Assembly (NCBI GenBank): GCA_945883805.1 | Contig: CAMCYE010000004.1 | Span: 9,917 to 73,916, forward strand | Source of the DNA: Victivallis vadensis | GTDB taxonomy: Bacteria > Verrucomicrobiota > Lentisphaeria > Victivallales > GWF2-50-93 | Direction: 5' to 3' | DNA: 64,000 nucleotides | Shown: positions 1 to 64,000 of the stretch, in pieces | Layout of the letters: each line of letters starts with the position of its first letter | Position numbering within the stretch: position 1 is the first letter of the stretch | Notes under the pieces: generated by a model | The model's input: only the letters and a program-made list of their open reading frames with translations | Told to the model about the DNA's origin: nothing | The model's database searches: none | Translations under genes and position numbers: made by a program

Positions 1-1005
1 GAAGTGGAAATGGCCGAACTCCTGAATGAAATGGTTCCGTACCTGGAAATGATGCGCATGGTCAATTCCGGGACTGAAGCTGTTATGACGGCTCTCCGTC
101 TTGCCAGAGGATTCACCGGAAGAAACAAGATACTGAAATTCGAAGGATGTTATCACGGTCATGCAGATTATCTTCTTGTCGCCGCAGGAAGCGGACTTCT
201 GACCGGAGGGATAACGAGTTCAGCCGGTGTGGCCCCGTCCGCAGTGGCCGATATTCTTGTAGCCCATTACAACGACACCGCTGCGGTGAAAAAGATATTT
301 GAAAAGTACGGAAAGGAAATTGCCGCAGTGATCGTCGAGCCGGTTGCCGGAAACATGGGGCTTGTAAAACCTGAACCCGGATTCCTTGAGACCTTAAGGG
401 AGTTCACATCCGATTCCGGCGCCATTTTGATTTTTGACGAGGTCATCACAGGATTCCGCCTTGCCGCAACAACCTACGGAAAAATCTGCGGAATCACTCC
501 CGACCTGACGACTCTCGGAAAAATAATCGGAGGCGGAATGCCCATCGGAGCTGTCGGAGGTAAAGCTGAAATAATGAAAAAACTTGCTCCGCTCGGACCG
601 GTTTACCAGGCGGGAACGCTCAGCGGAAATCCGGTCGCACTTGCGGCGGGAATCGCAACCCTGAATATTCTCAAAAAAGAGAATCCATATCCGAGACTTG
701 CGAAGTTCGCAAAAAAAATTACCGATGCCGTGGAAGCCGAAGCCAAGGAAAAATCTTTTGAAATTCATTGCGCAACCGAGGGCGGAATGTTCACAATCTT
801 TTTCACCGATAAAAAACCATTGAGGAATCTGGATGAGATAAAGGCCTGCGACACTGCGAAGTTCGCAAACTTTTTCAGGGCGATGCTGAAAAACGGGATT
901 TATCTCTCGCCGTCTCAGTTCGAACTGGATTTCATATCATCCGCGCATACTGAAAAAGATATTGACCTCTTTATCGAGTCGTTCAGAAAATCCCTCAGCA
1001 GGTAA
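1..1005 (+). CDS. hemL: Glutamate-1-semialdehyde 2,1-aminomutase (5' partial, runs off window start)
   Basis: Motifs NSGTEA, FEGCYHGH, FDEVITGFR, GKIIGGGMP, QAGTLSGNP. Confidence 0.96.
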   Translation, partial: EVEMAELLNEMVPYLEMMRMVNSGTEAVMTALRLARGFTGRNKILKFEGCYHGHADYLLVAAGSGLLTGGITSSAGVAPSAVADILVAHYNDTAAVKKIFEKYGKEIAAVIVEPVAGNMGLVKPEPGFLETLREFTSDSGAILIFDEVITGFRLAATTYGKICGITPDLTTLGKIIGGGMPIGAVGGKAEIMKKLAPLGPVYQAGTLSGNPVALAAGIATLNILKKENPYPRLAKFAKKITDAVEAEAKEKSFEIHCATEGGMFTIFFTDKKPLRNLDEIKACDTAKFANFFRAMLKNGIYLSPSQFELDFISSAHTEKDIDLFIESFRKSLSR

Positions 1006-1076
1006 AACCAAAGAAGTCTCGACGCACTCCACTGTCAAATCAGGCGCCCAAGCCACAACCTTTGTGAAACGCCAGC

Positions 1077-1118
1077 CCTAGTCGCACGCCACGGCGCGTA
1101 CGCCATAGGCGGGTAAAC
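1077..1118 (+). repeat. Variant copy of the 36-bp CCTGGTCGCC...GGTAAAC element inside a REP-like hairpin
   Basis: CCTAGTCGC...CCATAGGCGGGTAAAC lies between GCCAGC and ACCTTGCCGGC. Confidence 0.65.
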
Positions 1119-1140
1119 ACCTTGCCGGCATCCTTTTTAA

Positions 1141-1209
1141 TGTGGCACAGGCGTCTCGCCTGTTCTTATTTCTTTCTTCTTGAATTACAGGAAAGACGCC
1201 TGTACCACA
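1141..1209. repeat. REPIN-like inverted REP pair
   Basis: TGTGGCACAGGCGTCTCGCCTGT...ACAGGAAAGACGCCTGTACCACA; closely similar copy at 51012-51076. Confidence 0.85.
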
Positions 1210-1255
1210 CTTAAAAATGCCTACGCATCAAACTTTGAAATTCATATATTTGGAT

Positions 1256-1861
1256 TTATTTTGCGTTCTTCGCAAGATATGAAGCAACCCCCTCCGCAGT
1301 GGGTTTCATGCCTTCGTCGCCGCTGCGCCAGTTTGCGGGGCAGACCTCTCCAAATTCTTCCGTGAACTGGACCGCGTCCACCATCCTCAGAGCTTCATCC
1401 ACGTTTCTGCCAAGCGGCAGGTCGTTGACCACCGAATGGCGCACAACACCTTTTTTGTCTATCAGAAAAAGGCCGCGGAGGGAAATGGCGTCATTGAAGA
1501 GAATCCCGTATTTTCTGGAAATATCCTTATTGAGATCGGAAACCATGGGAAACTGGATATTTCCTATTCCGCCCTTGTTGACGGGCGTATTCTTCCAGGC
1601 AAGATGAGTGAAATGCGAATCAACCGATACTCCTATCACTTCGCAGTTTCTCCGTTTGAACTCGGGCAGTTTTTTGTCGAACGCGATAATTTCCGAAGGG
1701 CATACGAATGTGAAGTCGAGAGGATAAAAGAAAAGCACAACGTATTTCCCGAGGAAGGACGACAACGCAAATTTCTCGTTGAATGTATTGTCGGGCATCA
1801 CCGTTGTCGCGGTAAAATCCGGAGCCTGCATGGTCACCAGCACGTTTAGAGAGTTGCACAT
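1256..1861 (-). CDS. ahpC: 2-Cys peroxiredoxin (AhpC/Tsa)
   Basis: FYPLDFTFVCPSE and GEVCPANW. Confidence 0.93.
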   Translation of the reverse strand: MCNSLNVLVTMQAPDFTATTVMPDNTFNEKFALSSFLGKYVVLFFYPLDFTFVCPSEIIAFDKKLPEFKRRNCEVIGVSVDSHFTHLAWKNTPVNKGGIGNIQFPMVSDLNKDISRKYGILFNDAISLRGLFLIDKKGVVRHSVVNDLPLGRNVDEALRMVDAVQFTEEFGEVCPANWRSGDEGMKPTAEGVASYLAKNAK

Positions 1862-2042
1862 GGTCGTTTCCTTTCTGTTCAGAGGTTACCTTTGGTATTT
1901 TATATCGACAGCTAACCCTAACCCCTCAAAATTAAATGTCAAAGTTGAATTTTACTTGCTAAAAATGAAGATAACATTATTCTATGTTTTTCCTGTTCGT
2001 GAAAAGTATTCGAATCCATAAATAAATAAACGGAGCCATATC

Positions 2043-3239
2043 ATGAAAGTTGTTGTTGCATATTCGGGCGGACTCGACACGTCGGTAATCGTCAAATGGG
2101 TCAAGGAGACATACAATGCCGAAATCATAACCTTCTGTGCCGATGTCGGACAAGAGGAGGAGCTTGACGGCCTTGACGAAAAAGCGAAAAAGACGGGCGC
2201 AAGCAAATCCTACATTCTGGATCTCACGGAGGAGTTCGCAAAGGATTTCATATTCCCGATGATGCAGGCAAATGCGGTTTATGAGGGCAGTTACCTTCTG
2301 GGAACTTCGATAGCCAGGCCGCTCATCGCAAAGCACCTTGTAAAAATCGCACAGAAGGAAGGCGCCGATTACATCTGCCATGGCGCAACAGGCAAGGGGA
2401 ATGACCAAGTGAGGTTTGAGCTTACCGCATACGCCCTCCAGCCGGACATAAAGATAATCGCCCCGTGGAGGACATGGAAATTCAAATCGCGCACCGACCT
2501 CATCAATTATGCCAAGAAAAACAAGATTCCAATAACGGTCTCGGCCGCAAAACCATACAGCATGGACCGCAATCTCCTTCATATCAGCTTCGAGGGAGGC
2601 ATCCTTGAGGATCCATGGGCGGAACCGCCAAAAGACATGGGGGTTATGACAAGTCCCATTGACAAAGCTTCCGATACGCAGGAATACGCCACTATTGAAT
2701 TTGAAAAGGGGATACCGGTAAAAGTCAACGGTAAAAAGCTTTCGCCCGCGAAACTCATGAAAGAACTAAACAGGGTCGGCGCAAGACACGGTGTCGGCAG
2801 GGTTGACCTTGTTGAGAACCGCTATGTGGGAATGAAGTCGCGCGGTGTTTATGAAACGCCCGGTGGAACAATCCTCCACATGGCACACCGCGCAATGGAA
2901 AGCCTGACAATGGACCGGGAGGTCATGCACCTCCGCGATAGCTGGATCCCGTATTATTCAAAACTTGTCTACAACGGATTCTGGTATGCGCCTGAAAGAG
3001 AGATGATTCAGGTCGCCATAACTGAAAGCCAGAAATTTGTAACCGGTGAAGTAAGGGTAAAGCTTTTCAAGGGGCTCTGCTCCATTGCCGGACGCCGCTC
3101 GAAATACAGCCTCTACGATGCCAATATTGCGACATTTGAAAAAGATGCCGTATATAACCAAGCGGACGCTGAAGGCTTCATCAAGCTCAACGCCCTCAGA
3201 CTGCGTGTGCTCGCAAACAGCAGGCAGAAAAGATACTAA
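2043..3239 (+). CDS. argG: Argininosuccinate synthase
   Basis: [34 protein letters not shown]. Confidence 0.98.
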
Positions 3240-3279
3240 GGAGGCATTTTTCAAGTTGCCCCTACTGAATACATACGAT

Positions 3280-4506
3280 TCATTTGCCGTCAACGCGCGA
3301 GTCATTTCCGTTCGACATGACGGAAAGAGTTTCACGGGCGATCATCAATTCCTCGTTGGTAGGCATCACGATCGCCTTGGACTTGCTTTTCTCTTTTGTA
3401 ATCACGCCGGGCTTGCCCTTGCATGATTCGTTCTTTTCATCATCAAGTTCAAAGCCCAGGGACGCGATTCTGTCAAGAATCATTTTCCTTATATATGAAC
3501 TGTATTCCCCTATGCCCCCGGTAAAGACAATTGCATCGGCTCCGTCGAGAAGGGCATAATATGAACCGGCGTATTTCACTGCGCGCAGAACGAACATGCG
3601 AAGTGCGCGGAGTGCCTGCTGGTCTCCGCTATCGGCCGCATTGATGATGTCGCGCATGTCGCTGCTGTTTATCCCCCCCACTCCGAGAAGACCGCTCTTC
3701 TTGTTGAGCAGCTGGTCCACATCCTGCGCCGACATCCCGAGTTCGACAAGGCGTATGACAACCGCAGGATCGATATCCCCGCACCTTGTTCCCATGACAA
3801 GTCCTTCGAGAGGAGTCATTCCCATTGAAGTGTCGACGACAACGCCTTTATTGATTGCGGTCACGCTACAGCCGTTGCCGAGATGGAATGTTATGAGTTT
3901 AAGCTGATTGAAGGGGATATTGAGGAATTTAGCGGTCGCCCGTGCAACATAATTATGTGATGTTCCGTGAAATCCGTAACGGCGTATCCCGTATTTCGTG
4001 TAAAGCTCATAGGGTATGGCATAAAGGTACGATTCAGGCGGCATTGACTGATGGAAGGCGGTGTCAAATACCGCGACATTGCTGATTCCGGGAAAAATCA
4101 CCTCGCAAGCTTCAATTCCGGAATAGTTCGGGGGATTATGCAGGGGGGCAAGTGCAAAGCAGTCTTTGATGATATCCTTCACATGCCTGTCAACCACAAC
4201 CGGCTTTGTCATCTGCTCACCACCATGGACGACGCGGTGTCCGATGGCTTCAACCTCTTTCAAACTCTGAAGTACCCCCACCTCCTTGTCAACAAGCTTT
4301 TCACAGACCAGCTTGAGGGCGTCGACATGATTCCTTATGTTTGCAATTATCTCAATTCCAATTCCATCGTTCCTCTTATACTGGAATTTTGGTTCTGTGA
4401 GTCCAATCCGTTCAATCTGACCTTTTGCAATCACTTGTTCGGTGTTCATGCTGTAAAGGGTGAATTTGAGGGATGAGCTTCCGGCATTGATGACAAGTAT
4501 TTTCAT
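3280..4506 (-). CDS. ackA: Acetate kinase
   Basis: INAGSSSLK, GHRVVHGG, APLHNP, YGFHGTSH, FTGGIGE, TNEELMIA. Confidence 0.97.
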   Translation of the reverse strand: MKILVINAGSSSLKFTLYSMNTEQVIAKGQIERIGLTEPKFQYKRNDGIGIEIIANIRNHVDALKLVCEKLVDKEVGVLQSLKEVEAIGHRVVHGGEQMTKPVVVDRHVKDIIKDCFALAPLHNPPNYSGIEACEVIFPGISNVAVFDTAFHQSMPPESYLYAIPYELYTKYGIRRYGFHGTSHNYVARATAKFLNIPFNQLKLITFHLGNGCSVTAINKGVVVDTSMGMTPLEGLVMGTRCGDIDPAVVIRLVELGMSAQDVDQLLNKKSGLLGVGGINSSDMRDIINAADSGDQQALRALRMFVLRAVKYAGSYYALLDGADAIVFTGGIGEYSSYIRKMILDRIASLGFELDDEKNESCKGKPGVITKEKSKSKAIVMPTNEELMIARETLSVMSNGNDSRVDGK

Positions 4507-4693
4507 TTATCTTTATCCTCTGTGCTCCGACGCCGAGGCGGGAGTATTCATTGAATTATTTTTCAGGTGGCACTATTGACCCGTAATAGAGATTTAAGAG
4601 CGGAAAAATCAAGAGGGAATTGCAATGTTTTAATTAGGCTCCTTGATTTTTTTTATTTTCAATATCCTTTAAAAGTTAAAAAGGAGGCGACAC

Positions 4694-5620
4694 GTGAAAA
4701 ATATCGAAAAGACTTCCATTACAAGAAGAACCTTCATCAAAGGGGGGATAGCCGCAGGAATTCTGGCCTCAATCTCCCCCTCCGGGATATTTGCTGCGGA
4801 GGACTCCCGACCTGAAATATGGGTGATTCACGGCGAAGACAAAGTGAAACTCATGCAGAAATGCCTGGAAATCATCAATGCCAACGGCGGTTTGGGAAAA
4901 GGGAAAAAATCACTCGCCCTGAAAGTCAACGCCGGATGGGACAGGACGCCGGAAGAAGGCGCCAACACACATCCGGTATTGGTCGATGAATTCCTGAAAG
5001 GGTGCCGTGAAGCCGGCATAAAGGATATTGTCCTCCCTGAATTCTCCTGCCATCCGGCAAACAAGACTTTCATGAAAAGCGGAATATTCGACGCTGCAAA
5101 GAAAAATGATGCTGCAATGATCGACCTGGGAACAGACAAGAAATCATTCGTGAAGGTGAGTCTGGACAAGGGTGTCAAGCTTAAGGAAGTCGAGTTCTCA
5201 AATTATTTCATGGATGCCGACATAGTTGTCAATATGCCAGTCGCCAAACATCACGGCGGAGCCGGACTAACCATGGCCATGAAAAACTGGATGGGGGCGG
5301 TACAAGACCGTGGATTCTGGCATAAGAACGACCTGCACCAGTGCATAGCCGACATTGCGACGTTCATAAAACCGAACTGGACCATAATAGATGCGACAAG
5401 GACCATGTATGACAAAGGGCCACAGGGACCGGCGAATGAACTCAAGATCCAGAATATCCTGATTGTTTCAAAAGACCAGGTTGCCGCCGACGCATACGCG
5501 GCAAAAACCCTTTTCCCCGAGGCAATCTACGAAAAGGCAAAGTACATAAGAATAGCCGGCGAGATGGGTCTGGGAATTATCGATGTCGAAAAAATGAATG
5601 TCAGGAAATTCGAAGTCTAA
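4694..5620 (+). CDS. DUF362-family protein with Tat signal peptide
   Basis: N-terminal TRRTFIK twin-arginine motif; VNMPVAKHHGGAGLTMAMKNWMG typical of DUF362. Confidence 0.8.
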   Translation: MKNIEKTSITRRTFIKGGIAAGILASISPSGIFAAEDSRPEIWVIHGEDKVKLMQKCLEIINANGGLGKGKKSLALKVNAGWDRTPEEGANTHPVLVDEFLKGCREAGIKDIVLPEFSCHPANKTFMKSGIFDAAKKNDAAMIDLGTDKKSFVKVSLDKGVKLKEVEFSNYFMDADIVVNMPVAKHHGGAGLTMAMKNWMGAVQDRGFWHKNDLHQCIADIATFIKPNWTIIDATRTMYDKGPQGPANELKIQNILIVSKDQVAADAYAAKTLFPEAIYEKAKYIRIAGEMGLGIIDVEKMNVRKFEV

Positions 5621-5772
5621 TACGAAAAAATCAAAACAAAAGAATTCACCACTAATCCGCACTAATTTTACACTAACGAATATTTGCTGAGAATTTGCTT
5701 TTGTTGCAAAATCAAATTCTCAGCAAGGATTGTATTTTTAGTTCCTGTAAGTGACCGGTTAGTGCAAATTAG

Positions 5773-5805
5773 CCTGCCAGGGCGTAGCCCCTTGGCGAAG
5801 ACTGG
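5773..5805 (+). repeat. 33-bp CGTAGC..GCGAAG mini-element inside an inverted-repeat host
   Basis: CCTGCCAGGGCGTAGCCCCTTGGCGAAGACTGG splits ATTAG|TGG, the partner of CCACTAAT at ~5649. Confidence 0.65.
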
Positions 5806-5822
5806 TGGTTAAAAATCCTATA

Positions 5823-7079
5823 ATGCCAATCAAATACACAAAAGCCTTCCGCTGGTCTGCAAGGATATTTTTTCTTATTGTCTCCATCCTCCTGATCATG
5901 GCCGGCCCCCTGCCCGTCTGGATGCTGAAAATATTCCAGCCGACCGCAGGATTTATCAGGGAATTCATATTGCTTCCCACATGGATGGCAAAACTTATTC
6001 CCGCATTAAGCCCGCTTTCCTTTTTGTCGTCACTGGAGGCGCATCAGGGAGGCCGTCTGACTGTCCTGTGGATTCTGCCGCCTGCGATACTCGCAGCAGC
6101 GGCGATATTCAAAGGACGTTTTTTCTGCCGCTGGATCTGCCCGCTGGGGACTGTTTACTCTGCCGCATGCACGAAAAATTTCAAAAACCACGTTTTCAAA
6201 AAGAAGCTGTCGGGGTATTTGTTCTGGGGAATAATCTTCTCGTCCGCGATTGGATCCCCCTTGTTTCTCCTCCTGGATCCGCTGTCAACGTTCTCTAGGA
6301 TAAACCTTGTGTTTTCAGGGTCGCTTACACTGGCATCAGTCATACCCGGAATCGTCTTTCCCATATTTCTCATTGCAGGAATAATACAGCCGTTATCGTG
6401 GTGTTCGCATTTCTGCCCGCTCGGACACATGGTCGACCTAATACACAAAACGGACGTCAGGTATTCTGAAAGATTCAGAGGAGAAAGACGTGAAATAATG
6501 ACGGCGCTCCTATTCTCCATCCCTCTGGCCATGTTCGTAAAGAAAAATCCACTGGTCAAGGATGAAGGCTATCCGCTCCTTCCTCCCGGAGCCGGCAATA
6601 AAAACACTTTCTCATCGCTGTGTACAAGGTGCTACGCCTGCGTAAATGTGTGCCCGACAAAAATTCTGGCTGTTGGCTTCCCCGACAACGCCGATGTCGG
6701 CAGATGGTTTGAGCCCGAGATGAACGCATACAGGGGGACATGCCAGGAATCATGCAACAACTGTACGCAGGTCTGCCCGACCGGTGCGATTAAAAAACTC
6801 TCATTTGAAGAGAAACACAATACACAGCTCGGTGTCGCTCAAGTGACCAAATCGAAATGCATCGCCTGGAAAGACGGCGAATACTGCATGGTCTGCGACG
6901 AATTCTGCCCGTACAAGGCAATTGACATTGACAGTTCGGAAAGCGGCCTTGCACGACCGGTCGTCAACCCGGAAATATGCAGGGGATGCGGAATATGCCA
7001 GAACGCCTGCCCCGTAAGGAAAAACGGAGCCGCCATTGTAGTGCACGGCGTAAAGGAACAGAAAAGAATAAGAAAATAA
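5823..7079 (+). CDS. Membrane polyferredoxin (NapH/MauN-like membrane part plus NapG/MauM-like 4Fe-4S domains)
   Basis: TM segments, FCRWICPLG and WCSHFCPLG, several CxxCxxCxxxCP; ATG 5823 preferred because the GTG start overlaps a repeat. Confidence 0.82.
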
Positions 7080-7200
7080 CGTCTGCAACCGACACCGCAT
7101 CCCGGAAAATCAAGATTTCCTCCTTGATAAAAGGCTTTCTCCAGTTAGAATATGCAGGGTAAAAACAATTAAATACATTATAATAATGGAGCAGATACCA

Positions 7201-8073
7201 ATGCCGAAACTATCGCTTGGAATACCGAAGGGCAGTCTTGAAGTGACGACTGCGGAAATGTTTGCAAAAGCCGGATATAAGATACAGATAAGCTCAAGGT
7301 CATATTACCCCTCAATCGACGACCCCGAAATCGAATGCATGCTCATCAGGGCGCAGGAAATGGCGAGATATGTAGAGGAAGGCGTACTTGACTGCGGGCT
7401 CACCGGCAAGGACTGGATAGAGGAAAACAACTCCGACGTGGTGGAAGTCGCCGAACTGGTTTACGGGAAAGTCGGACGCAAGCCGCTCAAATGGGTTCTG
7501 GCAGTTCCGGAAAACTCGAAGATCAAAGGCCCGAAGGATCTTGAAGGCAAGCGCATAGCCACGGAAGTCGTGGGCCTGACCAAGCGCTATCTTGCAAAAC
7601 ACAAGGTGAAAGCATCAGTCGAATTCAGCTGGGGCGCAACGGAAGTCAAGCCTCCGCGCCTCGCCGACGCAATTGTTGAAATAACCGAAACAGGCTCCTC
7701 TTTGAAAGCCAACAATCTCAGAATCATTGACGTCCTCTGCGAAAGCACAACCCGCTTCATTGCGAACAAGGACATCATGAAAGATAAATGGAAACGGGCG
7801 AAGATAGAAAAACTCGCACTCCTGCTCAAGGCAGTTCTTAAAGCCGAAGGCAAAGTCGGGCTCATGCTCAACATACAGAAAAAGAATCTCGACAAGGTGC
7901 TCGGAAAACTCCCCGCCCTTGAAAGACCTACCATTTCCCCTCTTGCAGAAGACGGATGGTGTGCCCTCAATACAATCGTGGACGAACACATCGTCAGGGA
8001 TCTTATTCCAGAACTAAAAAAGGCCGGAGCGTCCGGCATCGTCGAGTACCCTCTGAACAAAATAGTGGAATAA
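7201..8073 (+). CDS. hisG: ATP phosphoribosyltransferase, long form
   Basis: [26 protein letters not shown]-terminal regulatory domain. Confidence 0.95.
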
Positions 8074-8084
8074 TGCTAAAAAAT

Positions 8085-8192
8085 TGAATATCCAATATCG
8101 AACACGGAATATCCAATTACGAAGTGAAGATTAAAACCATGGAATTAATCTCCTTGGATATTGGAAGTTGAGTGTTGGATATTGGGTGTTCG
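8085..8192. repeat. Inverted pair of degenerate heptamer arrays (TATCCAA/TTGGATA)
   Basis: AATATCCAATATCGAAC...TTGGATATTGG..TTGGATATTGGGTGTTC between convergent genes. Confidence 0.7.
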
Positions 8193-8206
8193 AGAAGGAA
8201 TAAAAA

Positions 8207-10168
8207 TCAGAATTTCAGTCCAAATTTCCTGATTTTCCTGTAAAGGGTGCTTCGTCCGACGTTCATGATTTTCGCAGCTTCGCTCATATTGCCGTTTGCC
8301 AGCCTGATCGCCTTCTGGCAGATGGCTTTTTCACTGCTTTCCATATTGAGTTTCTCCTGAAGCAGGGGATCGCTTATCTGCAACTCCGGCGGATCCTTGT
8401 AGAGCAGTGCCATACGGAACTGTCCGGGCAGATCCTTCCAAGTGATAAGTTCCTCCCCGCTGTTGAGCATGACGGCAAACTCAATGGCATTACGGAGCTC
8501 CCTTATGTTACCTGGCCAGGAATACGATTTGAAGTTCTTCATCATTTCCTCATCGACCCCTTTCACCTTCTTACCCATTATTTCGTTGAAATATTCGATA
8601 AAATAACGGACAAATTCAGGTATGTCCTCAACACTTTCGGAAAGCGGAGGCAGGCTTATGGATGAGACATTGAGGCGATAATAGAGATCCTCCCTGAATT
8701 CACCTTTCTCGATGAGAACCGGAATCTCCTTGTTGGTGGCGGCGATAATCCTTATGTTAATCGGGGTTCCTTTACTTTCTCCGATGCGTGTTATGGTGTG
8801 TTCCTCAAGGAGGCGGAGCAGTTTTGCCTGCAGTTCCACGGGCATGTCGCCTATCTCATCGAGGAAGACGGTGCCCTTGTCTGCGAACTCGAGCTTGCCT
8901 ATGCGTCCTCCCCTGCTGGCGCCTGTGAATGCGCCTTCGGCATAGCCGAAAAGCTCGCTTTCCGCAATTTCCCTTGGAATCGCAGCGCAGTTGATGGCTA
9001 CGAAAGGATGTTTTTTCCTGCTGCTGGCATTGTGGATGCTGTGCGCGAAAATCTCCTTGCCCGTACCGCTGGGACCGTATAGGAGGATGTTAACTGAGGT
9101 CTTCGCGGCACGCATCGCCAATTCTTTAGCCATGACAAGATTCGAAGAACGCCCGATAATATTGTCAAAGGTATATTTCGCTTCGGAAACTGTTTCATTG
9201 CTTGTACCGCTTCTTTCACCCTTTTCGTTGAATATCAGTATGCTTCCTAGAAACTCGTCGGCTTCACTGTACAGCGGAACTTTTTCATAAGTGACATCAA
9301 GATGGCGGTCGGAAATGAGGATTTCCATTTTCTTGTCAGTGCAGGCTATCGCGCTCTGTGCAATTTCCTTCACTGAAGGTTTGAAAGATGCAAGATTCTC
9401 CAGATTCTTCTCCTTCCCCCCCCTGTTGACGAAATCAAAAAACTCCATTGCTGCAGGATTCATTTGGCGTATATAGCCATTCCTGTTAATCATGACAATC
9501 GGTTTCAAGTCGTCATTGTATATGCGGGTGAACTGCTTTTTCAAATCTTTGTAAAGGTCTTTAAACCTGGTAACACGCAAATCCCTGTCATAAAGCTGAA
9601 TCAGGAAAAGAATTACAATTCCCAGCAGCAGTGCATCGGTTTCCGGCAGGAGGCCGATAAGCGACAGGTAGCCCTTCAGCGTGCCGTCAATGCCGTAAAA
9701 GGGGGCGGCTGCAGCAGAGAAAGAATGAAACTTCTTAAGAAAATGTTCGGCTCCATGACAGAAGGAGGGCTGTCCGCTCCTGATGGAAAGGGCAATGGCG
9801 TTGGTGCCTGCGTACCTTTCATTGAGAGTTGACGAGGCAATCATCCCCGAAGTTTTAAGAAGTTCCGATATTTCCTGGTTATGTGAGGAGATTTCGAGAA
9901 TCCTGCCTTCGGGAGAACATAAAAGCCAAGCAACCCTGGAAACGGAAATACTCTTCAGTGGCCCGTCTATCAGAGATTTCAACCTGGCGGTGAATTCATC
10001 CTCGGGACGCGGGGGCGCATCTCCTGGGGAGGGAGGCAACTGGCCGCCAAACGGATCCAACCCGAACTCAACCGACCTCAGCCAGCTTTCATAAATACAT
10101 TCCCTGACAGGTGGCTTCTGGCGTTCCTTGACGAAGAGCGCCCAGTCGTTATTATTGGCATATCTCAT
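8207..10168 (-). CDS. Sigma-54-dependent enhancer-binding activator (AcoR-like GAF-PAS-AAA+-Fis HTH)
   Basis: GTNAIAL/GAEHF GAF, GPSGTGKE, ESELFGYAEGAFTGA, WPGNIREL, RSTLYRK. Confidence 0.93.
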   Translation of the reverse strand: MRYANNNDWALFVKERQKPPVRECIYESWLRSVEFGLDPFGGQLPPSPGDAPPRPEDEFTARLKSLIDGPLKSISVSRVAWLLCSPEGRILEISSHNQEISELLKTSGMIASSTLNERYAGTNAIALSIRSGQPSFCHGAEHFLKKFHSFSAAAAPFYGIDGTLKGYLSLIGLLPETDALLLGIVILFLIQLYDRDLRVTRFKDLYKDLKKQFTRIYNDDLKPIVMINRNGYIRQMNPAAMEFFDFVNRGGKEKNLENLASFKPSVKEIAQSAIACTDKKMEILISDRHLDVTYEKVPLYSEADEFLGSILIFNEKGERSGTSNETVSEAKYTFDNIIGRSSNLVMAKELAMRAAKTSVNILLYGPSGTGKEIFAHSIHNASSRKKHPFVAINCAAIPREIAESELFGYAEGAFTGASRGGRIGKLEFADKGTVFLDEIGDMPVELQAKLLRLLEEHTITRIGESKGTPINIRIIAATNKEIPVLIEKGEFREDLYYRLNVSSISLPPLSESVEDIPEFVRYFIEYFNEIMGKKVKGVDEEMMKNFKSYSWPGNIRELRNAIEFAVMLNSGEELITWKDLPGQFRMALLYKDPPELQISDPLLQEKLNMESSEKAICQKAIRLANGNMSEAAKIMNVGRSTLYRKIRKFGLKF

Positions 10169-10227
10169 GAAAACAATATAGTTTTTCTTTCAGGTAAATT
10201 CAAAGTAGGAATTTATTTGTCTGAATT

Positions 10228-10475
10228 ACCTTTGGATATTGGATATTCGCTTTGAATTAGGCGACGTTGCCGCAACTTTTGAACAATCGAATATCGAACA
10301 GCCGAATTACGAATTAGAAATTACGAATTAGAAATTGAAATTAGTTGGAGTTCACGGCCCTGGTCGCCTTTGGCGCTGCCTGAGGCAGGTAAACTTTAGC
10401 GTGTCTTTTTCTCTAAACCTTGGTCTCTCGGCCACTTGGCCTCTCGGGCACTTGGAATCTTTTGATAACTTTGAA
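10228..10475. repeat. Composite repeat cluster: heptamer arrays plus a GGAG-type REP carrying the 36-bp element (10359-10394)
   Basis: GAATTAC/GAATTAG arrays; GGAGTTCACGGC|36 bp|TTTAGCGTGTC; TTGAATTAGGCGRCGTTGCCGCAA shared with 52874. Confidence 0.8.
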
Positions 10476-10487
10476 ATTCCTATACGT

Positions 10488-11549
10488 CTAATTGTTGAGC
10501 CCCAGAAGACATGAGATGATCCTCTCCCTGCCTGTGACAATCATTATCTCTGCAGTCGAGCCCAGCTTGAGGTTGTAGGGTTCATCCGTAATGGCTATTT
10601 CCACAGGATAATAAAAAGTGTCGTTTTTCTTGACGGGCATCTCATCTATTGCCAGCACCTGCCCCTTGAAATATCCGAAATTGTAATAGTTGTAGGAACG
10701 GCTGCTTATCCTCGCCTTCTGTCCGGGGTGAATCTTGTATATCTTTCTTTCATCGACATATGCAACGTACTTTTTCTGCTTAACCCCCGTCATGCGGCAG
10801 AGCAGATCCCCCTTTTGCACATATCTGGAAGGCTTGTACGGCATATGAATAATAATCCCGGCTTCCGGAGCCTTGACAGTGTAATCAGCCAGATGTTTTT
10901 CAAGCGTCTTGAATTCCCTGCCCCTGTTTTCCAGCTTTATTTTAAGAAGCTTCATTTCACTTTCAGCCTGACTGACGATTTTTTCACCCATCCCTTTGCT
11001 GACTTTCTTAAAATCACTTTCAGCCTTTTCAAGAGTCGCCTTATTTTTTATATATTCCACCTCGATATTCTCAAATTCAGTTTTGGAGATTACGTTCCTG
11101 TCAAAAAGGTCTTTGCACCTTTCAAGTTTCCCCACACTTCTGTCAAATCTCTTTCGCGCCTCATCCAGCTCGATTTCAATGTTACGGTAGTGCGTGGGCA
11201 GCGGGTCTGTGTTAAGGAGGGACAATGAATCTTCCTTCACCTTCAACTCCGCCTCTATCTCTCCTATCAAACCCTTAACCGTCTCGATTCTGTCTTCCAA
11301 CTCCGTGGAATCGAGCTTTAAGATGATCTCGTCCTGCTTCACATGCGCACCGTCGTCCTTCAGGATTTCGGTGATTTTCCCGTCAACCATCGATTTGAAT
11401 TCATAATCGTTTATGCCGCCGACTTCTCCAAATGCGAAAACAACATCCTCCATCTTGAATAGCGAAAGCATAAGTCCCGCCAAAACAACAATCAGGACGG
11501 TGATCAGGATAAGCACCCTGAAAATCTTGATTTTTTTGGTCATGCTCAT
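10488..11549 (-). CDS. HlyD-family membrane fusion/secretion protein
   Basis: N-terminal TM, lipoyl-like halves (VDGKITEIL, VKAPEAGII), long coiled coil, YNFGYFKGQV; ATGA overlap with ABC gene. Confidence 0.88.
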   Translation of the reverse strand: MSMTKKIKIFRVLILITVLIVVLAGLMLSLFKMEDVVFAFGEVGGINDYEFKSMVDGKITEILKDDGAHVKQDEIILKLDSTELEDRIETVKGLIGEIEAELKVKEDSLSLLNTDPLPTHYRNIEIELDEARKRFDRSVGKLERCKDLFDRNVISKTEFENIEVEYIKNKATLEKAESDFKKVSKGMGEKIVSQAESEMKLLKIKLENRGREFKTLEKHLADYTVKAPEAGIIIHMPYKPSRYVQKGDLLCRMTGVKQKKYVAYVDERKIYKIHPGQKARISSRSYNYYNFGYFKGQVLAIDEMPVKKNDTFYYPVEIAITDEPYNLKLGSTAEIMIVTGRERIISCLLGLNN

Positions 11550-13492
11550 AAGTCGGCCTTCATTCCGGAATTTTTCATGTTGATATTGGTCTTCCCCATG
11601 ACGGGCTTGAAAACTTCAGCATGCCTTTTCCCGGACAGTCTGGCCTTGTTGGCATCATACTTCTCATCGGGCTCGTACTCATCTTCAAACTCGCCGAACA
11701 CATTATTTTCCGGAAATTCCTTAAAGTCGTCGTCTATATCGTCAATAATCATTTTTCCGGTGATTTTCCTGAAAGCCTTCTCCTCCTGCGACATGTACAT
11801 TTGCCGGTAAACCCCTTCTTCCTTGATAAGTGCCTCATGCGTGCCGGTCTGCTTGATTTCCCCGTTTTCCATGACGACAATCAGATCGGCATTTTTAACG
11901 GTGGAGAGCCTGTGGGCTATTATTATCGTGGTCCTGTTCTTCATGAGGTGGTCGAGGGCGTCCTGCACCAGATATTCGGAGACCGTATCCAGAGCGGAAG
12001 TCGCCTCGTCGAGAATCAGCATTTTCGGGTTGTTCAAAACGGATCTGGCGATGGCGATCCTCTGTTTCTGGCCTCCGGACAGCATGGCGCCGTTCTCGCC
12101 GATTTCCGTCTTGTACCCCTTTTCAAGCTTTTTCACAAACTCCTCGACATTGGCCATTTTTGCGGCCGCCAGTATTTCATCCGGAGATGCATCCGCCCTA
12201 GCATAGGCGATATTCTCCTCAATGGTGCCGCTGAACAGGAAAGGCTCCTGCAGCACTACTCCGATCTTCTCCCTGTAGGATTCCAGGGCGAGGGTTCTTA
12301 TATCGTGGCCGTCGACGGAGATCGACCCGCTGTTGACATCGTAGAATCTCAAAAGGAGATTTGCAATGGTGGATTTGCCCGAACCGCTGGGGCCGACAAA
12401 CGCTATTTTCTGACCCGGGGAAATGTCGAGGGAGAAATGTTTTATGACCGACTTACCGTTATAGCCGAAAATCACGTCTTTAAAGCTGACTCCGCCATTC
12501 ATCTCTTTTAAAGCAACAGGATTCTCGCATTCGACAATCTCGGGAATAGTGTTGAGCAGTTTCATGATTCTTGAAGCCCCGGCCAGACCGTTTGATATGG
12601 TAGTTGAAAGTCCGCTGATGGAGACAATCGGGCCGAGCAGCATGCCGAGATACGTGTAGAACGCCACAAATTCCCCGATAGTCATGGTGCCGTTCATCAC
12701 CATGGAGCCACCGGCGGCAAGAACAACGAGAATGCATCCTATGTTTATCAATTCCGCAAGTATCCAGAGATATACGCCGTTCATGTTTATGTTTATGGTG
12801 AGATCCAGCACGGGTCTCAGCTGCGAGACAAAATTGCGGTTCTCCGTACGTTCCTTCGCAAAAGACTTCACCACCCTCACGCCATTTATCGTTTCAGCGA
12901 GATTGGCGGATATCTCGGACATCTTTTCACTCAAATCAATTTGCTGCGTCTGCATTATCTTCCTGAAATAAATGAAGTTCACAAGCTGCAAAGGTATCAG
13001 TATCAGGCAAATCAGGGCGATTTTTGGACACATCATGAAAAGAACGCCGGTGATAAAGACAATTACGAACGTGTTCATCGCCACGGTTGCCAGACTTGCG
13101 AATATCATCTGTTCGAGTCTTGCGACATCGGAAATAACATTCGATATGAGTTTCCCAGCCCTGTATTCGGTATAAAAACGCAGTGAGAGGTTCTGGAGAT
13201 GCTTAAACAGCTTTTTCCTGATGTCGAACATCAGCCTCTGTGAAATATAAAACAAAAAGTAATGGCTCATATAAAAGAATATTGAGCGCATTGCGTAGAT
13301 AAGCACAATAGAGCCGAGTATCGCGTAAAGCAACCCCAGGTCAGACGCCCCAAGCACCCGGTCTATTATTATTTTCAGCATCCAGGGAAGTACAAGCCCC
13401 AAATTGGCAAACACTATCAGACTGACTATACTGCCCACTATAAGATATCTGTATGGCCTCAAAAGTGTTATGAAATATTTGTTTTTTTTCAT
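11546..13492 (-). CDS. ABC exporter, fused permease/ATPase, with acidic C-terminal tail
   Basis: TMD, GPSGSGKS, LSGGQKQR, ILDEATSALD, IAHRLST; ATG 13492 preferred because TTG 13519 overlaps the predicted sigma-54 start site. Confidence 0.92.
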   Translation of the reverse strand: MKKNKYFITLLRPYRYLIVGSIVSLIVFANLGLVLPWMLKIIIDRVLGASDLGLLYAILGSIVLIYAMRSIFFYMSHYFLFYISQRLMFDIRKKLFKHLQNLSLRFYTEYRAGKLISNVISDVARLEQMIFASLATVAMNTFVIVFITGVLFMMCPKIALICLILIPLQLVNFIYFRKIMQTQQIDLSEKMSEISANLAETINGVRVVKSFAKERTENRNFVSQLRPVLDLTININMNGVYLWILAELINIGCILVVLAAGGSMVMNGTMTIGEFVAFYTYLGMLLGPIVSISGLSTTISNGLAGASRIMKLLNTIPEIVECENPVALKEMNGGVSFKDVIFGYNGKSVIKHFSLDISPGQKIAFVGPSGSGKSTIANLLLRFYDVNSGSISVDGHDIRTLALESYREKIGVVLQEPFLFSGTIEENIAYARADASPDEILAAAKMANVEEFVKKLEKGYKTEIGENGAMLSGGQKQRIAIARSVLNNPKMLILDEATSALDTVSEYLVQDALDHLMKNRTTIIIAHRLSTVKNADLIVVMENGEIKQTGTHEALIKEEGVYRQMYMSQEEKAFRKITGKMIIDDIDDDFKEFPENNVFGEFEDEYEPDEKYDANKARLSGKRHAEVFKPVMGKTNINMKNSGMKADL

Positions 13493-13528
13493 TTTCCGTA
13501 TTATTTCTTTTGTTTGCAAAAACGATGA

Positions 13529-13543
13529 GCATAAAGCATTCCA
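13529..13543 (-). promoter_or_regulatory. Sigma-54 (-24/-12) promoter of the ABC-HlyD unit
   Basis: Minus strand TGGAATGCTTTATGC with exact GG-N10-GC spacing, 36 bp before the ATG; activator gene in same cluster. Confidence 0.7.
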
Positions 13544-13630
13544 TATTAATTATTATTAATATATTCAGTTAATCATCAACGTAATATACATATTCACAAT
13601 AAAAAATCCTTGGAACTTCAATTGACAAGG

Positions 13631-13748
13631 TGTCCCATCTCTGGCACATCATGACGCGTATATTTTCATAATATAATCATAACTTGCTGCAAACATTGAT
13701 GTTATATATATTTTCACAAATGGCACACTCCATTCCCAATATGACACA
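13631..13748. promoter_or_regulatory. Candidate upstream activator sites (TGT-N12-ACA)
   Basis: TGTCCCATCTCTGGCACA (13631-13648) plus degenerate copies ending TGGCACA (13727) and TGACACA (13748); AT-rich spacer to promoter. Confidence 0.55.
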
Positions 13749-13755
13749 CCAGTAC

Positions 13756-13882
13756 TGGATTCGTTGGGCGAAAGAATTTCCGAACCTTTATTAAGACAAG
13801 CAGACGCTTGGCGTTCTCAGGAATGCCGTCTGGTCGGCTCTATGCAATTCTTCTGTAAAAGTCTTTCCACACGAGATTATCA
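13756..13882. repeat. MITE-like element, same family as 18390-18550 and the addB insert at 48328-48415
   Basis: TTAAGACAAGCAGACGCTTGGCGTTCTCAGGAATGCCGTCTGGTCGGCTC...TTCCACA. Confidence 0.75.
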
Positions 13883-13992
13883 GTCAAAAACTACACCGGA
13901 ATTTTTCAGTAAATGCAGCTTTCACAATTCTGCAAATTGTGGAAACTGGCACTTAAACTGATATAGTTTCCCTGAAAAACTATAAATACGGG

Positions 13993-15714
13993 ATGAGTAT
14001 GCGGAATTCGCAAAAAAACATAACGTTCTTGGAAGTCAATTCATCGTATTCACACACGATGCTTTCGTATGGATATCTCCGTGCATACACCGAAAAAATG
14101 CTGTCCGGATGGAACTGGAACCACATCGAGACAACCACCAATGAGGACGGAGATGCCGCCCTCCTGAAAACATTGTCCGTCAGACCGGACGTAGTCTGCG
14201 CCACGTTATACCTTTTCAACCACGAATATACTGTAAAAATCCTCAAGAAACTGAAAAGGCTTCTGCCAGACTGCATGATTTTCCTAGGCGGTCCGGAATT
14301 CCTCGGCAACAATGAGGAATTCCTGCGAAAGAATCCGGAAGTGAGCGCCACAATACGCGGAGATGAAAGCAGTTTCCATTCCCTGCTGGCAAATCTGGAC
14401 AAAAAAGACAAATGGAAAAAGATCCCCGGTGTGTGCTTTGTCCGTAACGGCAGATATTCCGATGCCGGTTTTGCGAAATTCGCAGGCAGTCTTGATGAAA
14501 CCCCCTCACCATATGAAAAAGGACATTACACATCGGGCAGACCTTTCTACCAGATAGAAACTTCCCGCGGCTGCGGAGGGAAATGCAGTTTCTGCACCAG
14601 CGCACTGTCAGACGGCATCGCCTGTTTCAGCATTTCCAGAATAAGAAATGAACTTGAAATCCTGAGCAAGGCTGGCATCCGCGAAATCCGCATTGTTGAC
14701 CGGACTTTCAACGAAGACAAAAAACGCTCGACGGATCTCCTGAAAATATTCAGGCAGTATCCTGAAATAAGGTTTCACCTTGAAATAAATCCGGCACTTG
14801 TCGATCAGGAGATACTGGATGAGCTAAACCTGTTCACGGCGAAACGACTCCATATCGAGACAGGAATACAGACCCTTTGCGAAAAGAGCCTCAAATCGGT
14901 CAAGAGATTCGGCTCTGCCGAAAAAATGCTTTCCGGACTTAAAAAGCTCCGCCACTTGGAAAACGCCGAACTTCACGTCGACCTGATCTCCGGACTGCCG
15001 GAACAGAAATTCAGCGATGTCCTGAACGATGTGAAAAAGCTTATCAAGGTCAACCCCCATGAAATCCAGCTCGAGACCCTCAAGATCCTTCCCGGAACGT
15101 CAATCTCGGTCAATCCGCCGCCTGGGAATGTTTCAAACCCCCTGCCCCCGTATGAAATCCTTGAGACAAGGACAATGACGGCAGGCCAGCTCCAGACGGC
15201 AAAACATCTTTCCAAAATGCTCGATTCATATTTAAACATCCCCAGATTGAAGAACTTATTCAGGTTCGCATTCATCCGGGACAAATCATTCATTGAAAAG
15301 TTTCTCCGGCATCTTGAGACAAATTCGGATCCGATGCAGAAACATCATCTCGACAGAAGACTTCTGATGTTGAAAGACTACGCCGACAAAAATGACACAC
15401 TTCTTGCTGAATCCGTAATTTTCTTCTGGTTATCAGGAGGATTTCCTCCTGATAAATGTATCACGGGCATCCTGCCTGTGACGACAAGAAAAATAAAAAA
15501 TATCCGAAAAGATGAGCCACCGGACGGGAAGAACATTTTCACATCCGCTGAAAATATTTCCCCGTCAAAAATAATTGAAATCGAATTCAGTTTCAACGCC
15601 GCTGATTTATGGCTGGATCCGGAGGCGAAATTGATGAAAGGCAAATTCAAATATCTTTTTTACACAGCACAAGGCAGCAGAGTCATGAGGATTCAGAGTC
15701 ATCCCGAAGGATGA
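13993..15714 (+). CDS. B12-binding radical SAM protein (DUF4080-type)
   Basis: Cobalamin-binding-like N-terminus (LGGPEF), ETSRGCGGKCSFC, VDRTFN, HVDLISGLP. Confidence 0.85.
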   Translation: MSMRNSQKNITFLEVNSSYSHTMLSYGYLRAYTEKMLSGWNWNHIETTTNEDGDAALLKTLSVRPDVVCATLYLFNHEYTVKILKKLKRLLPDCMIFLGGPEFLGNNEEFLRKNPEVSATIRGDESSFHSLLANLDKKDKWKKIPGVCFVRNGRYSDAGFAKFAGSLDETPSPYEKGHYTSGRPFYQIETSRGCGGKCSFCTSALSDGIACFSISRIRNELEILSKAGIREIRIVDRTFNEDKKRSTDLLKIFRQYPEIRFHLEINPALVDQEILDELNLFTAKRLHIETGIQTLCEKSLKSVKRFGSAEKMLSGLKKLRHLENAELHVDLISGLPEQKFSDVLNDVKKLIKVNPHEIQLETLKILPGTSISVNPPPGNVSNPLPPYEILETRTMTAGQLQTAKHLSKMLDSYLNIPRLKNLFRFAFIRDKSFIEKFLRHLETNSDPMQKHHLDRRLLMLKDYADKNDTLLAESVIFFWLSGGFPPDKCITGILPVTTRKIKNIRKDEPPDGKNIFTSAENISPSKIIEIEFSFNAADLWLDPEAKLMKGKFKYLFYTAQGSRVMRIQSHPEG

Positions 15715-15945
15715 CGGATGGATGGATTGTCGGATTACCCGCCTTCGCTAAAATGCTACGGCGCGGCAAGATGGATGATTGGGTTTGAGTTCAAAGAAAA
15801 TCTAAAAGAGTTCCTGTATGCAAAAAACGGAAAAGTTATTTTACGAATTTATCACAGGATTGTTCTATGCTTCTGTCTTTGATACGCAACCATCCAGCAA
15901 TCCAATCATCCCTGGCCGTCCGGCACGGGCAGGCCAATCATCCAT
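15715..15945. repeat. Inverted GGATGGATT/AATCCATCC-type arrays with nested 33-bp element (15738-15770) and CCTG..GGCAGG hairpin (15911-15933)
   Basis: Direct reading of arrays and inserts. Confidence 0.65.
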
Positions 15946-15954
15946 GGGACGGCA

Positions 15955-16893
15955 ATGAACATGAACGGAGAAACAGGGACACCACTTGCCCCGAAACCCG
16001 CTAAGTCGCCGGAACTCACGGCTGGCATGTCATGCAGGGAGGCCGCGCTCCGCTCCTTTGACTTTTATTTTCGGAACTTTTTATGGAATGAGAAAGGGGC
16101 TCGTATCGGAAATGATCCTGAATTCCTTCATTATCTTCGTGTAGCTTCAAAGAGACTCAGGGTCGCCCTCGCTGTTTTCGAAGAATATTTCCCCGAAGAC
16201 AATATTTCCAGTTACAGAAGTGAGTTGAAATCACTGGCGCAGATATTCGGAAAGGCCAGGGATACTGACGTTTACCTGGAATTCCTCAGTGACACGGCCT
16301 CAAAGATGACGAGTCCGGACGAGCTCAGCGTTTTCAACAAATACAAGAACTTTTTCCTCAGGAGGAAAAAATTTCGCCAACGGGCCGTTTTAAAAAAGCT
16401 GGACACGAAAGATTATAAATCATTTGTTGCCGAATTCGCAAATTTCATTTCTCGAAATCTCCCCGCTGAAAACGCAGGCGCTGAAACGCCGGTGTCTGAA
16501 ATCATTGACCTAAAAATAAGGGCAAGGCTTGAAGAACTCATCAAACATTCAGAAAAACTGACCCGCAATTCCTCCGATTCCAAACTCCACAAGTTCAGAA
16601 TTAAATGCAGGAAGCTCAGATATGAAGTGGAGATTTTCCTCGATGTCCCCGGCAATAACTGGGAGGAGTTGGACAGAAGGCTGATCGAACTTCAGCGCTC
16701 GCTCGGCTCGCATCACGACGCAGTGACAGCCGGAAAAAAACTGGCCTCATACATAAGAACACACAAGGAATATTCAAAATCCAGAACTTTGAAAAAATTG
16801 AGGAACCTCCAGAATGAAAGAGCTTCGAAGTTCAGGAATGAATTCTTTGTAATATTTTTTCACATGAAAAAATATCTCAGACGCTGTCTTTAA
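15955..16893 (+). CDS. Stand-alone CHAD-domain protein (putative polyphosphate-binding)
   Basis: DPEFLHYLRVASKRLR, GKARDTDV, LHKFRIKCRKLRY, LGSHHD. Confidence 0.88.
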   Translation: MNMNGETGTPLAPKPAKSPELTAGMSCREAALRSFDFYFRNFLWNEKGARIGNDPEFLHYLRVASKRLRVALAVFEEYFPEDNISSYRSELKSLAQIFGKARDTDVYLEFLSDTASKMTSPDELSVFNKYKNFFLRRKKFRQRAVLKKLDTKDYKSFVAEFANFISRNLPAENAGAETPVSEIIDLKIRARLEELIKHSEKLTRNSSDSKLHKFRIKCRKLRYEVEIFLDVPGNNWEELDRRLIELQRSLGSHHDAVTAGKKLASYIRTHKEYSKSRTLKKLRNLQNERASKFRNEFFVIFFHMKKYLRRCL

Positions 16894-18301
16894 GCCTCTG
16901 AATCACCTTCTGATTCGCCTCGTAGAAGCACATCGCATCAGGAGAGGTGATGACATCCTGCCTTGACTGGTCCATAACCTTCTTCCGCTTGACTGAATCA
17001 CTGAGATATCTCTCGAGATATCTTACAAGTGTCCGCGGACTCAGCTCCTCAAATATGTGCTGTCCGAACTCCTCGACATAATCGGACGCTATCACTGAGA
17101 CCAGCTCCTTGCCCGGAGACTTCATCCCCATGGCCATAAGGAAATCATGAACCATTTCCTGACATGTGATTTCGTCGAAAAACGGAAAGGCAAACCCCTT
17201 GCCGCGGCTTAAAATATTGGCGGGACATTCATAGTTGGAAGCTATGATTACAGTTATATTTTCAGGCAAAACACAGCTTCCCCCGATATTTGTCCTGAAG
17301 TAATACCAGTCAATTTTCCTGGTGTCCACATCATCAAAAAACAGGACAAAGCGTCTGTTCGAACGCTTGCCCAATATTGCAATGAGGTCAACAAGGGGCT
17401 TTTCAAGCTCATGCGGTTCGCAGAGGATGAGGGTGAGGTTCTGGAAATAAAGCGAATAGGAAATTGTAAAGTGGGTTTTCCCAAGTCCGGGAAGACTGGT
17501 TATGAGAAGAGGGAAATTCTCGCCTTTTTCGGAGAAAGCCGCAAGATATTTCCTGAAGAATTCCTTCGCCGAAGGAAAACCGTAGAACTTGCCGACCGGA
17601 CGAACCGGACCGATTTTCGCCGGAAAAAACCTCCCCTCTGAAAAACGAAAAACCCTGTCTCCCGAAAGAAAAGGATCCATTTTCTGGAAACGTTCCTGCA
17701 GTTCTGCAATCGGCACGGTATGCAAATCTATTTTTGAGTCGAATATTTCCGACATTGAAAGCTTTTCCCGGATGAAAGGGGTCAGTCTTGTCAGGGAGCT
17801 TCCGCTTCTGTCCAGGCTGGAAATAATATCCATGTAATCCACAACGAGCTTAATTCCGGATTTGACAAGCCTGTCGCCGTGGGCGAGTTTGAATTTTATT
17901 ATCTCCTCATCCTTTTTTTCGTTGACTAGGCTCTGGTCGAGTGTCGTGGTTTCGATAATTGCGGCAATGAGGATGTCGTTGAAATTCTGTTTTCTGCAAA
18001 GCGCCATCAGGGAATTGATATAATCTATTGAATCCGGTTCAGTCCCTGAAACATAGCTTCTCCTGGAGGCCGTATTCGGGTTTTCACGAAGCAGGTCAAG
18101 TTCAGAGTCTATTGAAATCAATATTTTGAAAAAGAGGGAAAGGAGTTCGCTGTTCCCCAGTTCCTTGATCTTCAACCCCTGTCCGGATATATGCTCAAAC
18201 AGTACATTGAAGCTCGCAAGGGAATCCATTGACAGGACCTTCAGGTCTGCAAGAACAGCCCCTGCATCATTCCCGGAAATTTTTTCAGTTTTTATCGGCA
18301 T
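16877..18301 (-). CDS. P-loop AAA-type ATPase (DUF815-like C-terminal domain) with unknown N-terminal half
   Basis: Walker A SLPGLGKT, Walker B FVLFFDD, IIASN, LSPRT. Confidence 0.65.
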   Translation of the reverse strand: MPIKTEKISGNDAGAVLADLKVLSMDSLASFNVLFEHISGQGLKIKELGNSELLSLFFKILISIDSELDLLRENPNTASRRSYVSGTEPDSIDYINSLMALCRKQNFNDILIAAIIETTTLDQSLVNEKKDEEIIKFKLAHGDRLVKSGIKLVVDYMDIISSLDRSGSSLTRLTPFIREKLSMSEIFDSKIDLHTVPIAELQERFQKMDPFLSGDRVFRFSEGRFFPAKIGPVRPVGKFYGFPSAKEFFRKYLAAFSEKGENFPLLITSLPGLGKTHFTISYSLYFQNLTLILCEPHELEKPLVDLIAILGKRSNRRFVLFFDDVDTRKIDWYYFRTNIGGSCVLPENITVIIASNYECPANILSRGKGFAFPFFDEITCQEMVHDFLMAMGMKSPGKELVSVIASDYVEEFGQHIFEELSPRTLVRYLERYLSDSVKRKKVMDQSRQDVITSPDAMCFYEANQKVIQRLKDSV

Positions 18302-18372
18302 GACGGTAATATAAGGGGATTTCGGAGAATTTCACCTAAAGGATTCATAAGATCCCCCCGATTGCCTTTTAA

Positions 18373-18712
18373 TGTAGCACAGGCCCTGGATTTGCTTGGC
18401 GGAAGTATTTCCGCACATTTTTAAGCCAAGTCGTTCTTAGATCCCGAGTCACATCATGAGCTCGGGGCAGACTCTTGGCGTTCCCGGGAACGCTGACCGT
18501 CTGGTCGGCTCCATGTATTTCTTGTGCGGAAGGACTTCCGCCGAAAGTATCTGGTCGCCGTAGGCGCTGCCATACGCTTGTACGCCTCAGGCGTGCAGGT
18601 AAACATTCTTGCCTGTATCTTCATTTCCAGATGTGATGTTGAGAATACGCTAGGGCGCACAAGTCACAGACACGAAAAACAGAAACTACAGATAGGAATG
18701 TCTGTGTTACTT
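18373..18712. mobile_element. Multiply nested non-autonomous elements: REPIN > 36-bp element > MITE > hairpin
   Basis: Each layer resolved by comparison with simpler copies elsewhere in the window (see findings). Confidence 0.75.
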
Positions 18713-18763
18713 TCAAGAAGAAGACTCTTTTTTTTAATGATCCCTCCTGAAAACAAGATGAAC

Positions 18764-18796
18764 AAAAAAAAAGCCGGAAGGTTAATTCCGGCTTTT
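18764..18796 (-). terminator. Rho-independent terminator of pnp
   Basis: AAAAGCCGGAA-loop-TTCCGGCTTTT with a long U tract on minus strand. Confidence 0.8.
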
Positions 18797-18823
18797 CCAT
18801 TTAGATTTAAATTAAATCAGGAC

Positions 18824-20929
18824 TTATTCCTTGTCGCCCATTTCCGCAAGGGCGGCTTTGCGACTGAGGCGGATTTTCCCGCGGTCGTCAACACCGATGA
18901 CTTTGACGGTTATCATATCGCCTTCCTGGCAGATGTCGGTAACCTTATTCACCCTGTAATCGGCCATTTCGGAAATATGGAGAAGTCCGTCCTGTCCGGG
19001 AATCAGTTCGACGAATGCGCCGAATTCCTTGATGGACCTGACCTGACCACGGTAGATTTTTCCGATTTCAACTTCGGCGGTTATGTCCTGGACAGCTTTT
19101 GTCGCTGCATCGAGGGCATCCTTGTTTGCGGCGAAGATCTTGACGCTTCCGTCATCTTCAATGTCAATCTGTGCGCCTGTTGATTCGGTAATGCCACGGA
19201 TAACACTTCCACCGGGGCCGATGAGGGCTCCGATTTTCTCGGTGTTTATCTTAAGGCTCACAATACGTGGGGCATATTTGCTCATTTCGGTTCTTGGAGC
19301 CGAAATACAGTCAGTCATCACTTTCAGGATCTTCGTCCTTGCTTCACGGTTGCGGAGCATGGCTGCATAGAGGAGATCAATTGAAACGCCGGCAATCTTG
19401 AGATCCAGCTGGAATCCGGTAATTCCCTTCGGGGTTCCGCACACCTTGAAATCCATGTCGCCGAAGTGATCTTCAGCGCCTATGATGTCGGTGAGGAGAA
19501 TGTTTTTGTCCCCTTCGGAAATGAGACCGCATGAAATTCCGGCAACCGGGTCTGTTATCGGTACGCCCGCATCCATGAGGGCAAGGGTTCCGCCACATAC
19601 GCTCGCCATTGAAGTCGAGCCGTTTGAGGCCATTATTTCAGAAACACATCTCACCGTGTAAGGATAATCGACCGGGATAACCTGTGCGAGCGAACGCTCA
19701 GCAAGGTTTCCATGACCAATCTCCCTGCGTCCGGGACCGGAAATTCTTCCGACTTCACCGACACTGAAATTCGGGAAGTTGTAATGCAGATAGAAATTTT
19801 TCATGTCTGATCCGCCTGTGATGGGATCGCTCTCCTGAGCATCGCGTCCTGCACCAAGGGTGACTATCACAAGCGCCTGGGTTTCACCGCGGGTGAAAAG
19901 GCCTGTTCCATGAACTCTGGGAAGCACGCCTACCTCGGAAGTTATGAGACGGAGTTCATCCATCCCCCTGCCGTCGGGGCGGATGCCCTTTTCAACAATT
20001 GCGAACCTGACAGTCTTCTCGACGAGATGGTCGAAACACATCTTGAGTTTCATATCCAGTTCTTCAACAGTTTCCTTGAACTTGGCGGTAATCTCGGCTG
20101 AAAGTTCCTTGAAGATAACGCCCAATGCATTCTGTCTGTCCTCTTTTCCAGTCATGAGGCATGCGCTGTCTATTTTTCCCTTGCAGAAATTATGGACGGC
20201 ATCCTTTACATTTTCCGGAACGAGATGGAGGGTCGGTTCTTTTTTCTTTCTTCCGCCGACTGCCGCAAGTTCTTTCTGCGCCTGAATCTGCTTTTCAACA
20301 ATTCCATTCGCGAAAATCAATGCGTCGCGTAAAAGCTCTTCGGAGCATTCCTTCGCATCGCCTTCGATCATGATGACTTTTCCGGCAACGCCCGCATAAA
20401 CAAGGTCAAGAGTGCTAGTGGCCATTTCAGTATGGGTCGGGTTCGCTACAAATTTTCCGTCGATACATCCGACGCGCAGTGCGCCGATAGGACCGCGGAA
20501 CGGAAGATCCGACAATGTCAGAGCCACTGAGGCGCCAAGGATTGTCAGCACATCGGATTCGTTTTCGCCGTCAGAACTCAGAAGCAGAGCCTGTATCTGG
20601 ATTTCATCGAAAAATCCTTCCGGGAACAGAGGCCGTACCGGGCGGTCAGTCATCCTGCATGTCAGGATTTCTTTTTCGCTGGGTCTTCCTTCCCGCTTTA
20701 TATAGCCACCGGGGAAACGGCCCGCCGCACTGTATTTTTCACGGTAGTCCACCTGTAACGGGAGAAAATCGGTGCCAGCTTTCGCCTTGCCCGAACAGCA
20801 CGCCACAAGTACCACAGTTTCACCGAGTTGAAGTATGCAGGATCCGTTGGCAAGATTCGCAAGTTTTCCGGTTGAGATCTCAATGATACGGCCGTTGCCG
20901 ATATCAACATTCACTTTTTTTTCACTCAT
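18824..20929 (-). CDS. pnp: Polyribonucleotide nucleotidyltransferase
   Basis: PGGYIKREGRP, RREIGHGNLA, SNGSTSMASVC, DHFGDMDFKV, KH and S1 domains. Confidence 0.98.
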   Translation of the reverse strand: MSEKKVNVDIGNGRIIEISTGKLANLANGSCILQLGETVVLVACCSGKAKAGTDFLPLQVDYREKYSAAGRFPGGYIKREGRPSEKEILTCRMTDRPVRPLFPEGFFDEIQIQALLLSSDGENESDVLTILGASVALTLSDLPFRGPIGALRVGCIDGKFVANPTHTEMATSTLDLVYAGVAGKVIMIEGDAKECSEELLRDALIFANGIVEKQIQAQKELAAVGGRKKKEPTLHLVPENVKDAVHNFCKGKIDSACLMTGKEDRQNALGVIFKELSAEITAKFKETVEELDMKLKMCFDHLVEKTVRFAIVEKGIRPDGRGMDELRLITSEVGVLPRVHGTGLFTRGETQALVIVTLGAGRDAQESDPITGGSDMKNFYLHYNFPNFSVGEVGRISGPGRREIGHGNLAERSLAQVIPVDYPYTVRCVSEIMASNGSTSMASVCGGTLALMDAGVPITDPVAGISCGLISEGDKNILLTDIIGAEDHFGDMDFKVCGTPKGITGFQLDLKIAGVSIDLLYAAMLRNREARTKILKVMTDCISAPRTEMSKYAPRIVSLKINTEKIGALIGPGGSVIRGITESTGAQIDIEDDGSVKIFAANKDALDAATKAVQDITAEVEIGKIYRGQVRSIKEFGAFVELIPGQDGLLHISEMADYRVNKVTDICQEGDMITVKVIGVDDRGKIRLSRKAALAEMGDKE

Positions 20930-21055
20930 TTCAATACCTTTTCTGTTTCACTGCAGTTTATCTGCAGCAATTGTTTTTTTTCGAAAACAAGAAGTAGTCA
21001 GGGTGATTGAATACGGAAAAGAATAACAGGAGTCAGAACAACCATAAATATGGCG

Positions 21056-21110
21056 GAATCGCGGTATCAAGTCCCGATTTGCATACGGAACCTGATAGCG
21101 GCCGAATTCC
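21056..21110 (-). promoter_or_regulatory. Long irregular stem in rpsO-pnp leader (possible RNase III site)
   Basis: GGAATCGCGGTATCAAGTCCCG...CGGAACCTGATAGCGGCCGAATTCC; analogous position to the E. coli pnp leader. Confidence 0.35.
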
Positions 21111-21175
21111 ACTCAGATTTCGACGGTTGCAGTCATCTGTTAGTATATTCCGTTTTCAGTCAGACTGAAAACTGC

Positions 21176-21445
21176 TTATTTATTTTTCCTGATATTCAGC
21201 TCTGTCGTGAGAGACTGATATTTCTCATGATTCTTCTTATTCAGATAGCTGAGAAGCTTGCGCCTTTTGCTGACAATATCCATCAGGCCTTTTCTCGAAC
21301 TTATGTCCTTCTTATGGCTTCTGAGATGCTCTGTGAGCTCGTTAATCCGTTCGGACATGAGGGCGATTTGGACTTCAGAAGAACCCGTGTCTCCCGCTTT
21401 CCTTCCGTACTTCTCCATCACTTCTTTCTTTGCACTTACATTCAT
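21176..21445 (-). CDS. rpsO: 30S ribosomal protein S15
   Basis: DTGSSEVQIA, HKKDISSRKGL, upstream of pnp. Confidence 0.97.
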   Translation of the reverse strand: MNVSAKKEVMEKYGRKAGDTGSSEVQIALMSERINELTEHLRSHKKDISSRKGLMDIVSKRRKLLSYLNKKNHEKYQSLTTELNIRKNK

Positions 21446-21567
21446 GAAATCTGTAAATCCTTATATTTTCAACACTTTTTCACTTAAAAAATCAAAATCA
21501 GTTGGAACTTTAAACCGAAACAGTTTTTTTACAATATGAATATTGAAAAAAGATAAAATTTTATTAT

Positions 21568-21604
21568 AAAAAGGAAAGGAGCCACGACGGCTCCTTCCCT
21601 TTTT
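21568..21604 (-). terminator. Terminator after ilvB
   Basis: AAAAAGGAAAGGAGCC-ACGAC-GGCTCCTTCCCTTTTT hairpin. Confidence 0.7.
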
Positions 21605-23318
21605 ATTCGTACAATATGTCCTTATATGTTTTCCCCGGAGGAATCATTGGCAGGACATGTTCGTGATATTCCACATGAACGTCGAGGACAAACGAACCCT
21701 TCGTCTCAAGCATTTCACGGATTGCGTCTTCCAAGTCTTCCTTCCTGTAAACTTCGCGGCCGGGAATCATATATCCCTTTGCGATAGTCACAAAATCCGG
21801 ATACGGACGGTCGACACGTTCATTTTTCAGAACTGTGTTGCCACGGCGACTCCCGTAAAAACGATCCTCCCACTGCGCGACCATTCCGAGATGCTGGTTG
21901 TTCAGGATTATAGTCTTGACCTCTATTTCCTCGGTATGGAGCGTGCCGAGCTCCTGAATGTTCATCTGGAAGCTTCCGTCACCGTCAATATTGACGACAA
22001 GCTTGTCGGGCATTGCGACTTTCGCACCCATGGCTGCGGGAAAACCGAACCCCATGGCCCCGAGTCCGCCGGAAGCGAGCAACTGGCGGGGATGCCTATA
22101 CGTGTAATACTGGGCCGCCCACATCTGATGCTGTCCGACCCCTGGCACGATAATCGCCTCCCCATGAGTGAGACGGCAAAGGGTCTGAATGACATGCTGA
22201 GGCTGGATTTTACCGCTTTCCTTGTATGTAAGCGGGAATTTTCGTTTCCATTCAGCTATCTGCTGGAACCAGTCGGCATATTTTTTCTTCACCGGCTTTT
22301 CATTGAGGGCGTCAAGAACATCCTTGACATTCGCAATGACCGCTATGTCGGCAGGAACATTCTTGTTTATCTCCGACCTATCAACGTCGACATGGATTAT
22401 TTTCGCGTTTACGGCGAATGAACTGGTTGGCCCGGTCACACGGTCGTCGAAACGGGCGCCGAGCGTAATAAGCAGATCGCATTCGTTTGCCGCGTTGTTG
22501 GCGTAAACAGTGCCATGCATTCCGAGCCACTTGAGCGACAGCGGGTGATCTTCCGGAAAACAGCCTATCCCCATCAGAGTGGTCGTCACCGGGATATTGT
22601 ATATCTCCGCGAATTTCCTAAGCGAATCCGAGGCTCCCGACGTTATTATCCCGCCGCCCGCATAGATGCACGGACGCTTGCACTTTTCAATCGCGTCACG
22701 GATGGCTTCAATGTCGGCCTTGTTTATCGCATGATCCGGACGATAATTCCGGTCTGTAAGCTTTTCCGGAAAAACCGGAACGCAAACCTGCTGTTGAACA
22801 TTCTTGGGCAGATCAATCAAAACGGGCCCCGGCCTGCCGCTGTTGGCAAGGTAAAACGCCTCGGCAAAAACCCCCGGAATCTCACTCGCATCAAGGACAA
22901 GGTAACTGTGCTTGACTATCGGCCTGGTTACGCCGATGATGTCTATTTCCTGGAATGCGTTCTTCCCTATAAGCTTCGAGCTGACCTGTCCCGTTATGGC
23001 AACCATCGGGGTCGAATCCATATACGCGTCGGCTATTCCGGTAATGAGATTCGTCGCTCCAGGTCCGCTGGTCGCCATGCAGACACCTGTCTCACCGGTG
23101 GCGCGCGCCATTCCGGCCGCCGCAAACGCACCTCCCTGTTCATGCCGGGGCAGTATGACACGTATCTTTGAATCCTGAAGTGCTTGGTGAAGCTCCAAGG
23201 CCGCTCCTCCCGGATATGCGAAAACTGTCTTCACATTAGCGCGTTCCAGACATTTAATGGCTATGGTTGCGCCCTTCATCGGCTCCTGCCGACCGTCATT
23301 TTTCAATAATTTCTTCAT
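21603..23318 (-). CDS. ilvB: Acetolactate synthase large subunit
   Basis: RHEQGG, TSGPGATN, LGMHG, GQHQMWAAQ, GDGSFQMN. Confidence 0.95.
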   Translation of the reverse strand: MKKLLKNDGRQEPMKGATIAIKCLERANVKTVFAYPGGAALELHQALQDSKIRVILPRHEQGGAFAAAGMARATGETGVCMATSGPGATNLITGIADAYMDSTPMVAITGQVSSKLIGKNAFQEIDIIGVTRPIVKHSYLVLDASEIPGVFAEAFYLANSGRPGPVLIDLPKNVQQQVCVPVFPEKLTDRNYRPDHAINKADIEAIRDAIEKCKRPCIYAGGGIITSGASDSLRKFAEIYNIPVTTTLMGIGCFPEDHPLSLKWLGMHGTVYANNAANECDLLITLGARFDDRVTGPTSSFAVNAKIIHVDVDRSEINKNVPADIAVIANVKDVLDALNEKPVKKKYADWFQQIAEWKRKFPLTYKESGKIQPQHVIQTLCRLTHGEAIIVPGVGQHQMWAAQYYTYRHPRQLLASGGLGAMGFGFPAAMGAKVAMPDKLVVNIDGDGSFQMNIQELGTLHTEEIEVKTIILNNQHLGMVAQWEDRFYGSRRGNTVLKNERVDRPYPDFVTIAKGYMIPGREVYRKEDLEDAIREMLETKGSFVLDVHVEYHEHVLPMIPPGKTYKDILYE

Positions 23319-23523
23319 TTTTACCTTTAATTTTTAATTCGGGCTAATATCCTACCGCTTCACATTCACTTTTCAATATATGCCCGTAAAGAAATCTTCA
23401 TTTTGCGCGAATTTCCCCGCATCGGCATCACCGGCAAGTAATACGAGGGAAGCAAACGACTTCGTCGCATGAACTTAAGAAAACCTTTATTTCCAAAATC
23501 TGCGGGGAACTGTATATTGTCTC

Positions 23524-24249
23524 ATGAAAAAAGCATGGATGGTAATAATCATAATCGCCTCAGTCATCGCATTCGCCGGGATGGGATTTGTTGTTTTCAA
23601 GAAGGTGAAGCCTTCAGTCCTCAACAAACAGATTGCTTCGGGCGGAGCTGACCCAAACGGCTCGATAAAACGGCTCTCCAGGAAGGCCAAGCCCATCAGT
23701 AAAATAATAAACCTGAGATATCAGACACCCACGCAGTCATCTTCCGAACTGCTTGATGAATTCTCCTCCCTCGACGTGGACGGCAGAATAAAATACATCG
23801 CATCGCTTTACACCTATGAACCGTCACTTCTGACGCTCGCCCTTTCCGACAAATCCAAAGATGTCAGAATCGCCGCCATCAGATTCATCTCCTACATCCC
23901 CGAAGACCAAGTGGATATCGCCCCGTTCATGTCGATAGGCCTGGACGACGAGTTGCTGGAAGTCCGCGAGGAAGCCCGCAACACGATGGATTACATCGTC
24001 GACGTCAACACCATGTTGAAAATAATGCGGGGCTCCATAGACTCAAGATACGCGGATACAAGATTGAAATGCGTTTCCGAAGCCGCCAAACTCGGTGTTT
24101 CAAAAGAGGATTTAAAAGAATTGACCCTCAAGGCGCTCGCAGATGAGGACAGGAACGTCCAGGATACCGCCCTTAAAACCGCTTCATTTCTCTGGGGAAA
24201 GGAATTCAAATCCGAACAAGAAGCCATTGAATACATTTCCAGCCACTAA
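23524..24249 (+). CDS. Membrane-anchored HEAT-repeat protein
   Basis: N-terminal hydrophobic helix; repeated LxDxxxxVR motifs. Confidence 0.65.
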   Translation: MKKAWMVIIIIASVIAFAGMGFVVFKKVKPSVLNKQIASGGADPNGSIKRLSRKAKPISKIINLRYQTPTQSSSELLDEFSSLDVDGRIKYIASLYTYEPSLLTLALSDKSKDVRIAAIRFISYIPEDQVDIAPFMSIGLDDELLEVREEARNTMDYIVDVNTMLKIMRGSIDSRYADTRLKCVSEAAKLGVSKEDLKELTLKALADEDRNVQDTALKTASFLWGKEFKSEQEAIEYISSH

Positions 24250-24426
24250 TTTAAGTGTTAATTTTTAGGTTTTAAGTTTTAAGTTACACAAGAATTCAAG
24301 TTTGACGACTTGACAGTTTAGAGTTTCAAGAGAAGCATTTCCCGTTCCCGGAAAATCTTGTATCTTAAACTTAACACTTAAAACCTAACACTTAAAACCT
24401 AAAACTTGAAACTTAAAACTAAATTG
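24250..24426. repeat. Inverted heptamer arrays (TTAAAAC/TTAACAC)
   Basis: GTTTTAAG arrays followed by CTTAAAAC/CTAACAC arrays. Confidence 0.8.
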
Positions 24427-24434
24427 GTGTATTC

Positions 24435-26162
24435 TTGGAATTGATAATAAGCAACCTGCGGATACCCGTTGAGAAGGACGGGATTGACGAATATGTGAAA
24501 GCCGCTTCACAAAAGCTGGAATTTGGCGCGGAAACCATAAAATTCTCCCGGATGCTCAGCAAGTCGCTCGACATGTCCGACAAAGATCAGTTCTTCTATG
24601 ATGTCTCAGTAGTTGTCACTGTCCCGGACAATTTCGACAACAGGCAAGACTTCCCTGCATATAATGCATGTAATTGCAAAACACAAGAAACGGTCGCGAC
24701 AAGCCCTGGTCGCCTTTGGAGCCGCCATATGCGGGTAAACACAACCCTCCATAATGCCGGAACAGATAAAAGTGGAGGGCGAGGCTTGTCCGAGCCGCAG
24801 TTATCTATTCACCCCTTAGAAAAAACTGAAAAACCGGCAAACATCAAGGAACGCCCCATAATCGTGGGGTTCGGTCCCGCCGGGATGTTTGCCGCACTAG
24901 AACTTTTGAATTATGGAATTAGGCCAATAATCTTCGAACGCGGTAAAAAGATAGAGGAGCGCGACATTGATGTTCAAAAGTTCGTCCGGGAAAGGGAGCT
25001 GGACCCGGAGTCGAACATCCAATTCGGCGAAGGCGGCGCTGGGTCATACTCGGACGGAAAACTGTTTTCAAGAATCAGGAATAATTCCGGACACGTGAAC
25101 AGGGTGCTCGACACTCTGATAAAGTTCGGCGCGCCGGAAGAAATAGGTTACATCAGCAAACCGCATCTCGGCACAGACGTGCTGTGCAGGATAGTCCGCA
25201 ACATACGGAATCACGTCCTTGAGAGAGGCGGCGAAATACATTACAATTCAAAACTCACCGACATCATCTCATCTGACGGGAAAATCCGGGGAGTGGTGGT
25301 GAACGGTGAAAAGGAATACCTTTCTTCAACAGTCTATCTTGCGGTCGGGCATTCTGCGCGCGACACGTTTGAGATTCTCCACGGCAAAGGCGTCGCCATT
25401 GAGCAGAAGCCGATTTCCGTAGGCGTCAGGGTTGAGCATCCTGCTGAAATCATCAATCTCATAAGGTACGGCTACAAATACAAGGACTTCCGCGGCATAG
25501 GGGCGGCCACGTATTCCTTCAACCATACCGACCGGAAAACAGGAAGGGGAGCATACACGTTCTGCATGTGCCCCGGTGGCGAGGTGGTGAACGCCTCATC
25601 TGAAAAGGGCATGCTGGTTCTAAACGGCATGAGCTACTCCCGCAGGGCTTCGCCATTCTCGAATTCGGCGATTGCAGTGACCTGCCGGACGGATGATTAT
25701 AAGACCGCAAGCCCGCTGGCGGGAATTGAATTCCAAAAGGATATGGAGCGAAGGGCGTTCAACGCAACAGGGGGAACTTGGAGGGCTCCAGCACAGAATC
25801 TGATGGATTTCCTGAACCGAAAAAACTCCCTCGAGCTAAATGAAAACTCCTACAAGATGGGCGTCGCATCCGTCAACATGAATGAAATCCTGCCCGGATT
25901 CGTGTGCGAATCTCTCGCGACCGCATTCAACAAATGGAAAGAGGATTATCCTCTCTTTGTTTCAGAACATGCCATTTTGCTCGGCGTTGAAACAAGGACT
26001 TCCTCCCCGGTAAAAATCATGCGCAATGAAAAATATGAATCCGTGAACATGGGGAACCTGTATCCGATAGGCGAAGGTTCCGGCTATACCGGCGGTATAA
26101 CAAGTTCGGCTGCGGATGCCATAAAGGCAGTGGAACTCAGCGCTTTATCCCATTTGCAGTAG
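24435..26162 (+). CDS. FAD-dependent oxidoreductase with an in-frame repeat insertion
   Basis: VGFGPAG, QFGEGGAGSYSDGKL, FCMCPGG, ETRTSSP, GEGSGYTGGITSSAADA; insert at ~24668-24800. Confidence 0.88.
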   Translation: MELIISNLRIPVEKDGIDEYVKAASQKLEFGAETIKFSRMLSKSLDMSDKDQFFYDVSVVVTVPDNFDNRQDFPAYNACNCKTQETVATSPGRLWSRHMRVNTTLHNAGTDKSGGRGLSEPQLSIHPLEKTEKPANIKERPIIVGFGPAGMFAALELLNYGIRPIIFERGKKIEERDIDVQKFVRERELDPESNIQFGEGGAGSYSDGKLFSRIRNNSGHVNRVLDTLIKFGAPEEIGYISKPHLGTDVLCRIVRNIRNHVLERGGEIHYNSKLTDIISSDGKIRGVVVNGEKEYLSSTVYLAVGHSARDTFEILHGKGVAIEQKPISVGVRVEHPAEIINLIRYGYKYKDFRGIGAATYSFNHTDRKTGRGAYTFCMCPGGEVVNASSEKGMLVLNGMSYSRRASPFSNSAIAVTCRTDDYKTASPLAGIEFQKDMERRAFNATGGTWRAPAQNLMDFLNRKNSLELNENSYKMGVASVNMNEILPGFVCESLATAFNKWKEDYPLFVSEHAILLGVETRTSSPVKIMRNEKYESVNMGNLYPIGEGSGYTGGITSSAADAIKAVELSALSHLQ

Positions 26163-26319
26163 CACAAGGCATCTTGCCTATACTGTCTTTGAGCGTCCCC
26201 CCCCATCTTGTTATTATTACAAGACTACAGCGCGCGCCGCAAGAGCCATTTTTCACGCATGGGAAAACTAGTATCCTAGCAAAAGTGGAAGCCTGGCAAT
26301 CTATCAGTCTACCCGTTTA

Positions 26320-27753
26320 CTAGCAGGACAGGATCGCCTCCATCGCTTCAATCTCCCGTTCACGCGCCCTTGCGCAGTGCATCGGATCCAGATTGCCGGT
26401 CGCAGGATGGAACGGGAGAGGTTTCAAAGTGTCGGCATCAAGCGTCTGAACCATCAATCCCCCGATTTTTTCATTCGGATAATTAAGATAGGTTGCGTTC
26501 TGGGCTTTTTTGTACATTTTAAGACAAGAACCATCCCCGGTCATTTCATAAAGCTTGATTGATGCCGCACAGCATTCCCTGACATTCCACCATGGGGAAG
26601 TCCTGTATTTATTTCCCTCAGGGCCGGTCTTGTCATAGACTCCCTCGCATGTCAAAAGGTCAATGTTTTTGTACATCACCCCTGCGGCGCTATATCCGTT
26701 TTCCGAGATGAACCGCATTATTTTGAGCAGTTCCGGAGCATGTCCAAATTTACGCTTATCGCATTTTAAATCCGCAGGCAAGACGCCTGTGTTACATTTT
26801 CGGGTGAAATCCTCAAGTTCGGCAATGAAAGCGCATGCTTCCGCAACATGACCGGGATCGCATATCTGATACCCGTCCTGATTTATATAGGGACGTCCGT
26901 CCATGCAATTGTATTCCCAAAAATGACCGGTAGGCGGATCATAGAAACGACTGATGATGAACTCCGAGATCATTGCCCCCTGCCCCAACAGTTTTTCCTT
27001 CAGGCTTTTCGTATCTATTTCAGGACAATTGACATGTTCCAGGCATTTCAAAGTATCTACGATCGCCCCCAGCGTAACCATTGCAAACCCGTGTCCGCTG
27101 TAAGGATTCCGTTTTTTCGTGACATGGTCGACATTCCTGAAGTTCATCCCGCAATCAACAGATTCCTCTAGGAATCTAAGGCCCAATGCAAGGGATTCCG
27201 GGCAATTTTTCATCAGTCCGTACTGCATGAACCCGGCTGCGGCAAAAACATGCGTGGGTTCGCATTCCCCAGGGGCGCATGGGATATTGACAGGATCGTC
27301 GGAGGCTTTATTTGTCAATACATCGACAATGAACGGAATCCTTCCGCCATTGATCTCGCATCTCTCCATCAGGCATTTGTAAATAAAACCGCAGTATTCA
27401 TTAAAAAATCTCCTCAGGTTGACTTTTCTTCCGCAAATATCCGTGTCCTCGTCCAATATGGCGTTTTTTGCAAGCAGATAGGACCAGATTCCGAGTCCGC
27501 GGCAATCGCCCCAGCTCCAGACCTTCTGGTTTTCAAGAGGTCTCATTACTCCGCTTATCGAATCGACTTCCCCGAAAAGGCCCGGATAGATCACTCCGGG
27601 ATATTTTTCCTCAAATCCGATTTTTATTTCAGCGAAATACCTTAAAATCCTCAGCTGATATTTTCTATTGAAATCAACAAGCCTGATTAAAACATCCCTG
27701 TCTAAACTTGCTTCTTCCAATATAAACAACTCATTTCTCGAAACTTTTTTCAT
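26320..27753 (-). CDS. AGE/cellobiose-2-epimerase-like (alpha/alpha)6 protein
   Basis: KVWSWGDCRGL, DPGHVAE, PWWNVRE, DPMH resemble AGE-family motifs. Confidence 0.55.
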   Translation of the reverse strand: MKKVSRNELFILEEASLDRDVLIRLVDFNRKYQLRILRYFAEIKIGFEEKYPGVIYPGLFGEVDSISGVMRPLENQKVWSWGDCRGLGIWSYLLAKNAILDEDTDICGRKVNLRRFFNEYCGFIYKCLMERCEINGGRIPFIVDVLTNKASDDPVNIPCAPGECEPTHVFAAAGFMQYGLMKNCPESLALGLRFLEESVDCGMNFRNVDHVTKKRNPYSGHGFAMVTLGAIVDTLKCLEHVNCPEIDTKSLKEKLLGQGAMISEFIISRFYDPPTGHFWEYNCMDGRPYINQDGYQICDPGHVAEACAFIAELEDFTRKCNTGVLPADLKCDKRKFGHAPELLKIMRFISENGYSAAGVMYKNIDLLTCEGVYDKTGPEGNKYRTSPWWNVRECCAASIKLYEMTGDGSCLKMYKKAQNATYLNYPNEKIGGLMVQTLDADTLKPLPFHPATGNLDPMHCARAREREIEAMEAILSC

Positions 27754-27895
27754 GCAACCGTATCCCTGTCTCAGTTTTGCGTGCTATAGTTTTTCAGGAA
27801 AAACAATTTCTATTTTTCCTGAAAGACTATATTGTCAAAACAACATTGTCAATGATTTGCTTTTGCGTGCTTATCGCAAAACAAAAGGAGAAACT

Positions 27896-29371
27896 ATGGC
27901 GAACAAAGGTGAAAAACAGCACAAATCCATTTTACAGAATATCGCGCGCCGGGTGATGCTTGAAAGGGGACTTCTTCCTGATTTTCCGCCGAGGGCGCTT
28001 GCCGAACTCGACAGGATAAAGGGGCCTGCCGCCCAGAGCGTTGAAGTTCCCCACGACCTCAGGAACCTGATATGGTGCTCGATAGACAATGACGACTCCC
28101 GCGATCTGGATCAGCTCTCAGTCGCCGAAGCCATGCCTTCCGGGAACATAAAGGTGCTGGTCGCCATTGCCGATGTCGATGCACTGGTTGGTAAATCTTC
28201 CGCAATTGACAATCATGCGCGGCACAACACCACATCCGTGTACACCGCCGCGGAAATATTCCCCCTGCTCCCAGAAAAACTGTCTACAGATCTCACGTCC
28301 CTCAATTATGAATGCGAACGCATCGCCGTTGTCATTGAAATGGTGGTGACCGACGACGGGAAAATTGAAAGTTCGGACCTGTACAGTGCAACTGTCCGCA
28401 ACCATGCGAAACTCTGCTACAACAGCGTTGGAGCCTGGCTGGAAGGCAGCGGCCCCATGCCCAGTGAAATCAGTGCCGTATCCGGCCTCGAGGAAAATAT
28501 CCGGCTCCAGGACGCGGCCGCACAAAACTTGAAATCACTCCGCTATATCAATGGCGCACTGGATTTTGAAACAATCAAGGCCCGTCCCAGATTTGAAGGG
28601 AATGAGCTCAAGGACATGATAGGTGAAAAACGAAACAGGGCGACAGAACTCATTGAGAACTTCATGGTGGCCGCCAACGGTGTCACCGCAAGATTCCTCG
28701 CGTCGGAGAAATTCCCGTCACTGCGCCGCGTTGTACGCACCCCGAAACGCTGGGAACGGATTGTCGAGCTTGCACTGGAGAGGAGATGCTCCCTCCCTGA
28801 TGAACCGGATTCAAAGGCGCTGGAAAAATTCCTTGAATCAGAACAGGCGGCTGATCCGCTCCGCTTTCCGGATCTCTCCCTCAGCATAATCAAGCTTCTT
28901 GGCCCAGGCGAATACGTCGTCGAACTTCCGGGCGGAAGTTCGGAAGGCCACTTCGGACTGGCGGTAAAAGATTACACTCACTCTACGGCGCCAAACCGCC
29001 GGTATCCGGACATTATAACGCAACGACTCCTCAAATCGGCAAAATCCGGACGCCCCGTTCCTTATCAGAACGATGAACTTGAATCCCTTGCGAAACACTG
29101 CACCTCCCAAGAGAATGCGGCGAAGAAAGTCGAACGACAGGTCGGGAAATCCGCAACTGCACTACTGCTGGAAAAGAGAATAGGGGAAAGATTCGACGCA
29201 ATAGTGACCGGCGCATCCGAAAAAGGGACATGGGTACGCATTATGAACCCGCCGGTCGAAGGAAGACTCGCCAGCGGGTTTGAGGGCCTGGATGTCGGAC
29301 GCAGCCTGAAGGTCCAGCTTGTCAGGACCGATGTCGAACACGGATATATCGACTTTAAAGGAATCCTCTAA
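27896..29371 (+). CDS. RNB-domain (RNase II/R family) ribonuclease
   Basis: SIDNDDSRDLDQ, IENFMVAAN, YTHSTAPNRRYPD; AGGAG RBS before ATG 27896. Confidence 0.92.
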   Translation: MANKGEKQHKSILQNIARRVMLERGLLPDFPPRALAELDRIKGPAAQSVEVPHDLRNLIWCSIDNDDSRDLDQLSVAEAMPSGNIKVLVAIADVDALVGKSSAIDNHARHNTTSVYTAAEIFPLLPEKLSTDLTSLNYECERIAVVIEMVVTDDGKIESSDLYSATVRNHAKLCYNSVGAWLEGSGPMPSEISAVSGLEENIRLQDAAAQNLKSLRYINGALDFETIKARPRFEGNELKDMIGEKRNRATELIENFMVAANGVTARFLASEKFPSLRRVVRTPKRWERIVELALERRCSLPDEPDSKALEKFLESEQAADPLRFPDLSLSIIKLLGPGEYVVELPGGSSEGHFGLAVKDYTHSTAPNRRYPDIITQRLLKSAKSGRPVPYQNDELESLAKHCTSQENAAKKVERQVGKSATALLLEKRIGERFDAIVTGASEKGTWVRIMNPPVEGRLASGFEGLDVGRSLKVQLVRTDVEHGYIDFKGIL

Positions 29372-29429
29372 GTTGATTTTTTCCTGTTAACGCATATTGT
29401 AAGAACTGTCAAAACACATGAGGTCTTTT

Positions 29430-29831
29430 ATGTCAAATGCAAAAGAAAAACTGCCGGGTGGAACCGAAACCATTCTCCTGGTGGACGATCAGGACACGAT
29501 ATGGGATTTCATGATCGAGGCGCTTCAGACGCTCGGATACTCAGTGATACTCGCCGAAAACGGACTTGACGCCGTGGAAATATACAAGAACAATCCGAAC
29601 CAGATTGACATGGTGATACTCGATATGATCATGCCGAAACTGGGAGGGCACGGCACCTTCTATCAGATAAGGGCGATGGATCCGAAGGCGAAAATACTTC
29701 TTTCAAGCGGATATGTCTCCGAAGAGGAGGTTCACGACATCCTCAAGCAGGGAGCCGCCGGCTTCATCCCGAAGCCGCACCGCATAAATGCAATCGCAAA
29801 GGAAATCCGCCGGATACTCGACAGCAAGTGA
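29430..29831 (+). CDS. Single-domain response regulator (receiver)
   Basis: ILLVDD, ILDMIMP, LSSGY, FIPKP. Confidence 0.9.
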   Translation: MSNAKEKLPGGTETILLVDDQDTIWDFMIEALQTLGYSVILAENGLDAVEIYKNNPNQIDMVILDMIMPKLGGHGTFYQIRAMDPKAKILLSSGYVSEEEVHDILKQGAAGFIPKPHRINAIAKEIRRILDSK

Positions 29832-30017
29832 ATTCCAGAATCAGCTCACAGCTCACAGCCATTTGCCGTATGCGGACTTCGCAAAAAAAGTATTTTTTTC
29901 AATTCCTCTTTGATTTATCCGTTATATCATTTATCTTGCGGTGCTTTATTTTTGAAAATTAAACTCGGCAAGTTTTTTCAATCCGCAATAAACATAACAA
30001 CAGGAGTAAGAAAGAAG

Positions 30018-32459
30018 ATGAGTATCAAAGGATCGTTTCTAAAAGGGTCGGCGCTTCTTGCAGCCGTCCTGTGTTCAAACTCAACAGTGTTCGCCGGCGA
30101 GGCCGACATCAAGATTCCGGACCTGAGCCAGATCACGTTTGACATTCTCGGGGCCAGAGTCTCGGGACTTTCACTCATGTACGCCGGTCTCGTCGTATGC
30201 TTCATCGGCCTTATTTTCGGCTGGGTACAGTACAAGCAGACAAAAAACCTGCCTGTCCACAAATCCATGGCCGATGTTTCCCAGACAATATGGGAAACCT
30301 GCAAGACATATCTTTTCCAGCAGGGCAAATTCCTTGCAATCCTGTGGGTGCTGATCGGCGCATGCATGATCTACTATTTCGGTTTCCTGAACAAGATGTC
30401 GATATCCAACGTAGCCGTGATCCTCGCTTGTTCCATACTCGGAATTCTCGGGTCATACGGTGTCGCATGGTTCGGCATAAGGATCAACACAAGGGCGAAT
30501 TCCCGCTCGGCTTTCGCTGCACTCCGCGGAACTCCCTGGCTCGCCCTCGCAATCCCGCTCAAATCGGGAATGAGCGTAGGACTTCTCCTGGTGAGCGTTG
30601 AGCTCTTCTTCATGATCTGCATCCTCACACTTCTCCCCACACACCTTGTCGGCGCATGCTTCATCGGATTCGCAATCGGCGAATCGCTTGGCGCAAGCGT
30701 ACTCAGGATCTGCGGTGGAATATTCACAAAAATCGCGGACATCGGCTCCGACCTCATGAAAATCGTCTTCAAACTCCCCGAAGACGATCCAAAAAATCCC
30801 GGTGTCATAGCCGACTGCACCGGTGACAATGCCGGCGATAGCGTAGGCCCGACGGCCGACGGATTTGAGACTTACGGGGTCACCGGCGTTGCAATCATCG
30901 CATTCCTCGCCCTCGCCCTCGCCGGAAACCCGGATCTCTGCGGAAAACTCATCATCTGGCTTTTCGTAATGAGAGTCCTAATGATCATCACATCCATCGT
31001 ATCATATTTCGCCAACGATTCGATTTGCACGTCAAAGTACAAAGATGCAAAAGAATTCGACGCGGAACATCCGATGACACAGCTTGTCTGGATAACATCG
31101 ATTATTTCAATACTCGTGACATACGTCGCCAGTTATCTGCTGCTTCCTCCAGATGAGACGAACCTCTATCCCAACCTCTGGTGGGTGCTTTCCACAATCA
31201 TCAGCTGCGGAACCCTTGCGGGCGCGCTGATTCCGGAATTCACCAAAATCTTCACAAGCACCAAGGCGAAGCACGTCAAGGAAGTTGTCAACTCCTCAAA
31301 ACACGGTGGAGCATCTCTCAATATCCTTTCCGGACTTGTCGCTGGAAACTTCTCGGCTTTCTGGGAAGGCCTCCTTATCCTGGTGCTGATGTTTGTCAGC
31401 TACATTATCTCAGGAAACGCGGACCTCCTTGCAATTTTCCCGAAGGGGCTTGAGTTTGCAGCGCCCATCTTCGCATTCGGCCTGGTGGCGTTCGGTTTCC
31501 TCGGAATGGGTCCGGTGACAATCGCCGTCGACAGCTTCGGTCCTGTTTCGGATAACGCACAGTCGGTATATGAACTCAGCCGCATAGAATCAATCCCCAA
31601 CATCAAAGAGGAGATCAAGAGGGATTTCGGCTTCGAACCCAACTTCGAGACGGCCAAGCACAATCTCGAAAAGAACGATGGAGCAGGCAATACTTTCAAG
31701 GCGACAGCCAAACCGGTACTCATCGGTACGGCGGTTGTCGGTGCGACAACAATGATCTTCGGCATAATCCTGCTTCTCAACAAGACAGGCGATACGGCAG
31801 GAAAGATTATAGAGAAACTGAGCCTTGTCCAGCCGGAAATCATCCTTGGAATCCTCATGGGTGGCGCTGTAATCTACTGGTTCACCGGCGCATCGATACA
31901 GGCCGTTGTGACAGGTGCCTACAGAGCCGTGGTCTACATCAAGGAAAACATTAAATTCGACGCCGAGCACGCTTCAATCAAGGACAGCAAGGAAGTTGTC
32001 AAGATTTGCACCGTCTACGCCCAAAAGGGAATGTGGAACATATTCATCGCAATATTCTGTTTCGCGCTCGCCCTCCCATTCTTCAATCCGATATTCTTTG
32101 TCGGATATCTCATCGGTATAGCATTCTTCGGACTGTACCAAGCGATATTCATGGCAAACGCAGGCGGTGCATGGGATAACGCAAAGAAGATCGTAGAAGT
32201 GGACCTCCGTCAGAAAAACACTCCGCTCCATGAAGCGAGTGTTGTCGGCGACACTGTCGGCGACCCCTTCAAAGACACTTCTTCCGTGGCAATGAACCCG
32301 GTTATCAAGTTCACGACACTCTTCGGACTTCTCGCCGTTGAAATCGCCGTGACAATGACAGACACCACCGTAAAAACGGTGATAGCCGCAGTGTTCTTCG
32401 CAATAGCTCTTGTCTTCGTCTACCGCTCATTCTATTGCATGAGAATTCCGGAAGAATAA
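30018..32459 (+). CDS. hppA: Membrane-bound ion-translocating pyrophosphatase (divergent type)
   Basis: GGIFTKIADIGSD, EDDPKNPGVIADCTGDNAGD, GNTFKA, GDTVGDPFKDTS. Confidence 0.93.
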   Translation: MSIKGSFLKGSALLAAVLCSNSTVFAGEADIKIPDLSQITFDILGARVSGLSLMYAGLVVCFIGLIFGWVQYKQTKNLPVHKSMADVSQTIWETCKTYLFQQGKFLAILWVLIGACMIYYFGFLNKMSISNVAVILACSILGILGSYGVAWFGIRINTRANSRSAFAALRGTPWLALAIPLKSGMSVGLLLVSVELFFMICILTLLPTHLVGACFIGFAIGESLGASVLRICGGIFTKIADIGSDLMKIVFKLPEDDPKNPGVIADCTGDNAGDSVGPTADGFETYGVTGVAIIAFLALALAGNPDLCGKLIIWLFVMRVLMIITSIVSYFANDSICTSKYKDAKEFDAEHPMTQLVWITSIISILVTYVASYLLLPPDETNLYPNLWWVLSTIISCGTLAGALIPEFTKIFTSTKAKHVKEVVNSSKHGGASLNILSGLVAGNFSAFWEGLLILVLMFVSYIISGNADLLAIFPKGLEFAAPIFAFGLVAFGFLGMGPVTIAVDSFGPVSDNAQSVYELSRIESIPNIKEEIKRDFGFEPNFETAKHNLEKNDGAGNTFKATAKPVLIGTAVVGATTMIFGIILLLNKTGDTAGKIIEKLSLVQPEIILGILMGGAVIYWFTGASIQAVVTGAYRAVVYIKENIKFDAEHASIKDSKEVVKICTVYAQKGMWNIFIAIFCFALALPFFNPIFFVGYLIGIAFFGLYQAIFMANAGGAWDNAKKIVEVDLRQKNTPLHEASVVGDTVGDPFKDTSSVAMNPVIKFTTLFGLLAVEIAVTMTDTTVKTVIAAVFFAIALVFVYRSFYCMRIPEE

Positions 32460-32486
32460 AAAAAACCTGGAATTGACTTGAAAATC

Positions 32487-32525
32487 AGGCCCCGGACACT
32501 ATAATGAATAGTGTCTGGGGCCTTT
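32487..32525 (+). terminator. Terminator after hppA
   Basis: AGGCCCCGGACACTAT-loop-ATAGTGTCTGGGGCCTTT. Confidence 0.7.
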
Positions 32526-32599
32526 CTTTGCATGGCATGGGCAAATTGACCAGTAATCAGCGCCTGACTGCGGAGGGCGCAGTTTTATCAATAAGAAAC

Positions 32600-32745
32600 T
32601 TTTAAAGGCTCACACTAAAGTGTGAACTCCAAATTTTGGAGTCCAGCCTTTAGGCTGTTCTTTAGACACGCTAAAGTTTACCTGCACGCCTGAGGCGTAC
32701 AAGCCTCAGGCAGCGCCAAAGGCGACCAGGGCTGTGAACTCCAAC
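32600..32745. repeat. GGAG-type REP cluster with the 55-bp form of the 36-bp element (32676-32730)
   Basis: CACACTAAAGTGTGAACTCC, GGAGTCCAGCCTTTAGGCTG, GACACGCTAAA|55 bp|GCTGTGAACTCC. Confidence 0.8.
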
Positions 32746-32858
32746 ATTAAGTTTCAAAGGAGTTGTCAGTCACAGGCAATAAAATTTCATTCTGAATTTC
32801 CGAAAAACATGAGTTTTTCAATCTCTAAATCTTTAAATCTCTAAATCACCAAATCATC

Positions 32859-33110
32859 ATGTGCCTGGCAATACCAATGAAAATAGTCTCCATCAAGTCC
32901 GACGGACGGACAGGATGCGCCGAGTATGACGGTATTAAACGCGATGTAAACCTTTCGCTCATCGACAAGCCGCAGATAGGCGACTATGTCATAATCCATG
33001 CGGGTTTTGCAATCGAAAAATTCAACATCGAGGAAGCCGAAAAACAGCTCGAACTGTTTCGGGAACTCGCAGATGCGATTGATGAAGAACGTCCCAAAAT
33101 GGGCAATTGA
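32859..33110 (+). CDS. hypC: [NiFe]-hydrogenase maturation chaperone HypC
   Basis: MCLAIP, GDYVIIHAGFAI. Confidence 0.96.
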   Translation: MCLAIPMKIVSIKSDGRTGCAEYDGIKRDVNLSLIDKPQIGDYVIIHAGFAIEKFNIEEAEKQLELFRELADAIDEERPKMGN

Positions 33111-33192
33111 TAATTCACAATTGATAATGGACAATTGACAATTAACAGCTTTGAACTACGGGCTATGAACTCTGAGCTGTGAAGGACCAGTC

Positions 33193-34281
33193 ATGAAATA
33201 CATTGATGGATTCAGAAATTCCGAAACCGCAGTCGCCATCAGCAGGCAGATCAAAGAGATTGCCTCCAAAATAGACCGTCAGATGACAATTATGGAAGTC
33301 TGCGGAACCCACACCATGTCCATTGCGAAATTCGCAATCCGGAGCCTCCTCCCGGAAAACATCCGGCTGGTCAGCGGTCCGGGATGTCCGGTCTGCGTGA
33401 CTCCGCAGGGATATATTGACGCCGCCATCGAACTCGCCGAATGCGGAAAGGTCATTGTGACCTTCGGGGACATGATCAATGTTCCAGGCACATCTTCCAG
33501 CCTTTCCAGGTCGCGTTCATCCGGAACCCACGTTGAAACATGTTATTCCCCGGCGGACGCAGTTGAAATGGCAAATAAATACCTAGATCGGCAGGTTGTC
33601 TTCCTCGCCGTCGGATTCGAGACCACGATCGGACCGGTCGTCAGCATTGTCGATTCCGCACTAAGGGAGAAAATAGAAAACCTGAGCATCTTCACGACAT
33701 TCAAGCAGATTCCGCCCGCAATGGAGGCGCTCTCATCCGACAGCGAGCTCAACATCGATGCGTTCCTGTGCCCTGCCCATGTGAGCGCAATCATAGGCGA
33801 AAAGGCATACGAGCCCTTTTCCGCAAAATACAGGAAGCCGTGCGTGATTGCCGGCTTCGAACCGCTTGACATCCTTTCAGGGATAAAGATGATAGCGGCC
33901 CAGATTTCAAACGGCGAAGCCAAGGTTGAAAACAACTATTCCAGAGTTGTCAAATACGACGGGAACCCCAAGGCGCGTGAATTCATAAACACATATCTCG
34001 AACCTGCGGACGCCCAGTGGCGCGGCATCGGAAATATTCCGGGAAGCGGACTGTCTCTCAGGAAAAAATTCGAAAAATTTGATTCGGAGAAAAAATTCGG
34101 GATGAAGGTCGATTACAAAATAAATTCCAGCAAGTGCCGGTGCGGAGATGTCTTAAAAGGGAAGATATCCCCGACAGAATGTCCTCTTTTCGCAAAAGTC
34201 TGCACACCCTCCAATCCGTCTGGGCCATGCATGGTAAGCAGTGAAGGCACATGTTCCGCCTGCTATAAGTATTCCAGATAA
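33193..34281 (+). CDS. hypD: [NiFe]-hydrogenase maturation protein HypD
   Basis: MEVCGTHT, GPGCPVC, GFETT, CMVSSEGTC. Confidence 0.96.
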   Translation: MKYIDGFRNSETAVAISRQIKEIASKIDRQMTIMEVCGTHTMSIAKFAIRSLLPENIRLVSGPGCPVCVTPQGYIDAAIELAECGKVIVTFGDMINVPGTSSSLSRSRSSGTHVETCYSPADAVEMANKYLDRQVVFLAVGFETTIGPVVSIVDSALREKIENLSIFTTFKQIPPAMEALSSDSELNIDAFLCPAHVSAIIGEKAYEPFSAKYRKPCVIAGFEPLDILSGIKMIAAQISNGEAKVENNYSRVVKYDGNPKAREFINTYLEPADAQWRGIGNIPGSGLSLRKKFEKFDSEKKFGMKVDYKINSSKCRCGDVLKGKISPTECPLFAKVCTPSNPSGPCMVSSEGTCSACYKYSR

Positions 34282-34451
34282 ATTTTTCCGCAGGGAAATC
34301 TACGATATTTTAAAAAAATATTTATTTCACATTTGCTTTTTCACATTCATGCCTTAACATAAGCGCCTTACTTTTTTGATTTTACATAAAAGCAGAAATC
34401 TGCCAGATTACAGCAGTATTTTCGCAAAACAATAATAGGTTTCACATAACG

Positions 34452-36335
34452 ATGACTTCAGTCGCCTTTTTAATATTGTTTCCCCTGATACCGGCGCTGC
34501 TTATGCTAGCATGCAAATCAGCGGCGCTCCGGAAGGGTGTCATCATCCTCTCCGCCGCCATAATAGCCATCGCATCAATCAACCTCGCCTTCAGCGCACC
34601 GAAAAACGCGGCACAGTACTTTGAAAATTTCCACCATTTCCTGGGATACATATTGCTTGCAGGTGAAATAGTCCTCGCAATCGCACTGCTGTACATGTGT
34701 CGGAAACTTCCCTTCAAAAAATTATGGATTCCCCTTCTCGTCGTCATCCAGACCGGAATGATCCTCTGGGCCGAGACCACAGGAAAAATACCCGAATCAA
34801 AATGCATTTTCTTCTTTGACAACCTTTCAATCATAATGGCCGTAATAATCGGAGTCATCGGAAGCCTCATCTGCGTCTACTCCATCGGATACATGAACCA
34901 TTATCACTCCCATCACCATGAAATCCCAGACCGCCGCAAGCTTTTCTTCTTCACAATGTTCGTTTTCCTTTCCGCCATGTTCGGAATCATCTTCTCAGAC
35001 AACCTGCTCTGGATATACTTCTTCTGGGAAGTGACCACGTTCTGTTCCTTCATAATGATCGGATACTCCGGAACCGATGAGGCCGTCGCCAACGCCTTCA
35101 AGGCATTGTGGATGAATCTACTGGGCGGAGTGGCATTTGCCGCGGCAATCGTCTACTGCTCGTGCAGTCTCAACATTATCGGTCTGGATGAGCTGATCAC
35201 CTCCGGAAAAACGGCCGCCGTCCTACTTCCAGTCATCCTCATCTCGTTTGCGGGACTCACAAAATCCGCGCAGTTTCCGTTCTCAGGCTGGCTGCTCGGA
35301 GCGATGGTCGCCCCGACACCGGTTTCCGCACTGCTCCATTCAAGCACAATGGTTAAGGCGGGCGTCTACATAATCATAAAACTCGCACCGGCCCTCCACG
35401 ACACCATCCCCGGAACAATGATTGCATTTATCGGCGCGGTCAGCTTCGTATCCTGCTCGCTCCTCGCAATTTCACAGAGCAATGCGAAACGTGTCCTGGC
35501 ATATTCCACAATCGCCAACCTCGGCCTGATTGTCGTATGCGCAGGCGTCGGCTCGGAACTTGCGCTATGGGCCGCAATCCTGCTGGTCATATTCCACGCA
35601 ATCGCAAAAGCCCTCCTCTTCCTCTCCGTCGGAACGGTTGAACACCAGATCGGCAGCAGGGATATCGAGGATATGCACGGACTGGTTTCACCTATGCCGC
35701 GAATAACGATGATAATGCTGATAGGCATCACCGGAATGTTCCTAGCACCGTTCGGAATGCTGATTAGCAAATGGGCCGCACTCGAGGCGCTCGCCCTGAA
35801 CAACCCCCTGCTCCCGATAGCCGTCATCTTCGGAAGTTCGGCGACACTGTTCTTCTGGGGCAAATGGATGGGAAAACTCATCGCCGTCACAAACGTCAGA
35901 TCCGACGCGGAAGACAAGATAGCCCAGGAGGAATGGGTGGTCCTTTCAACGCTCGCCTTCATGACCATCGCCATCTGCGCACTGTTCCCGTTTGTAGGCA
36001 TCTACCTCGTCGAACCCCTCTACGGAAGCGACCCGATGCTCAGCAAAGGCAATATAATAATCGTCAGCATACTCATGGGGCTGGTTCTTCTTGTACCGCT
36101 CGGTTTCTGCCTCCACTGGAGGAGACTCAGGAAACCGGATCCGTATCTCTGCGGCGCGGGAATCAAGGACAACTACACCCAGTTCACAGGTTCTCTCGGT
36201 CCGAAAGAATGGAAGCTCAGCAACTATTATCTTGAAAAATACTTCGGGGAAGCAAAGCTTTTCAATCTGAGTGTCTATGTTTCAACAATCCTGATATTGA
36301 TCACAATATCACTCGTATGGTGGGGAAAAGTCTGA
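34452..36335 (+). CDS. echA: Ech hydrogenase subunit A (NuoL-like)
   Basis: TKSAQFPF, AMVAPTPVSALLHSSTMVKAG; operon order. Confidence 0.9.
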   Translation: MTSVAFLILFPLIPALLMLACKSAALRKGVIILSAAIIAIASINLAFSAPKNAAQYFENFHHFLGYILLAGEIVLAIALLYMCRKLPFKKLWIPLLVVIQTGMILWAETTGKIPESKCIFFFDNLSIIMAVIIGVIGSLICVYSIGYMNHYHSHHHEIPDRRKLFFFTMFVFLSAMFGIIFSDNLLWIYFFWEVTTFCSFIMIGYSGTDEAVANAFKALWMNLLGGVAFAAAIVYCSCSLNIIGLDELITSGKTAAVLLPVILISFAGLTKSAQFPFSGWLLGAMVAPTPVSALLHSSTMVKAGVYIIIKLAPALHDTIPGTMIAFIGAVSFVSCSLLAISQSNAKRVLAYSTIANLGLIVVCAGVGSELALWAAILLVIFHAIAKALLFLSVGTVEHQIGSRDIEDMHGLVSPMPRITMIMLIGITGMFLAPFGMLISKWAALEALALNNPLLPIAVIFGSSATLFFWGKWMGKLIAVTNVRSDAEDKIAQEEWVVLSTLAFMTIAICALFPFVGIYLVEPLYGSDPMLSKGNIIIVSILMGLVLLVPLGFCLHWRRLRKPDPYLCGAGIKDNYTQFTGSLGPKEWKLSNYYLEKYFGEAKLFNLSVYVSTILILITISLVWWGKV

Positions 36336-36336
36336 A

Positions 36337-37200
36337 ATGAATCTTATATTTGCATCTTTGGCGTTTTTAATATTTGCACCGGTCGTCTGTGGTCTCCTTG
36401 CCGGATTCGACCGCATAATCAGCGCAAGAATGCAGGGCCGTTTCGGGCCCCCGCTCCTTCAGCCATTCTATGACGTGTTCAAGCTTTTCGAGAAAGAAGA
36501 CCTGGCGCTCAACAGGTTCTTCCACAGCTTTTACCTGATATGCTATCTCGTCTTCATGCTCGCAAGCGGAATCCTCTTCTTCACCGGACAGGATATCCTC
36601 CTCGTGATTTTCGCATTCACCCTGGCGGACATATTCCTCGTTCTCGCCGCATACTCGACCAATTCACCCTACAGCTTCATAGGAGCCGAACGTGAACTTC
36701 TCTTGATGATGTCCGCCGAGCCCATGATCCTCATCAGCGCCGTCGGCTTTTTCATGGCCACAAAAAGCTTCAAGGTCGCAGACATAGCGACGGCTCCCTC
36801 AAATCTGATTGTTTACCTGCCCGGAATTTTCATCGGACTTCTTTTCATACTGACGATAAAACTGCGCAAGTCGCCTTTCGACCTGTCAACCTCCCATCAC
36901 GCACATCAGGAAATTGTCAAAGGGATCACCACCGAATTCGCAGGACCATCGCTTGCCATAGTTGAAATAGCCCACTGGTATGAGACGGCGATAATGCTAG
37001 GATTCATCTTCCTTTTCTTTGCGGCATCCCCGGTTCTCGCCGCAGGCGTGGTCATCGCCGCCTATTTCATTGAAATCCTCATAGACAACACTTTCGCTAG
37101 GTTCAAATGGGAGCTTGCCCTCAAATCATCATGGACCGTGACACTTATATTCGGCGCGGTAAATCTTATTGTCCTCTTCATAATCGACAAGGTTAAATAA
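36337..37200 (+). CDS. echB: Ech hydrogenase subunit B (NuoH-like)
   Basis: ARMQGRFGPPLLQPFYD, KLRKSPFDLS. Confidence 0.9.
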   Translation: MNLIFASLAFLIFAPVVCGLLAGFDRIISARMQGRFGPPLLQPFYDVFKLFEKEDLALNRFFHSFYLICYLVFMLASGILFFTGQDILLVIFAFTLADIFLVLAAYSTNSPYSFIGAERELLLMMSAEPMILISAVGFFMATKSFKVADIATAPSNLIVYLPGIFIGLLFILTIKLRKSPFDLSTSHHAHQEIVKGITTEFAGPSLAIVEIAHWYETAIMLGFIFLFFAASPVLAAGVVIAAYFIEILIDNTFARFKWELALKSSWTVTLIFGAVNLIVLFIIDKVK

Positions 37201-37201
37201 C

Positions 37202-37672
37202 ATGTCATTCCTCACAAAATCACCATGGATAATGCATTACGACGGCTCAAGCTGCAATGGCTGCGACATTGAAGTGCTCGCCTGCCTCACACCTATGTAT
37301 GATGTTGAAAGATTCGGAATAGTCAACACCGGAAACCCGAAACATTCCGACATCCTCCTCATTACCGGCTATGTGAACACCCAGAATGTGGATGTGATCA
37401 AAAACATATACGCCAAAATGCCGGATCCGAAGGTCGTTGTGGCAATAGGCATCTGCGCCTCAACGGGCAACTTTTTCAGAGAGTGCTACAATGCCGTCGG
37501 CGGAATAGACACCGTCATTCCGGTTGATGTCTATGTCCCGGGCTGTGCCGCAAGACCCGAAGCGATAATTGACGGTGTCGTACAGGCGCTCAGCATTCTG
37601 GAAGCGAAAAAGAAGACAAACCGCAAGGCAGGAAGCGCCACGGCAACCATCAAGGACGGGAAACATGATTGA
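37202..37672 (+). CDS. echC: Ech hydrogenase small subunit C
   Basis: SCNGCDIE, GICA, YVPGCAARPEA. Confidence 0.92.
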   Translation: MSFLTKSPWIMHYDGSSCNGCDIEVLACLTPMYDVERFGIVNTGNPKHSDILLITGYVNTQNVDVIKNIYAKMPDPKVVVAIGICASTGNFFRECYNAVGGIDTVIPVDVYVPGCAARPEAIIDGVVQALSILEAKKKTNRKAGSATATIKDGKHD

Positions 37673-38066
37673 AAAACAGGAAACAGTAAATATAAACAGC
37701 AATGACGAGCTCATGAAAAACGTATCGGCAATGATGGCCGAAGGCTACAGGCTCGCAGTCATCAGCTGTACGAAACTGGATCACTTCCAGATCGACTACA
37801 GCTTCGACAGGAACTATGAATTCAGGAATTTCAGGTTCACAGTACCCCTGGAAAAACCGGAAATGCAGAGCATAAGCGGAATTTACACAAACGCCTTCAC
37901 ATACGAAAACGAAATCCACGACCTATTCGGAATCGTCGTCCACAACCTCAACATCAATTACGGCGGAAAATTCTACAGGATAAATGTCAAAGCGCCCTTC
38001 AGCACCATAAAGAAAGCTGTCGCCGTCGCCACCGCCTCAGAAGAAGGAAAGACTCAAAATGCCTAG
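37665..38066 (+). CDS. echD: Ech hydrogenase subunit D (NuoC-like)
   Basis: SISGIY..AFTYENEIHDLFG; ATG overlapping echC end. Confidence 0.88.
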   Translation: MIEKQETVNINSNDELMKNVSAMMAEGYRLAVISCTKLDHFQIDYSFDRNYEFRNFRFTVPLEKPEMQSISGIYTNAFTYENEIHDLFGIVVHNLNINYGGKFYRINVKAPFSTIKKAVAVATASEEGKTQNA

Positions 38067-39138
38067 ACGCACCATCATACCTTTCGGGCCACAGCATCCG
38101 GTACTGCCGGAACCCATCCATATCGACATCTCAGTGAGGGATGAAAAAGTCGTCGAGGCGATTCCGTCCTTCGGATTCATCCATCGCGGACTCGAACTGC
38201 TTGTCGACAAGAAAGATTTCAATGACATGACGTTCATCGCCGAACGCATCTGCGGAATATGCAGTTTCATCCACGGACAGGGCTACGTGCAGGGGATAGA
38301 GGAAATCATGAACATCGAGATTCCCGGAAGAGCCAAATATCTCCGTGTCATCTGGGCGGAACTTTCCAGGATTCACAGTCATCTGCTCTGGCTCGGACTC
38401 GCGGCCGATGCCGCCGGTTTCGAAAGCCTTTTCATGCACTGCTGGCGCATACGCGAGAAAATCCTCGACATCTTTGAGGAGACAACCGGAGGAAGAGTCA
38501 TCTTCGGCGTCTGCAAGGTCGGCGGCACAAGGAAAGATGTCGACAATGACACACTGAAAAGAATAGTCCAGGTATTGAAAACAGTGGAATCCGACTACAG
38601 GGAGATCGCAAAAGTCTTCGCCGAAGATTATTCTGTGAAACACAGGTTTTCCAATGTGGGCGTGCTTTCAAAGGACGATGCCTATAAACTCGGCGCCGTC
38701 GGCCCAGTTCTCAGGGCCAGCGGAATAGCGCAGGACACGAGAAAACTCGGCTATGCCGCCTACGGCGACCTAAGCTTCGAGCCGATCGTTGAAACCACCT
38801 GCGACTGCCATGCGCGGGGAATGGTTCGAGTCCGCGAAGTCTATCAGTCCATTGACCTCATCGAACAGGCTGTCGGAAAAATACCAGAAGGTCCTGTCGA
38901 TGTGAAAGTGACAGGTTTTCCGAAAGGCGAATTTTTCTCCAGACTTGAACAGCCCAGAGGCGAAGTGATTTACTATATCAAGGGAAACGGTACAAAACAC
39001 CTTGACAGATATCGTGTCCGCACTCCTACTTTTTCAAATGTGGCCCCTCTCGTAAAAATGCTTGAAGGCTGCGATTTTGCGGACGTTCCGGTTATAATCC
39101 TATGTATTGACCCATGCATCAGCTGCGCGGAAAGGTAA
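38059..39138 (+). CDS. echE: Ech [NiFe] hydrogenase large subunit E (group 4)
   Basis: GPQHP, ERICGIC, DPCISCAER with no C-terminal extension. Confidence 0.94.
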   Translation: MPRRTIIPFGPQHPVLPEPIHIDISVRDEKVVEAIPSFGFIHRGLELLVDKKDFNDMTFIAERICGICSFIHGQGYVQGIEEIMNIEIPGRAKYLRVIWAELSRIHSHLLWLGLAADAAGFESLFMHCWRIREKILDIFEETTGGRVIFGVCKVGGTRKDVDNDTLKRIVQVLKTVESDYREIAKVFAEDYSVKHRFSNVGVLSKDDAYKLGAVGPVLRASGIAQDTRKLGYAAYGDLSFEPIVETTCDCHARGMVRVREVYQSIDLIEQAVGKIPEGPVDVKVTGFPKGEFFSRLEQPRGEVIYYIKGNGTKHLDRYRVRTPTFSNVAPLVKMLEGCDFADVPVIILCIDPCISCAER

Positions 39139-39142
39139 TCCA

Positions 39143-39541
39143 ATGCCAATTAATCCATTCGTAAAAATGACCGCTACGGTAATCAGAAGCCTTCTGGGCA
39201 CATCCTCATGCAAAATGTATCCGTATACAAAGCCGGTATTCTATACAAGAACCCGCGGACATATCAGCATTGATACGGAAAAATGCATCCTATGCACGCT
39301 CTGCGCAAAGAAATGCCCGACATACGCGCTAAAGGTGGACAAGCCCGGCAAAACCTGGAAAATAGAGCGGACAAAATGCATAATGTGCCTGGCCTGTGTC
39401 ACCGCGTGTCCGAAAAAATGCCTGCACACGGAAAACCAGTATTCCCCTCCGGTATGCTCAAAAACTGAAGAAGTCTTCAACGTCGAGCCGCCAGCCCCCG
39501 CAAAAGCGGAAAGTTGCCCGGATAAAAATGCGTCCGTGTGA
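39143..39541 (+). CDS. echF: Ech hydrogenase subunit F (2x4Fe-4S)
   Basis: CILCTLCAKKCP and CIMCLACVTACP. Confidence 0.9.
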   Translation: MPINPFVKMTATVIRSLLGTSSCKMYPYTKPVFYTRTRGHISIDTEKCILCTLCAKKCPTYALKVDKPGKTWKIERTKCIMCLACVTACPKKCLHTENQYSPPVCSKTEEVFNVEPPAPAKAESCPDKNASV

Positions 39542-39698
39542 TGGTCGTCAGTCGCTAGTCGTCAGTCGCTGGTTGTAAAACAATCAGAAAACACTTGAAA
39601 TTCCATCTGTAGACGTGTTACTTTTATCCACCATAGAAGATCACTGACGCATTCCTACAAATCCGTATAAACGCGATAAGTACAGTCTTTACTTGGTT

Positions 39699-39821
39699 GA
39701 GGTAATTTCAAAACTAGGAATTCAGGAGTCAGAAGACAGGAGACAGAATTGAATTTGAACTCAAATTCGGTTTTATTCCGAATCCTGGCTTCTGAATTCT
39801 GACTACTTTTGAAATTGGCTC
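39699..39821. mobile_element. MITE-like shell with 17-bp terminal inverted repeats carrying heptamer arrays
   Basis: GAGGTAATTTCAAAACT ... ACTTTTGAAATTGGCTC; same ends at 42085-42197. Confidence 0.7.
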
Positions 39822-39891
39822 GGTTATTGGACATTTCCGCCATGGCGGATTGGATATTGGATATTCATGTATTTCGAGGTACTTTTCCTTC

Positions 39892-41016
39892 ATGAAATCA
39901 AATTTCACAGAATTAAAAGTCCCCTCATTCCGTCCACGCCGGAATGCAATTGCATTCGGGGCCGACTCCAAAAACACTGTTTCATTTCTGGACCGAAAAA
40001 AGAAACTTGTCCATTACTCCGGAGGCAATGCCCCCCTTTCAGACCCAGAGTCCGCTGTAAAATTTGAAAAAACCGTTTCAGTGTTGCTCAAAACCGGAAA
40101 GCCTGAAATTCTCGCGGTCGACCTGCATCCGGATTACTACTCTACGGTTTACGGCGAGAAAATTGCGGGAAAGCTGGGAATCCCCCTGATGCGGGTCCAG
40201 CATCATCACGCCCACGCAGTTTCATGTATGGCAGAACACGGATTGGATGAATCCCTCGCACTGGTCTTTGACGGAACCGGTTACGGGACGGACGGGAACC
40301 TATGGGGCGCGGAACTCCTCCATGTAAGTCCAGACGGCTTCAAACGGCTTGCGAGCTTCGCAGCCACCCCCCTTCCCGGCGGCGATGTCTCTGTTCGCGA
40401 ACCCCTCCGTCAGCTTTTTGGTAGAATATTTTTTTCAAGCTGCCAGGATAAACCGGATCTGTTTAATTTCTGTAAAAGATATGATCTGAAATCCGATATA
40501 GCCGAAGTCTGGCTCCAGCAGCTTGAAAAAAATATCAACTGCCCCAGTTCCCATTCCGCAGGAAGACTTTTTGATTCAGTGTCAGCCCTCCTCGGACTCG
40601 CCCCGAAAATCGCACATGAAGCCGAAGCCGCAATCAATCTCCAGAAATCCGCAGAATCATGCAAGGACAAGCCCAATCCCTCCCTGATGCCTTTCAACTC
40701 CTTCGAAAAAGACGGCCTTCTCCTTATTGATTGGTCCCCCCTTTTTATTGACCCTGTCATAAATTTTTCCCCGAAAAATTTATTAGCGCTCTCATTCCAC
40801 CACTCCCTCGCCCAAGCCGCCCTCCAGATGGCGGAATTCGGAACTGCGAAGTTCGCAACACGCAACATCGTCCTGAGCGGCGGGGTTTTCATGAACAAAC
40901 TTCTTCTGGAGACAATGAAGTCGAAACTGGGGAAGATGAAAATCTTCTCCCACGGAAAAACTCCGACAAACGACTGCGGAATCTCAATCGGACAGGCCGT
41001 TATCGCGTCACTATAA
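39892..41016 (+). CDS. hypF: HypF carbamoyltransferase, C-terminal Kae1-like domain only
   Basis: DLHPDY, VQHHHAH, DGTGYGTDG..WGAE, SAGRLFD, LSGGVFMN, NDCGISIGQ; no acylphosphatase, Zn-finger or YrdC domains. Confidence 0.85.
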   Translation: MKSNFTELKVPSFRPRRNAIAFGADSKNTVSFLDRKKKLVHYSGGNAPLSDPESAVKFEKTVSVLLKTGKPEILAVDLHPDYYSTVYGEKIAGKLGIPLMRVQHHHAHAVSCMAEHGLDESLALVFDGTGYGTDGNLWGAELLHVSPDGFKRLASFAATPLPGGDVSVREPLRQLFGRIFFSSCQDKPDLFNFCKRYDLKSDIAEVWLQQLEKNINCPSSHSAGRLFDSVSALLGLAPKIAHEAEAAINLQKSAESCKDKPNPSLMPFNSFEKDGLLLIDWSPLFIDPVINFSPKNLLALSFHHSLAQAALQMAEFGTAKFATRNIVLSGGVFMNKLLLETMKSKLGKMKIFSHGKTPTNDCGISIGQAVIASL

Positions 41017-41171
41017 CGCTAAATTCCCCCACCGAGTCCACGAGGTTGGGAGAAATTATTTTGTCAAGAATTTATCTCTTGTCTTTATTATTTTCCCCGT
41101 CTTCCGCAAAATTCAAAGTGAAGCAGGGGCCTCGCCCATACTCCAAAGATTCGTCCGCCGCGGCGGACTCA

Positions 41172-41798
41172 TCAGGAAATCATCGAGCGCTGAAGACCGA
41201 TTACCCTGCCTTGAATTGCGACATCGCCCGGTTCGTAAACCTGGGTCTTAAAATTAGTATTCGCAGGCCTGAGTTCAATCTTACCTTCATTCGGGAAATA
41301 ACTTTTGACCGTAGTGTCGTCACCGGTGAGCGCAACCACAATATCCCCGGGGTTCACCATGGAAGTCTGCTTGACAATGATACAGTCCCCGTCGAGAATG
41401 CCCAGATCTTTCATGCTGTCGCCGTTGATCCTGAGGGCGAACAGCTTGCTTGTGTCCTCCCCTTTGAACATTGAAGAATCACAGTAGACTTCGCCCTCCT
41501 TCATTTCAGGGGAGTTAAGGGGAAGCCCGGCACTTATCCTGCCCAGGAGAGGTATGGAAAGAACAAATGATGTGTGGTGCGAGTGCTTGTTCTTCCCGAA
41601 AAGCGAGATGCTTCTCGCCTTTGAACTCCGCGTCAGGAAACCCTTATTCTGAAGCGATCTCAGATGCGCGAAAACGGTTGATGTCTTAATCCTGAAATAA
41701 TCGGCAAGCTCATAAACCGTGGGAGCCATACCCTCCGTGTTGGAGAATTTCTCGATGTAATTGAGCATACGCCGCTGTTTGTCTGTCAAACCTATCAT
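41172..41798 (-). CDS. lexA: SOS repressor LexA
   Basis: LTDKQ..PTVYEL HTH, LLGRISAG cleavage site, GDSM, TVK. Confidence 0.93.
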   Translation of the reverse strand: MIGLTDKQRRMLNYIEKFSNTEGMAPTVYELADYFRIKTSTVFAHLRSLQNKGFLTRSSKARSISLFGKNKHSHHTSFVLSIPLLGRISAGLPLNSPEMKEGEVYCDSSMFKGEDTSKLFALRINGDSMKDLGILDGDCIIVKQTSMVNPGDIVVALTGDDTTVKSYFPNEGKIELRPANTNFKTQVYEPGDVAIQGRVIGLQRSMIS

Positions 41799-41942
41799 AT
41801 TTCACCTCCATTAAAAACCTGGAAAGCCCCGAAATTTATTTAGCCTATTATATGTTAGTATCGTTATGAAAATAGTCAAGCCATATTGTTTTTCAATTGA
41901 AAAAACATGAAAATTATTTTCCCTGTTTTTTTTAATTTCCTC

Positions 41943-41971
41943 TTGCAATATCCGGGGGAAATTTGTATTAT
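41943..41971 (+). promoter_or_regulatory. Sigma-70-type promoter with no downstream ORF
   Basis: TTGCAA-17 nt-TATTAT. Confidence 0.6.
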
Positions 41972-41978
41972 AAACACC

Positions 41979-42066
41979 GAGGGCGCACGGGTCAACCTCT
42001 GAACAAATAAGTTACGAAGCTGCAAAGCTTCAATTTTAATAGTAGCGGAGTCATTCCCTGCCCCTC
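41979..42066 (+). ncRNA. Putative short 6S-like RNA
   Basis: Starts 8 nt after the -10 box; paired ends, CUCUG/CGGAG stem, 14x14-nt AU-rich bubble, GAAGCU-GCAA-AGCUUC apical hairpin. Confidence 0.45.
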
Positions 42067-42084
42067 ACTTCCCCAAAATACCAT

Positions 42085-42197
42085 GAGCCAATTTCAAAAC
42101 TACGGCTCGGACAAGCCTCGCCCTCCATTATTACGACCGTTTCGGGAGTGGAGGGTTTTGCTTGTCAAAACCGTTTCTTGAGTTTTGAAATTACCTC
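42085..42197. mobile_element. MITE-like shell carrying a GGAG-type REP pair; intergenic homolog of the insert at 24668-24800
   Basis: GAGCCAATTTCAAAACT...AGTTTTGAAATTACCTC enclosing CGGCTCGGACAAGCCTCGCCCTCCA. Confidence 0.75.
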
Positions 42198-42381
42198 CCA
42201 TGAATAAACCAGCCACTGTTTTTTCACTGACAAGAATTAAATCCCGGCTCCTTCTCAGATCGAGTGGGTAGAAAGACTGAATATCCAATATTCAATTATT
42301 TTCATATTTTGTGTGTTTACCCACTCAAAATGAAAACGAACCGCAATTCATTGCGCGTTCTTGAAGCAAGTTGGCTCTTTT

Positions 42382-42414
42382 CTTGTCCGGCGAAGCTCTA
42401 AGAGCGAAGTCGGA
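42382..42414 (+). repeat. 33-bp mini-element copy
   Basis: CTTGTCCGGCGAAGCTCTAAGAGCGAAGTCGGA. Confidence 0.6.
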
Positions 42415-42452
42415 AGACATCCAAAATGATCGGGCTGGAAAGCCCGACCTAC

Positions 42453-45400
42453 TCATCCGACTGAAACAACTTTTCCTATTCTCACAAAGGCGAGGTTCAG
42501 TCTTATCTTTTCCGCAGGCAGTTTTATCAGCAGTGACAATGCGTTCTGATAAAGTTTCAACTGGTTCGAGTGGGTCAGGACGGCTTGAACTAACTCTTCA
42601 TCCGAATTTATGCTGTCCGTCTTATAATCGAGGATTGCGGCTTCCGTAATTTCTCCGGAATCGTTTTCAATCAGTGTCACACGATCAAATTCTCCGCGTA
42701 TCAAAGTGCCGTCAATGATAAGCTCAAATCTTTTTTCACGCCATAATCCGGCGGAGGATGAAGGTTTTTCCAGCGAACTTCGCAACTCAGGATGTTTCAG
42801 TGATTTCAGGAATATGTCTTTTGCTACGGAGATTATCTTGTCCGGATAGGCGGCATTTTCCTCCCATTCGCCACAGATGGCTTCCGGTTTGACCGAATTA
42901 AACCATTCAATCTTTTCAAAAAGCTCATGCACCGCACTCCCTATCTTCGCGGCGGTGTCGCACACGTTTCCGAAAAGGGTTCCGGCAAATATCGTCCCCT
43001 CCTCGGCTCCGGAAGGCGTCACGGTTTTTAAGACATCATCAAAATCCAGCGATAATTCAATTTTATTTTCGCCACCCTCTTCCACGGGTTTCTCCCTGTC
43101 GTAACTCTCATACCATGCCGGATTCCCATTTTCGTAAAGCAGCTTCACTCCGTCCCCAGTCTCATTGTCCTCCCGCTCGGCAAGAGCTTTCAAAAGCACG
43201 TCTTCCAGATATAACGTGTCCGACTTCGTCTTTGGCGGAGGATCCGTTATCATGTATAGCGCCTCGGCGGCGCGCGTCATCGCCACATAGAGGACGCACA
43301 GATATTCATAGCAGGTGTCATCGTCAAGATCCGCCACAAGTCCGCTCAAGACGGGATCCAGCTCGGAAATCCTGCGGTTCGGCATGAACATCAGCCACTC
43401 CACCGACAGATCCCCGCCTTGCTTCGCCCTTATACCCTGTATGTCGGCACTCGTGATTCCCCTGGTCTTTATTTCCGCCAGGAAAACAATGTCGAATTCA
43501 AGACCTTTCGCCTTGTAGACGGTCATGATCTGAACCGCATCGTCAACGGTTTCACCGGGTATCGTGTAATTGTTTATGTAATCAATGAAATCCAGACAGT
43601 TCTTCTCCCCGCCCCTGTCGAAAATCTGGGCGGCTGCTATGAACTGGTCGAGCCGTCTGGCACTGAATTCGTCAAACCTACAAACTGAATGCTTTCCCTC
43701 TTCATTTGGAACAGCTCTTACGAGCTTGACTACCAACGGATTCAACTCAAATTCATTGTTCTTGTTTGTAGTTAACCCCGTAAGGGGTGTTTCCCTATGA
43801 CTTTTCGCACAGATTCCAGCAAGGCGCCGACTCCATTTCTGTATGAAATATGCAAAACCGTTCCGGTAAATATCATCGAGCACCTCTTCGGAAGTTTCAG
43901 CCTGCGATTTCAGCAGTGTGGCAAACGGAGTCATGCGCAGATGCTGCCACGCAAAACTGTCCGCAGGATGTTCTGCGAACTTCGCAAGCGAGAGGAATGC
44001 CGTCACCAGCGGATTGTCCGTCAGATGGAACTGCCCTTCAATCGCGACTTTCAATCCTTCCGCCTGCAGCAGTTCGGCTATTTCACGTCCGGTATCGTTC
44101 TTTGAAACTAGAACCGCGACAGAAAGCTTGCGCTCAAACGGGGCAATCTCTTTTATCTTGTCGGCGATGATTTTAACTTTCCGTTCAATGGAAATTTCCT
44201 TCTGCTCCCGTCCGTCACCTGCCTTCTGAAGCTGGAGAAGGGATGCATAGCCTCCGAATGCGGGACTGCCATCCTTGTTTTTCTCCTTCGCTTCATGCTC
44301 CTCCCAGTCCCAGCGCGCCCGCACAGACAGGGGCAGTTCCTCAATGCCGTTCAGGTTGGAGAAAACTTCGTTAACAGTTCCAATCACCTCCCGGCTTGAC
44401 CGGAATGATCTGCTGAGGCGTTTCAATTCTATTTCCGTATACTCTTTGTACTCCTCGTATATTGATTTGAAAAGGCTCGCCTCGCCTTCGCGCCAGCCGT
44501 AAATAGCCTGTTTCACATCGCCCACATAGAAAAAGCTCCGGTTGCCAGAATCGTCCTGGACAATCTCGTCAATCAGGTTTTTTATAATCCTCCACTGCGG
44601 AAAACTGGTGTCCTGGAACTCATCTATCAGCCAGTGGTCAAACCTGGAATCAAGACGGTAGTCAATATAGAGCCTGTCCTCCGGCCCGGAAGAATTTTCA
44701 CTCAGCACATAATGGTTCTCATCCATACCCGCGTTGGGGGAAAGTATGAACGGTATGTCCGCAAATGTCAGTTTACCGCCCTGCCGGATCATCTGATTGT
44801 AGAGTTCCTCGTAACGCCGGATAAGGCCGTAAACGCCTTTCGTCTTGTGGAGCTGGGCGCTTACCTGGCATTTCATGATGTGCCGTGCCAGCTTGAGAAG
44901 ACATGCGCACTCGTCACCTGAAAAATCGATTGGAACCCTGCTCCCGACAGTCAGCTGCGCCCCGCCCTCCTCAAGTTCAGGCAGGATCTTGAAAAGATTC
45001 TTATTGAACGCCGAATCAAAATCAAAATACGATTCCGGCATGAAAGTCCTGGCGATCCCTATGAATTCGTCGAACTTCTCCCTCTGCTTCTCGGAAAGTT
45101 TCTTCGATTCCAGGAGGGTTGTCAGCCTGTCCGACTCCTCGGCAGGATTTATTTTGCAGCTCAAGATTTCCGAACCGTCGGGCCAGATCACATCGGACTT
45201 ACCCCACTTGTCCGGATCCGGAGCGCAGAGATATCTATAATGGTATTCTTTGACAAACCCGTCAAGGATTTCAGTCAGCCTCTTCTCCTCCTTCCCGAAA
45301 GTCGCCTTCTTGAACTCCTCCACAAATTCGCTCCTGACAGCCTTGTCCGCATACTCAGTATTCCAGAGTATGTTCCTGAAAACCTTCCGTTTCGCCTGCT

Positions 45401-45827
45401 CCACAAGCGACTCATCGATGATTTCAAAATCTCCGGAGAGTCCGAACTCAAACGAGAACGTCTTTATTATCCTGACAAAAAAACTGTCCAAGGTACCGAT
45501 CGGGAGAAGGTGCAGGCTGAGCAGAAGTCTGCGGAGTATTTTCTGAAGTTCCTCCTCCGACATCTGCGGGATTCCGGATTCGAGATATTCCGGAGTTTTC
45601 ATCATCGCCGGATTCTTGATCATTGAAGATATCCGGCTGATTATCCTGTCAAAGATTTCACCGGCGGCATTACGCGTGAAAGTCATGGCGACAATAGTCT
45701 CCGGCTTGACACCGGCAGCAAGAAGTTTGAGGTAACGGTTGACGAGCTGATAGGTCTTGCCCGTCCCCGCAGAAGCCGAGATCACCTCGTTCTTGATTTT
45801 AACCGCCATGTTTCTCTTCGCGTTCAT
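42453..45827 (-). CDS. addA: UvrD-type helicase/nuclease AddA with one in-frame REP insertion
   Basis: ASAGTGKT, TFTRNAA, IDEFQD, VGDVKQAIYGWR, KAKGLEF, YVAMTRA, C-terminal DRV..DYKT nuclease. Confidence 0.9.
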   Translation of the reverse strand: MNAKRNMAVKIKNEVISASAGTGKTYQLVNRYLKLLAAGVKPETIVAMTFTRNAAGEIFDRIISRISSMIKNPAMMKTPEYLESGIPQMSEEELQKILRRLLLSLHLLPIGTLDSFFVRIIKTFSFEFGLSGDFEIIDESLVEQAKRKVFRNILWNTEYADKAVRSEFVEEFKKATFGKEEKRLTEILDGFVKEYHYRYLCAPDPDKWGKSDVIWPDGSEILSCKINPAEESDRLTTLLESKKLSEKQREKFDEFIGIARTFMPESYFDFDSAFNKNLFKILPELEEGGAQLTVGSRVPIDFSGDECACLLKLARHIMKCQVSAQLHKTKGVYGLIRRYEELYNQMIRQGGKLTFADIPFILSPNAGMDENHYVLSENSSGPEDRLYIDYRLDSRFDHWLIDEFQDTSFPQWRIIKNLIDEIVQDDSGNRSFFYVGDVKQAIYGWREGEASLFKSIYEEYKEYTEIELKRLSRSFRSSREVIGTVNEVFSNLNGIEELPLSVRARWDWEEHEAKEKNKDGSPAFGGYASLLQLQKAGDGREQKEISIERKVKIIADKIKEIAPFERKLSVAVLVSKNDTGREIAELLQAEGLKVAIEGQFHLTDNPLVTAFLSLAKFAEHPADSFAWQHLRMTPFATLLKSQAETSEEVLDDIYRNGFAYFIQKWSRRLAGICAKSHRETPLTGLTTNKNNEFELNPLVVKLVRAVPNEEGKHSVCRFDEFSARRLDQFIAAAQIFDRGGEKNCLDFIDYINNYTIPGETVDDAVQIMTVYKAKGLEFDIVFLAEIKTRGITSADIQGIRAKQGGDLSVEWLMFMPNRRISELDPVLSGLVADLDDDTCYEYLCVLYVAMTRAAEALYMITDPPPKTKSDTLYLEDVLLKALAEREDNETGDGVKLLYENGNPAWYESYDREKPVEEGGENKIELSLDFDDVLKTVTPSGAEEGTIFAGTLFGNVCDTAAKIGSAVHELFEKIEWFNSVKPEAICGEWEENAAYPDKIISVAKDIFLKSLKHPELRSSLEKPSSSAGLWREKRFELIIDGTLIRGEFDRVTLIENDSGEITEAAILDYKTDSINSDEELVQAVLTHSNQLKLYQNALSLLIKLPAEKIRLNLAFVRIGKVVSVG

Positions 45828-45864
45828 TTAAGCCTAACCGTTTCCTCTGGGAATAAATACATTT

Positions 45865-45947
45865 CTGACAGGATTTACAGGATTTCAAGGATATTTAAAA
45901 TCCAGACAATAATATTCAAATCCAGTTTATCCTGTTATCCTGTCAAT
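45865..45947. repeat. Inverted repeat pair in addB-addA spacer
   Basis: TGACAGGATTTACAGGAT ... ATCCTGTTATCCTGTCA. Confidence 0.7.
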
Positions 45948-45956
45948 AAAATACTT

Positions 45957-48900
45957 TTAATTAATCTCGTCGACTGAATCAATCGGACTGCCGAAAAACA
46001 AACCCTCGAAATCGTCGTATCTGATCTTTTCCGACGGAGGCCAGAAAATTCCATTGCGGATGCTTTCAATTACATCCACGGCGCATTTTTCAGCGTCTTT
46101 CAGATATGTTTCCCCCATGCCGTCCCAGATTTCAATTCCAGTATCCGTCACCGCCTTTGGAAGATTGAAGTATCCGCAAATGATCCTGCAACCTTTGAAA
46201 TTCCCCTCCTTTTCGAGAAGCAACTGGTACAACGGCAACTGCAAATCAACCCAGCATTTCAGCTTCCCACCCTTATCGAAAAGTGCATATTGCAGGTAGG
46301 GCGATTTCTCCGAAAGCGCCGCAGTAGCCTTGCCAAGGGAGGCCTCCTCCGCATCAGAACGGACGGCTCGGAGATCCGTCCCTACCTTGAATTGATCGTT
46401 TCTCGCATACTTCACATGGGTGTTTTCCGGAGACTCCGCCTTGTCGCTTGTCTTGTAATCTAGAATCCTGATTGTTCCGTCGATGTGCCTGTCAATCCTG
46501 TCAATCTTCCCCTTGATAGTCATTCCGCCAAGATTGACCCCTTTTCCGTCCCCGAGCTTGTATTCCGTATGCAGTATCTCCCAGCCTTCGCAATTCTGCA
46601 CAGCTTGGACTTCTGCGAATTTCGCAAGCCTCTGTTTCACGCTCTCAAGCTGGATCAGAAGGGACAGCGGCAGATTTTTCCCGAACTGCGCTTTGAGAAG
46701 CCGCTCCGACTCCACGTGCAGGAACACTTTTATTTCCTCGGAGTTGCGGCTTTTCCTCAGTTTCTCATCCTGACAGAAATTGTCCAGCGCACGATGGCAC
46801 ACGTTTCCGAAATCCATCTGGTCCATCTCAGTCTTCCTGTCGTCAACCTCCTCCATCTTCAATACCTTCTTCAGGTAGAAACGGAACGGACAGTTCAGAT
46901 AATTCTTGAAATCGGTGACAGACAGGACTTCCGGTATTTTCTCTTTTTGAGGTTTCAGTTTCCAGAGGAGTGTTCGGGCAAGCGGCTTCTGCTTCTTGTC
47001 TGTAGGAGTTCCAAACAGTTTATCAACCCTCGCAACAAGCACCTCCGGCGGACAGAGGAAAAACAAGCGTGAAGGCTTCAACGGATCCCCAGAAACATCC
47101 GTCTTACCTGCAATGCAGAAAAGCTTCCCGTTCTTCCTTGATTCGATAATGGAAGTCATGAGATAAATATCACGGGCGAAACGCCGCCTATTGCTCTTCA
47201 ACCCGAGTTTTTCCCTCGGCAGATCCGGCAGGAAAACATCACCTACAACTGAATCAGGAACATATCCCTCATTCATTCCGGCGATGACAAGAGTGTCCGC
47301 GCTTTCCCATTGCAGTTCAAGCCAGCCCTGCAACGCCAAGGCGTCCGCATCATGCTGGGGATAAATCGTCCCCTTCTTCAGGAGTGAAATGAAAAGCCTC
47401 AGTTTATCGCTGGCGCCAAGATTGAACGAATCAGCCGCAGATTCCTCCAGTTCCGAAATCATGTCGCTAACAAGTTCCGCAGAGCTGATAAACATCTGAC
47501 GGTCTTCGTCAGAATCTTTGATTTCCCGTGTCCGGTATATGTCTGAAAGAAATCCGCGCATGAATTCCGTGAAAGGTGTTTCCTTGAACCGCCGGATCAG
47601 CGCGACAACCGTGTTAACCGCAATCTTCAATTCATTTTTTTCGCTACGAAAAAAATCATCAAGTTTTTCGGGAAGATGTTCGTTCTGGTATTTGTCCAGT
47701 TCCTTCAGAAGATTCAACGGAATAAAATCCTTATTTTCAGAAGCGAGATATTTCAAAAAATCGGGATTGCGTATGAATGCGGCAAACGATTCGTAATTCT
47801 CCTTTTCTGCGAGATCCGCAAAAGTCATGATCAGGTTGAAAACAGGAGTCGTGGCGACAGATTCCCCTCCGGGATTGTAGGTTTTAACTCCGACATCCGA
47901 AAAAGCCTTTTCGACGTATGGGAAAATATTCTCGTTAAGCACGGAAACCGCAACATCTCGCGGGGATAAAGTCTTTTTCTGCTCATGTAGGATTCTTATT
48001 ATCTCATCCGCCTGAGCCTCCGGATTGCCCGCAAGCCGAATGCGATCTTCGCACTGCTCATAACGTGTCTTTTCTTCAACGGAGTGCGGGTTTTCTAACC
48101 CGCGAACTGCATTTTTCACCTCTTCAACGGAGCGCGAGTTTTCCCTGTCCTTCTCCGACTTACTCGAGTAGACTGATTCGCGAATTGGCGGGTTAGAAAA
48201 CCCGCCCTCCGTTATTTTAGAGCTCCCCCCGAATACGACTTCCGCATTCTCCCATTTCTCAGGAATCGGACGCCCCCACTCATCAAATTTCCCGCTCATG
48301 TCTTCAGGCGCGTAAACCCAAACCTCTACATTCTTTAAGCCAAGCCGACGCTTGGCGTTCCCGGGAACGCTGACCGTCTGGTCGGCTCTGTAAATTTTCT
48401 GAATGGAACTTCCACACAACAAATCCAGCTTCTTAATCGCCAGCGGCATCGGATCGCAGACACCTATCAAAATAATCCTGTCATACTTCTCAATCTCGCC
48501 TGACAAAGGTTCCGACTCAATCTCTGCGATATTCGCATCCTTTATGCCGAGTTTTCCCAGTTTCCTCAAATACGCCGACTCCAGATCCGCCAGCGCCTTC
48601 CATCTTTCAATTTCCTGAAGTCCCGCTTCCAATCCCAGCTTCGGCATGTCTTCGATTATGAATCCATTTTCCGCCAAAAGATTGCGAAGTTCGCAGAACT
48701 TCCCGGCAAGCCCCATCGCCCATCGCGCATCTTTCCTTTTCGATATCTTGAGTGCTGACAGCTTTTCCTGTCTGCATCCCGACAGAACATCAATCCAAGC
48801 GGCGATCATTTCAAAATCGGAGGCGACTTTTATTTTCGGATCTCGATTCTTTAGGAAAAAGTCAGGAGTGACGAGCCGTGGCGGGAAAATTCCGGAGTTC

Positions 48901-49079
48901 CGTTCAGCCGCATATTTTACGAGCGATTCTCCGAGCCGTCTCCCGGACTGACGTGTAGGTGTGACAAGCAGGAATCTGCTCAAATCAGGCACACCCTCCG
49001 TCCATCCAGACAGTAGCCTCTCCGTGGCAAGCGTCACCAGAGGTTCATCCCATCCAAGAAAATTTAGTTGCAAAGGCAT
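45957..49079 (-). CDS. addB: AddB-like PD-(D/E)XK nuclease subunit with three in-frame REP insertions
   Basis: PTRQSGRRL, GMNEG, LSVTDFKNYLNCPFRFY, GKIDRID, ILDYKT, LQLPLY; directly upstream of addA. Confidence 0.85.
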   Translation of the reverse strand: MPLQLNFLGWDEPLVTLATERLLSGWTEGVPDLSRFLLVTPTRQSGRRLGESLVKYAAERNSGIFPPRLVTPDFFLKNRDPKIKVASDFEMIAAWIDVLSGCRQEKLSALKISKRKDARWAMGLAGKFCELRNLLAENGFIIEDMPKLGLEAGLQEIERWKALADLESAYLRKLGKLGIKDANIAEIESEPLSGEIEKYDRIILIGVCDPMPLAIKKLDLLCGSSIQKIYRADQTVSVPGNAKRRLGLKNVEVWVYAPEDMSGKFDEWGRPIPEKWENAEVVFGGSSKITEGGFSNPPIRESVYSSKSEKDRENSRSVEEVKNAVRGLENPHSVEEKTRYEQCEDRIRLAGNPEAQADEIIRILHEQKKTLSPRDVAVSVLNENIFPYVEKAFSDVGVKTYNPGGESVATTPVFNLIMTFADLAEKENYESFAAFIRNPDFLKYLASENKDFIPLNLLKELDKYQNEHLPEKLDDFFRSEKNELKIAVNTVVALIRRFKETPFTEFMRGFLSDIYRTREIKDSDEDRQMFISSAELVSDMISELEESAADSFNLGASDKLRLFISLLKKGTIYPQHDADALALQGWLELQWESADTLVIAGMNEGYVPDSVVGDVFLPDLPREKLGLKSNRRRFARDIYLMTSIIESRKNGKLFCIAGKTDVSGDPLKPSRLFFLCPPEVLVARVDKLFGTPTDKKQKPLARTLLWKLKPQKEKIPEVLSVTDFKNYLNCPFRFYLKKVLKMEEVDDRKTEMDQMDFGNVCHRALDNFCQDEKLRKSRNSEEIKVFLHVESERLLKAQFGKNLPLSLLIQLESVKQRLAKFAEVQAVQNCEGWEILHTEYKLGDGKGVNLGGMTIKGKIDRIDRHIDGTIRILDYKTSDKAESPENTHVKYARNDQFKVGTDLRAVRSDAEEASLGKATAALSEKSPYLQYALFDKGGKLKCWVDLQLPLYQLLLEKEGNFKGCRIICGYFNLPKAVTDTGIEIWDGMGETYLKDAEKCAVDVIESIRNGIFWPPSEKIRYDDFEGLFFGSPIDSVDEIN

Positions 49080-49261
49080 TCTATTGATTCCAATTGTCTT
49101 TAAGTAACTCGGGCAATCATCCCGAGAGTATTAAGGGGATATCCTGAGATTCTGTATACTTACTTATACCTTAGTCTCATTCAATTCAGAATCAAAGGCG
49201 GGTTATGCTGTAATATTCCATTGGCTGGTAATGTTAACTTCTCGTTTTCTTAAACGCATTT

Positions 49262-49295
49262 CCTGCCACGAGCGTAGCTTCTTAGCGAAGACGGG
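49262..49295 (+). repeat. 33/34-bp mini-element copy
   Basis: CCTGCCACGAGCGTAGCTTCTTAGCGAAGACGGG. Confidence 0.6.
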
Positions 49296-49411
49296 TTTGC
49301 CATCATTTTATGCGTCTAAGGCCTATTTTTACGGCTCGTTATCGCCCATCAGCTCCAAGCAATATCTTAAGTGCTAACGACATCGCTCTCCCGCTCTCCT
49401 TGTTTTGATGC

Positions 49412-49498
49412 GAAGCGTCTTTCGGAGTGCGCAGGTTTACCCGCCTTTGGCGACGCCGTAGGCGGGTAAACCTACGCACACACTCCAAAGATTGCTTT
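49412..49498. repeat. Nested palindrome: GGAGTGCG..CACTCC host with symmetric GTTTACCCGCC..GGCGGGTAAAC insert (49435-49471)
   Basis: Long imperfect inverted repeat read directly. Confidence 0.75.

Positions 49499-64000: not shown

Follow-up and report, generated by a model that had tools for sequence, protein, structure and literature searches.

A short, modular hairpin element nested within REP sequences and recurring across phyla

Within the 64-kb window analysed here (the whole stretch from position 9917 to 73916 of contig C4, in an assembly, G000, of 3.48 Mb, 192 contigs and 91% completeness), a short element, called E in the following, is found inside REP sequences, and the genome as a whole holds 73 E loci, every one of which is intergenic. 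The element is 24 to 74 nt long and modular in its build. Judging from sequence comparisons, I give about an even chance to the reading that E is a REP/REPIN/BIME-like single-strand element which is moved by HUH chemistry, is non-autonomous and is nested in other repeats. The sequencing runs that hold the source organism are lake and freshwater metagenomes.

Structure of the element

The consensus of E consists of CCTGGT, the hairpin CGCCnnnGGCG, a single C, the hairpin CYGCCnnnGGCRG and GTAAAC; the copy at window positions 10359-10394, for instance, reads CCTGGT, CGCC-TTT-GGCG, C, TGCC-TGA-GGCA, GGTAAAC. It contains two inverted 11-nt GC hairpins (CGCC-TNY-GGCG) with the foot CCTGGT on the top strand and GTTTACC on the bottom strand. 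Among the matches listed, loop a is TNY with T as its first base in 122 of 125 copies, and loop b shows the mirror set, with A as its last base in 113 of 125, so both hairpins are one unit on opposite strands. E is therefore a dimer in which a single hairpin unit is present twice, in inverted orientation and with a different foot each time, much as in REPINs and BIMEs.

The free base pair of stem b is C-G in 114, T-A in 9, T.G in one and C.A in one of the 125 copies among the matches listed, and in the source genome C-G in 5 and T-A in 7 with no mismatch, counts that are taken over mutually related copies and so do not represent independent events. On this pattern the hairpins appear conserved as structures while their loops vary. 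Full complementarity of the two loops within one E occurs in a single copy of the 125 among the matches listed, against 16.3 expected (minimum 3 in 20,000 shuffles); the obvious candidate explanation is that perfect long palindromes are avoided. Alone, the 36-mer folds into two triloop hairpins at -7.9 kcal/mol (z -2.08); folded together with its host, E does no better than shuffled sequence (z -0.4 to -0.5).

Two modules can extend the element. M1, which is ACGCC-nnn-GCGCGTAAAC, is placed after GTCGC, and M2, which is TTGT-ACGCC-nnn-GGCGT-GC, after the GGC of the second stem. On the opposite strand M2 is approximately the same unit as M1, and the nested modules end in GTAAAC, as E itself does; M1 and M2 are probably small hairpin units of one kind that entered E in opposite orientations. 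The shortest form, of 24 nt, has one hairpin flanked by both feet, and homodimers are found as well, left-left on contig C96 and right-right at window position 49435.

Copies in the window

All six places at which the first-pass annotation had reported the element hold the sequence that it described. The 36-nt copy at 10359..10394 (plus strand) lies between ggagttcacggc and tttagcgtgtct in a REP of family H1, which it splits (10347..10406, plus strand) and whose empty form is ggagttcacRgctttagcgtgtct. Another 36-nt copy, at 24705..24740 (plus strand), lies in an H2 REP between ggtcgcgacaagc and acaaccctcc; its paralogous empty site, ggttttgacaagc directly followed by aaaaccctcc, is real and is located on the minus strand at 42150..42172, two bases off the 42148-42170 given previously. 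In an H4 REP, between gaaacgccagc and accttgccggcatcc, a variant of 42 nt (1077..1118, plus strand) consists of the left end, part of M1 and one hairpin. The 55-nt form with M2 is present in an H1 REP on the minus strand (32676..32730), and this filled H1 adjoins an empty H8 REP (tggagtccagc followed by ctttaggctgt; 32637..32658, plus strand). The supposedly interrupted copy at 18385-18604 resolves into a left stub, CCTGG, in an H3 REP after gtagcacaggc (18385..18389, plus strand), and the rest of the split element, a 55-nt form with M2 that is followed by the H3 right arm attcttgcctgt (18550..18604, plus strand); a 161-nt repeat with inverted ends, unrelated to E, separates the two, with CTGG on both sides (18390..18550, plus strand). 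The 19-bp insert said to be shared by two copies is TTGTACGCCTCAGGCGTGC, which both 55-nt forms contain. The symmetric variant at 49435..49471, to which no strand is assigned, is indeed palindromic: it has a right end on either side (GGTTTACC-hairpin-A-hairpin-GGTAAACC), lies within an H5-like host and folds at -25.5 kcal/mol (z -7.05). The five asymmetric copies follow agc or ggc in H4, H1 (twice), H3 and H2, as had been claimed, without duplication and with a junction that is ambiguous by one C.

Chance can be excluded as the source of these matches: the window contains GCRGGTAAAC 8 times, compared to a mean of 0.12 and a largest value of 2 in 100 shuffles, and CCTGGTCGCC at up to one mismatch occurs 9 times, compared to 2.92, with none of 100 shuffles reaching 9. 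The reversed E pattern has no match in 41 genomes, whereas the true pattern matches 12 genomes.

Two other repeats in the window are worth recording. The 161-nt repeat gives 83 BLAST pieces genome-wide, including many full-length copies of 85-95% identity, and several of its copies are without an internal 36-nt hairpin segment (positions 42-77), which indicates a nested mini-insert there too. The repeat GGTTCGTTTTCATTTTGAGTGGGTAAACACACAAAATATGAAAATAATTGAATATCCA, at about window positions 14830-14890 on the minus strand and at some 26 other places in G000, has GGTAAAC within the loop of a hairpin; its opposite strand ends in ATG AAA ACG AAC, and the repeat resembles a leader and start region that many genes have in common.

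Host sequences and junctions

The genome-wide census used a profile built from 24 clean 36-mers, with an additional regular-expression pass. The 36-nt form is the most frequent (32 loci), and is followed by forms of 55 nt (10), 54 nt (7), 73 nt (5), 35 nt (3) and 27 nt (2), by single copies of 24, 37, 39, 42, 57 and 74 nt, and by 8 loci without a canonical left or right end. The flanks of E belong to REP families, inverted copies of which are found within 200 nt on either side of Y1 genes: H1 REPs surround the RAYT gene on C90, H3b and H7 the Y1 gene on C14, H2 the gene at C9:15372, an H4-like repeat the Y1 gene on C23, and H6-like and H5-like repeats those on C96 and at C9:51602. With the NCBI model for REP-associated tyrosine transposases (NF047646), 3 of the 5 proteins tested pass; those of C14, C9 and C23 are above the cut-off, that of C90 falls short with a score of 75 where 80 is required, and the C40 protein is of the IS200 type. 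The hosts of E in G000 are canonical REP-RAYT systems.

In each of ten REP families the empty form, with nothing between left and right flank, is more frequent than the filled form, with something in between. The empty and E-filled counts are 76 and 10 for H1, 23 and 7 (plus one truncated) for H2, 34 and 4 for H3, 8 and 3 for H4, 13 and 2 for H5, 55 and at least 1 (three by flank listing) for H6, 19 and 3 for H7, 19 and 3 for H8, 6 and 4 for H9, and 16 and 1 for H10. The junction lies between the same two bases in each of the ten families, and the boundaries of E never vary with the host. No base of the empty form is duplicated, although one C at the junction can be assigned to either side. 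In terms of REP structure, the site corresponds to the boundary of 5' stem and loop in H1, H3, H4, H7, H9 and H10, to the boundary of loop and 3' stem in H2 and H5, and to the gap separating two hairpins in H6. What the sites in G000 have in common is agc or ggc just before E, seen in 56 of the 69 loci with a called left end among the 73 loci of the genome-wide collection that had been proposed. The earlier description, of REP flanks, a fixed junction after RGC and no target duplication, is thus borne out in ten mostly empty families.

As filled REP copies are the minority, one might also suppose that these REPs were ancestrally long and lost E by repeated precise deletion, nothing ever having been inserted; replication slippage can delete small hairpin-flanked segments. 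I consider this extremely unlikely, as it needs the same 36 nt to be ancestral in ten families that otherwise differ in stems and loops, and in unrelated repeats of other phyla, and as the junction has no direct repeat from which a precise loss could arise.

Other short sequences occupy the same REP spots as E. H7 and H3 contain a 23-nt insert, TTCCYGCCCCGTCGGATGACCGG, at such positions, H2 a 33-nt insert, and an H8-like family a 40-nt insert that begins with ACGTGACC. A first group of these is found at C13:542, C48:15591, C76 and C11:1313, a second at C14:13480, C18:4458, C126 and C129, and a third on C5 and at C21:32739 and C43:8978. The REP loops of G000 look like general landing sites.

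Multiplication with the host REP

The variants of E mostly group by host family, as judged from flank and sequence listings of G000 (a crude regular-expression table left many copies unclassified). The three copies in H6 are identical or one base apart, those in H8 have the loops TTT/YGT in common, those in H9 have TCC in common, those in H7 all start with CTTGG, and those in H1 mostly show a CTGCC...GGCAG stem. The H1+E composite with this stem recurs in nine other genomes searched, namely G001 and G003-G008, as well as G015 and G016, where the flank is H1-like. G000 itself has three identical H1+E copies that are surrounded by unrelated sequence outside the REP, from which it follows that the multiplying unit is the REP plus E. 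Most G000 copies look co-amplified with their REP, with few separate insertions; because the variants cluster by host, the genus may have seen no more than about ten independent insertions in its history.

A different explanation of this shuffled picture is that E has no life of its own, and is an exchangeable block of a BIME-like mosaic, moved about by RAYT cleavage and strand exchange or by recombination between repeats. One recognisable family flanks E on both sides at 39 of the 73 loci, on one side at 16 and on neither at 10, and the remaining 8 are chimeras, for instance H1 on the left and H4 on the right, of which two look like mis-assignment of similar left motifs. The chimeric flanks would fit recombination between E copies in neighbouring REPs, and they are what a mosaic would produce; the other inserts of 23, 33 and 40 nt at the same REP spots, the 12 Y1 genes in G000 and the production of such variants by the E. 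coli RAYT in vitro agree with it as well. However, a mosaic of local blocks would hardly keep the boundaries of E constant across hosts, nor the ends, even the loops, identical in phyla where E is flanked by repeats that have no relation to these REPs, and E is also present in a genome without H1 (G016). I regard the mosaic as unlikely.

E and its H1 host are separable, as H1 without E exists in G011 and G014, and E without H1 in G016. The numbers of empty H1 and of 36-nt E are 79 and 32 in G000, 22 and 23 in G001, 74 and 4 in G002, 3 and 21 in G003, 108 and 4 in G006, 122 and 50 in G007, 3 and 0 in G009, 30 and 0 in G011, 57 and 0 in G014, and 0 and 5 in G016. Across species of one genus the copy number of E ranges from 0 to 50. 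I infer the mobility of E from paralogous empty sites only. None of the contigs from four public runs that cover window positions 10000-29999 bridges an E site with at least 31 letters per side; these contigs end at repeats, and a joint of 10358 with 10435 (side 21) most probably stems from a different copy of H1. The closest metagenome relative of the neighbouring gene encodes an 87% identical protein, with no strain-level alleles. In G002 and G009 the orthologous gaps either contain other repeats or are free of them, so that neither an orthologous nor a strain-level empty site was seen.

Search for an enzyme

In G000, the Y1_Tnp model (PF01797) has 12 matches, 10 of them above the cut-off, and none is located on the contig of the window, in agreement with the first-pass annotation that no enzyme is in the window. 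The twelve Y1 (HUH) genes in 3.5 Mb are distributed over C90, C14, C9, C23, C96, C45, C19, C13, C40, C48 and C25, and each is flanked by its own repeat family. The sole IS200-type TnpA (C40) is flanked by a different 7-copy repeat, and the Y1 gene on C25, whose long product has an HTH domain at its C-terminus, has the inverted ends GGGGTCAC, of the kind described for the TIRYT class in section 15 of PMC6006769.

E was not found beside any Y1 gene in G000 (0 of 12), G007 (0 of 8) or G009 (0 of 3), nor at the 30 examined of 41 matches in five E-rich genomes of other phyla; the assemblies searched in this way are incomplete, except G214 and G269. G009, a close relative, has three Y1 matches and three H1 repeats, and no E. 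Y1 genes are present in 10 of 10 E-positive and in 196 of 291 E-negative genomes (one-sided p 0.021, relatives not being independent), and as the base rate of Y1 in the 301 genomes is 68%, the co-presence says little. In this profiling of candidate transposases, which had been suggested, Y1 accompanies E but is also common without it, and IS91-type transposases do not follow E. No enzyme could be linked to the element, and HUH catalysis is presumed.

Among the genes beside E in 80 cross-phylum loci, no family recurs in more than four loci and no Y1-like ORF was seen. In a Desulfobacteraceae MAG (L115:2186-2782), two inverted E copies enclose a four-helix-bundle-like protein of 121 aa, presumably of the 23S rRNA intervening-sequence type family; as a partner of E this gene was dismissed, the pairing being found in 2 of the 80 loci only. 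In the complete genome G214, two E copies 5.3 kb apart enclose transport and metabolic genes only. The alternative that E is the end of a known autonomous insertion sequence found no match either, since G000 and about 190 fetched loci hold neither an autonomous copy nor any gene-sized long element with the ends of E.

A more specific version of this alternative makes E the miniature of an IS91-type insertion sequence (Y2 HUH, rolling-circle), which I judge very unlikely. It shares with IS91 the lack of target duplication, a subterminal palindrome at each end and a similar short motif at target and far end: on the opposite strand G-N-T follows E (GTTC where the flank is gaac), and the far end begins with GTTTAC. 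The target expected for IS91 next to one fixed end is GTTC/CTTG, and an aac flank, giving GTT on the other strand, is present in 34 of 122 copies among the matches listed. However, no end sequence is shared, and with 36 nt in all E falls far below the 89 and 82 bp of ends used in a working mini-IS91, the minimal experimental ends. The distribution of the transposase points away from IS91 too: G000 has only a 24-bit fragment match to the model, G007 (50 E) and G001 (23 E) have no match, G010 and G012 have full-length genes and no E, and of the five E-rich genomes from other phyla just one encodes an IS91-type transposase. Four full-length copies examined in relatives are without E-like ends. 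The IS91-type transposase genes in G010, G012 and G021 (L163-L165) directly follow a tyrosine-recombinase-like ORF.

Distribution across genomes and phyla

The exact IUPAC 36-mer, with 30 fixed bases, was found in at least 117 stretches from at least 75 assemblies. By record titles, the matches listed comprise 29 assemblies of Verrucomicrobiota, 3 of Kiritimatiellota and 7 of Lentisphaerota, 25 of Desulfobacterota-type and 8 of Nitrospirota, and one each of Omnitrophota, Planctomycetota and a Pseudomonadota-labelled MAG. In a sample of the phylum E is patchy: of 301 genomes 10 have it, and of 148 genera 9. The same 36-mers recur between phyla down to their loops (TTC/AGA 15 times and TCT/GAA 15 times among the matches listed), and identical ones, again including the loops, are found in Opitutaceae, Desulfobacterales and Nitrospirota records. 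Viral contigs with E (5 stretches in 4 records) are too few to name a vector.

Among the matches listed with enough flank, C directly precedes E in 118 of 122 copies, and R-N-C does so in 113. At position -3, 87 of these copies have A and 26 have G; on the other side, E is followed by C in 62 and by T in 45. Flanks that pair across E over at least 6 nt are present in 20% of the 113 non-tandem copies among the matches listed, compared to 5.7% for shuffled flanks (maximum 12% in 200 shuffles), so that hairpin hosts are over-represented without being the norm beyond the source genus; many flanks in other phyla are short-repeat arrays (NNTGAAC, CTCTTT). The REP stem as such, which had been proposed as the target, is consequently not what the sites share, as its pairing is seen in only this fifth of copies; the shared target is R-N-C, then Y. 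Of the structure-targeted insertion put forward earlier, the fixed junction in REPs stands, whereas the stem is not the target and most copies look co-amplified. The end of E can itself serve as a target, as follows from abutting copies: in a groundwater Verrucomicrobia MAG three copies lie head to tail with no spacer (L085:2773-2880), and at L046:2995-3066 E is directly followed by a diverged copy ending in GGGCAAGC.

The conservation of thirty fixed bases across phyla, the compensatory change at one stem pair and the avoided loop-loop palindrome (1 observed, 16.3 expected) could also indicate a functional motif, the DNA site of a conserved protein or a structured RNA, that is kept by selection, the insertion-like pattern being secondary. 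In my view this is distinctly unlikely. Rfam gives no match at the gathering score for the whole window, and none even at E-value 10 for positions 10300-10460, and the fold energies with host are unremarkable. E is found in all gene arrangements, co-oriented in 27, anti-oriented in 16, within convergent pairs in 10 and within divergent pairs in 9 cases, and being intergenic with no clear orientation bias it argues against a role at the transcript level. A functional site would moreover be restricted to just 10 of the 301 genomes of the phylum, and would vary from 0 to 50 copies between species of one genus.

Relation to known systems

E resembles the REPINs and BIMEs of E. coli and Pseudomonas, which have RAYT (TnpA-REP) enzymes; with them it shares short GC-rich intergenic hairpins in tens of copies, an inverted dimer with two subtypes (compare the y and z REPs of BIME), and the presence of single-hairpin "double foot" forms and tandem arrays. 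It differs in its hairpins of only 4-5 bp with 3-nt loops, in the absence of an E-flanked RAYT from any genome examined, in its location inside other REPs, and in its feet, CCTGGT and GTTTACC, which are without the GT[AG]G tetranucleotide that section 12 of PMC6006769 places 5' at the foot of the REP hairpin. In addition, its sequence is identical between phyla, whereas the REPIN literature describes REPINs and REPs as vertically inherited partners of a single RAYT, and REPIN-RAYT systems as vertically inherited.

Specific insertion into REP sequences is also seen in larger elements. Tobes and Pareja reportedly described, in 2006, IS elements that insert specifically into REPs (IS1397, ISKpn1, ISPpu9/ISPpu10 and ISPa11), a subject also of the papers on ISPpu9, and such REP-targeting elements carry genes, are about 1-2 kb long and belong to the IS3 and IS110 families. 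Parasitism of REPs is thus an established idea where full-size IS elements are concerned; in contrast to these, E has 24-74 nt, no gene and no terminal inverted repeats, and is copied with its host REP. The IS200/IS605 family and PATEs resemble E in insertion 3' of a short specific sequence with no duplication, and in left and right ends that differ and each have a subterminal hairpin, to which single-strand HUH chemistry would fit. Unlike these, no tnpA or tnpB copy lies between the ends of E in G000 or in about 190 fetched loci. The hairpins of IS608 are much longer than those of E, and IS608 shows a replication-strand bias; no strand bias is seen for E (36 versus 35 by GC skew and 41 versus 30 by gene-strand majority, both weak proxies in a 192-contig assembly).

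Several other classes were dismissed. A MITE moved by cut-and-paste (DDE) chemistry does not agree with differing ends and no target-site duplication. Compared by eye, E is not a CRISPR repeat, as it is single or abutting without spacers, and the core motifs of integron attC sites, group II intron domain V and the hammerhead ribozyme do not fit it. A full-text search of the literature for CCTGGTCGCC, GGCGGGTAAAC and GTTTACCCGCC gave, among the papers listed, primers, vectors and T-DNA borders and no description of E, and the papers listed on REPs, RAYTs and REPINs showed nothing on elements nested in REPs. With no Rfam match and no description in the literature searched, the earlier impression that E is not a recognised family holds.

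The 11 bases GGCGGGTAAAC at the right end of E (for example window 24730-24740) equal the outer 11 of the Agrobacterium T-DNA right border as quoted in matching papers. VirD2 is an HUH-type relaxase that nicks at the other end of the T-DNA border, and the match is a resemblance only.

A possible mode of movement

Single-strand transposition, the enzyme class and the acting enzyme are matters that I infer. An HUH-type tyrosine enzyme would excise and join E as single-stranded DNA, cleaving after C, with one cut at the target, R-N-C/Y, and one at the element's own end, after AAAC; cuts of this kind would leave no bases duplicated. Single-stranded, hairpin-prone repeats such as REP loops would be the sites where E lands or is tolerated, and once inside a REP it would be copied along by the RAYT of that REP family, which would account for most G000 copies. 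According to PMC3333891, the E. coli RAYT cleaves single-stranded DNA after C (C/T; TGCC/TGAT) and can exchange strands, and the authors propose that single-strand BIME circles are excised and re-integrated at other cleavage sites. By analogy, the E junctions fit this published cleavage after C.

One may, more tentatively, see E as a hyper-parasite, which integrates as single-stranded DNA after C in repeats, is multiplied by the RAYTs of its hosts and passes between phyla with its sequence intact, through Y1 HUH enzymes acting in trans or through an enzyme class new to transposition; I hold this possible rather than probable.

Implications

Nested modules such as E account for part of the length variation of REP families, and they break assemblies, as public contigs stop at these sites. 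If E is indeed a hyper-parasite, it would at 24-36 nt be among the smallest mobile DNAs known, and, with two hairpins of 4-5 bp and feet of 6-7 nt, a very small natural substrate for the choice of cleavage site by HUH enzymes. Its presence inside at least ten REP families, and its unchanged sequence in Verrucomicrobiota, Desulfobacterota and Nitrospirota, would then add a second layer of parasitism to the REP-RAYT system.

Follow-up and report, generated by a model that had tools for sequence, protein, structure and literature searches.

IS1397 is reportedly found in palindromic units, a published case of IS insertion into REPs, and the SDRs of heterocystous cyanobacteria, credited to Elhai et al. 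in 2008, are said to be 21-27 nt long and confined to some cyanobacteria. IS630 elements target CTAG and duplicate TA, while the miniature derivatives of IS200/IS605, termed PATEs, depend on single-strand HUH transposition, carry subterminal hairpins and generate no target duplication. In the parts of the literature drawn on here, REP and REPIN elements are treated together with the RAYT (TnpA_REP) transposases (Bertels & Rainey 2011, PMC3116915; Di Nocera et al. 2013, PMC3733652), REPs are described as insertion targets of IS elements (Tobes & Pareja 2006, PMC1525189), SDR5 is reported to be precisely inserted inside HIP1 (PMC4390886) and Nezha is listed among the MITEs (PMC3733652).

In the genome studied here, the spacer 3' of pnp holds small selfish repeats, each inside another. 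The window, the whole stretch of 64,000 nt that was analysed, corresponds to positions 9917-73916 of contig C4 in assembly G000, which comprises 3.48 Mb in 192 contigs with 47.9% G+C and a completeness of 90.86%; contig numbers without a genome name refer to this assembly. We put at roughly 75% the probability that three unrelated non-coding mobile elements entered this spacer in succession, each one landing in its predecessor.

A nest of three repeats downstream of pnp

In this spacer, a REP contains a second element, here called B, and B contains a MITE. The nesting is genuine, involves families with separate copies elsewhere, and amounts to three insertions and not five. A preliminary description of the window had proposed five hairpin elements nested in one another, and all five features are found where it placed them. 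The 19-nt insert that it listed and the MITE are both inside B, and neither is inside the other, so that the arrangement has the form of a tree, three levels deep or at most four, and not of a chain of five. The features are as follows.

16877..18301, minus strand: 474-aa ORF without a Pfam family, downstream of pnp; its upstream region borders the nest
18374..18384, plus strand: REP 5' half, consisting of the GTAG tag and the hairpin 5' arm; the match to contig C156 of the related genome G009 stops exactly at 18384
18385..18388, plus strand: start of element B (CCTG, 4 nt), whose TG at 18387-18388 is the target that the MITE duplicated
18389..18551, plus strand: IS630-type MITE in its long form of 163 nt (G ATTTGC ... 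GTAT C); the imperfect terminal inverted repeats measure ~28-32 nt
18431..18466, plus strand: 36-nt hairpin segment defining the MITE long form, at the boundary between 5' arm and loop of the inner MITE hairpin
18467..18515, plus strand: palindromic, high-copy MITE core; depth peak in Logan contigs
18552..18604, plus strand: remainder of element B, ending GGTAAAC; the other TG of the duplication is at 18552-18553
18576..18596, plus strand: 19-nt module in the second hairpin of B, its position ambiguous by 2 nt
18605..18616, plus strand: REP loop and 3' arm, completing the reconstructed REP 23-mer
18688..18710, minus strand: second REP of the same family, inverted, 71 nt from the first; its reverse complement is a family member
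18769..18796, minus strand: pnp terminator hairpin, an 11-bp perfect stem and T run, conserved in relatives
18824..20929, minus strand: pnp, polynucleotide phosphorylase, with RNase_PH, PNPase, KH and S1 domains

The outer layer is a REP

When 18374-18384 is joined to 18605-18616, the resulting 23-mer is identical to an uninterrupted copy at C132:5756-5778 (0 mismatches), which confirms the two REP halves proposed earlier; their inverted partner at 18688-18710 is likewise real. With up to 1, 2, 3 and 4 mismatches allowed, the assembly yields 6, 9, 25 and 33 copies respectively, compared with a hand-estimated expectation of ~0.08 for a random 23-mer at up to 4 mismatches. The unit has a GTAG head and a 6-bp stem, ACAGGC/GCCTGT, in which the variants GGC/GCC and GAC/GTC switch together so that pairing is kept, and inverted pairs are found at C12:4280/4326, C83:13832/13878, C108:4031/4077 and C135:1244/1281.

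Twelve Y1_Tnp matches are present in the assembly, on contigs C40, C48, C25, C23, C19, C13, C14, C90, C45, C9 (two) and C96, each with its own, different flanking family of hairpin repeats. Three of five proteins tested pass the NCBIfam REP_Tyr_transpos model (NF047646, cut-off 80) with 92.9, 91.2 and 81.3 bits; the other two, at 75 and 58.6, fall short. The highest-scoring RAYT (C14:32613, 92.9 bits) is flanked by REPs sharing the tag and stem of the window REP and having a different loop, and no RAYT gene flanked by exactly the window's family was seen in G000. Beside the RAYT genes on C90 and C9 are two other hairpins, uninterrupted there but occupied by B at other loci. Each relative has 7-17 Y1_Tnp matches, making this an unusually RAYT-rich lineage. 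The outer layer resembles described REP and REPIN systems in its GTAG tag, compensated 6-bp stem, tens of copies, inverted doublets and the presence of RAYTs flanked by related REPs.

Element B inserts into hairpins

Without the MITE and one copy of TG, 18385-18388 joined to 18554-18604 forms a 55-mer, made up of a 36-nt core and a 19-nt module, that matches C22:17090-17144 and C13:425-479 at 94.5% over 55/55 nt (E 2e-18). The earlier proposal of a 36-bp element that begins CCTGG at 18385 and splits the REP is thereby upheld, with full-length family members at these two loci. Fifty-seven copies of B were found in G000, comprising 31 of 35-37 nt, 2 of 39 or 42 nt, 16 of 53-55 nt and 8 of 73-75 nt. 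The core begins with CCTGGT and ends with GTAAAC; between them are first a 4-bp and then a 5-bp hairpin, separated by a C, and the tail is 6-7 nt across copies. Among 40 distinct 36-mers, stem positions 19 and 29 pair as TA in 15 and as CG in 25, with no mispairs, and the loops are nearly free to vary. Four further copies in the window, at 1077-1118, 10359-10394, 24705-24740 and 32676-32730, measure 42, 36, 36 and 55 nt and are hosted by three different hairpins.

Within the REP, B lies exactly between the 5' arm and the loop, and 36-nt copies occupy the same position in REPs at C79:5080-5115 and C8:20684-20719. Filled and empty REPs differ by exactly the insert, B leaving no target duplication. 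At least eight hairpin families in G000 host B in their loops, always in one orientation relative to the host; a MITE is again found within B on contig C16, and the suggestion that these families target one another is in keeping with both observations. The base preceding B is C at 53/55 sites in the assembly. The junction is enclosed by a perfect stem (5 bp or more, loop of 3-9 nt) at 19/55 sites, compared with 158/3000 random positions; since many other hosts of B are imperfect hairpins, this strict test gives a lower bound. B is thus found in hairpin loops more often than chance would allow.

The longer forms of B carry an 18-19-nt module, a hairpin plus GTAAAC, at one or both of two sites and in opposite orientations. 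The first site follows CCTGGTCGC; the second is in the second hairpin of B, where the reverse complement of the module is the window's 19-nt insert. The insert reported earlier within the 36-bp element is accordingly genuine, and it recurs in other B copies. At both sites the module follows GC, one base short of the top of the 5' arm, a geometry close to that of B in REPs. Its two fixed sites and opposite orientations indicate a real module with placement rules of its own; a search for free copies outside B-like contexts found no convincing ones. Eighteen genomes of the family were scanned, and among the matches listed B exceeds 36 nt only in G000, G007 and G008.

Some copies of B are rearranged. 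Dimers of B halves occur tail-to-tail at about 49434-49478 of the window (C4:59350-59394) and head-to-head at C96:8903 and C48:5228, implying that the two hairpin halves can act as separate units. At C114:8210, C173:2616 and C18:1508, the arms on the two sides of B belong to different host hairpin families, which suggests recombination between repeats that bear B.

Comparison of B with described elements

B resembles a REPIN in being akin to a miniature doublet of two tagged hairpins. It differs from REPs and REPINs in being nearly unchanged across phyla, the REP families here being genome-specific and each having its own RAYT, and in lying inside the loops of other REPs, with no B-flanked RAYT among 38 Y1 loci. 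The portion of Di Nocera et al. (PMC3733652) used for comparison describes long and short loop variants within REP families, as opposed to one insert common to many. As in the cases of IS elements found within REPs, the REP hairpins of this genome are hot spots for other mobile DNA; unlike the full IS with its own transposase, B is a gene-less 36 nt that makes no target duplication.

A parallel in size is with the SDRs, which are reportedly likewise tiny, gene-less, precisely inserted into short repeats, nested and not known to have an enzyme. B is set apart from that description by its 36-nt length, its two GC hairpins, its GTAAAC tail and its occurrence under 8 phylum labels. PATEs offer a further likeness: hairpins lie near both ends of B, inverted terminal repeats and target duplication are lacking, and B keeps a single orientation with respect to a target able to form single strands. 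Unlike IS200/IS605 elements, B has no fixed tetra- or pentanucleotide target, and a matching TnpA was not recovered. Literature searches on SDRs, REP/RAYT and MITE/IS630 gave no description of B, or of nested REP and MITE loci in Victivallales, and a search with 10-11-nt strings of B gave only primers. B is apparently undescribed.

The innermost layer is an IS630-type MITE

The MITE splits B between two CTGG direct repeats, as first proposed, its extent being 18389-18551 and its length 163 nt against the 161 given originally. BLAST found 67 loci of this family in G000, the best copy being C3:29611-29770 (95% over 161 nt), and 33 near-full copies could be aligned, again with imperfect terminal inverted repeats of ~28-32 nt. 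Both ends were recognised in 27 copies, whose flanks have CTAG as their consensus (left 13/27, right 8/27). The flanking 4-mers are identical in 7/27, including four non-palindromic direct repeats: CTGG at the window copy, CCAG twice and CCGG. The window copy has CTGG on both sides, with TG duplicated instead of TA; the duplication is of the central dinucleotide of CNNG.

An element on contig C12 of genome G011 has the ends of this MITE around a 142-aa DDE_3 remnant (PF13358, E 9.8e-10, 38.9 bits, cut-off 28.6), which is not an intact transposase. The shared ends indicate that the MITE family derives from an IS630-type element. When the G011 protein was used as the query, no IS630 transposase matching the MITE was found in the 90.86% complete G000 assembly. 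Like other MITEs of the IS630/Tc1-mariner type, the family has terminal inverted repeats, a CTAG-like target, a 2-bp duplication, a length of ~125-163 nt, no gene and ends shared with a DDE_3-bearing element; it differs in that the window copy duplicates TG and not TA, that long and short forms differ by a 36-nt hairpin and that one remnant is read in frame within a protein.

This 36-nt hairpin at 18431-18466, previously noted as an extra in the window copy, is indeed absent from the copies near 13790 and 48340, but it is not private to the locus, being present in 18 MITE copies, 17 detected by BLAST at 89% or more and that on C86 by pattern. All 18/18 occupy one and the same site within MITEs, with GCCAAG before it and CAGAC after it; none was found outside MITEs in G000, the four remaining BLAST matches having E of 0.25 or more. 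The other layers do occur independently, REP at 33 loci, B at 57 and the MITE at 67; this hairpin is never free. The MITE probably arrived in its long form, so that the hairpin is not a separate event here. A tree of 32 MITE copies with the segment removed, omitting the C22 copy with its large deletion, has 0 starred branches. The long-form copies are not clustered on it (12 changes against a shuffled mean of 11.1; 419/500 shuffles as low), which could reflect repeated gain and loss of the inner hairpin, or simply no signal.

Other MITE copies in the window have different surroundings. That at 13770-13880, corresponding to the copy at 13790, is a diverged short form between ABC-transporter-like and radical-SAM-like ORFs. 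At 48310-48420, within the ORF at 45957-49079 on the minus strand, a decayed short form is read in frame, adding ~25 residues to a 1040-aa protein of the PD-(D/E)XK family. The insert in this protein is present in G000, in G007, where it is shorter, and in G002, where it is partly duplicated, and not in G009, G004 or G001. The same peptide segment also matches in frame in other long frames of G002 and G007 (641-1297 aa) and in one 59-aa frame of G002.

Related genomes and the order of insertion

Alignment of the region 3' of pnp across relatives, which had been advised as a means of finding intermediate states, yielded such a state. The G009:C156 sequence matches 16877-18384 of the window at 85%, after which the loop and 3' arm of the REP follow. 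As the match breaks on the last base before B and the REP resumes, the REP is intact there, a state with the REP only. Beginning ~10 nt beyond this REP there is similarity to the window sequence that follows its own REP; pnp is on another contig of G009. In G007, whose pnp part is 90% identical, and in G002, the same genes flank the site, with no REP, B or MITE between them and gaps of ~85 nt and ~14 nt respectively, against ~400-430 nt in the window. The stretch immediately 5' of the 474-aa ORF start is conserved in G007, G002 and G009.

Among the genomes of this genus, gene alignments are 77-88%, and all intergenic gaps corresponding to window positions 1-20000 differ. The gaps at 5622-5840, 8072-8205, 10205-10498, 13749-13953 and 15692-15961 are filled with repeat families and differ between genomes of the same genus.

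The REP-only state in G009 supports the REP having come first and B second. The polarity of B, a gain and not a precise loss, is read from one orthologous pair, G009 and the window. Nesting was originally held to give an order of insertion; this is so for REP and then B, but the order of events inside B is not readable from nesting.

The most probable history comprises three steps. A GTAG-tagged REP of the kind moved by RAYTs was established ~70 nt upstream of the next gene, with its inverted partner 71 nt away. B then entered the boundary between the arm and the loop of the REP, after a C and without a target duplication, in a manner that may involve cutting and joining of single-stranded B by an HUH-type nuclease, supplied in trans, at the C atop an extruded hairpin; at some time B also gained its 18-19-nt hairpin-plus-GTAAAC module. 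Finally, the long-form, IS630-derived MITE inserted into CTGG in the head of B, duplicating the central TG.

Alternative histories of the locus

B might instead have been placed on the REP by copying or conversion when it already contained the module and the MITE, or a whole unit of REP plus B might have been so placed, in which case the nesting would give no local order. We regard this as unlikely. At C16:29781-29962 a second B, of the 55-nt form and in a different host hairpin, contains a MITE at the same head position, so that B may have reached the window already carrying its MITE; a possible third and degenerate case is at C49:8235-8393, and the mixed-arm hairpins described above are consistent with recombination between such composites. 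The C16 MITE is, however, a decayed short form, and the composite is diverged (~87% over 133 nt), while the nearest relatives of the window MITE, C3 (95%) and, on the tree, C16:41890, lie outside B. The MITE could plausibly have hit B more than once, independently, since its CNNG target is present in the head of B.

Selection for a structured element seems far less probable than this. Such a multi-hairpin block, put together from repeat modules, would act as a cis-regulatory or RNA-stabilising structure in the 3' region of pnp or the leader of the next gene, and REPs elsewhere are reported, in the part of Di Nocera et al. cited here (PMC3733652), to affect mRNA stability and termination. Modelled as single-stranded DNA, 18372-18618 has a strong predicted fold closed by the REP stem (-52.1 kcal/mol, z -5.18, 0/200 shuffles as good), and the stems of B covary. 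Against this, every layer of the nest is a dispersed repeat family and G007 and G002 have short gaps with none of these elements. In a search of Rfam 15 with window positions 18000-19000 and 12 B loci from other phyla, nothing reached the gathering score, the weak matches being centred on the pnp terminator or due to chance; and none of the 21 Logan runs listed is recorded as RNA. The nest, lying between a terminator and the upstream region of the next gene, is tolerated selfish DNA and not a built-in regulator.

The integrity of the assembly, on which the preliminary description was to be checked, can be judged from the same runs; 20/21, belonging to 15 lake or freshwater studies, contain all or part of the stretch. 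In four of these runs, each from a different study, single contigs match with 0-1 mismatches and cover the left side (18150-18464 in two runs, 18150-18418 and 18263-18413) and others from the same runs, again with 0-1 mismatches, the right side (18515-18950, 18510-18950, 18513-18885, and 18523-18605 with 18576-18887), so that both sets of outer junctions are bridged. None of the listed contigs crosses the MITE core at ~18465-18510, and the two halves of the nest are therefore joined by the MAG assembly only. A divergent sequence is the source of one X1 contig in which 18226 is joined to 18551 (side 24, with 9 mismatches over 77 nt). That repeat-induced mis-joins in the MAG created the apparent nest, as the very high k-mer depth of the core and the want of a listed contig over it might suggest, can practically be set aside, since REP, B and the left end of the MITE, and likewise its right end, B and REP, are each in single contigs from four studies, and since the two half-REPs and two half-Bs rejoin to known intact family members.

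B in other lineages

The exact 36-nt pattern of B, with 30 fixed bases, is present in 11/18 genomes of the family, including G000, against 0-1 for reversed-pattern controls; G009 and G010-G014 are relatives free of B. In a species-level genome collection it occurs in at least 120 stretches, 80 of which are in MAGs titled Opitutaceae, Verrucomicrobia, Kiritimatiellota, Lentisphaerota or Victivallales, Planctomycetota, Omnitrophota, Desulfobacteraceae or Thermodesulfobacteriota, Nitrospirota, and Pseudomonadota. Among the matches listed, B occurs nearly unaltered in MAGs under eight phylum labels. Five genomes of other lineages hold 26, 38, 115, 133 and 1 copies, each genome with its own loop signature and controls at 0. 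In other phyla, C precedes B at 79/79 sites (AC 28, GC 25, TC 15, CC 11), and 12/79 pass the strict hairpin test.

In a Verrucomicrobia MAG, 3-4 copies of B follow one another head-to-tail with no spacers (locus L212, G043:C150:5894-6047), and three copies are so arranged in L128; units spaced by a 10-nt direct repeat also occur. The length of 36 nt invites a reading of B as a CRISPR repeat, which was rejected as B occurs singly or in arrays that lack spacers.

B is also found in seven stretches on four IMG/VR contigs, three of which appear to represent the same Mu-like phage, judging by the identical 5,482-nt spacing of their two B copies. One such contig, L226 (G048:C1:11800-18100), has two B in the same orientation 5,482 nt apart, and the ~5.5 kb between phage copies encodes GemA and Amidase_3, 6/8 ORFs being without a family. 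When plasmid and phage collections were searched by BLAST with the 36-mer, no match covered 80% of the query and all had E of 0.1 or more.

How B may move

The small size and wide sharing of B imply that it must depend on a conserved enzyme or process. Loci of Y1 transposases in G000 and five relatives contain no B units (0/38; 112,566 nt), G000 has no head-tail pair of B at the kilobase scale, and the ORFs between paired B in G041, G042 and G043 are not transposase-like, judged from their translations. Nor was a fixed 4-5-nt target found, only the preceding C being constant. With no enzyme, target word or bounded gene recovered, we give about one chance in three to movement of B as single-stranded DNA by an HUH-type enzyme acting in trans.

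A broader and comparably tentative reading, which we would not yet favour, is that B and its 18-19-nt half-module represent a class of ultra-small, gene-less mobile DNA that would spread between phyla and insert, as a single strand, beside C at the tips of extruded hairpins through a trans-acting nuclease. REP loops, other copies of B and MITE hairpins would then all be targets, and nests such as that of the window would result.

Conclusions

The locus is a clean natural record, across one genus, of a site with no REP, with a REP only, and with REP, B and MITE together. It shows that the non-coding repeats of bacteria prey on one another, with hairpin tips as preferred landing sites. Such nests also break short-read assemblies and inflate intergenic variation among strains. 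Finding the enzyme of B would bear on how REP-like DNA moves, a question of four decades' standing, and could yield a compact, structure-directed DNA insertion activity.

Follow-up and report, generated by a model that had tools for sequence, protein, structure and literature searches.

In-frame palindromic repeats, very probably of mobile origin, in the addB gene of a Victivallis vadensis genome

The AddB protein of a Victivallis vadensis genome contains three extra segments which very probably are small non-autonomous palindromic mobile repeats, inserted in frame and translated as loops of a functional AddB. The DNA analyzed (the window) was a 64,000-nt stretch of assembly GCA_945883805.1, contig CAMCYE010000004.1, positions 9,917-73,916 of the forward strand, and all coordinates below are those of the window. 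The assembly is a metagenome of 192 contigs; G000 denotes this genome, and C-numbers denote its contigs. A sequence-only reading of the window had described three in-frame AddB inserts from three distinct repeat families. Their coordinates and sequences were confirmed, as were three separate families, with the refinement that insert (c), judged by terminal-repeat comparison, was a truncated MITE and no REP.

Results

The addB locus and its product

The addB coding sequence (45957-49079, minus strand) encodes a protein of 1040 aa with an inactive helicase-like N-terminal part and a PD-(D/E)XK nuclease, and the gene immediately downstream is addA (42453-45827, minus strand), which encodes 1124 aa with a UvrD-type helicase and a nuclease domain. 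AddB matched the Pfam profile PDDEXK_1 (PF12705) with E=1.8e-25, and D860, D874, K876, Q947, and Y951 were invariant in 108 family sequences. Since a sequence search against solved structures gave no match at E <=0.01, a fold search was needed. With the AlphaFold model (mean pLDDT 89.9, pTM 0.87) as query, Foldseek ranks 1-5 were all B. subtilis AddB chains (E ~1e-25, TM 0.58-0.60), followed by AdnA and RecC. The nuclease motifs, the fold, and the addA partner are all those of an AddB. The protein scored below the NCBIfam equivalog cut-offs of addB_alphas (94.5 bits, cut-off 486.5) and addB_Gpos (30.3, cut-off 903.7), and it is a member of a divergent AddB-like family, which has 6617 relatives at E <=0.001.

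Many but not all AddB proteins hold an Fe-S staple with one cysteine before and three after the nuclease motifs (PMC2887965). A motif search found no CxxCx5C after the nuclease motifs of this AddB. C730 (in CPFRFY) corresponds to the first staple cysteine and was the only invariant cysteine among the 108 family sequences; C676 and C999 were conserved at >=90%, C999 being the only conserved one after the nuclease motifs. The earlier claim that the three C-terminal Fe-S cysteines of Bacillus AddB are missing was thus borne out by motif search and family conservation. The absence of this triad is a trait of the whole AddB-like family, unconnected with the inserts.

Three AddB segments are indels relative to orthologues

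AddB was compared with orthologues from 11 relatives and with 150 family representatives. Extra in-frame segments were found at aa 219-248 (insert c), 286-342 (insert b), and 894-931 (insert a), and the match to relatives was interrupted at aa 220/248, 287/317-343, and 894/929, respectively. The protein has 1040 aa in G000, compared with 926 in G001, 924 in G004, and 913 in G013. In 107 representatives, the anchor-to-anchor segment with site c had a median of 23 residues (range 20-27) vs 47 here, and that with site b a median of 22 (range 20-24) vs 79 here. Both segments are near-constant in length in the family and therefore not obviously "variable loops". None of the 150 representatives had an insert at site c, and the 20-residue blocks at site b in 3 of the 150 looked like misalignment.

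All three inserts were stop-free, with lengths that are multiples of three, and each had further copies in the genome: 65 loci for (c), 16 loci for (a), and 6 further loci for the hairpin unit of (b). When single-stranded DNA folding was compared with 200 shuffles, inserts a, b, and c gave z = -2.8, -5.6, and -2.4, with 1, 0, and 4 shuffles as good, while two control segments of addB gave z = -0.7 and -1.1. The three segments are real insertions relative to the orthologues.

Insert (a) is a GTAG-headed REP doublet with a candidate transposase

Insert (a) (46288-46401, minus strand; aa 894-931) is a REPIN-like doublet of GTAG-headed REPs, an indel against all relatives. It lies in the loop behind the nuclease motif D874-Y-K876, beginning 18 residues past the motif. 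The GGTAGGG...CCCTACC limits are 46293-46388, and 46288-46401 is the block judged against the empty allele, of which 24 nt are replaced by 114 nt (net +30 codons). The insert has AGGTAGGG at its start and CCCTACCT at its end, with GTAG at the outer end, unpaired within the unit, and the hairpins GACGG..CCGTC and GGCG..CGCC are enclosed by the GGTAGGG/CCCTACC pair. An extra palindrome of ~30 nt, with ends ambiguous by a 4-nt GCGG repeat, is nested in the middle of the insert (46319-46348, minus strand); it is not in the canonical 70-nt copy C102:6611-6680.

Counted on both strands, the genome has 122 occurrences of the head AGGT[AG]GGG. Of the 16 loci of the family, 11 were intergenic, 1 was at an ORF edge, and 4 were inside ORFs (AddB, a GHMP kinase, an RHS protein, and a 171-aa ORF). 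The Y1_Tnp profile had 12 matches in the genome, 10 of them over the curated cut-off. One of these, a gene on C45 with 28.2 bits (cut-off 23) and an HIH motif, had 7 AGGTAGGG heads within 700 bp, on both sides, compared with 0 at the other 11 matches. This gene is a candidate cognate RAYT-type transposase (IS200/IS605-like, HUH/Y1) of the family. With the GTAG head, the doublet arrangement, and this candidate RAYT, the earlier description of insert (a) as a REP pair was apt.

Insert (b) is a foldback and insert (c) a truncated MITE

Insert (b) (48051-48221, minus strand; aa 286-342) is a foldback of 171 nt (57 codons), located where the first helicase-like domain meets the second. Arm 1 (48078-48103) is the 26-nt hairpin unit AACGGAG-GCGGGTTTTCTAACCCGC, which has repeat copies elsewhere, and arm 2 (48188-48213, 26 nt) is its inverted copy; the DNA fold of the insert reached -37 kcal/mol. 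The hairpin unit was also found at six loci, on contigs C1, C16, C49, C80, C133, and C145. The insert was not in G002, G001, G004, G005, or more distant relatives; site b held a shorter version in G009 and different content in G007.

Insert (c) (48328-48428, minus strand; aa ~219-248) consists of a degenerate left terminal repeat and the 62-nt double-hairpin core of a MITE (48328-48389, the part similar to the repeat family), and adds a net 24 codons relative to G009. Its positions 48351-48388 were identical in 38 of 38 nt to the intergenic stretch 18474-18511 of the window, which corresponds to C4 28390-28427. The family consists of small, non-coding elements of ~130 bp, dispersed over many contigs at ~65 loci; terminal inverted repeats of ~31 bp bound the canonical copies, and many copies start and finish with CTAG. 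The AddB copy has a degenerate left terminal repeat and no right one, which makes it a truncated derivative, no intact MITE; ~19 nt of native sequence have been lost at the site. Insert (c) was present in G007 and G002 too, and absent in G009 and all others. Its core was identical to that of G002 in 51 of 54 nt, compared with 85% for the gene overall; against G007, the first 30 nt of the core were identical in 30 of 30, compared with only 2.3% identical 30-nt windows overall. The core is more conserved than the gene, which is not expected of a purely neutral passenger.

At none of the three AddB sites was it possible to define a target-site duplication or a clean junction, and at site a the bases adjoining the block differed from the empty allele. 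An 8-nt likeness between the empty site and the flank of a canonical copy was dropped; it was absent in the filled allele, with chance odds of ~0.03. None of the 12 Y1_Tnp matches had the (b), (c), or AddA families nearby, so no transposase was found for them there. The Y2_Tnp (IS91-type) profile gave 0 matches, which is uninformative since the control also gave 0 in 14 genomes.

An empty allele of insert (a) segregates in the population

Independent runs were searched for alleles of the three sites; no contig of the four runs examined (X1, X3, X5, and X12) covers the entire addB. In X1, X3, and X5, near-identical contigs joined 46287 to 46402 with 24 other letters between, which is the empty allele of insert (a), and X12 had no cover over 46007-46327. 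The filled allele was seen only in this assembly and in 0 of the 4 runs. Insert (a) is a strain-level polymorphism, and its presence and absence among strains only suggests recent mobility.

Insert (b) was found on contigs of four runs, and the junctions of (c) on contigs of three. Joints omitting (b) were also observed, in X1 (175 nt, side 30) and in X12 (exactly 48051-48221, 171 nt, side 42). These joints had 90% likeness and may come from sister species, and therefore a b-less allele is a possibility only.

Inserts are concentrated in addAB

A fourth repeat family was found in AddA (43677-43820, minus strand; aa 670-717). This insert was present in G000 and G009 and absent in G002 and G001; its repeat-similar part (43708-43807) had 8-10 partners, all intergenic. 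By our own count, the six coding inserts of the window are the three in AddB and one each in AddA, a FAD-dependent protein, and a radical-SAM/SPASM protein. This agrees with the sequence-only reading, which had placed four of six in addAB. It had also called several genes insert-free, and this held for the ech-type and hydrogenase neighbours; lexA had none either.

Genome-wide, repeat elements <=400 bp were taken from a bit-score-filtered self-BLAST. A 14-mer count and a first self-BLAST (E 1e-4) had missed low-copy families ((b) entirely, (a) nearly) and were therefore replaced. Intergenic DNA held 980 of the 1139 elements, though ORFs make up 84% of the genome, and 99 of the 1139 were in ORFs; these counts refer to a crude longest-ORF call of 2553 ORFs and to a repeat detection that misses low-copy families. 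At margins of 10, 60, and 100 aa from the ORF ends, AddB held 3 of 39, 3 of 23, and 3 of 16 coding inserts, where its length would predict 0.049, 0.034, and 0.028. In permutations, the probability that any gene reaches 3 was 0.005, 0.002, and 0.0007 at these margins, and that any adjacent pair reaches 4, as addAB does, was <=0.0005. The excess in addAB thus survived a length-normalised, genome-wide permutation, and the pair carries more inserts than its length predicts.

addB is under strong purifying constraint and the inserts are predicted to be disordered

Over 921 codons, addB had an omega (dN/dS) of 0.09-0.12 with dS of 0.6-0.7 in four close species, compared with 0.28-1.14 within the inserts (26-56 codons). 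Because omega is ~0.1, addB is not decaying; decay was what the sequence-only reading had named as counting against it. In the AlphaFold model, residues with pLDDT <50 were 227-233 and 239-242 in (c), 292-316 and 327-329 in (b), and 894-901 and 905-910 in (a), and all such stretches of AddB fell within the three inserts. Insert (a) is next to the active site of the nuclease, and the other two are within the inactive helicase-like part. The confinement of low confidence to the inserts fits the earlier proposal of tolerant loops. Its other proposal, a hotspot, fits as well, with different repeats stacked at the same AddB sites in sister species.

Discussion

Our results point to repeats that enter addB with the frame preserved and would then be translated as floppy surface loops. 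Insert (a) may have been placed by its RAYT through a single-strand mechanism, and probably only frame-keeping insertions in permissive loops survive selection. The excess in addAB may be a mix of unusual tolerance and of repeats attracting repeats by nesting. The tolerance could stem from the large size and scaffold-like nature of AddB, whose helicase fold at the N terminus shows no obvious motif for ATP binding.

The same excess could arise with no tolerance at all if addAB were a mutational hotspot, hit more often through a preference of palindromic repeats for landing in or beside hairpins already there (nesting), through local hops of the elements, or through frequent single-strandedness of the region, so that the excess reflects the input rate and not what passes selection. 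We consider this a serious alternative, although we would give it the smaller part of our belief. Other repeats are found in the AddB of sister species, at these sites or at additional ones. The short segment common to the species at site b is accompanied by two b hairpins in G000, by a single one in G009, and in G007 by an element of the AddA family, whose nesting is judged by peptide similarity. Near aa 470, AddB has a fourth site, with different repeats in G009 and in G002 and with inserts in representative P0041 too. In intergenic copies of families a and c, other hairpins are often nested in the loops. The radical SAM/SPASM gene beside addB (49856-50839) also has an in-frame repeat, making five within 8.4 kb, and a hotspot is further favored by the near-constant family length at sites c and b. 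On the other hand, the AddB sites are 60-650 codons apart and their families unrelated, presumably with different transposases, and therefore a single target preference cannot explain all three; no inserts were seen in lexA or in the hydrogenase and ech-type genes nearby. Nor was a shared target motif found. The iterated palindrome TGCGAANTTCGCA was considered as an insertion target and rejected, as it adjoins site b only. It occurs 4 times in addB vs 0.71 expected (P = 0.006), an excess that fails correction over the 2553 ORFs, 6 of which have >=4.

Another explanation is adaptive: the inserts would alter AddAB (end binding, Chi scanning, or nuclease) and be kept for that, either through a hyper-recombination or mutator effect in the host or through a milder AddAB that spares the hairpin or single-strand intermediates of the repeats. 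The strong enrichment in addAB agrees with this, as do the published cross-phylum bias of intragenic REPs to recBCD, uvrABCD, polA, and dnaE2 (PMC3733652), the maintenance of (c) with its conserved core in three species, and the location of the inserts in the helicase-like part and beside the nuclease site. However, the insert peptides are under relaxed constraint and predicted to be disordered, content at the same site differs between sister species, inserts are polymorphic within the population, and the conservation of the (c) core is equally explicable by gene conversion with its ~65 copies. We therefore regard the adaptive explanation as unlikely. The effect on hairpin processing that the sequence-only reading had raised is speculative. 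An equally doubtful and speculative idea is a standing conflict or bargain between hairpin repeats and the break-processing machine, in which the insert loops tune AddAB in the repeats' favour. If it were true, loops in the Chi-scanning part and beside the nuclease would favour single-strand or hairpin intermediates of the repeats or recombination between repeat copies, and such a conflict would explain REP-type repeats in recBCD, addAB, and uvr genes of distant phyla.

Assembly chimeras at repeats, or a pseudogene, are very improbable: the assembly is a 192-contig metagenome and the filled (a) allele is found only here, but the c, b, and AddA inserts are found at the same positions in relatives whose genomes were assembled independently, (b) and the junctions of (c) occur in other runs, the (a) junctions have sequences that exist only at the addB locus, all inserts keep the frame, and the low omega with invariant catalytic residues speaks against decay.

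Translated mobile repeats, our preferred reading, would make addB of wider use, as in-frame selfish repeats are a route by which non-coding mobile DNA joins proteins. The preference of intragenic repeats for repair genes is, in the literature considered here, described and never explained, and addB is a compact natural test case for it. The locus combines three families, four sister species with differing site fillings, a segregating empty allele, a candidate transposase, and a confident structural model, and could separate insertion bias, structural tolerance, and selection on repair activity. There is also a warning for annotation: where a repair protein of an uncultured bacterium is an outlier in length, the extra residues may be loops derived from repeats and no new domains.

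Among known systems, Rickettsia palindromic elements (RPE; Ogata et al. 2000/2002) are ~100-150 bp long and inserted in frame in many unrelated genes (PMC10969869). Like the AddB inserts, they are selfish palindromes that are translated and were judged compatible with protein fold and function. They differ in having a CGTC tag and no dedicated transposase (PMC3733652), and nearly half of them reportedly lie in ORFs, in contrast to 99 of 1139 elements here; the likeness is behavioural only. Bacterial MITEs with in-frame fusions (ERIC, BOX, and Anabaena MITEs; PMC10969869) resemble family (c) with its ~31-bp terminal repeats, ~130-bp length, and ~65 copies; the AddB copy is likewise a translational fusion, but an incomplete one in its terminal repeats, and no parent insertion sequence was identified for the family in searches of the Y1 and Y2 families. 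REPIN-RAYT systems (Bertels & Rainey 2011; PMC3116915) are similar to insert (a), in which two inverted REP hairpins form a larger hairpin and whose family flanks a single Y1 gene; however, REPINs are described there as extragenic, and the Y1_Tnp matches over the cut-off number 10 in this genome instead of one or a few.

The closest precedent is the "REP-decorated proteins", encoded by genes with intragenic GTAG or CGTC REPs (Di Nocera, De Gregorio & Rocco 2013, BMC Genomics 14:522; PMC3733652). Many of these genes function in replication or repair, including recBCD, and the authors considered a chance bias unlikely. The GTAG REPs are linked to RAYT genes, and Opitutus terrae (PVC) had the most intragenic GTAG copies in that report. 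The likeness to the AddB inserts is extensive: these REPs are short palindromes, mostly intergenic, which occur in frame as singles or dimers and code for 20-30 residues or more; there are genes with two hits, and different REPs occupy approximately the same recB site in two Xanthomonas species. In contrast to the cases described there, the present genes are addAB of a Victivallales (Lentisphaerae-group) MAG, and the AddB inserts come from three unrelated families, one of them a GTAG REP. Relative to what that report describes, the length-normalised genome-wide test, the structural model, the dN/dS analysis, and the empty allele in the population are new. The AddB inserts are thus a new example of the known liking of such repeats for repair genes, and they add AddAB of the Lentisphaerae group to its known range.

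The addAB locus

On the minus strand of the window, the host genome (G000; 3.48 Mb, 192 contigs, 47.9% G+C) carries an addB ORF of 1040 codons with a PD-(D/E)XK nuclease domain (45957-49079), followed by an addA ORF of 1124 codons with UvrD-helicase and nuclease domains (42453-45827). A lexA gene encoding LexA DNA-binding and Peptidase_S24 domains (41172-41798) lies downstream on the same strand, and a repeat-filled gap (42077-42350) separates it from addA. The top NCBIfam models were addB_alphas and addA_alphas, both with scores far under the equivalog cut-offs, and a sequence search of AddB against solved structures gave no match. When the AlphaFold model of AddB (108 sequences; mean pLDDT 89.9, pTM 0.87) was used in a fold search, Bacillus subtilis AddB chains came top (E ~1e-25, TM 0.58-0.60), followed by AdnA and RecC. 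Given the sub-cut-off scores, the lack of a sequence match to structures and AddB as the nearest fold, the ORF pair is therefore a divergent AddAB. Across the 108 AddB family sequences, C730 was invariant, C676 and C999 were kept in at least 90%, and the classical four-cysteine Fe-S pattern was not present; the absence of C-terminal Fe-S cysteines remarked on in a sequence-only reading of the window is a family-wide trait. A published account places the Fe-S cluster in "many", not all, AddB proteins (PMC2887965).

In-frame inserts in AddB

The same reading had proposed three in-frame inserts in AddB, and these are real: a (46288-46401, aa 894-931), b (48051-48221, aa 286-342) and c (48328-48428, aa ~219-248). 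Protein and codon alignments of 12 and 6 orthologues, respectively, showed three blocks in G000 AddB that were missing from most relatives, and in the 16 matching genomes among 31 related genomes searched, the AddB match was interrupted exactly at aa 220/248, 287/317-343 and 894/929. AddB measured 1040 aa in G000; its length was 1014 aa in G007, 1004 aa in G002 and 970 aa in G009, these being the three closest species, and 913-926 aa in three further relatives (G001, G004 and G013); in the family of 6617 members, the best 150 representatives were mostly 920-975 aa. In an alignment of the query (P0001) with 107 of these 150, the 43 omitted including every one of at least 976 aa, query columns 225-248, 283-327 (with short stretches to 346), 889-902 and 908-920 were occupied in less than 10% of the others. 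Between conserved anchors, the segments holding c, b and a had 47, 79 and 54 residues in G000, against medians of 23 (range 20-27), 22 (20-24) and 22 (5-33) in the 107 representatives. Restoring the 43 omitted sequences left the result at site c unchanged, and at site b it gave 20-residue blocks near position 339 in three rows, where the conserved RIRLAGNPEAQA stretch seems to have been misaligned. Among the restored sequences, inserts occurred in P0041 (near aa 470 and near aa 960) and in P0067 (near aa 27); other extras were terminal.

Repeat families behind the inserts

The 62-nt core of insert c (48328-48389) matched 65 loci, and the canonical element of ~130 bp with ~31-bp terminal inverted repeats is a MITE; in the AddB copy the left repeat is degenerate and the right one is missing. 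The core of insert a, AAGGTAGGG...CCCTACCT, matched 16 loci, 11 of them intergenic; many of these loci were enclosed in a longer shell that has inverted ends as well, several had other hairpins nested in their loops, and the AddB copy contains ~30 additional palindromic bases mid-element. Insert a has a GTAG head, two hairpins and a doublet form, the hallmarks described for GTAG REPs (PMC3733652). Insert b is a foldback of 171 nt; its two arms, each 26 nt long, carry one hairpin unit in opposite orientations, and this unit is present on six other contigs. In addition, the AddA insert (43677-43820, aa 670-717) comes from a fourth repeat family. As single-stranded DNA, all four inserts folded better than shuffled sequences (z = -2.4 to -5.6), and two control addB segments did not (z = -0.7 and -1.1).

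Twelve Y1_Tnp matches were found in G000, 10 above the Pfam cut-off, a count unusually high for genes resembling REP-associated tyrosine transposases (RAYTs). The gene on contig C45 encodes an HIH motif and has seven family-a-headed units within 700 bp, on both sides, which is a RAYT arrangement; the other 11 matches had none. The twelve matches (IS200/IS605 or RAYT-type) lie on contigs C40, C48, C25, C23, C19, C13, C14, C90, C45, C9 (two) and C96, and eight had repeat elements on both sides, only the C45 gene being linkable to a family in addB.

The G000 repeat families were modular in general, with larger elements whose loops contain small nested hairpins (e.g. CCCCGAGCTCATGATGGGACTCGGG; copies e.g. 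at C12:8641-8781, C130:1597-1667 and C17:23634-23703), and identical outer inverted ends (TGAGSYAATTTCAAAA...) surrounding different cores, as at 42084-42197 of the window. We also observed a 13-nt palindrome, TGCGAANTTCGCA, in 231 exact copies genome-wide (66 per Mb, against 0.2 copies expected from base composition) and 726 copies at up to one mismatch, while control palindromes had 1-10 copies. Its exact copies lie inside ORFs in 91% of cases and use the four central bases equally, and in appearance it is either a highly iterated palindrome or a word of the uptake-signal type. The window holds 17 matches against 0.36 in shuffles (e.g. 699-711, 14472-14484, 33324-33336, 43974-43986, 46614-46626 and 48683-48695), and the four copies in addB were not a significant excess after correction.

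Distribution among species and strains

Insert c is common to G000, G007 and G002, with the degenerate left junction alike and a tandem duplication in G002, and the sequence is uninterrupted at this site in G009. At site b a short segment is common to G007 and G009 and G002 is empty; the additions differ, since G000 and G009 have b hairpins there and G007 has an element of the AddA-insert family. Of the species compared, G000 alone has insert a. Close to aa 470 of AddB, G009 and G002 each carry a different hairpin repeat; the G002 family had 34 matches in G002, 44 in G007, 14 in G000 and 6 in G009, and the G009 repeat had two in G009, including the addB copy itself, and one in G007. The AddA insert is common to G000 and G009 and absent from G002 and G001. 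The presence of c and that of the AddA insert are incongruent across these adjacent genes (loci L001-L005 and L016-L019), which suggests either lineage sorting or recombination (an exchange of alleles) in the operon among roughly equidistant lineages.

Contigs of independent sequencing runs were compared with the locus at 90% similarity. Four runs from four studies had contigs that span insert b and both of its junctions (0-10 other letters), and the junctions of c were present on contigs of runs X1, X3 and X5. One contig from each of these three runs, ~98% like the window over sides of 60-255 nt, linked 46287 and 46402 through 24 other letters, and the EDGGLAK-like loop that these encode is similar to that of the sister species. 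The joint is the empty allele of insert a, and the filled allele was not seen on any contig of the four runs compared. Hence insert a is recent and specific to the strain, with the G000 assembly as its sole witness.

Enrichment in addAB

ORFs of at least 120 aa were called by a greedy longest-ORF rule (2553 ORFs, 84% of the genome), and repeats were defined from self-BLAST hits of at least 44 bits as positions with at least three partners elsewhere. With elements above 400 bp excluded, 1139 elements of up to 400 bp remained, 980 intergenic, 60 at ORF edges and 99 within ORFs. At least half of the partners were intergenic for 54 intra-ORF elements, of which 39 fell in 33 ORFs of at least 250 aa. 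AddB had three inserts, the joint maximum with an RHS-repeat protein, and AddA one. With crude gene calling and low-copy families under-detected, the expectation for AddB was 0.049, and in 20,000 length-weighted permutations the probability that any ORF reaches three was 0.005 and that any adjacent pair reaches four was 0.0003-0.0005. The locus was chosen for looking enriched, and this is allowed for because the permutation asks about the genome-wide maximum.

Many inserts outside addAB lay within the first ~60 codons, where they may precede the true start. A minimum distance of 60 or 100 aa to either ORF end left 23 or 16 inserts, still with three in AddB and one in AddA; any gene reached three with P = 0.002 or 0.0007, and any adjacent pair four with P <=0.00005. 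Only 6 of 80 ORFs of at least 900 aa had any insert. Other hosts with domains flanking the insert included a HemN-like enzyme, a HemC-fusion protein, CheR, a GHMP kinase, a hybrid histidine kinase, a CheB-CheR-PAS protein and the radical-SAM/SPASM gene beside addB. DNA-metabolism genes outside addAB were not over-represented, the DnaG and UvdE cases being N-terminal only and doubtful. The window has six coding inserts, namely those of AddB and AddA, that of the radical-SAM/SPASM gene (49856-50839, plus strand; in-frame repeat 50369-50488, aa 171-208, between its two domains) and that of an FAD-dependent protein (24435-26162, plus strand; repeat 24670-24802, aa 79-123).

Tolerance or hotspot

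The addB gene is not decaying: over 921 ungapped codons, all pairwise dN/dS values were 0.09-0.12 (dS between the four close species was 0.6-0.7), and D860, D874, K876, Q947 and Y951 were invariant in 108 sequences. Within the inserts dN/dS was 0.28-1.14, from only 26-56 codons, and all stretches of the AddB model with pLDDT <50 fell inside them; the best reading of the inserts is that they form disordered loops while the fold itself is intact.

The addAB excess could reflect tolerance of such loops or a hotspot of insertion; the two are compatible with each other, and the evidence fits both, as the sequence-only reading had cautiously put it. Disordered loops, relaxed in a gene that is elsewhere strongly constrained, fit tolerance. 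The stacking of different repeats at site b and at site ~470, the nesting habit of these families in general, the hit in the neighbouring radical-SAM/SPASM gene, and the finding that the family does not normally vary in length at sites c and b all fit a hotspot. The c core (48328-48389), whose translated loop is predicted to be disordered, outdoes the gene in interspecies conservation, with 51/54 positions shared with G002 against 83-85% for the gene overall; its first half is 30/30 with G007, a level equalled by just 2.3% of 30-nt windows. This conservation could come from gene conversion with other copies or from hairpin constraint.

Comparison with known systems

The observation as a whole is confirmed, the cautious interpretation in the sequence-only reading is supported, and there are precedents. 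Di Nocera et al. (2013) described GTAG and CGTC REPs within genes, many of them replication or repair genes including recBCD, and different REPs at about the same site in recB of two Xanthomonas species; mutator effects are a speculation of those authors (PMC3733652). Rickettsia RPEs are the classic in-frame selfish palindromes, as outlined in a review (PMC10969869). Among the literature matches listed in a limited search, which is no proof of absence in print, nothing concerned such repeats in Victivallales or Lentisphaerae. The addAB pile-up does not represent a novel type of system; it is an unusually dense and well-documented case of in-frame REP/MITE inserts in repair genes.
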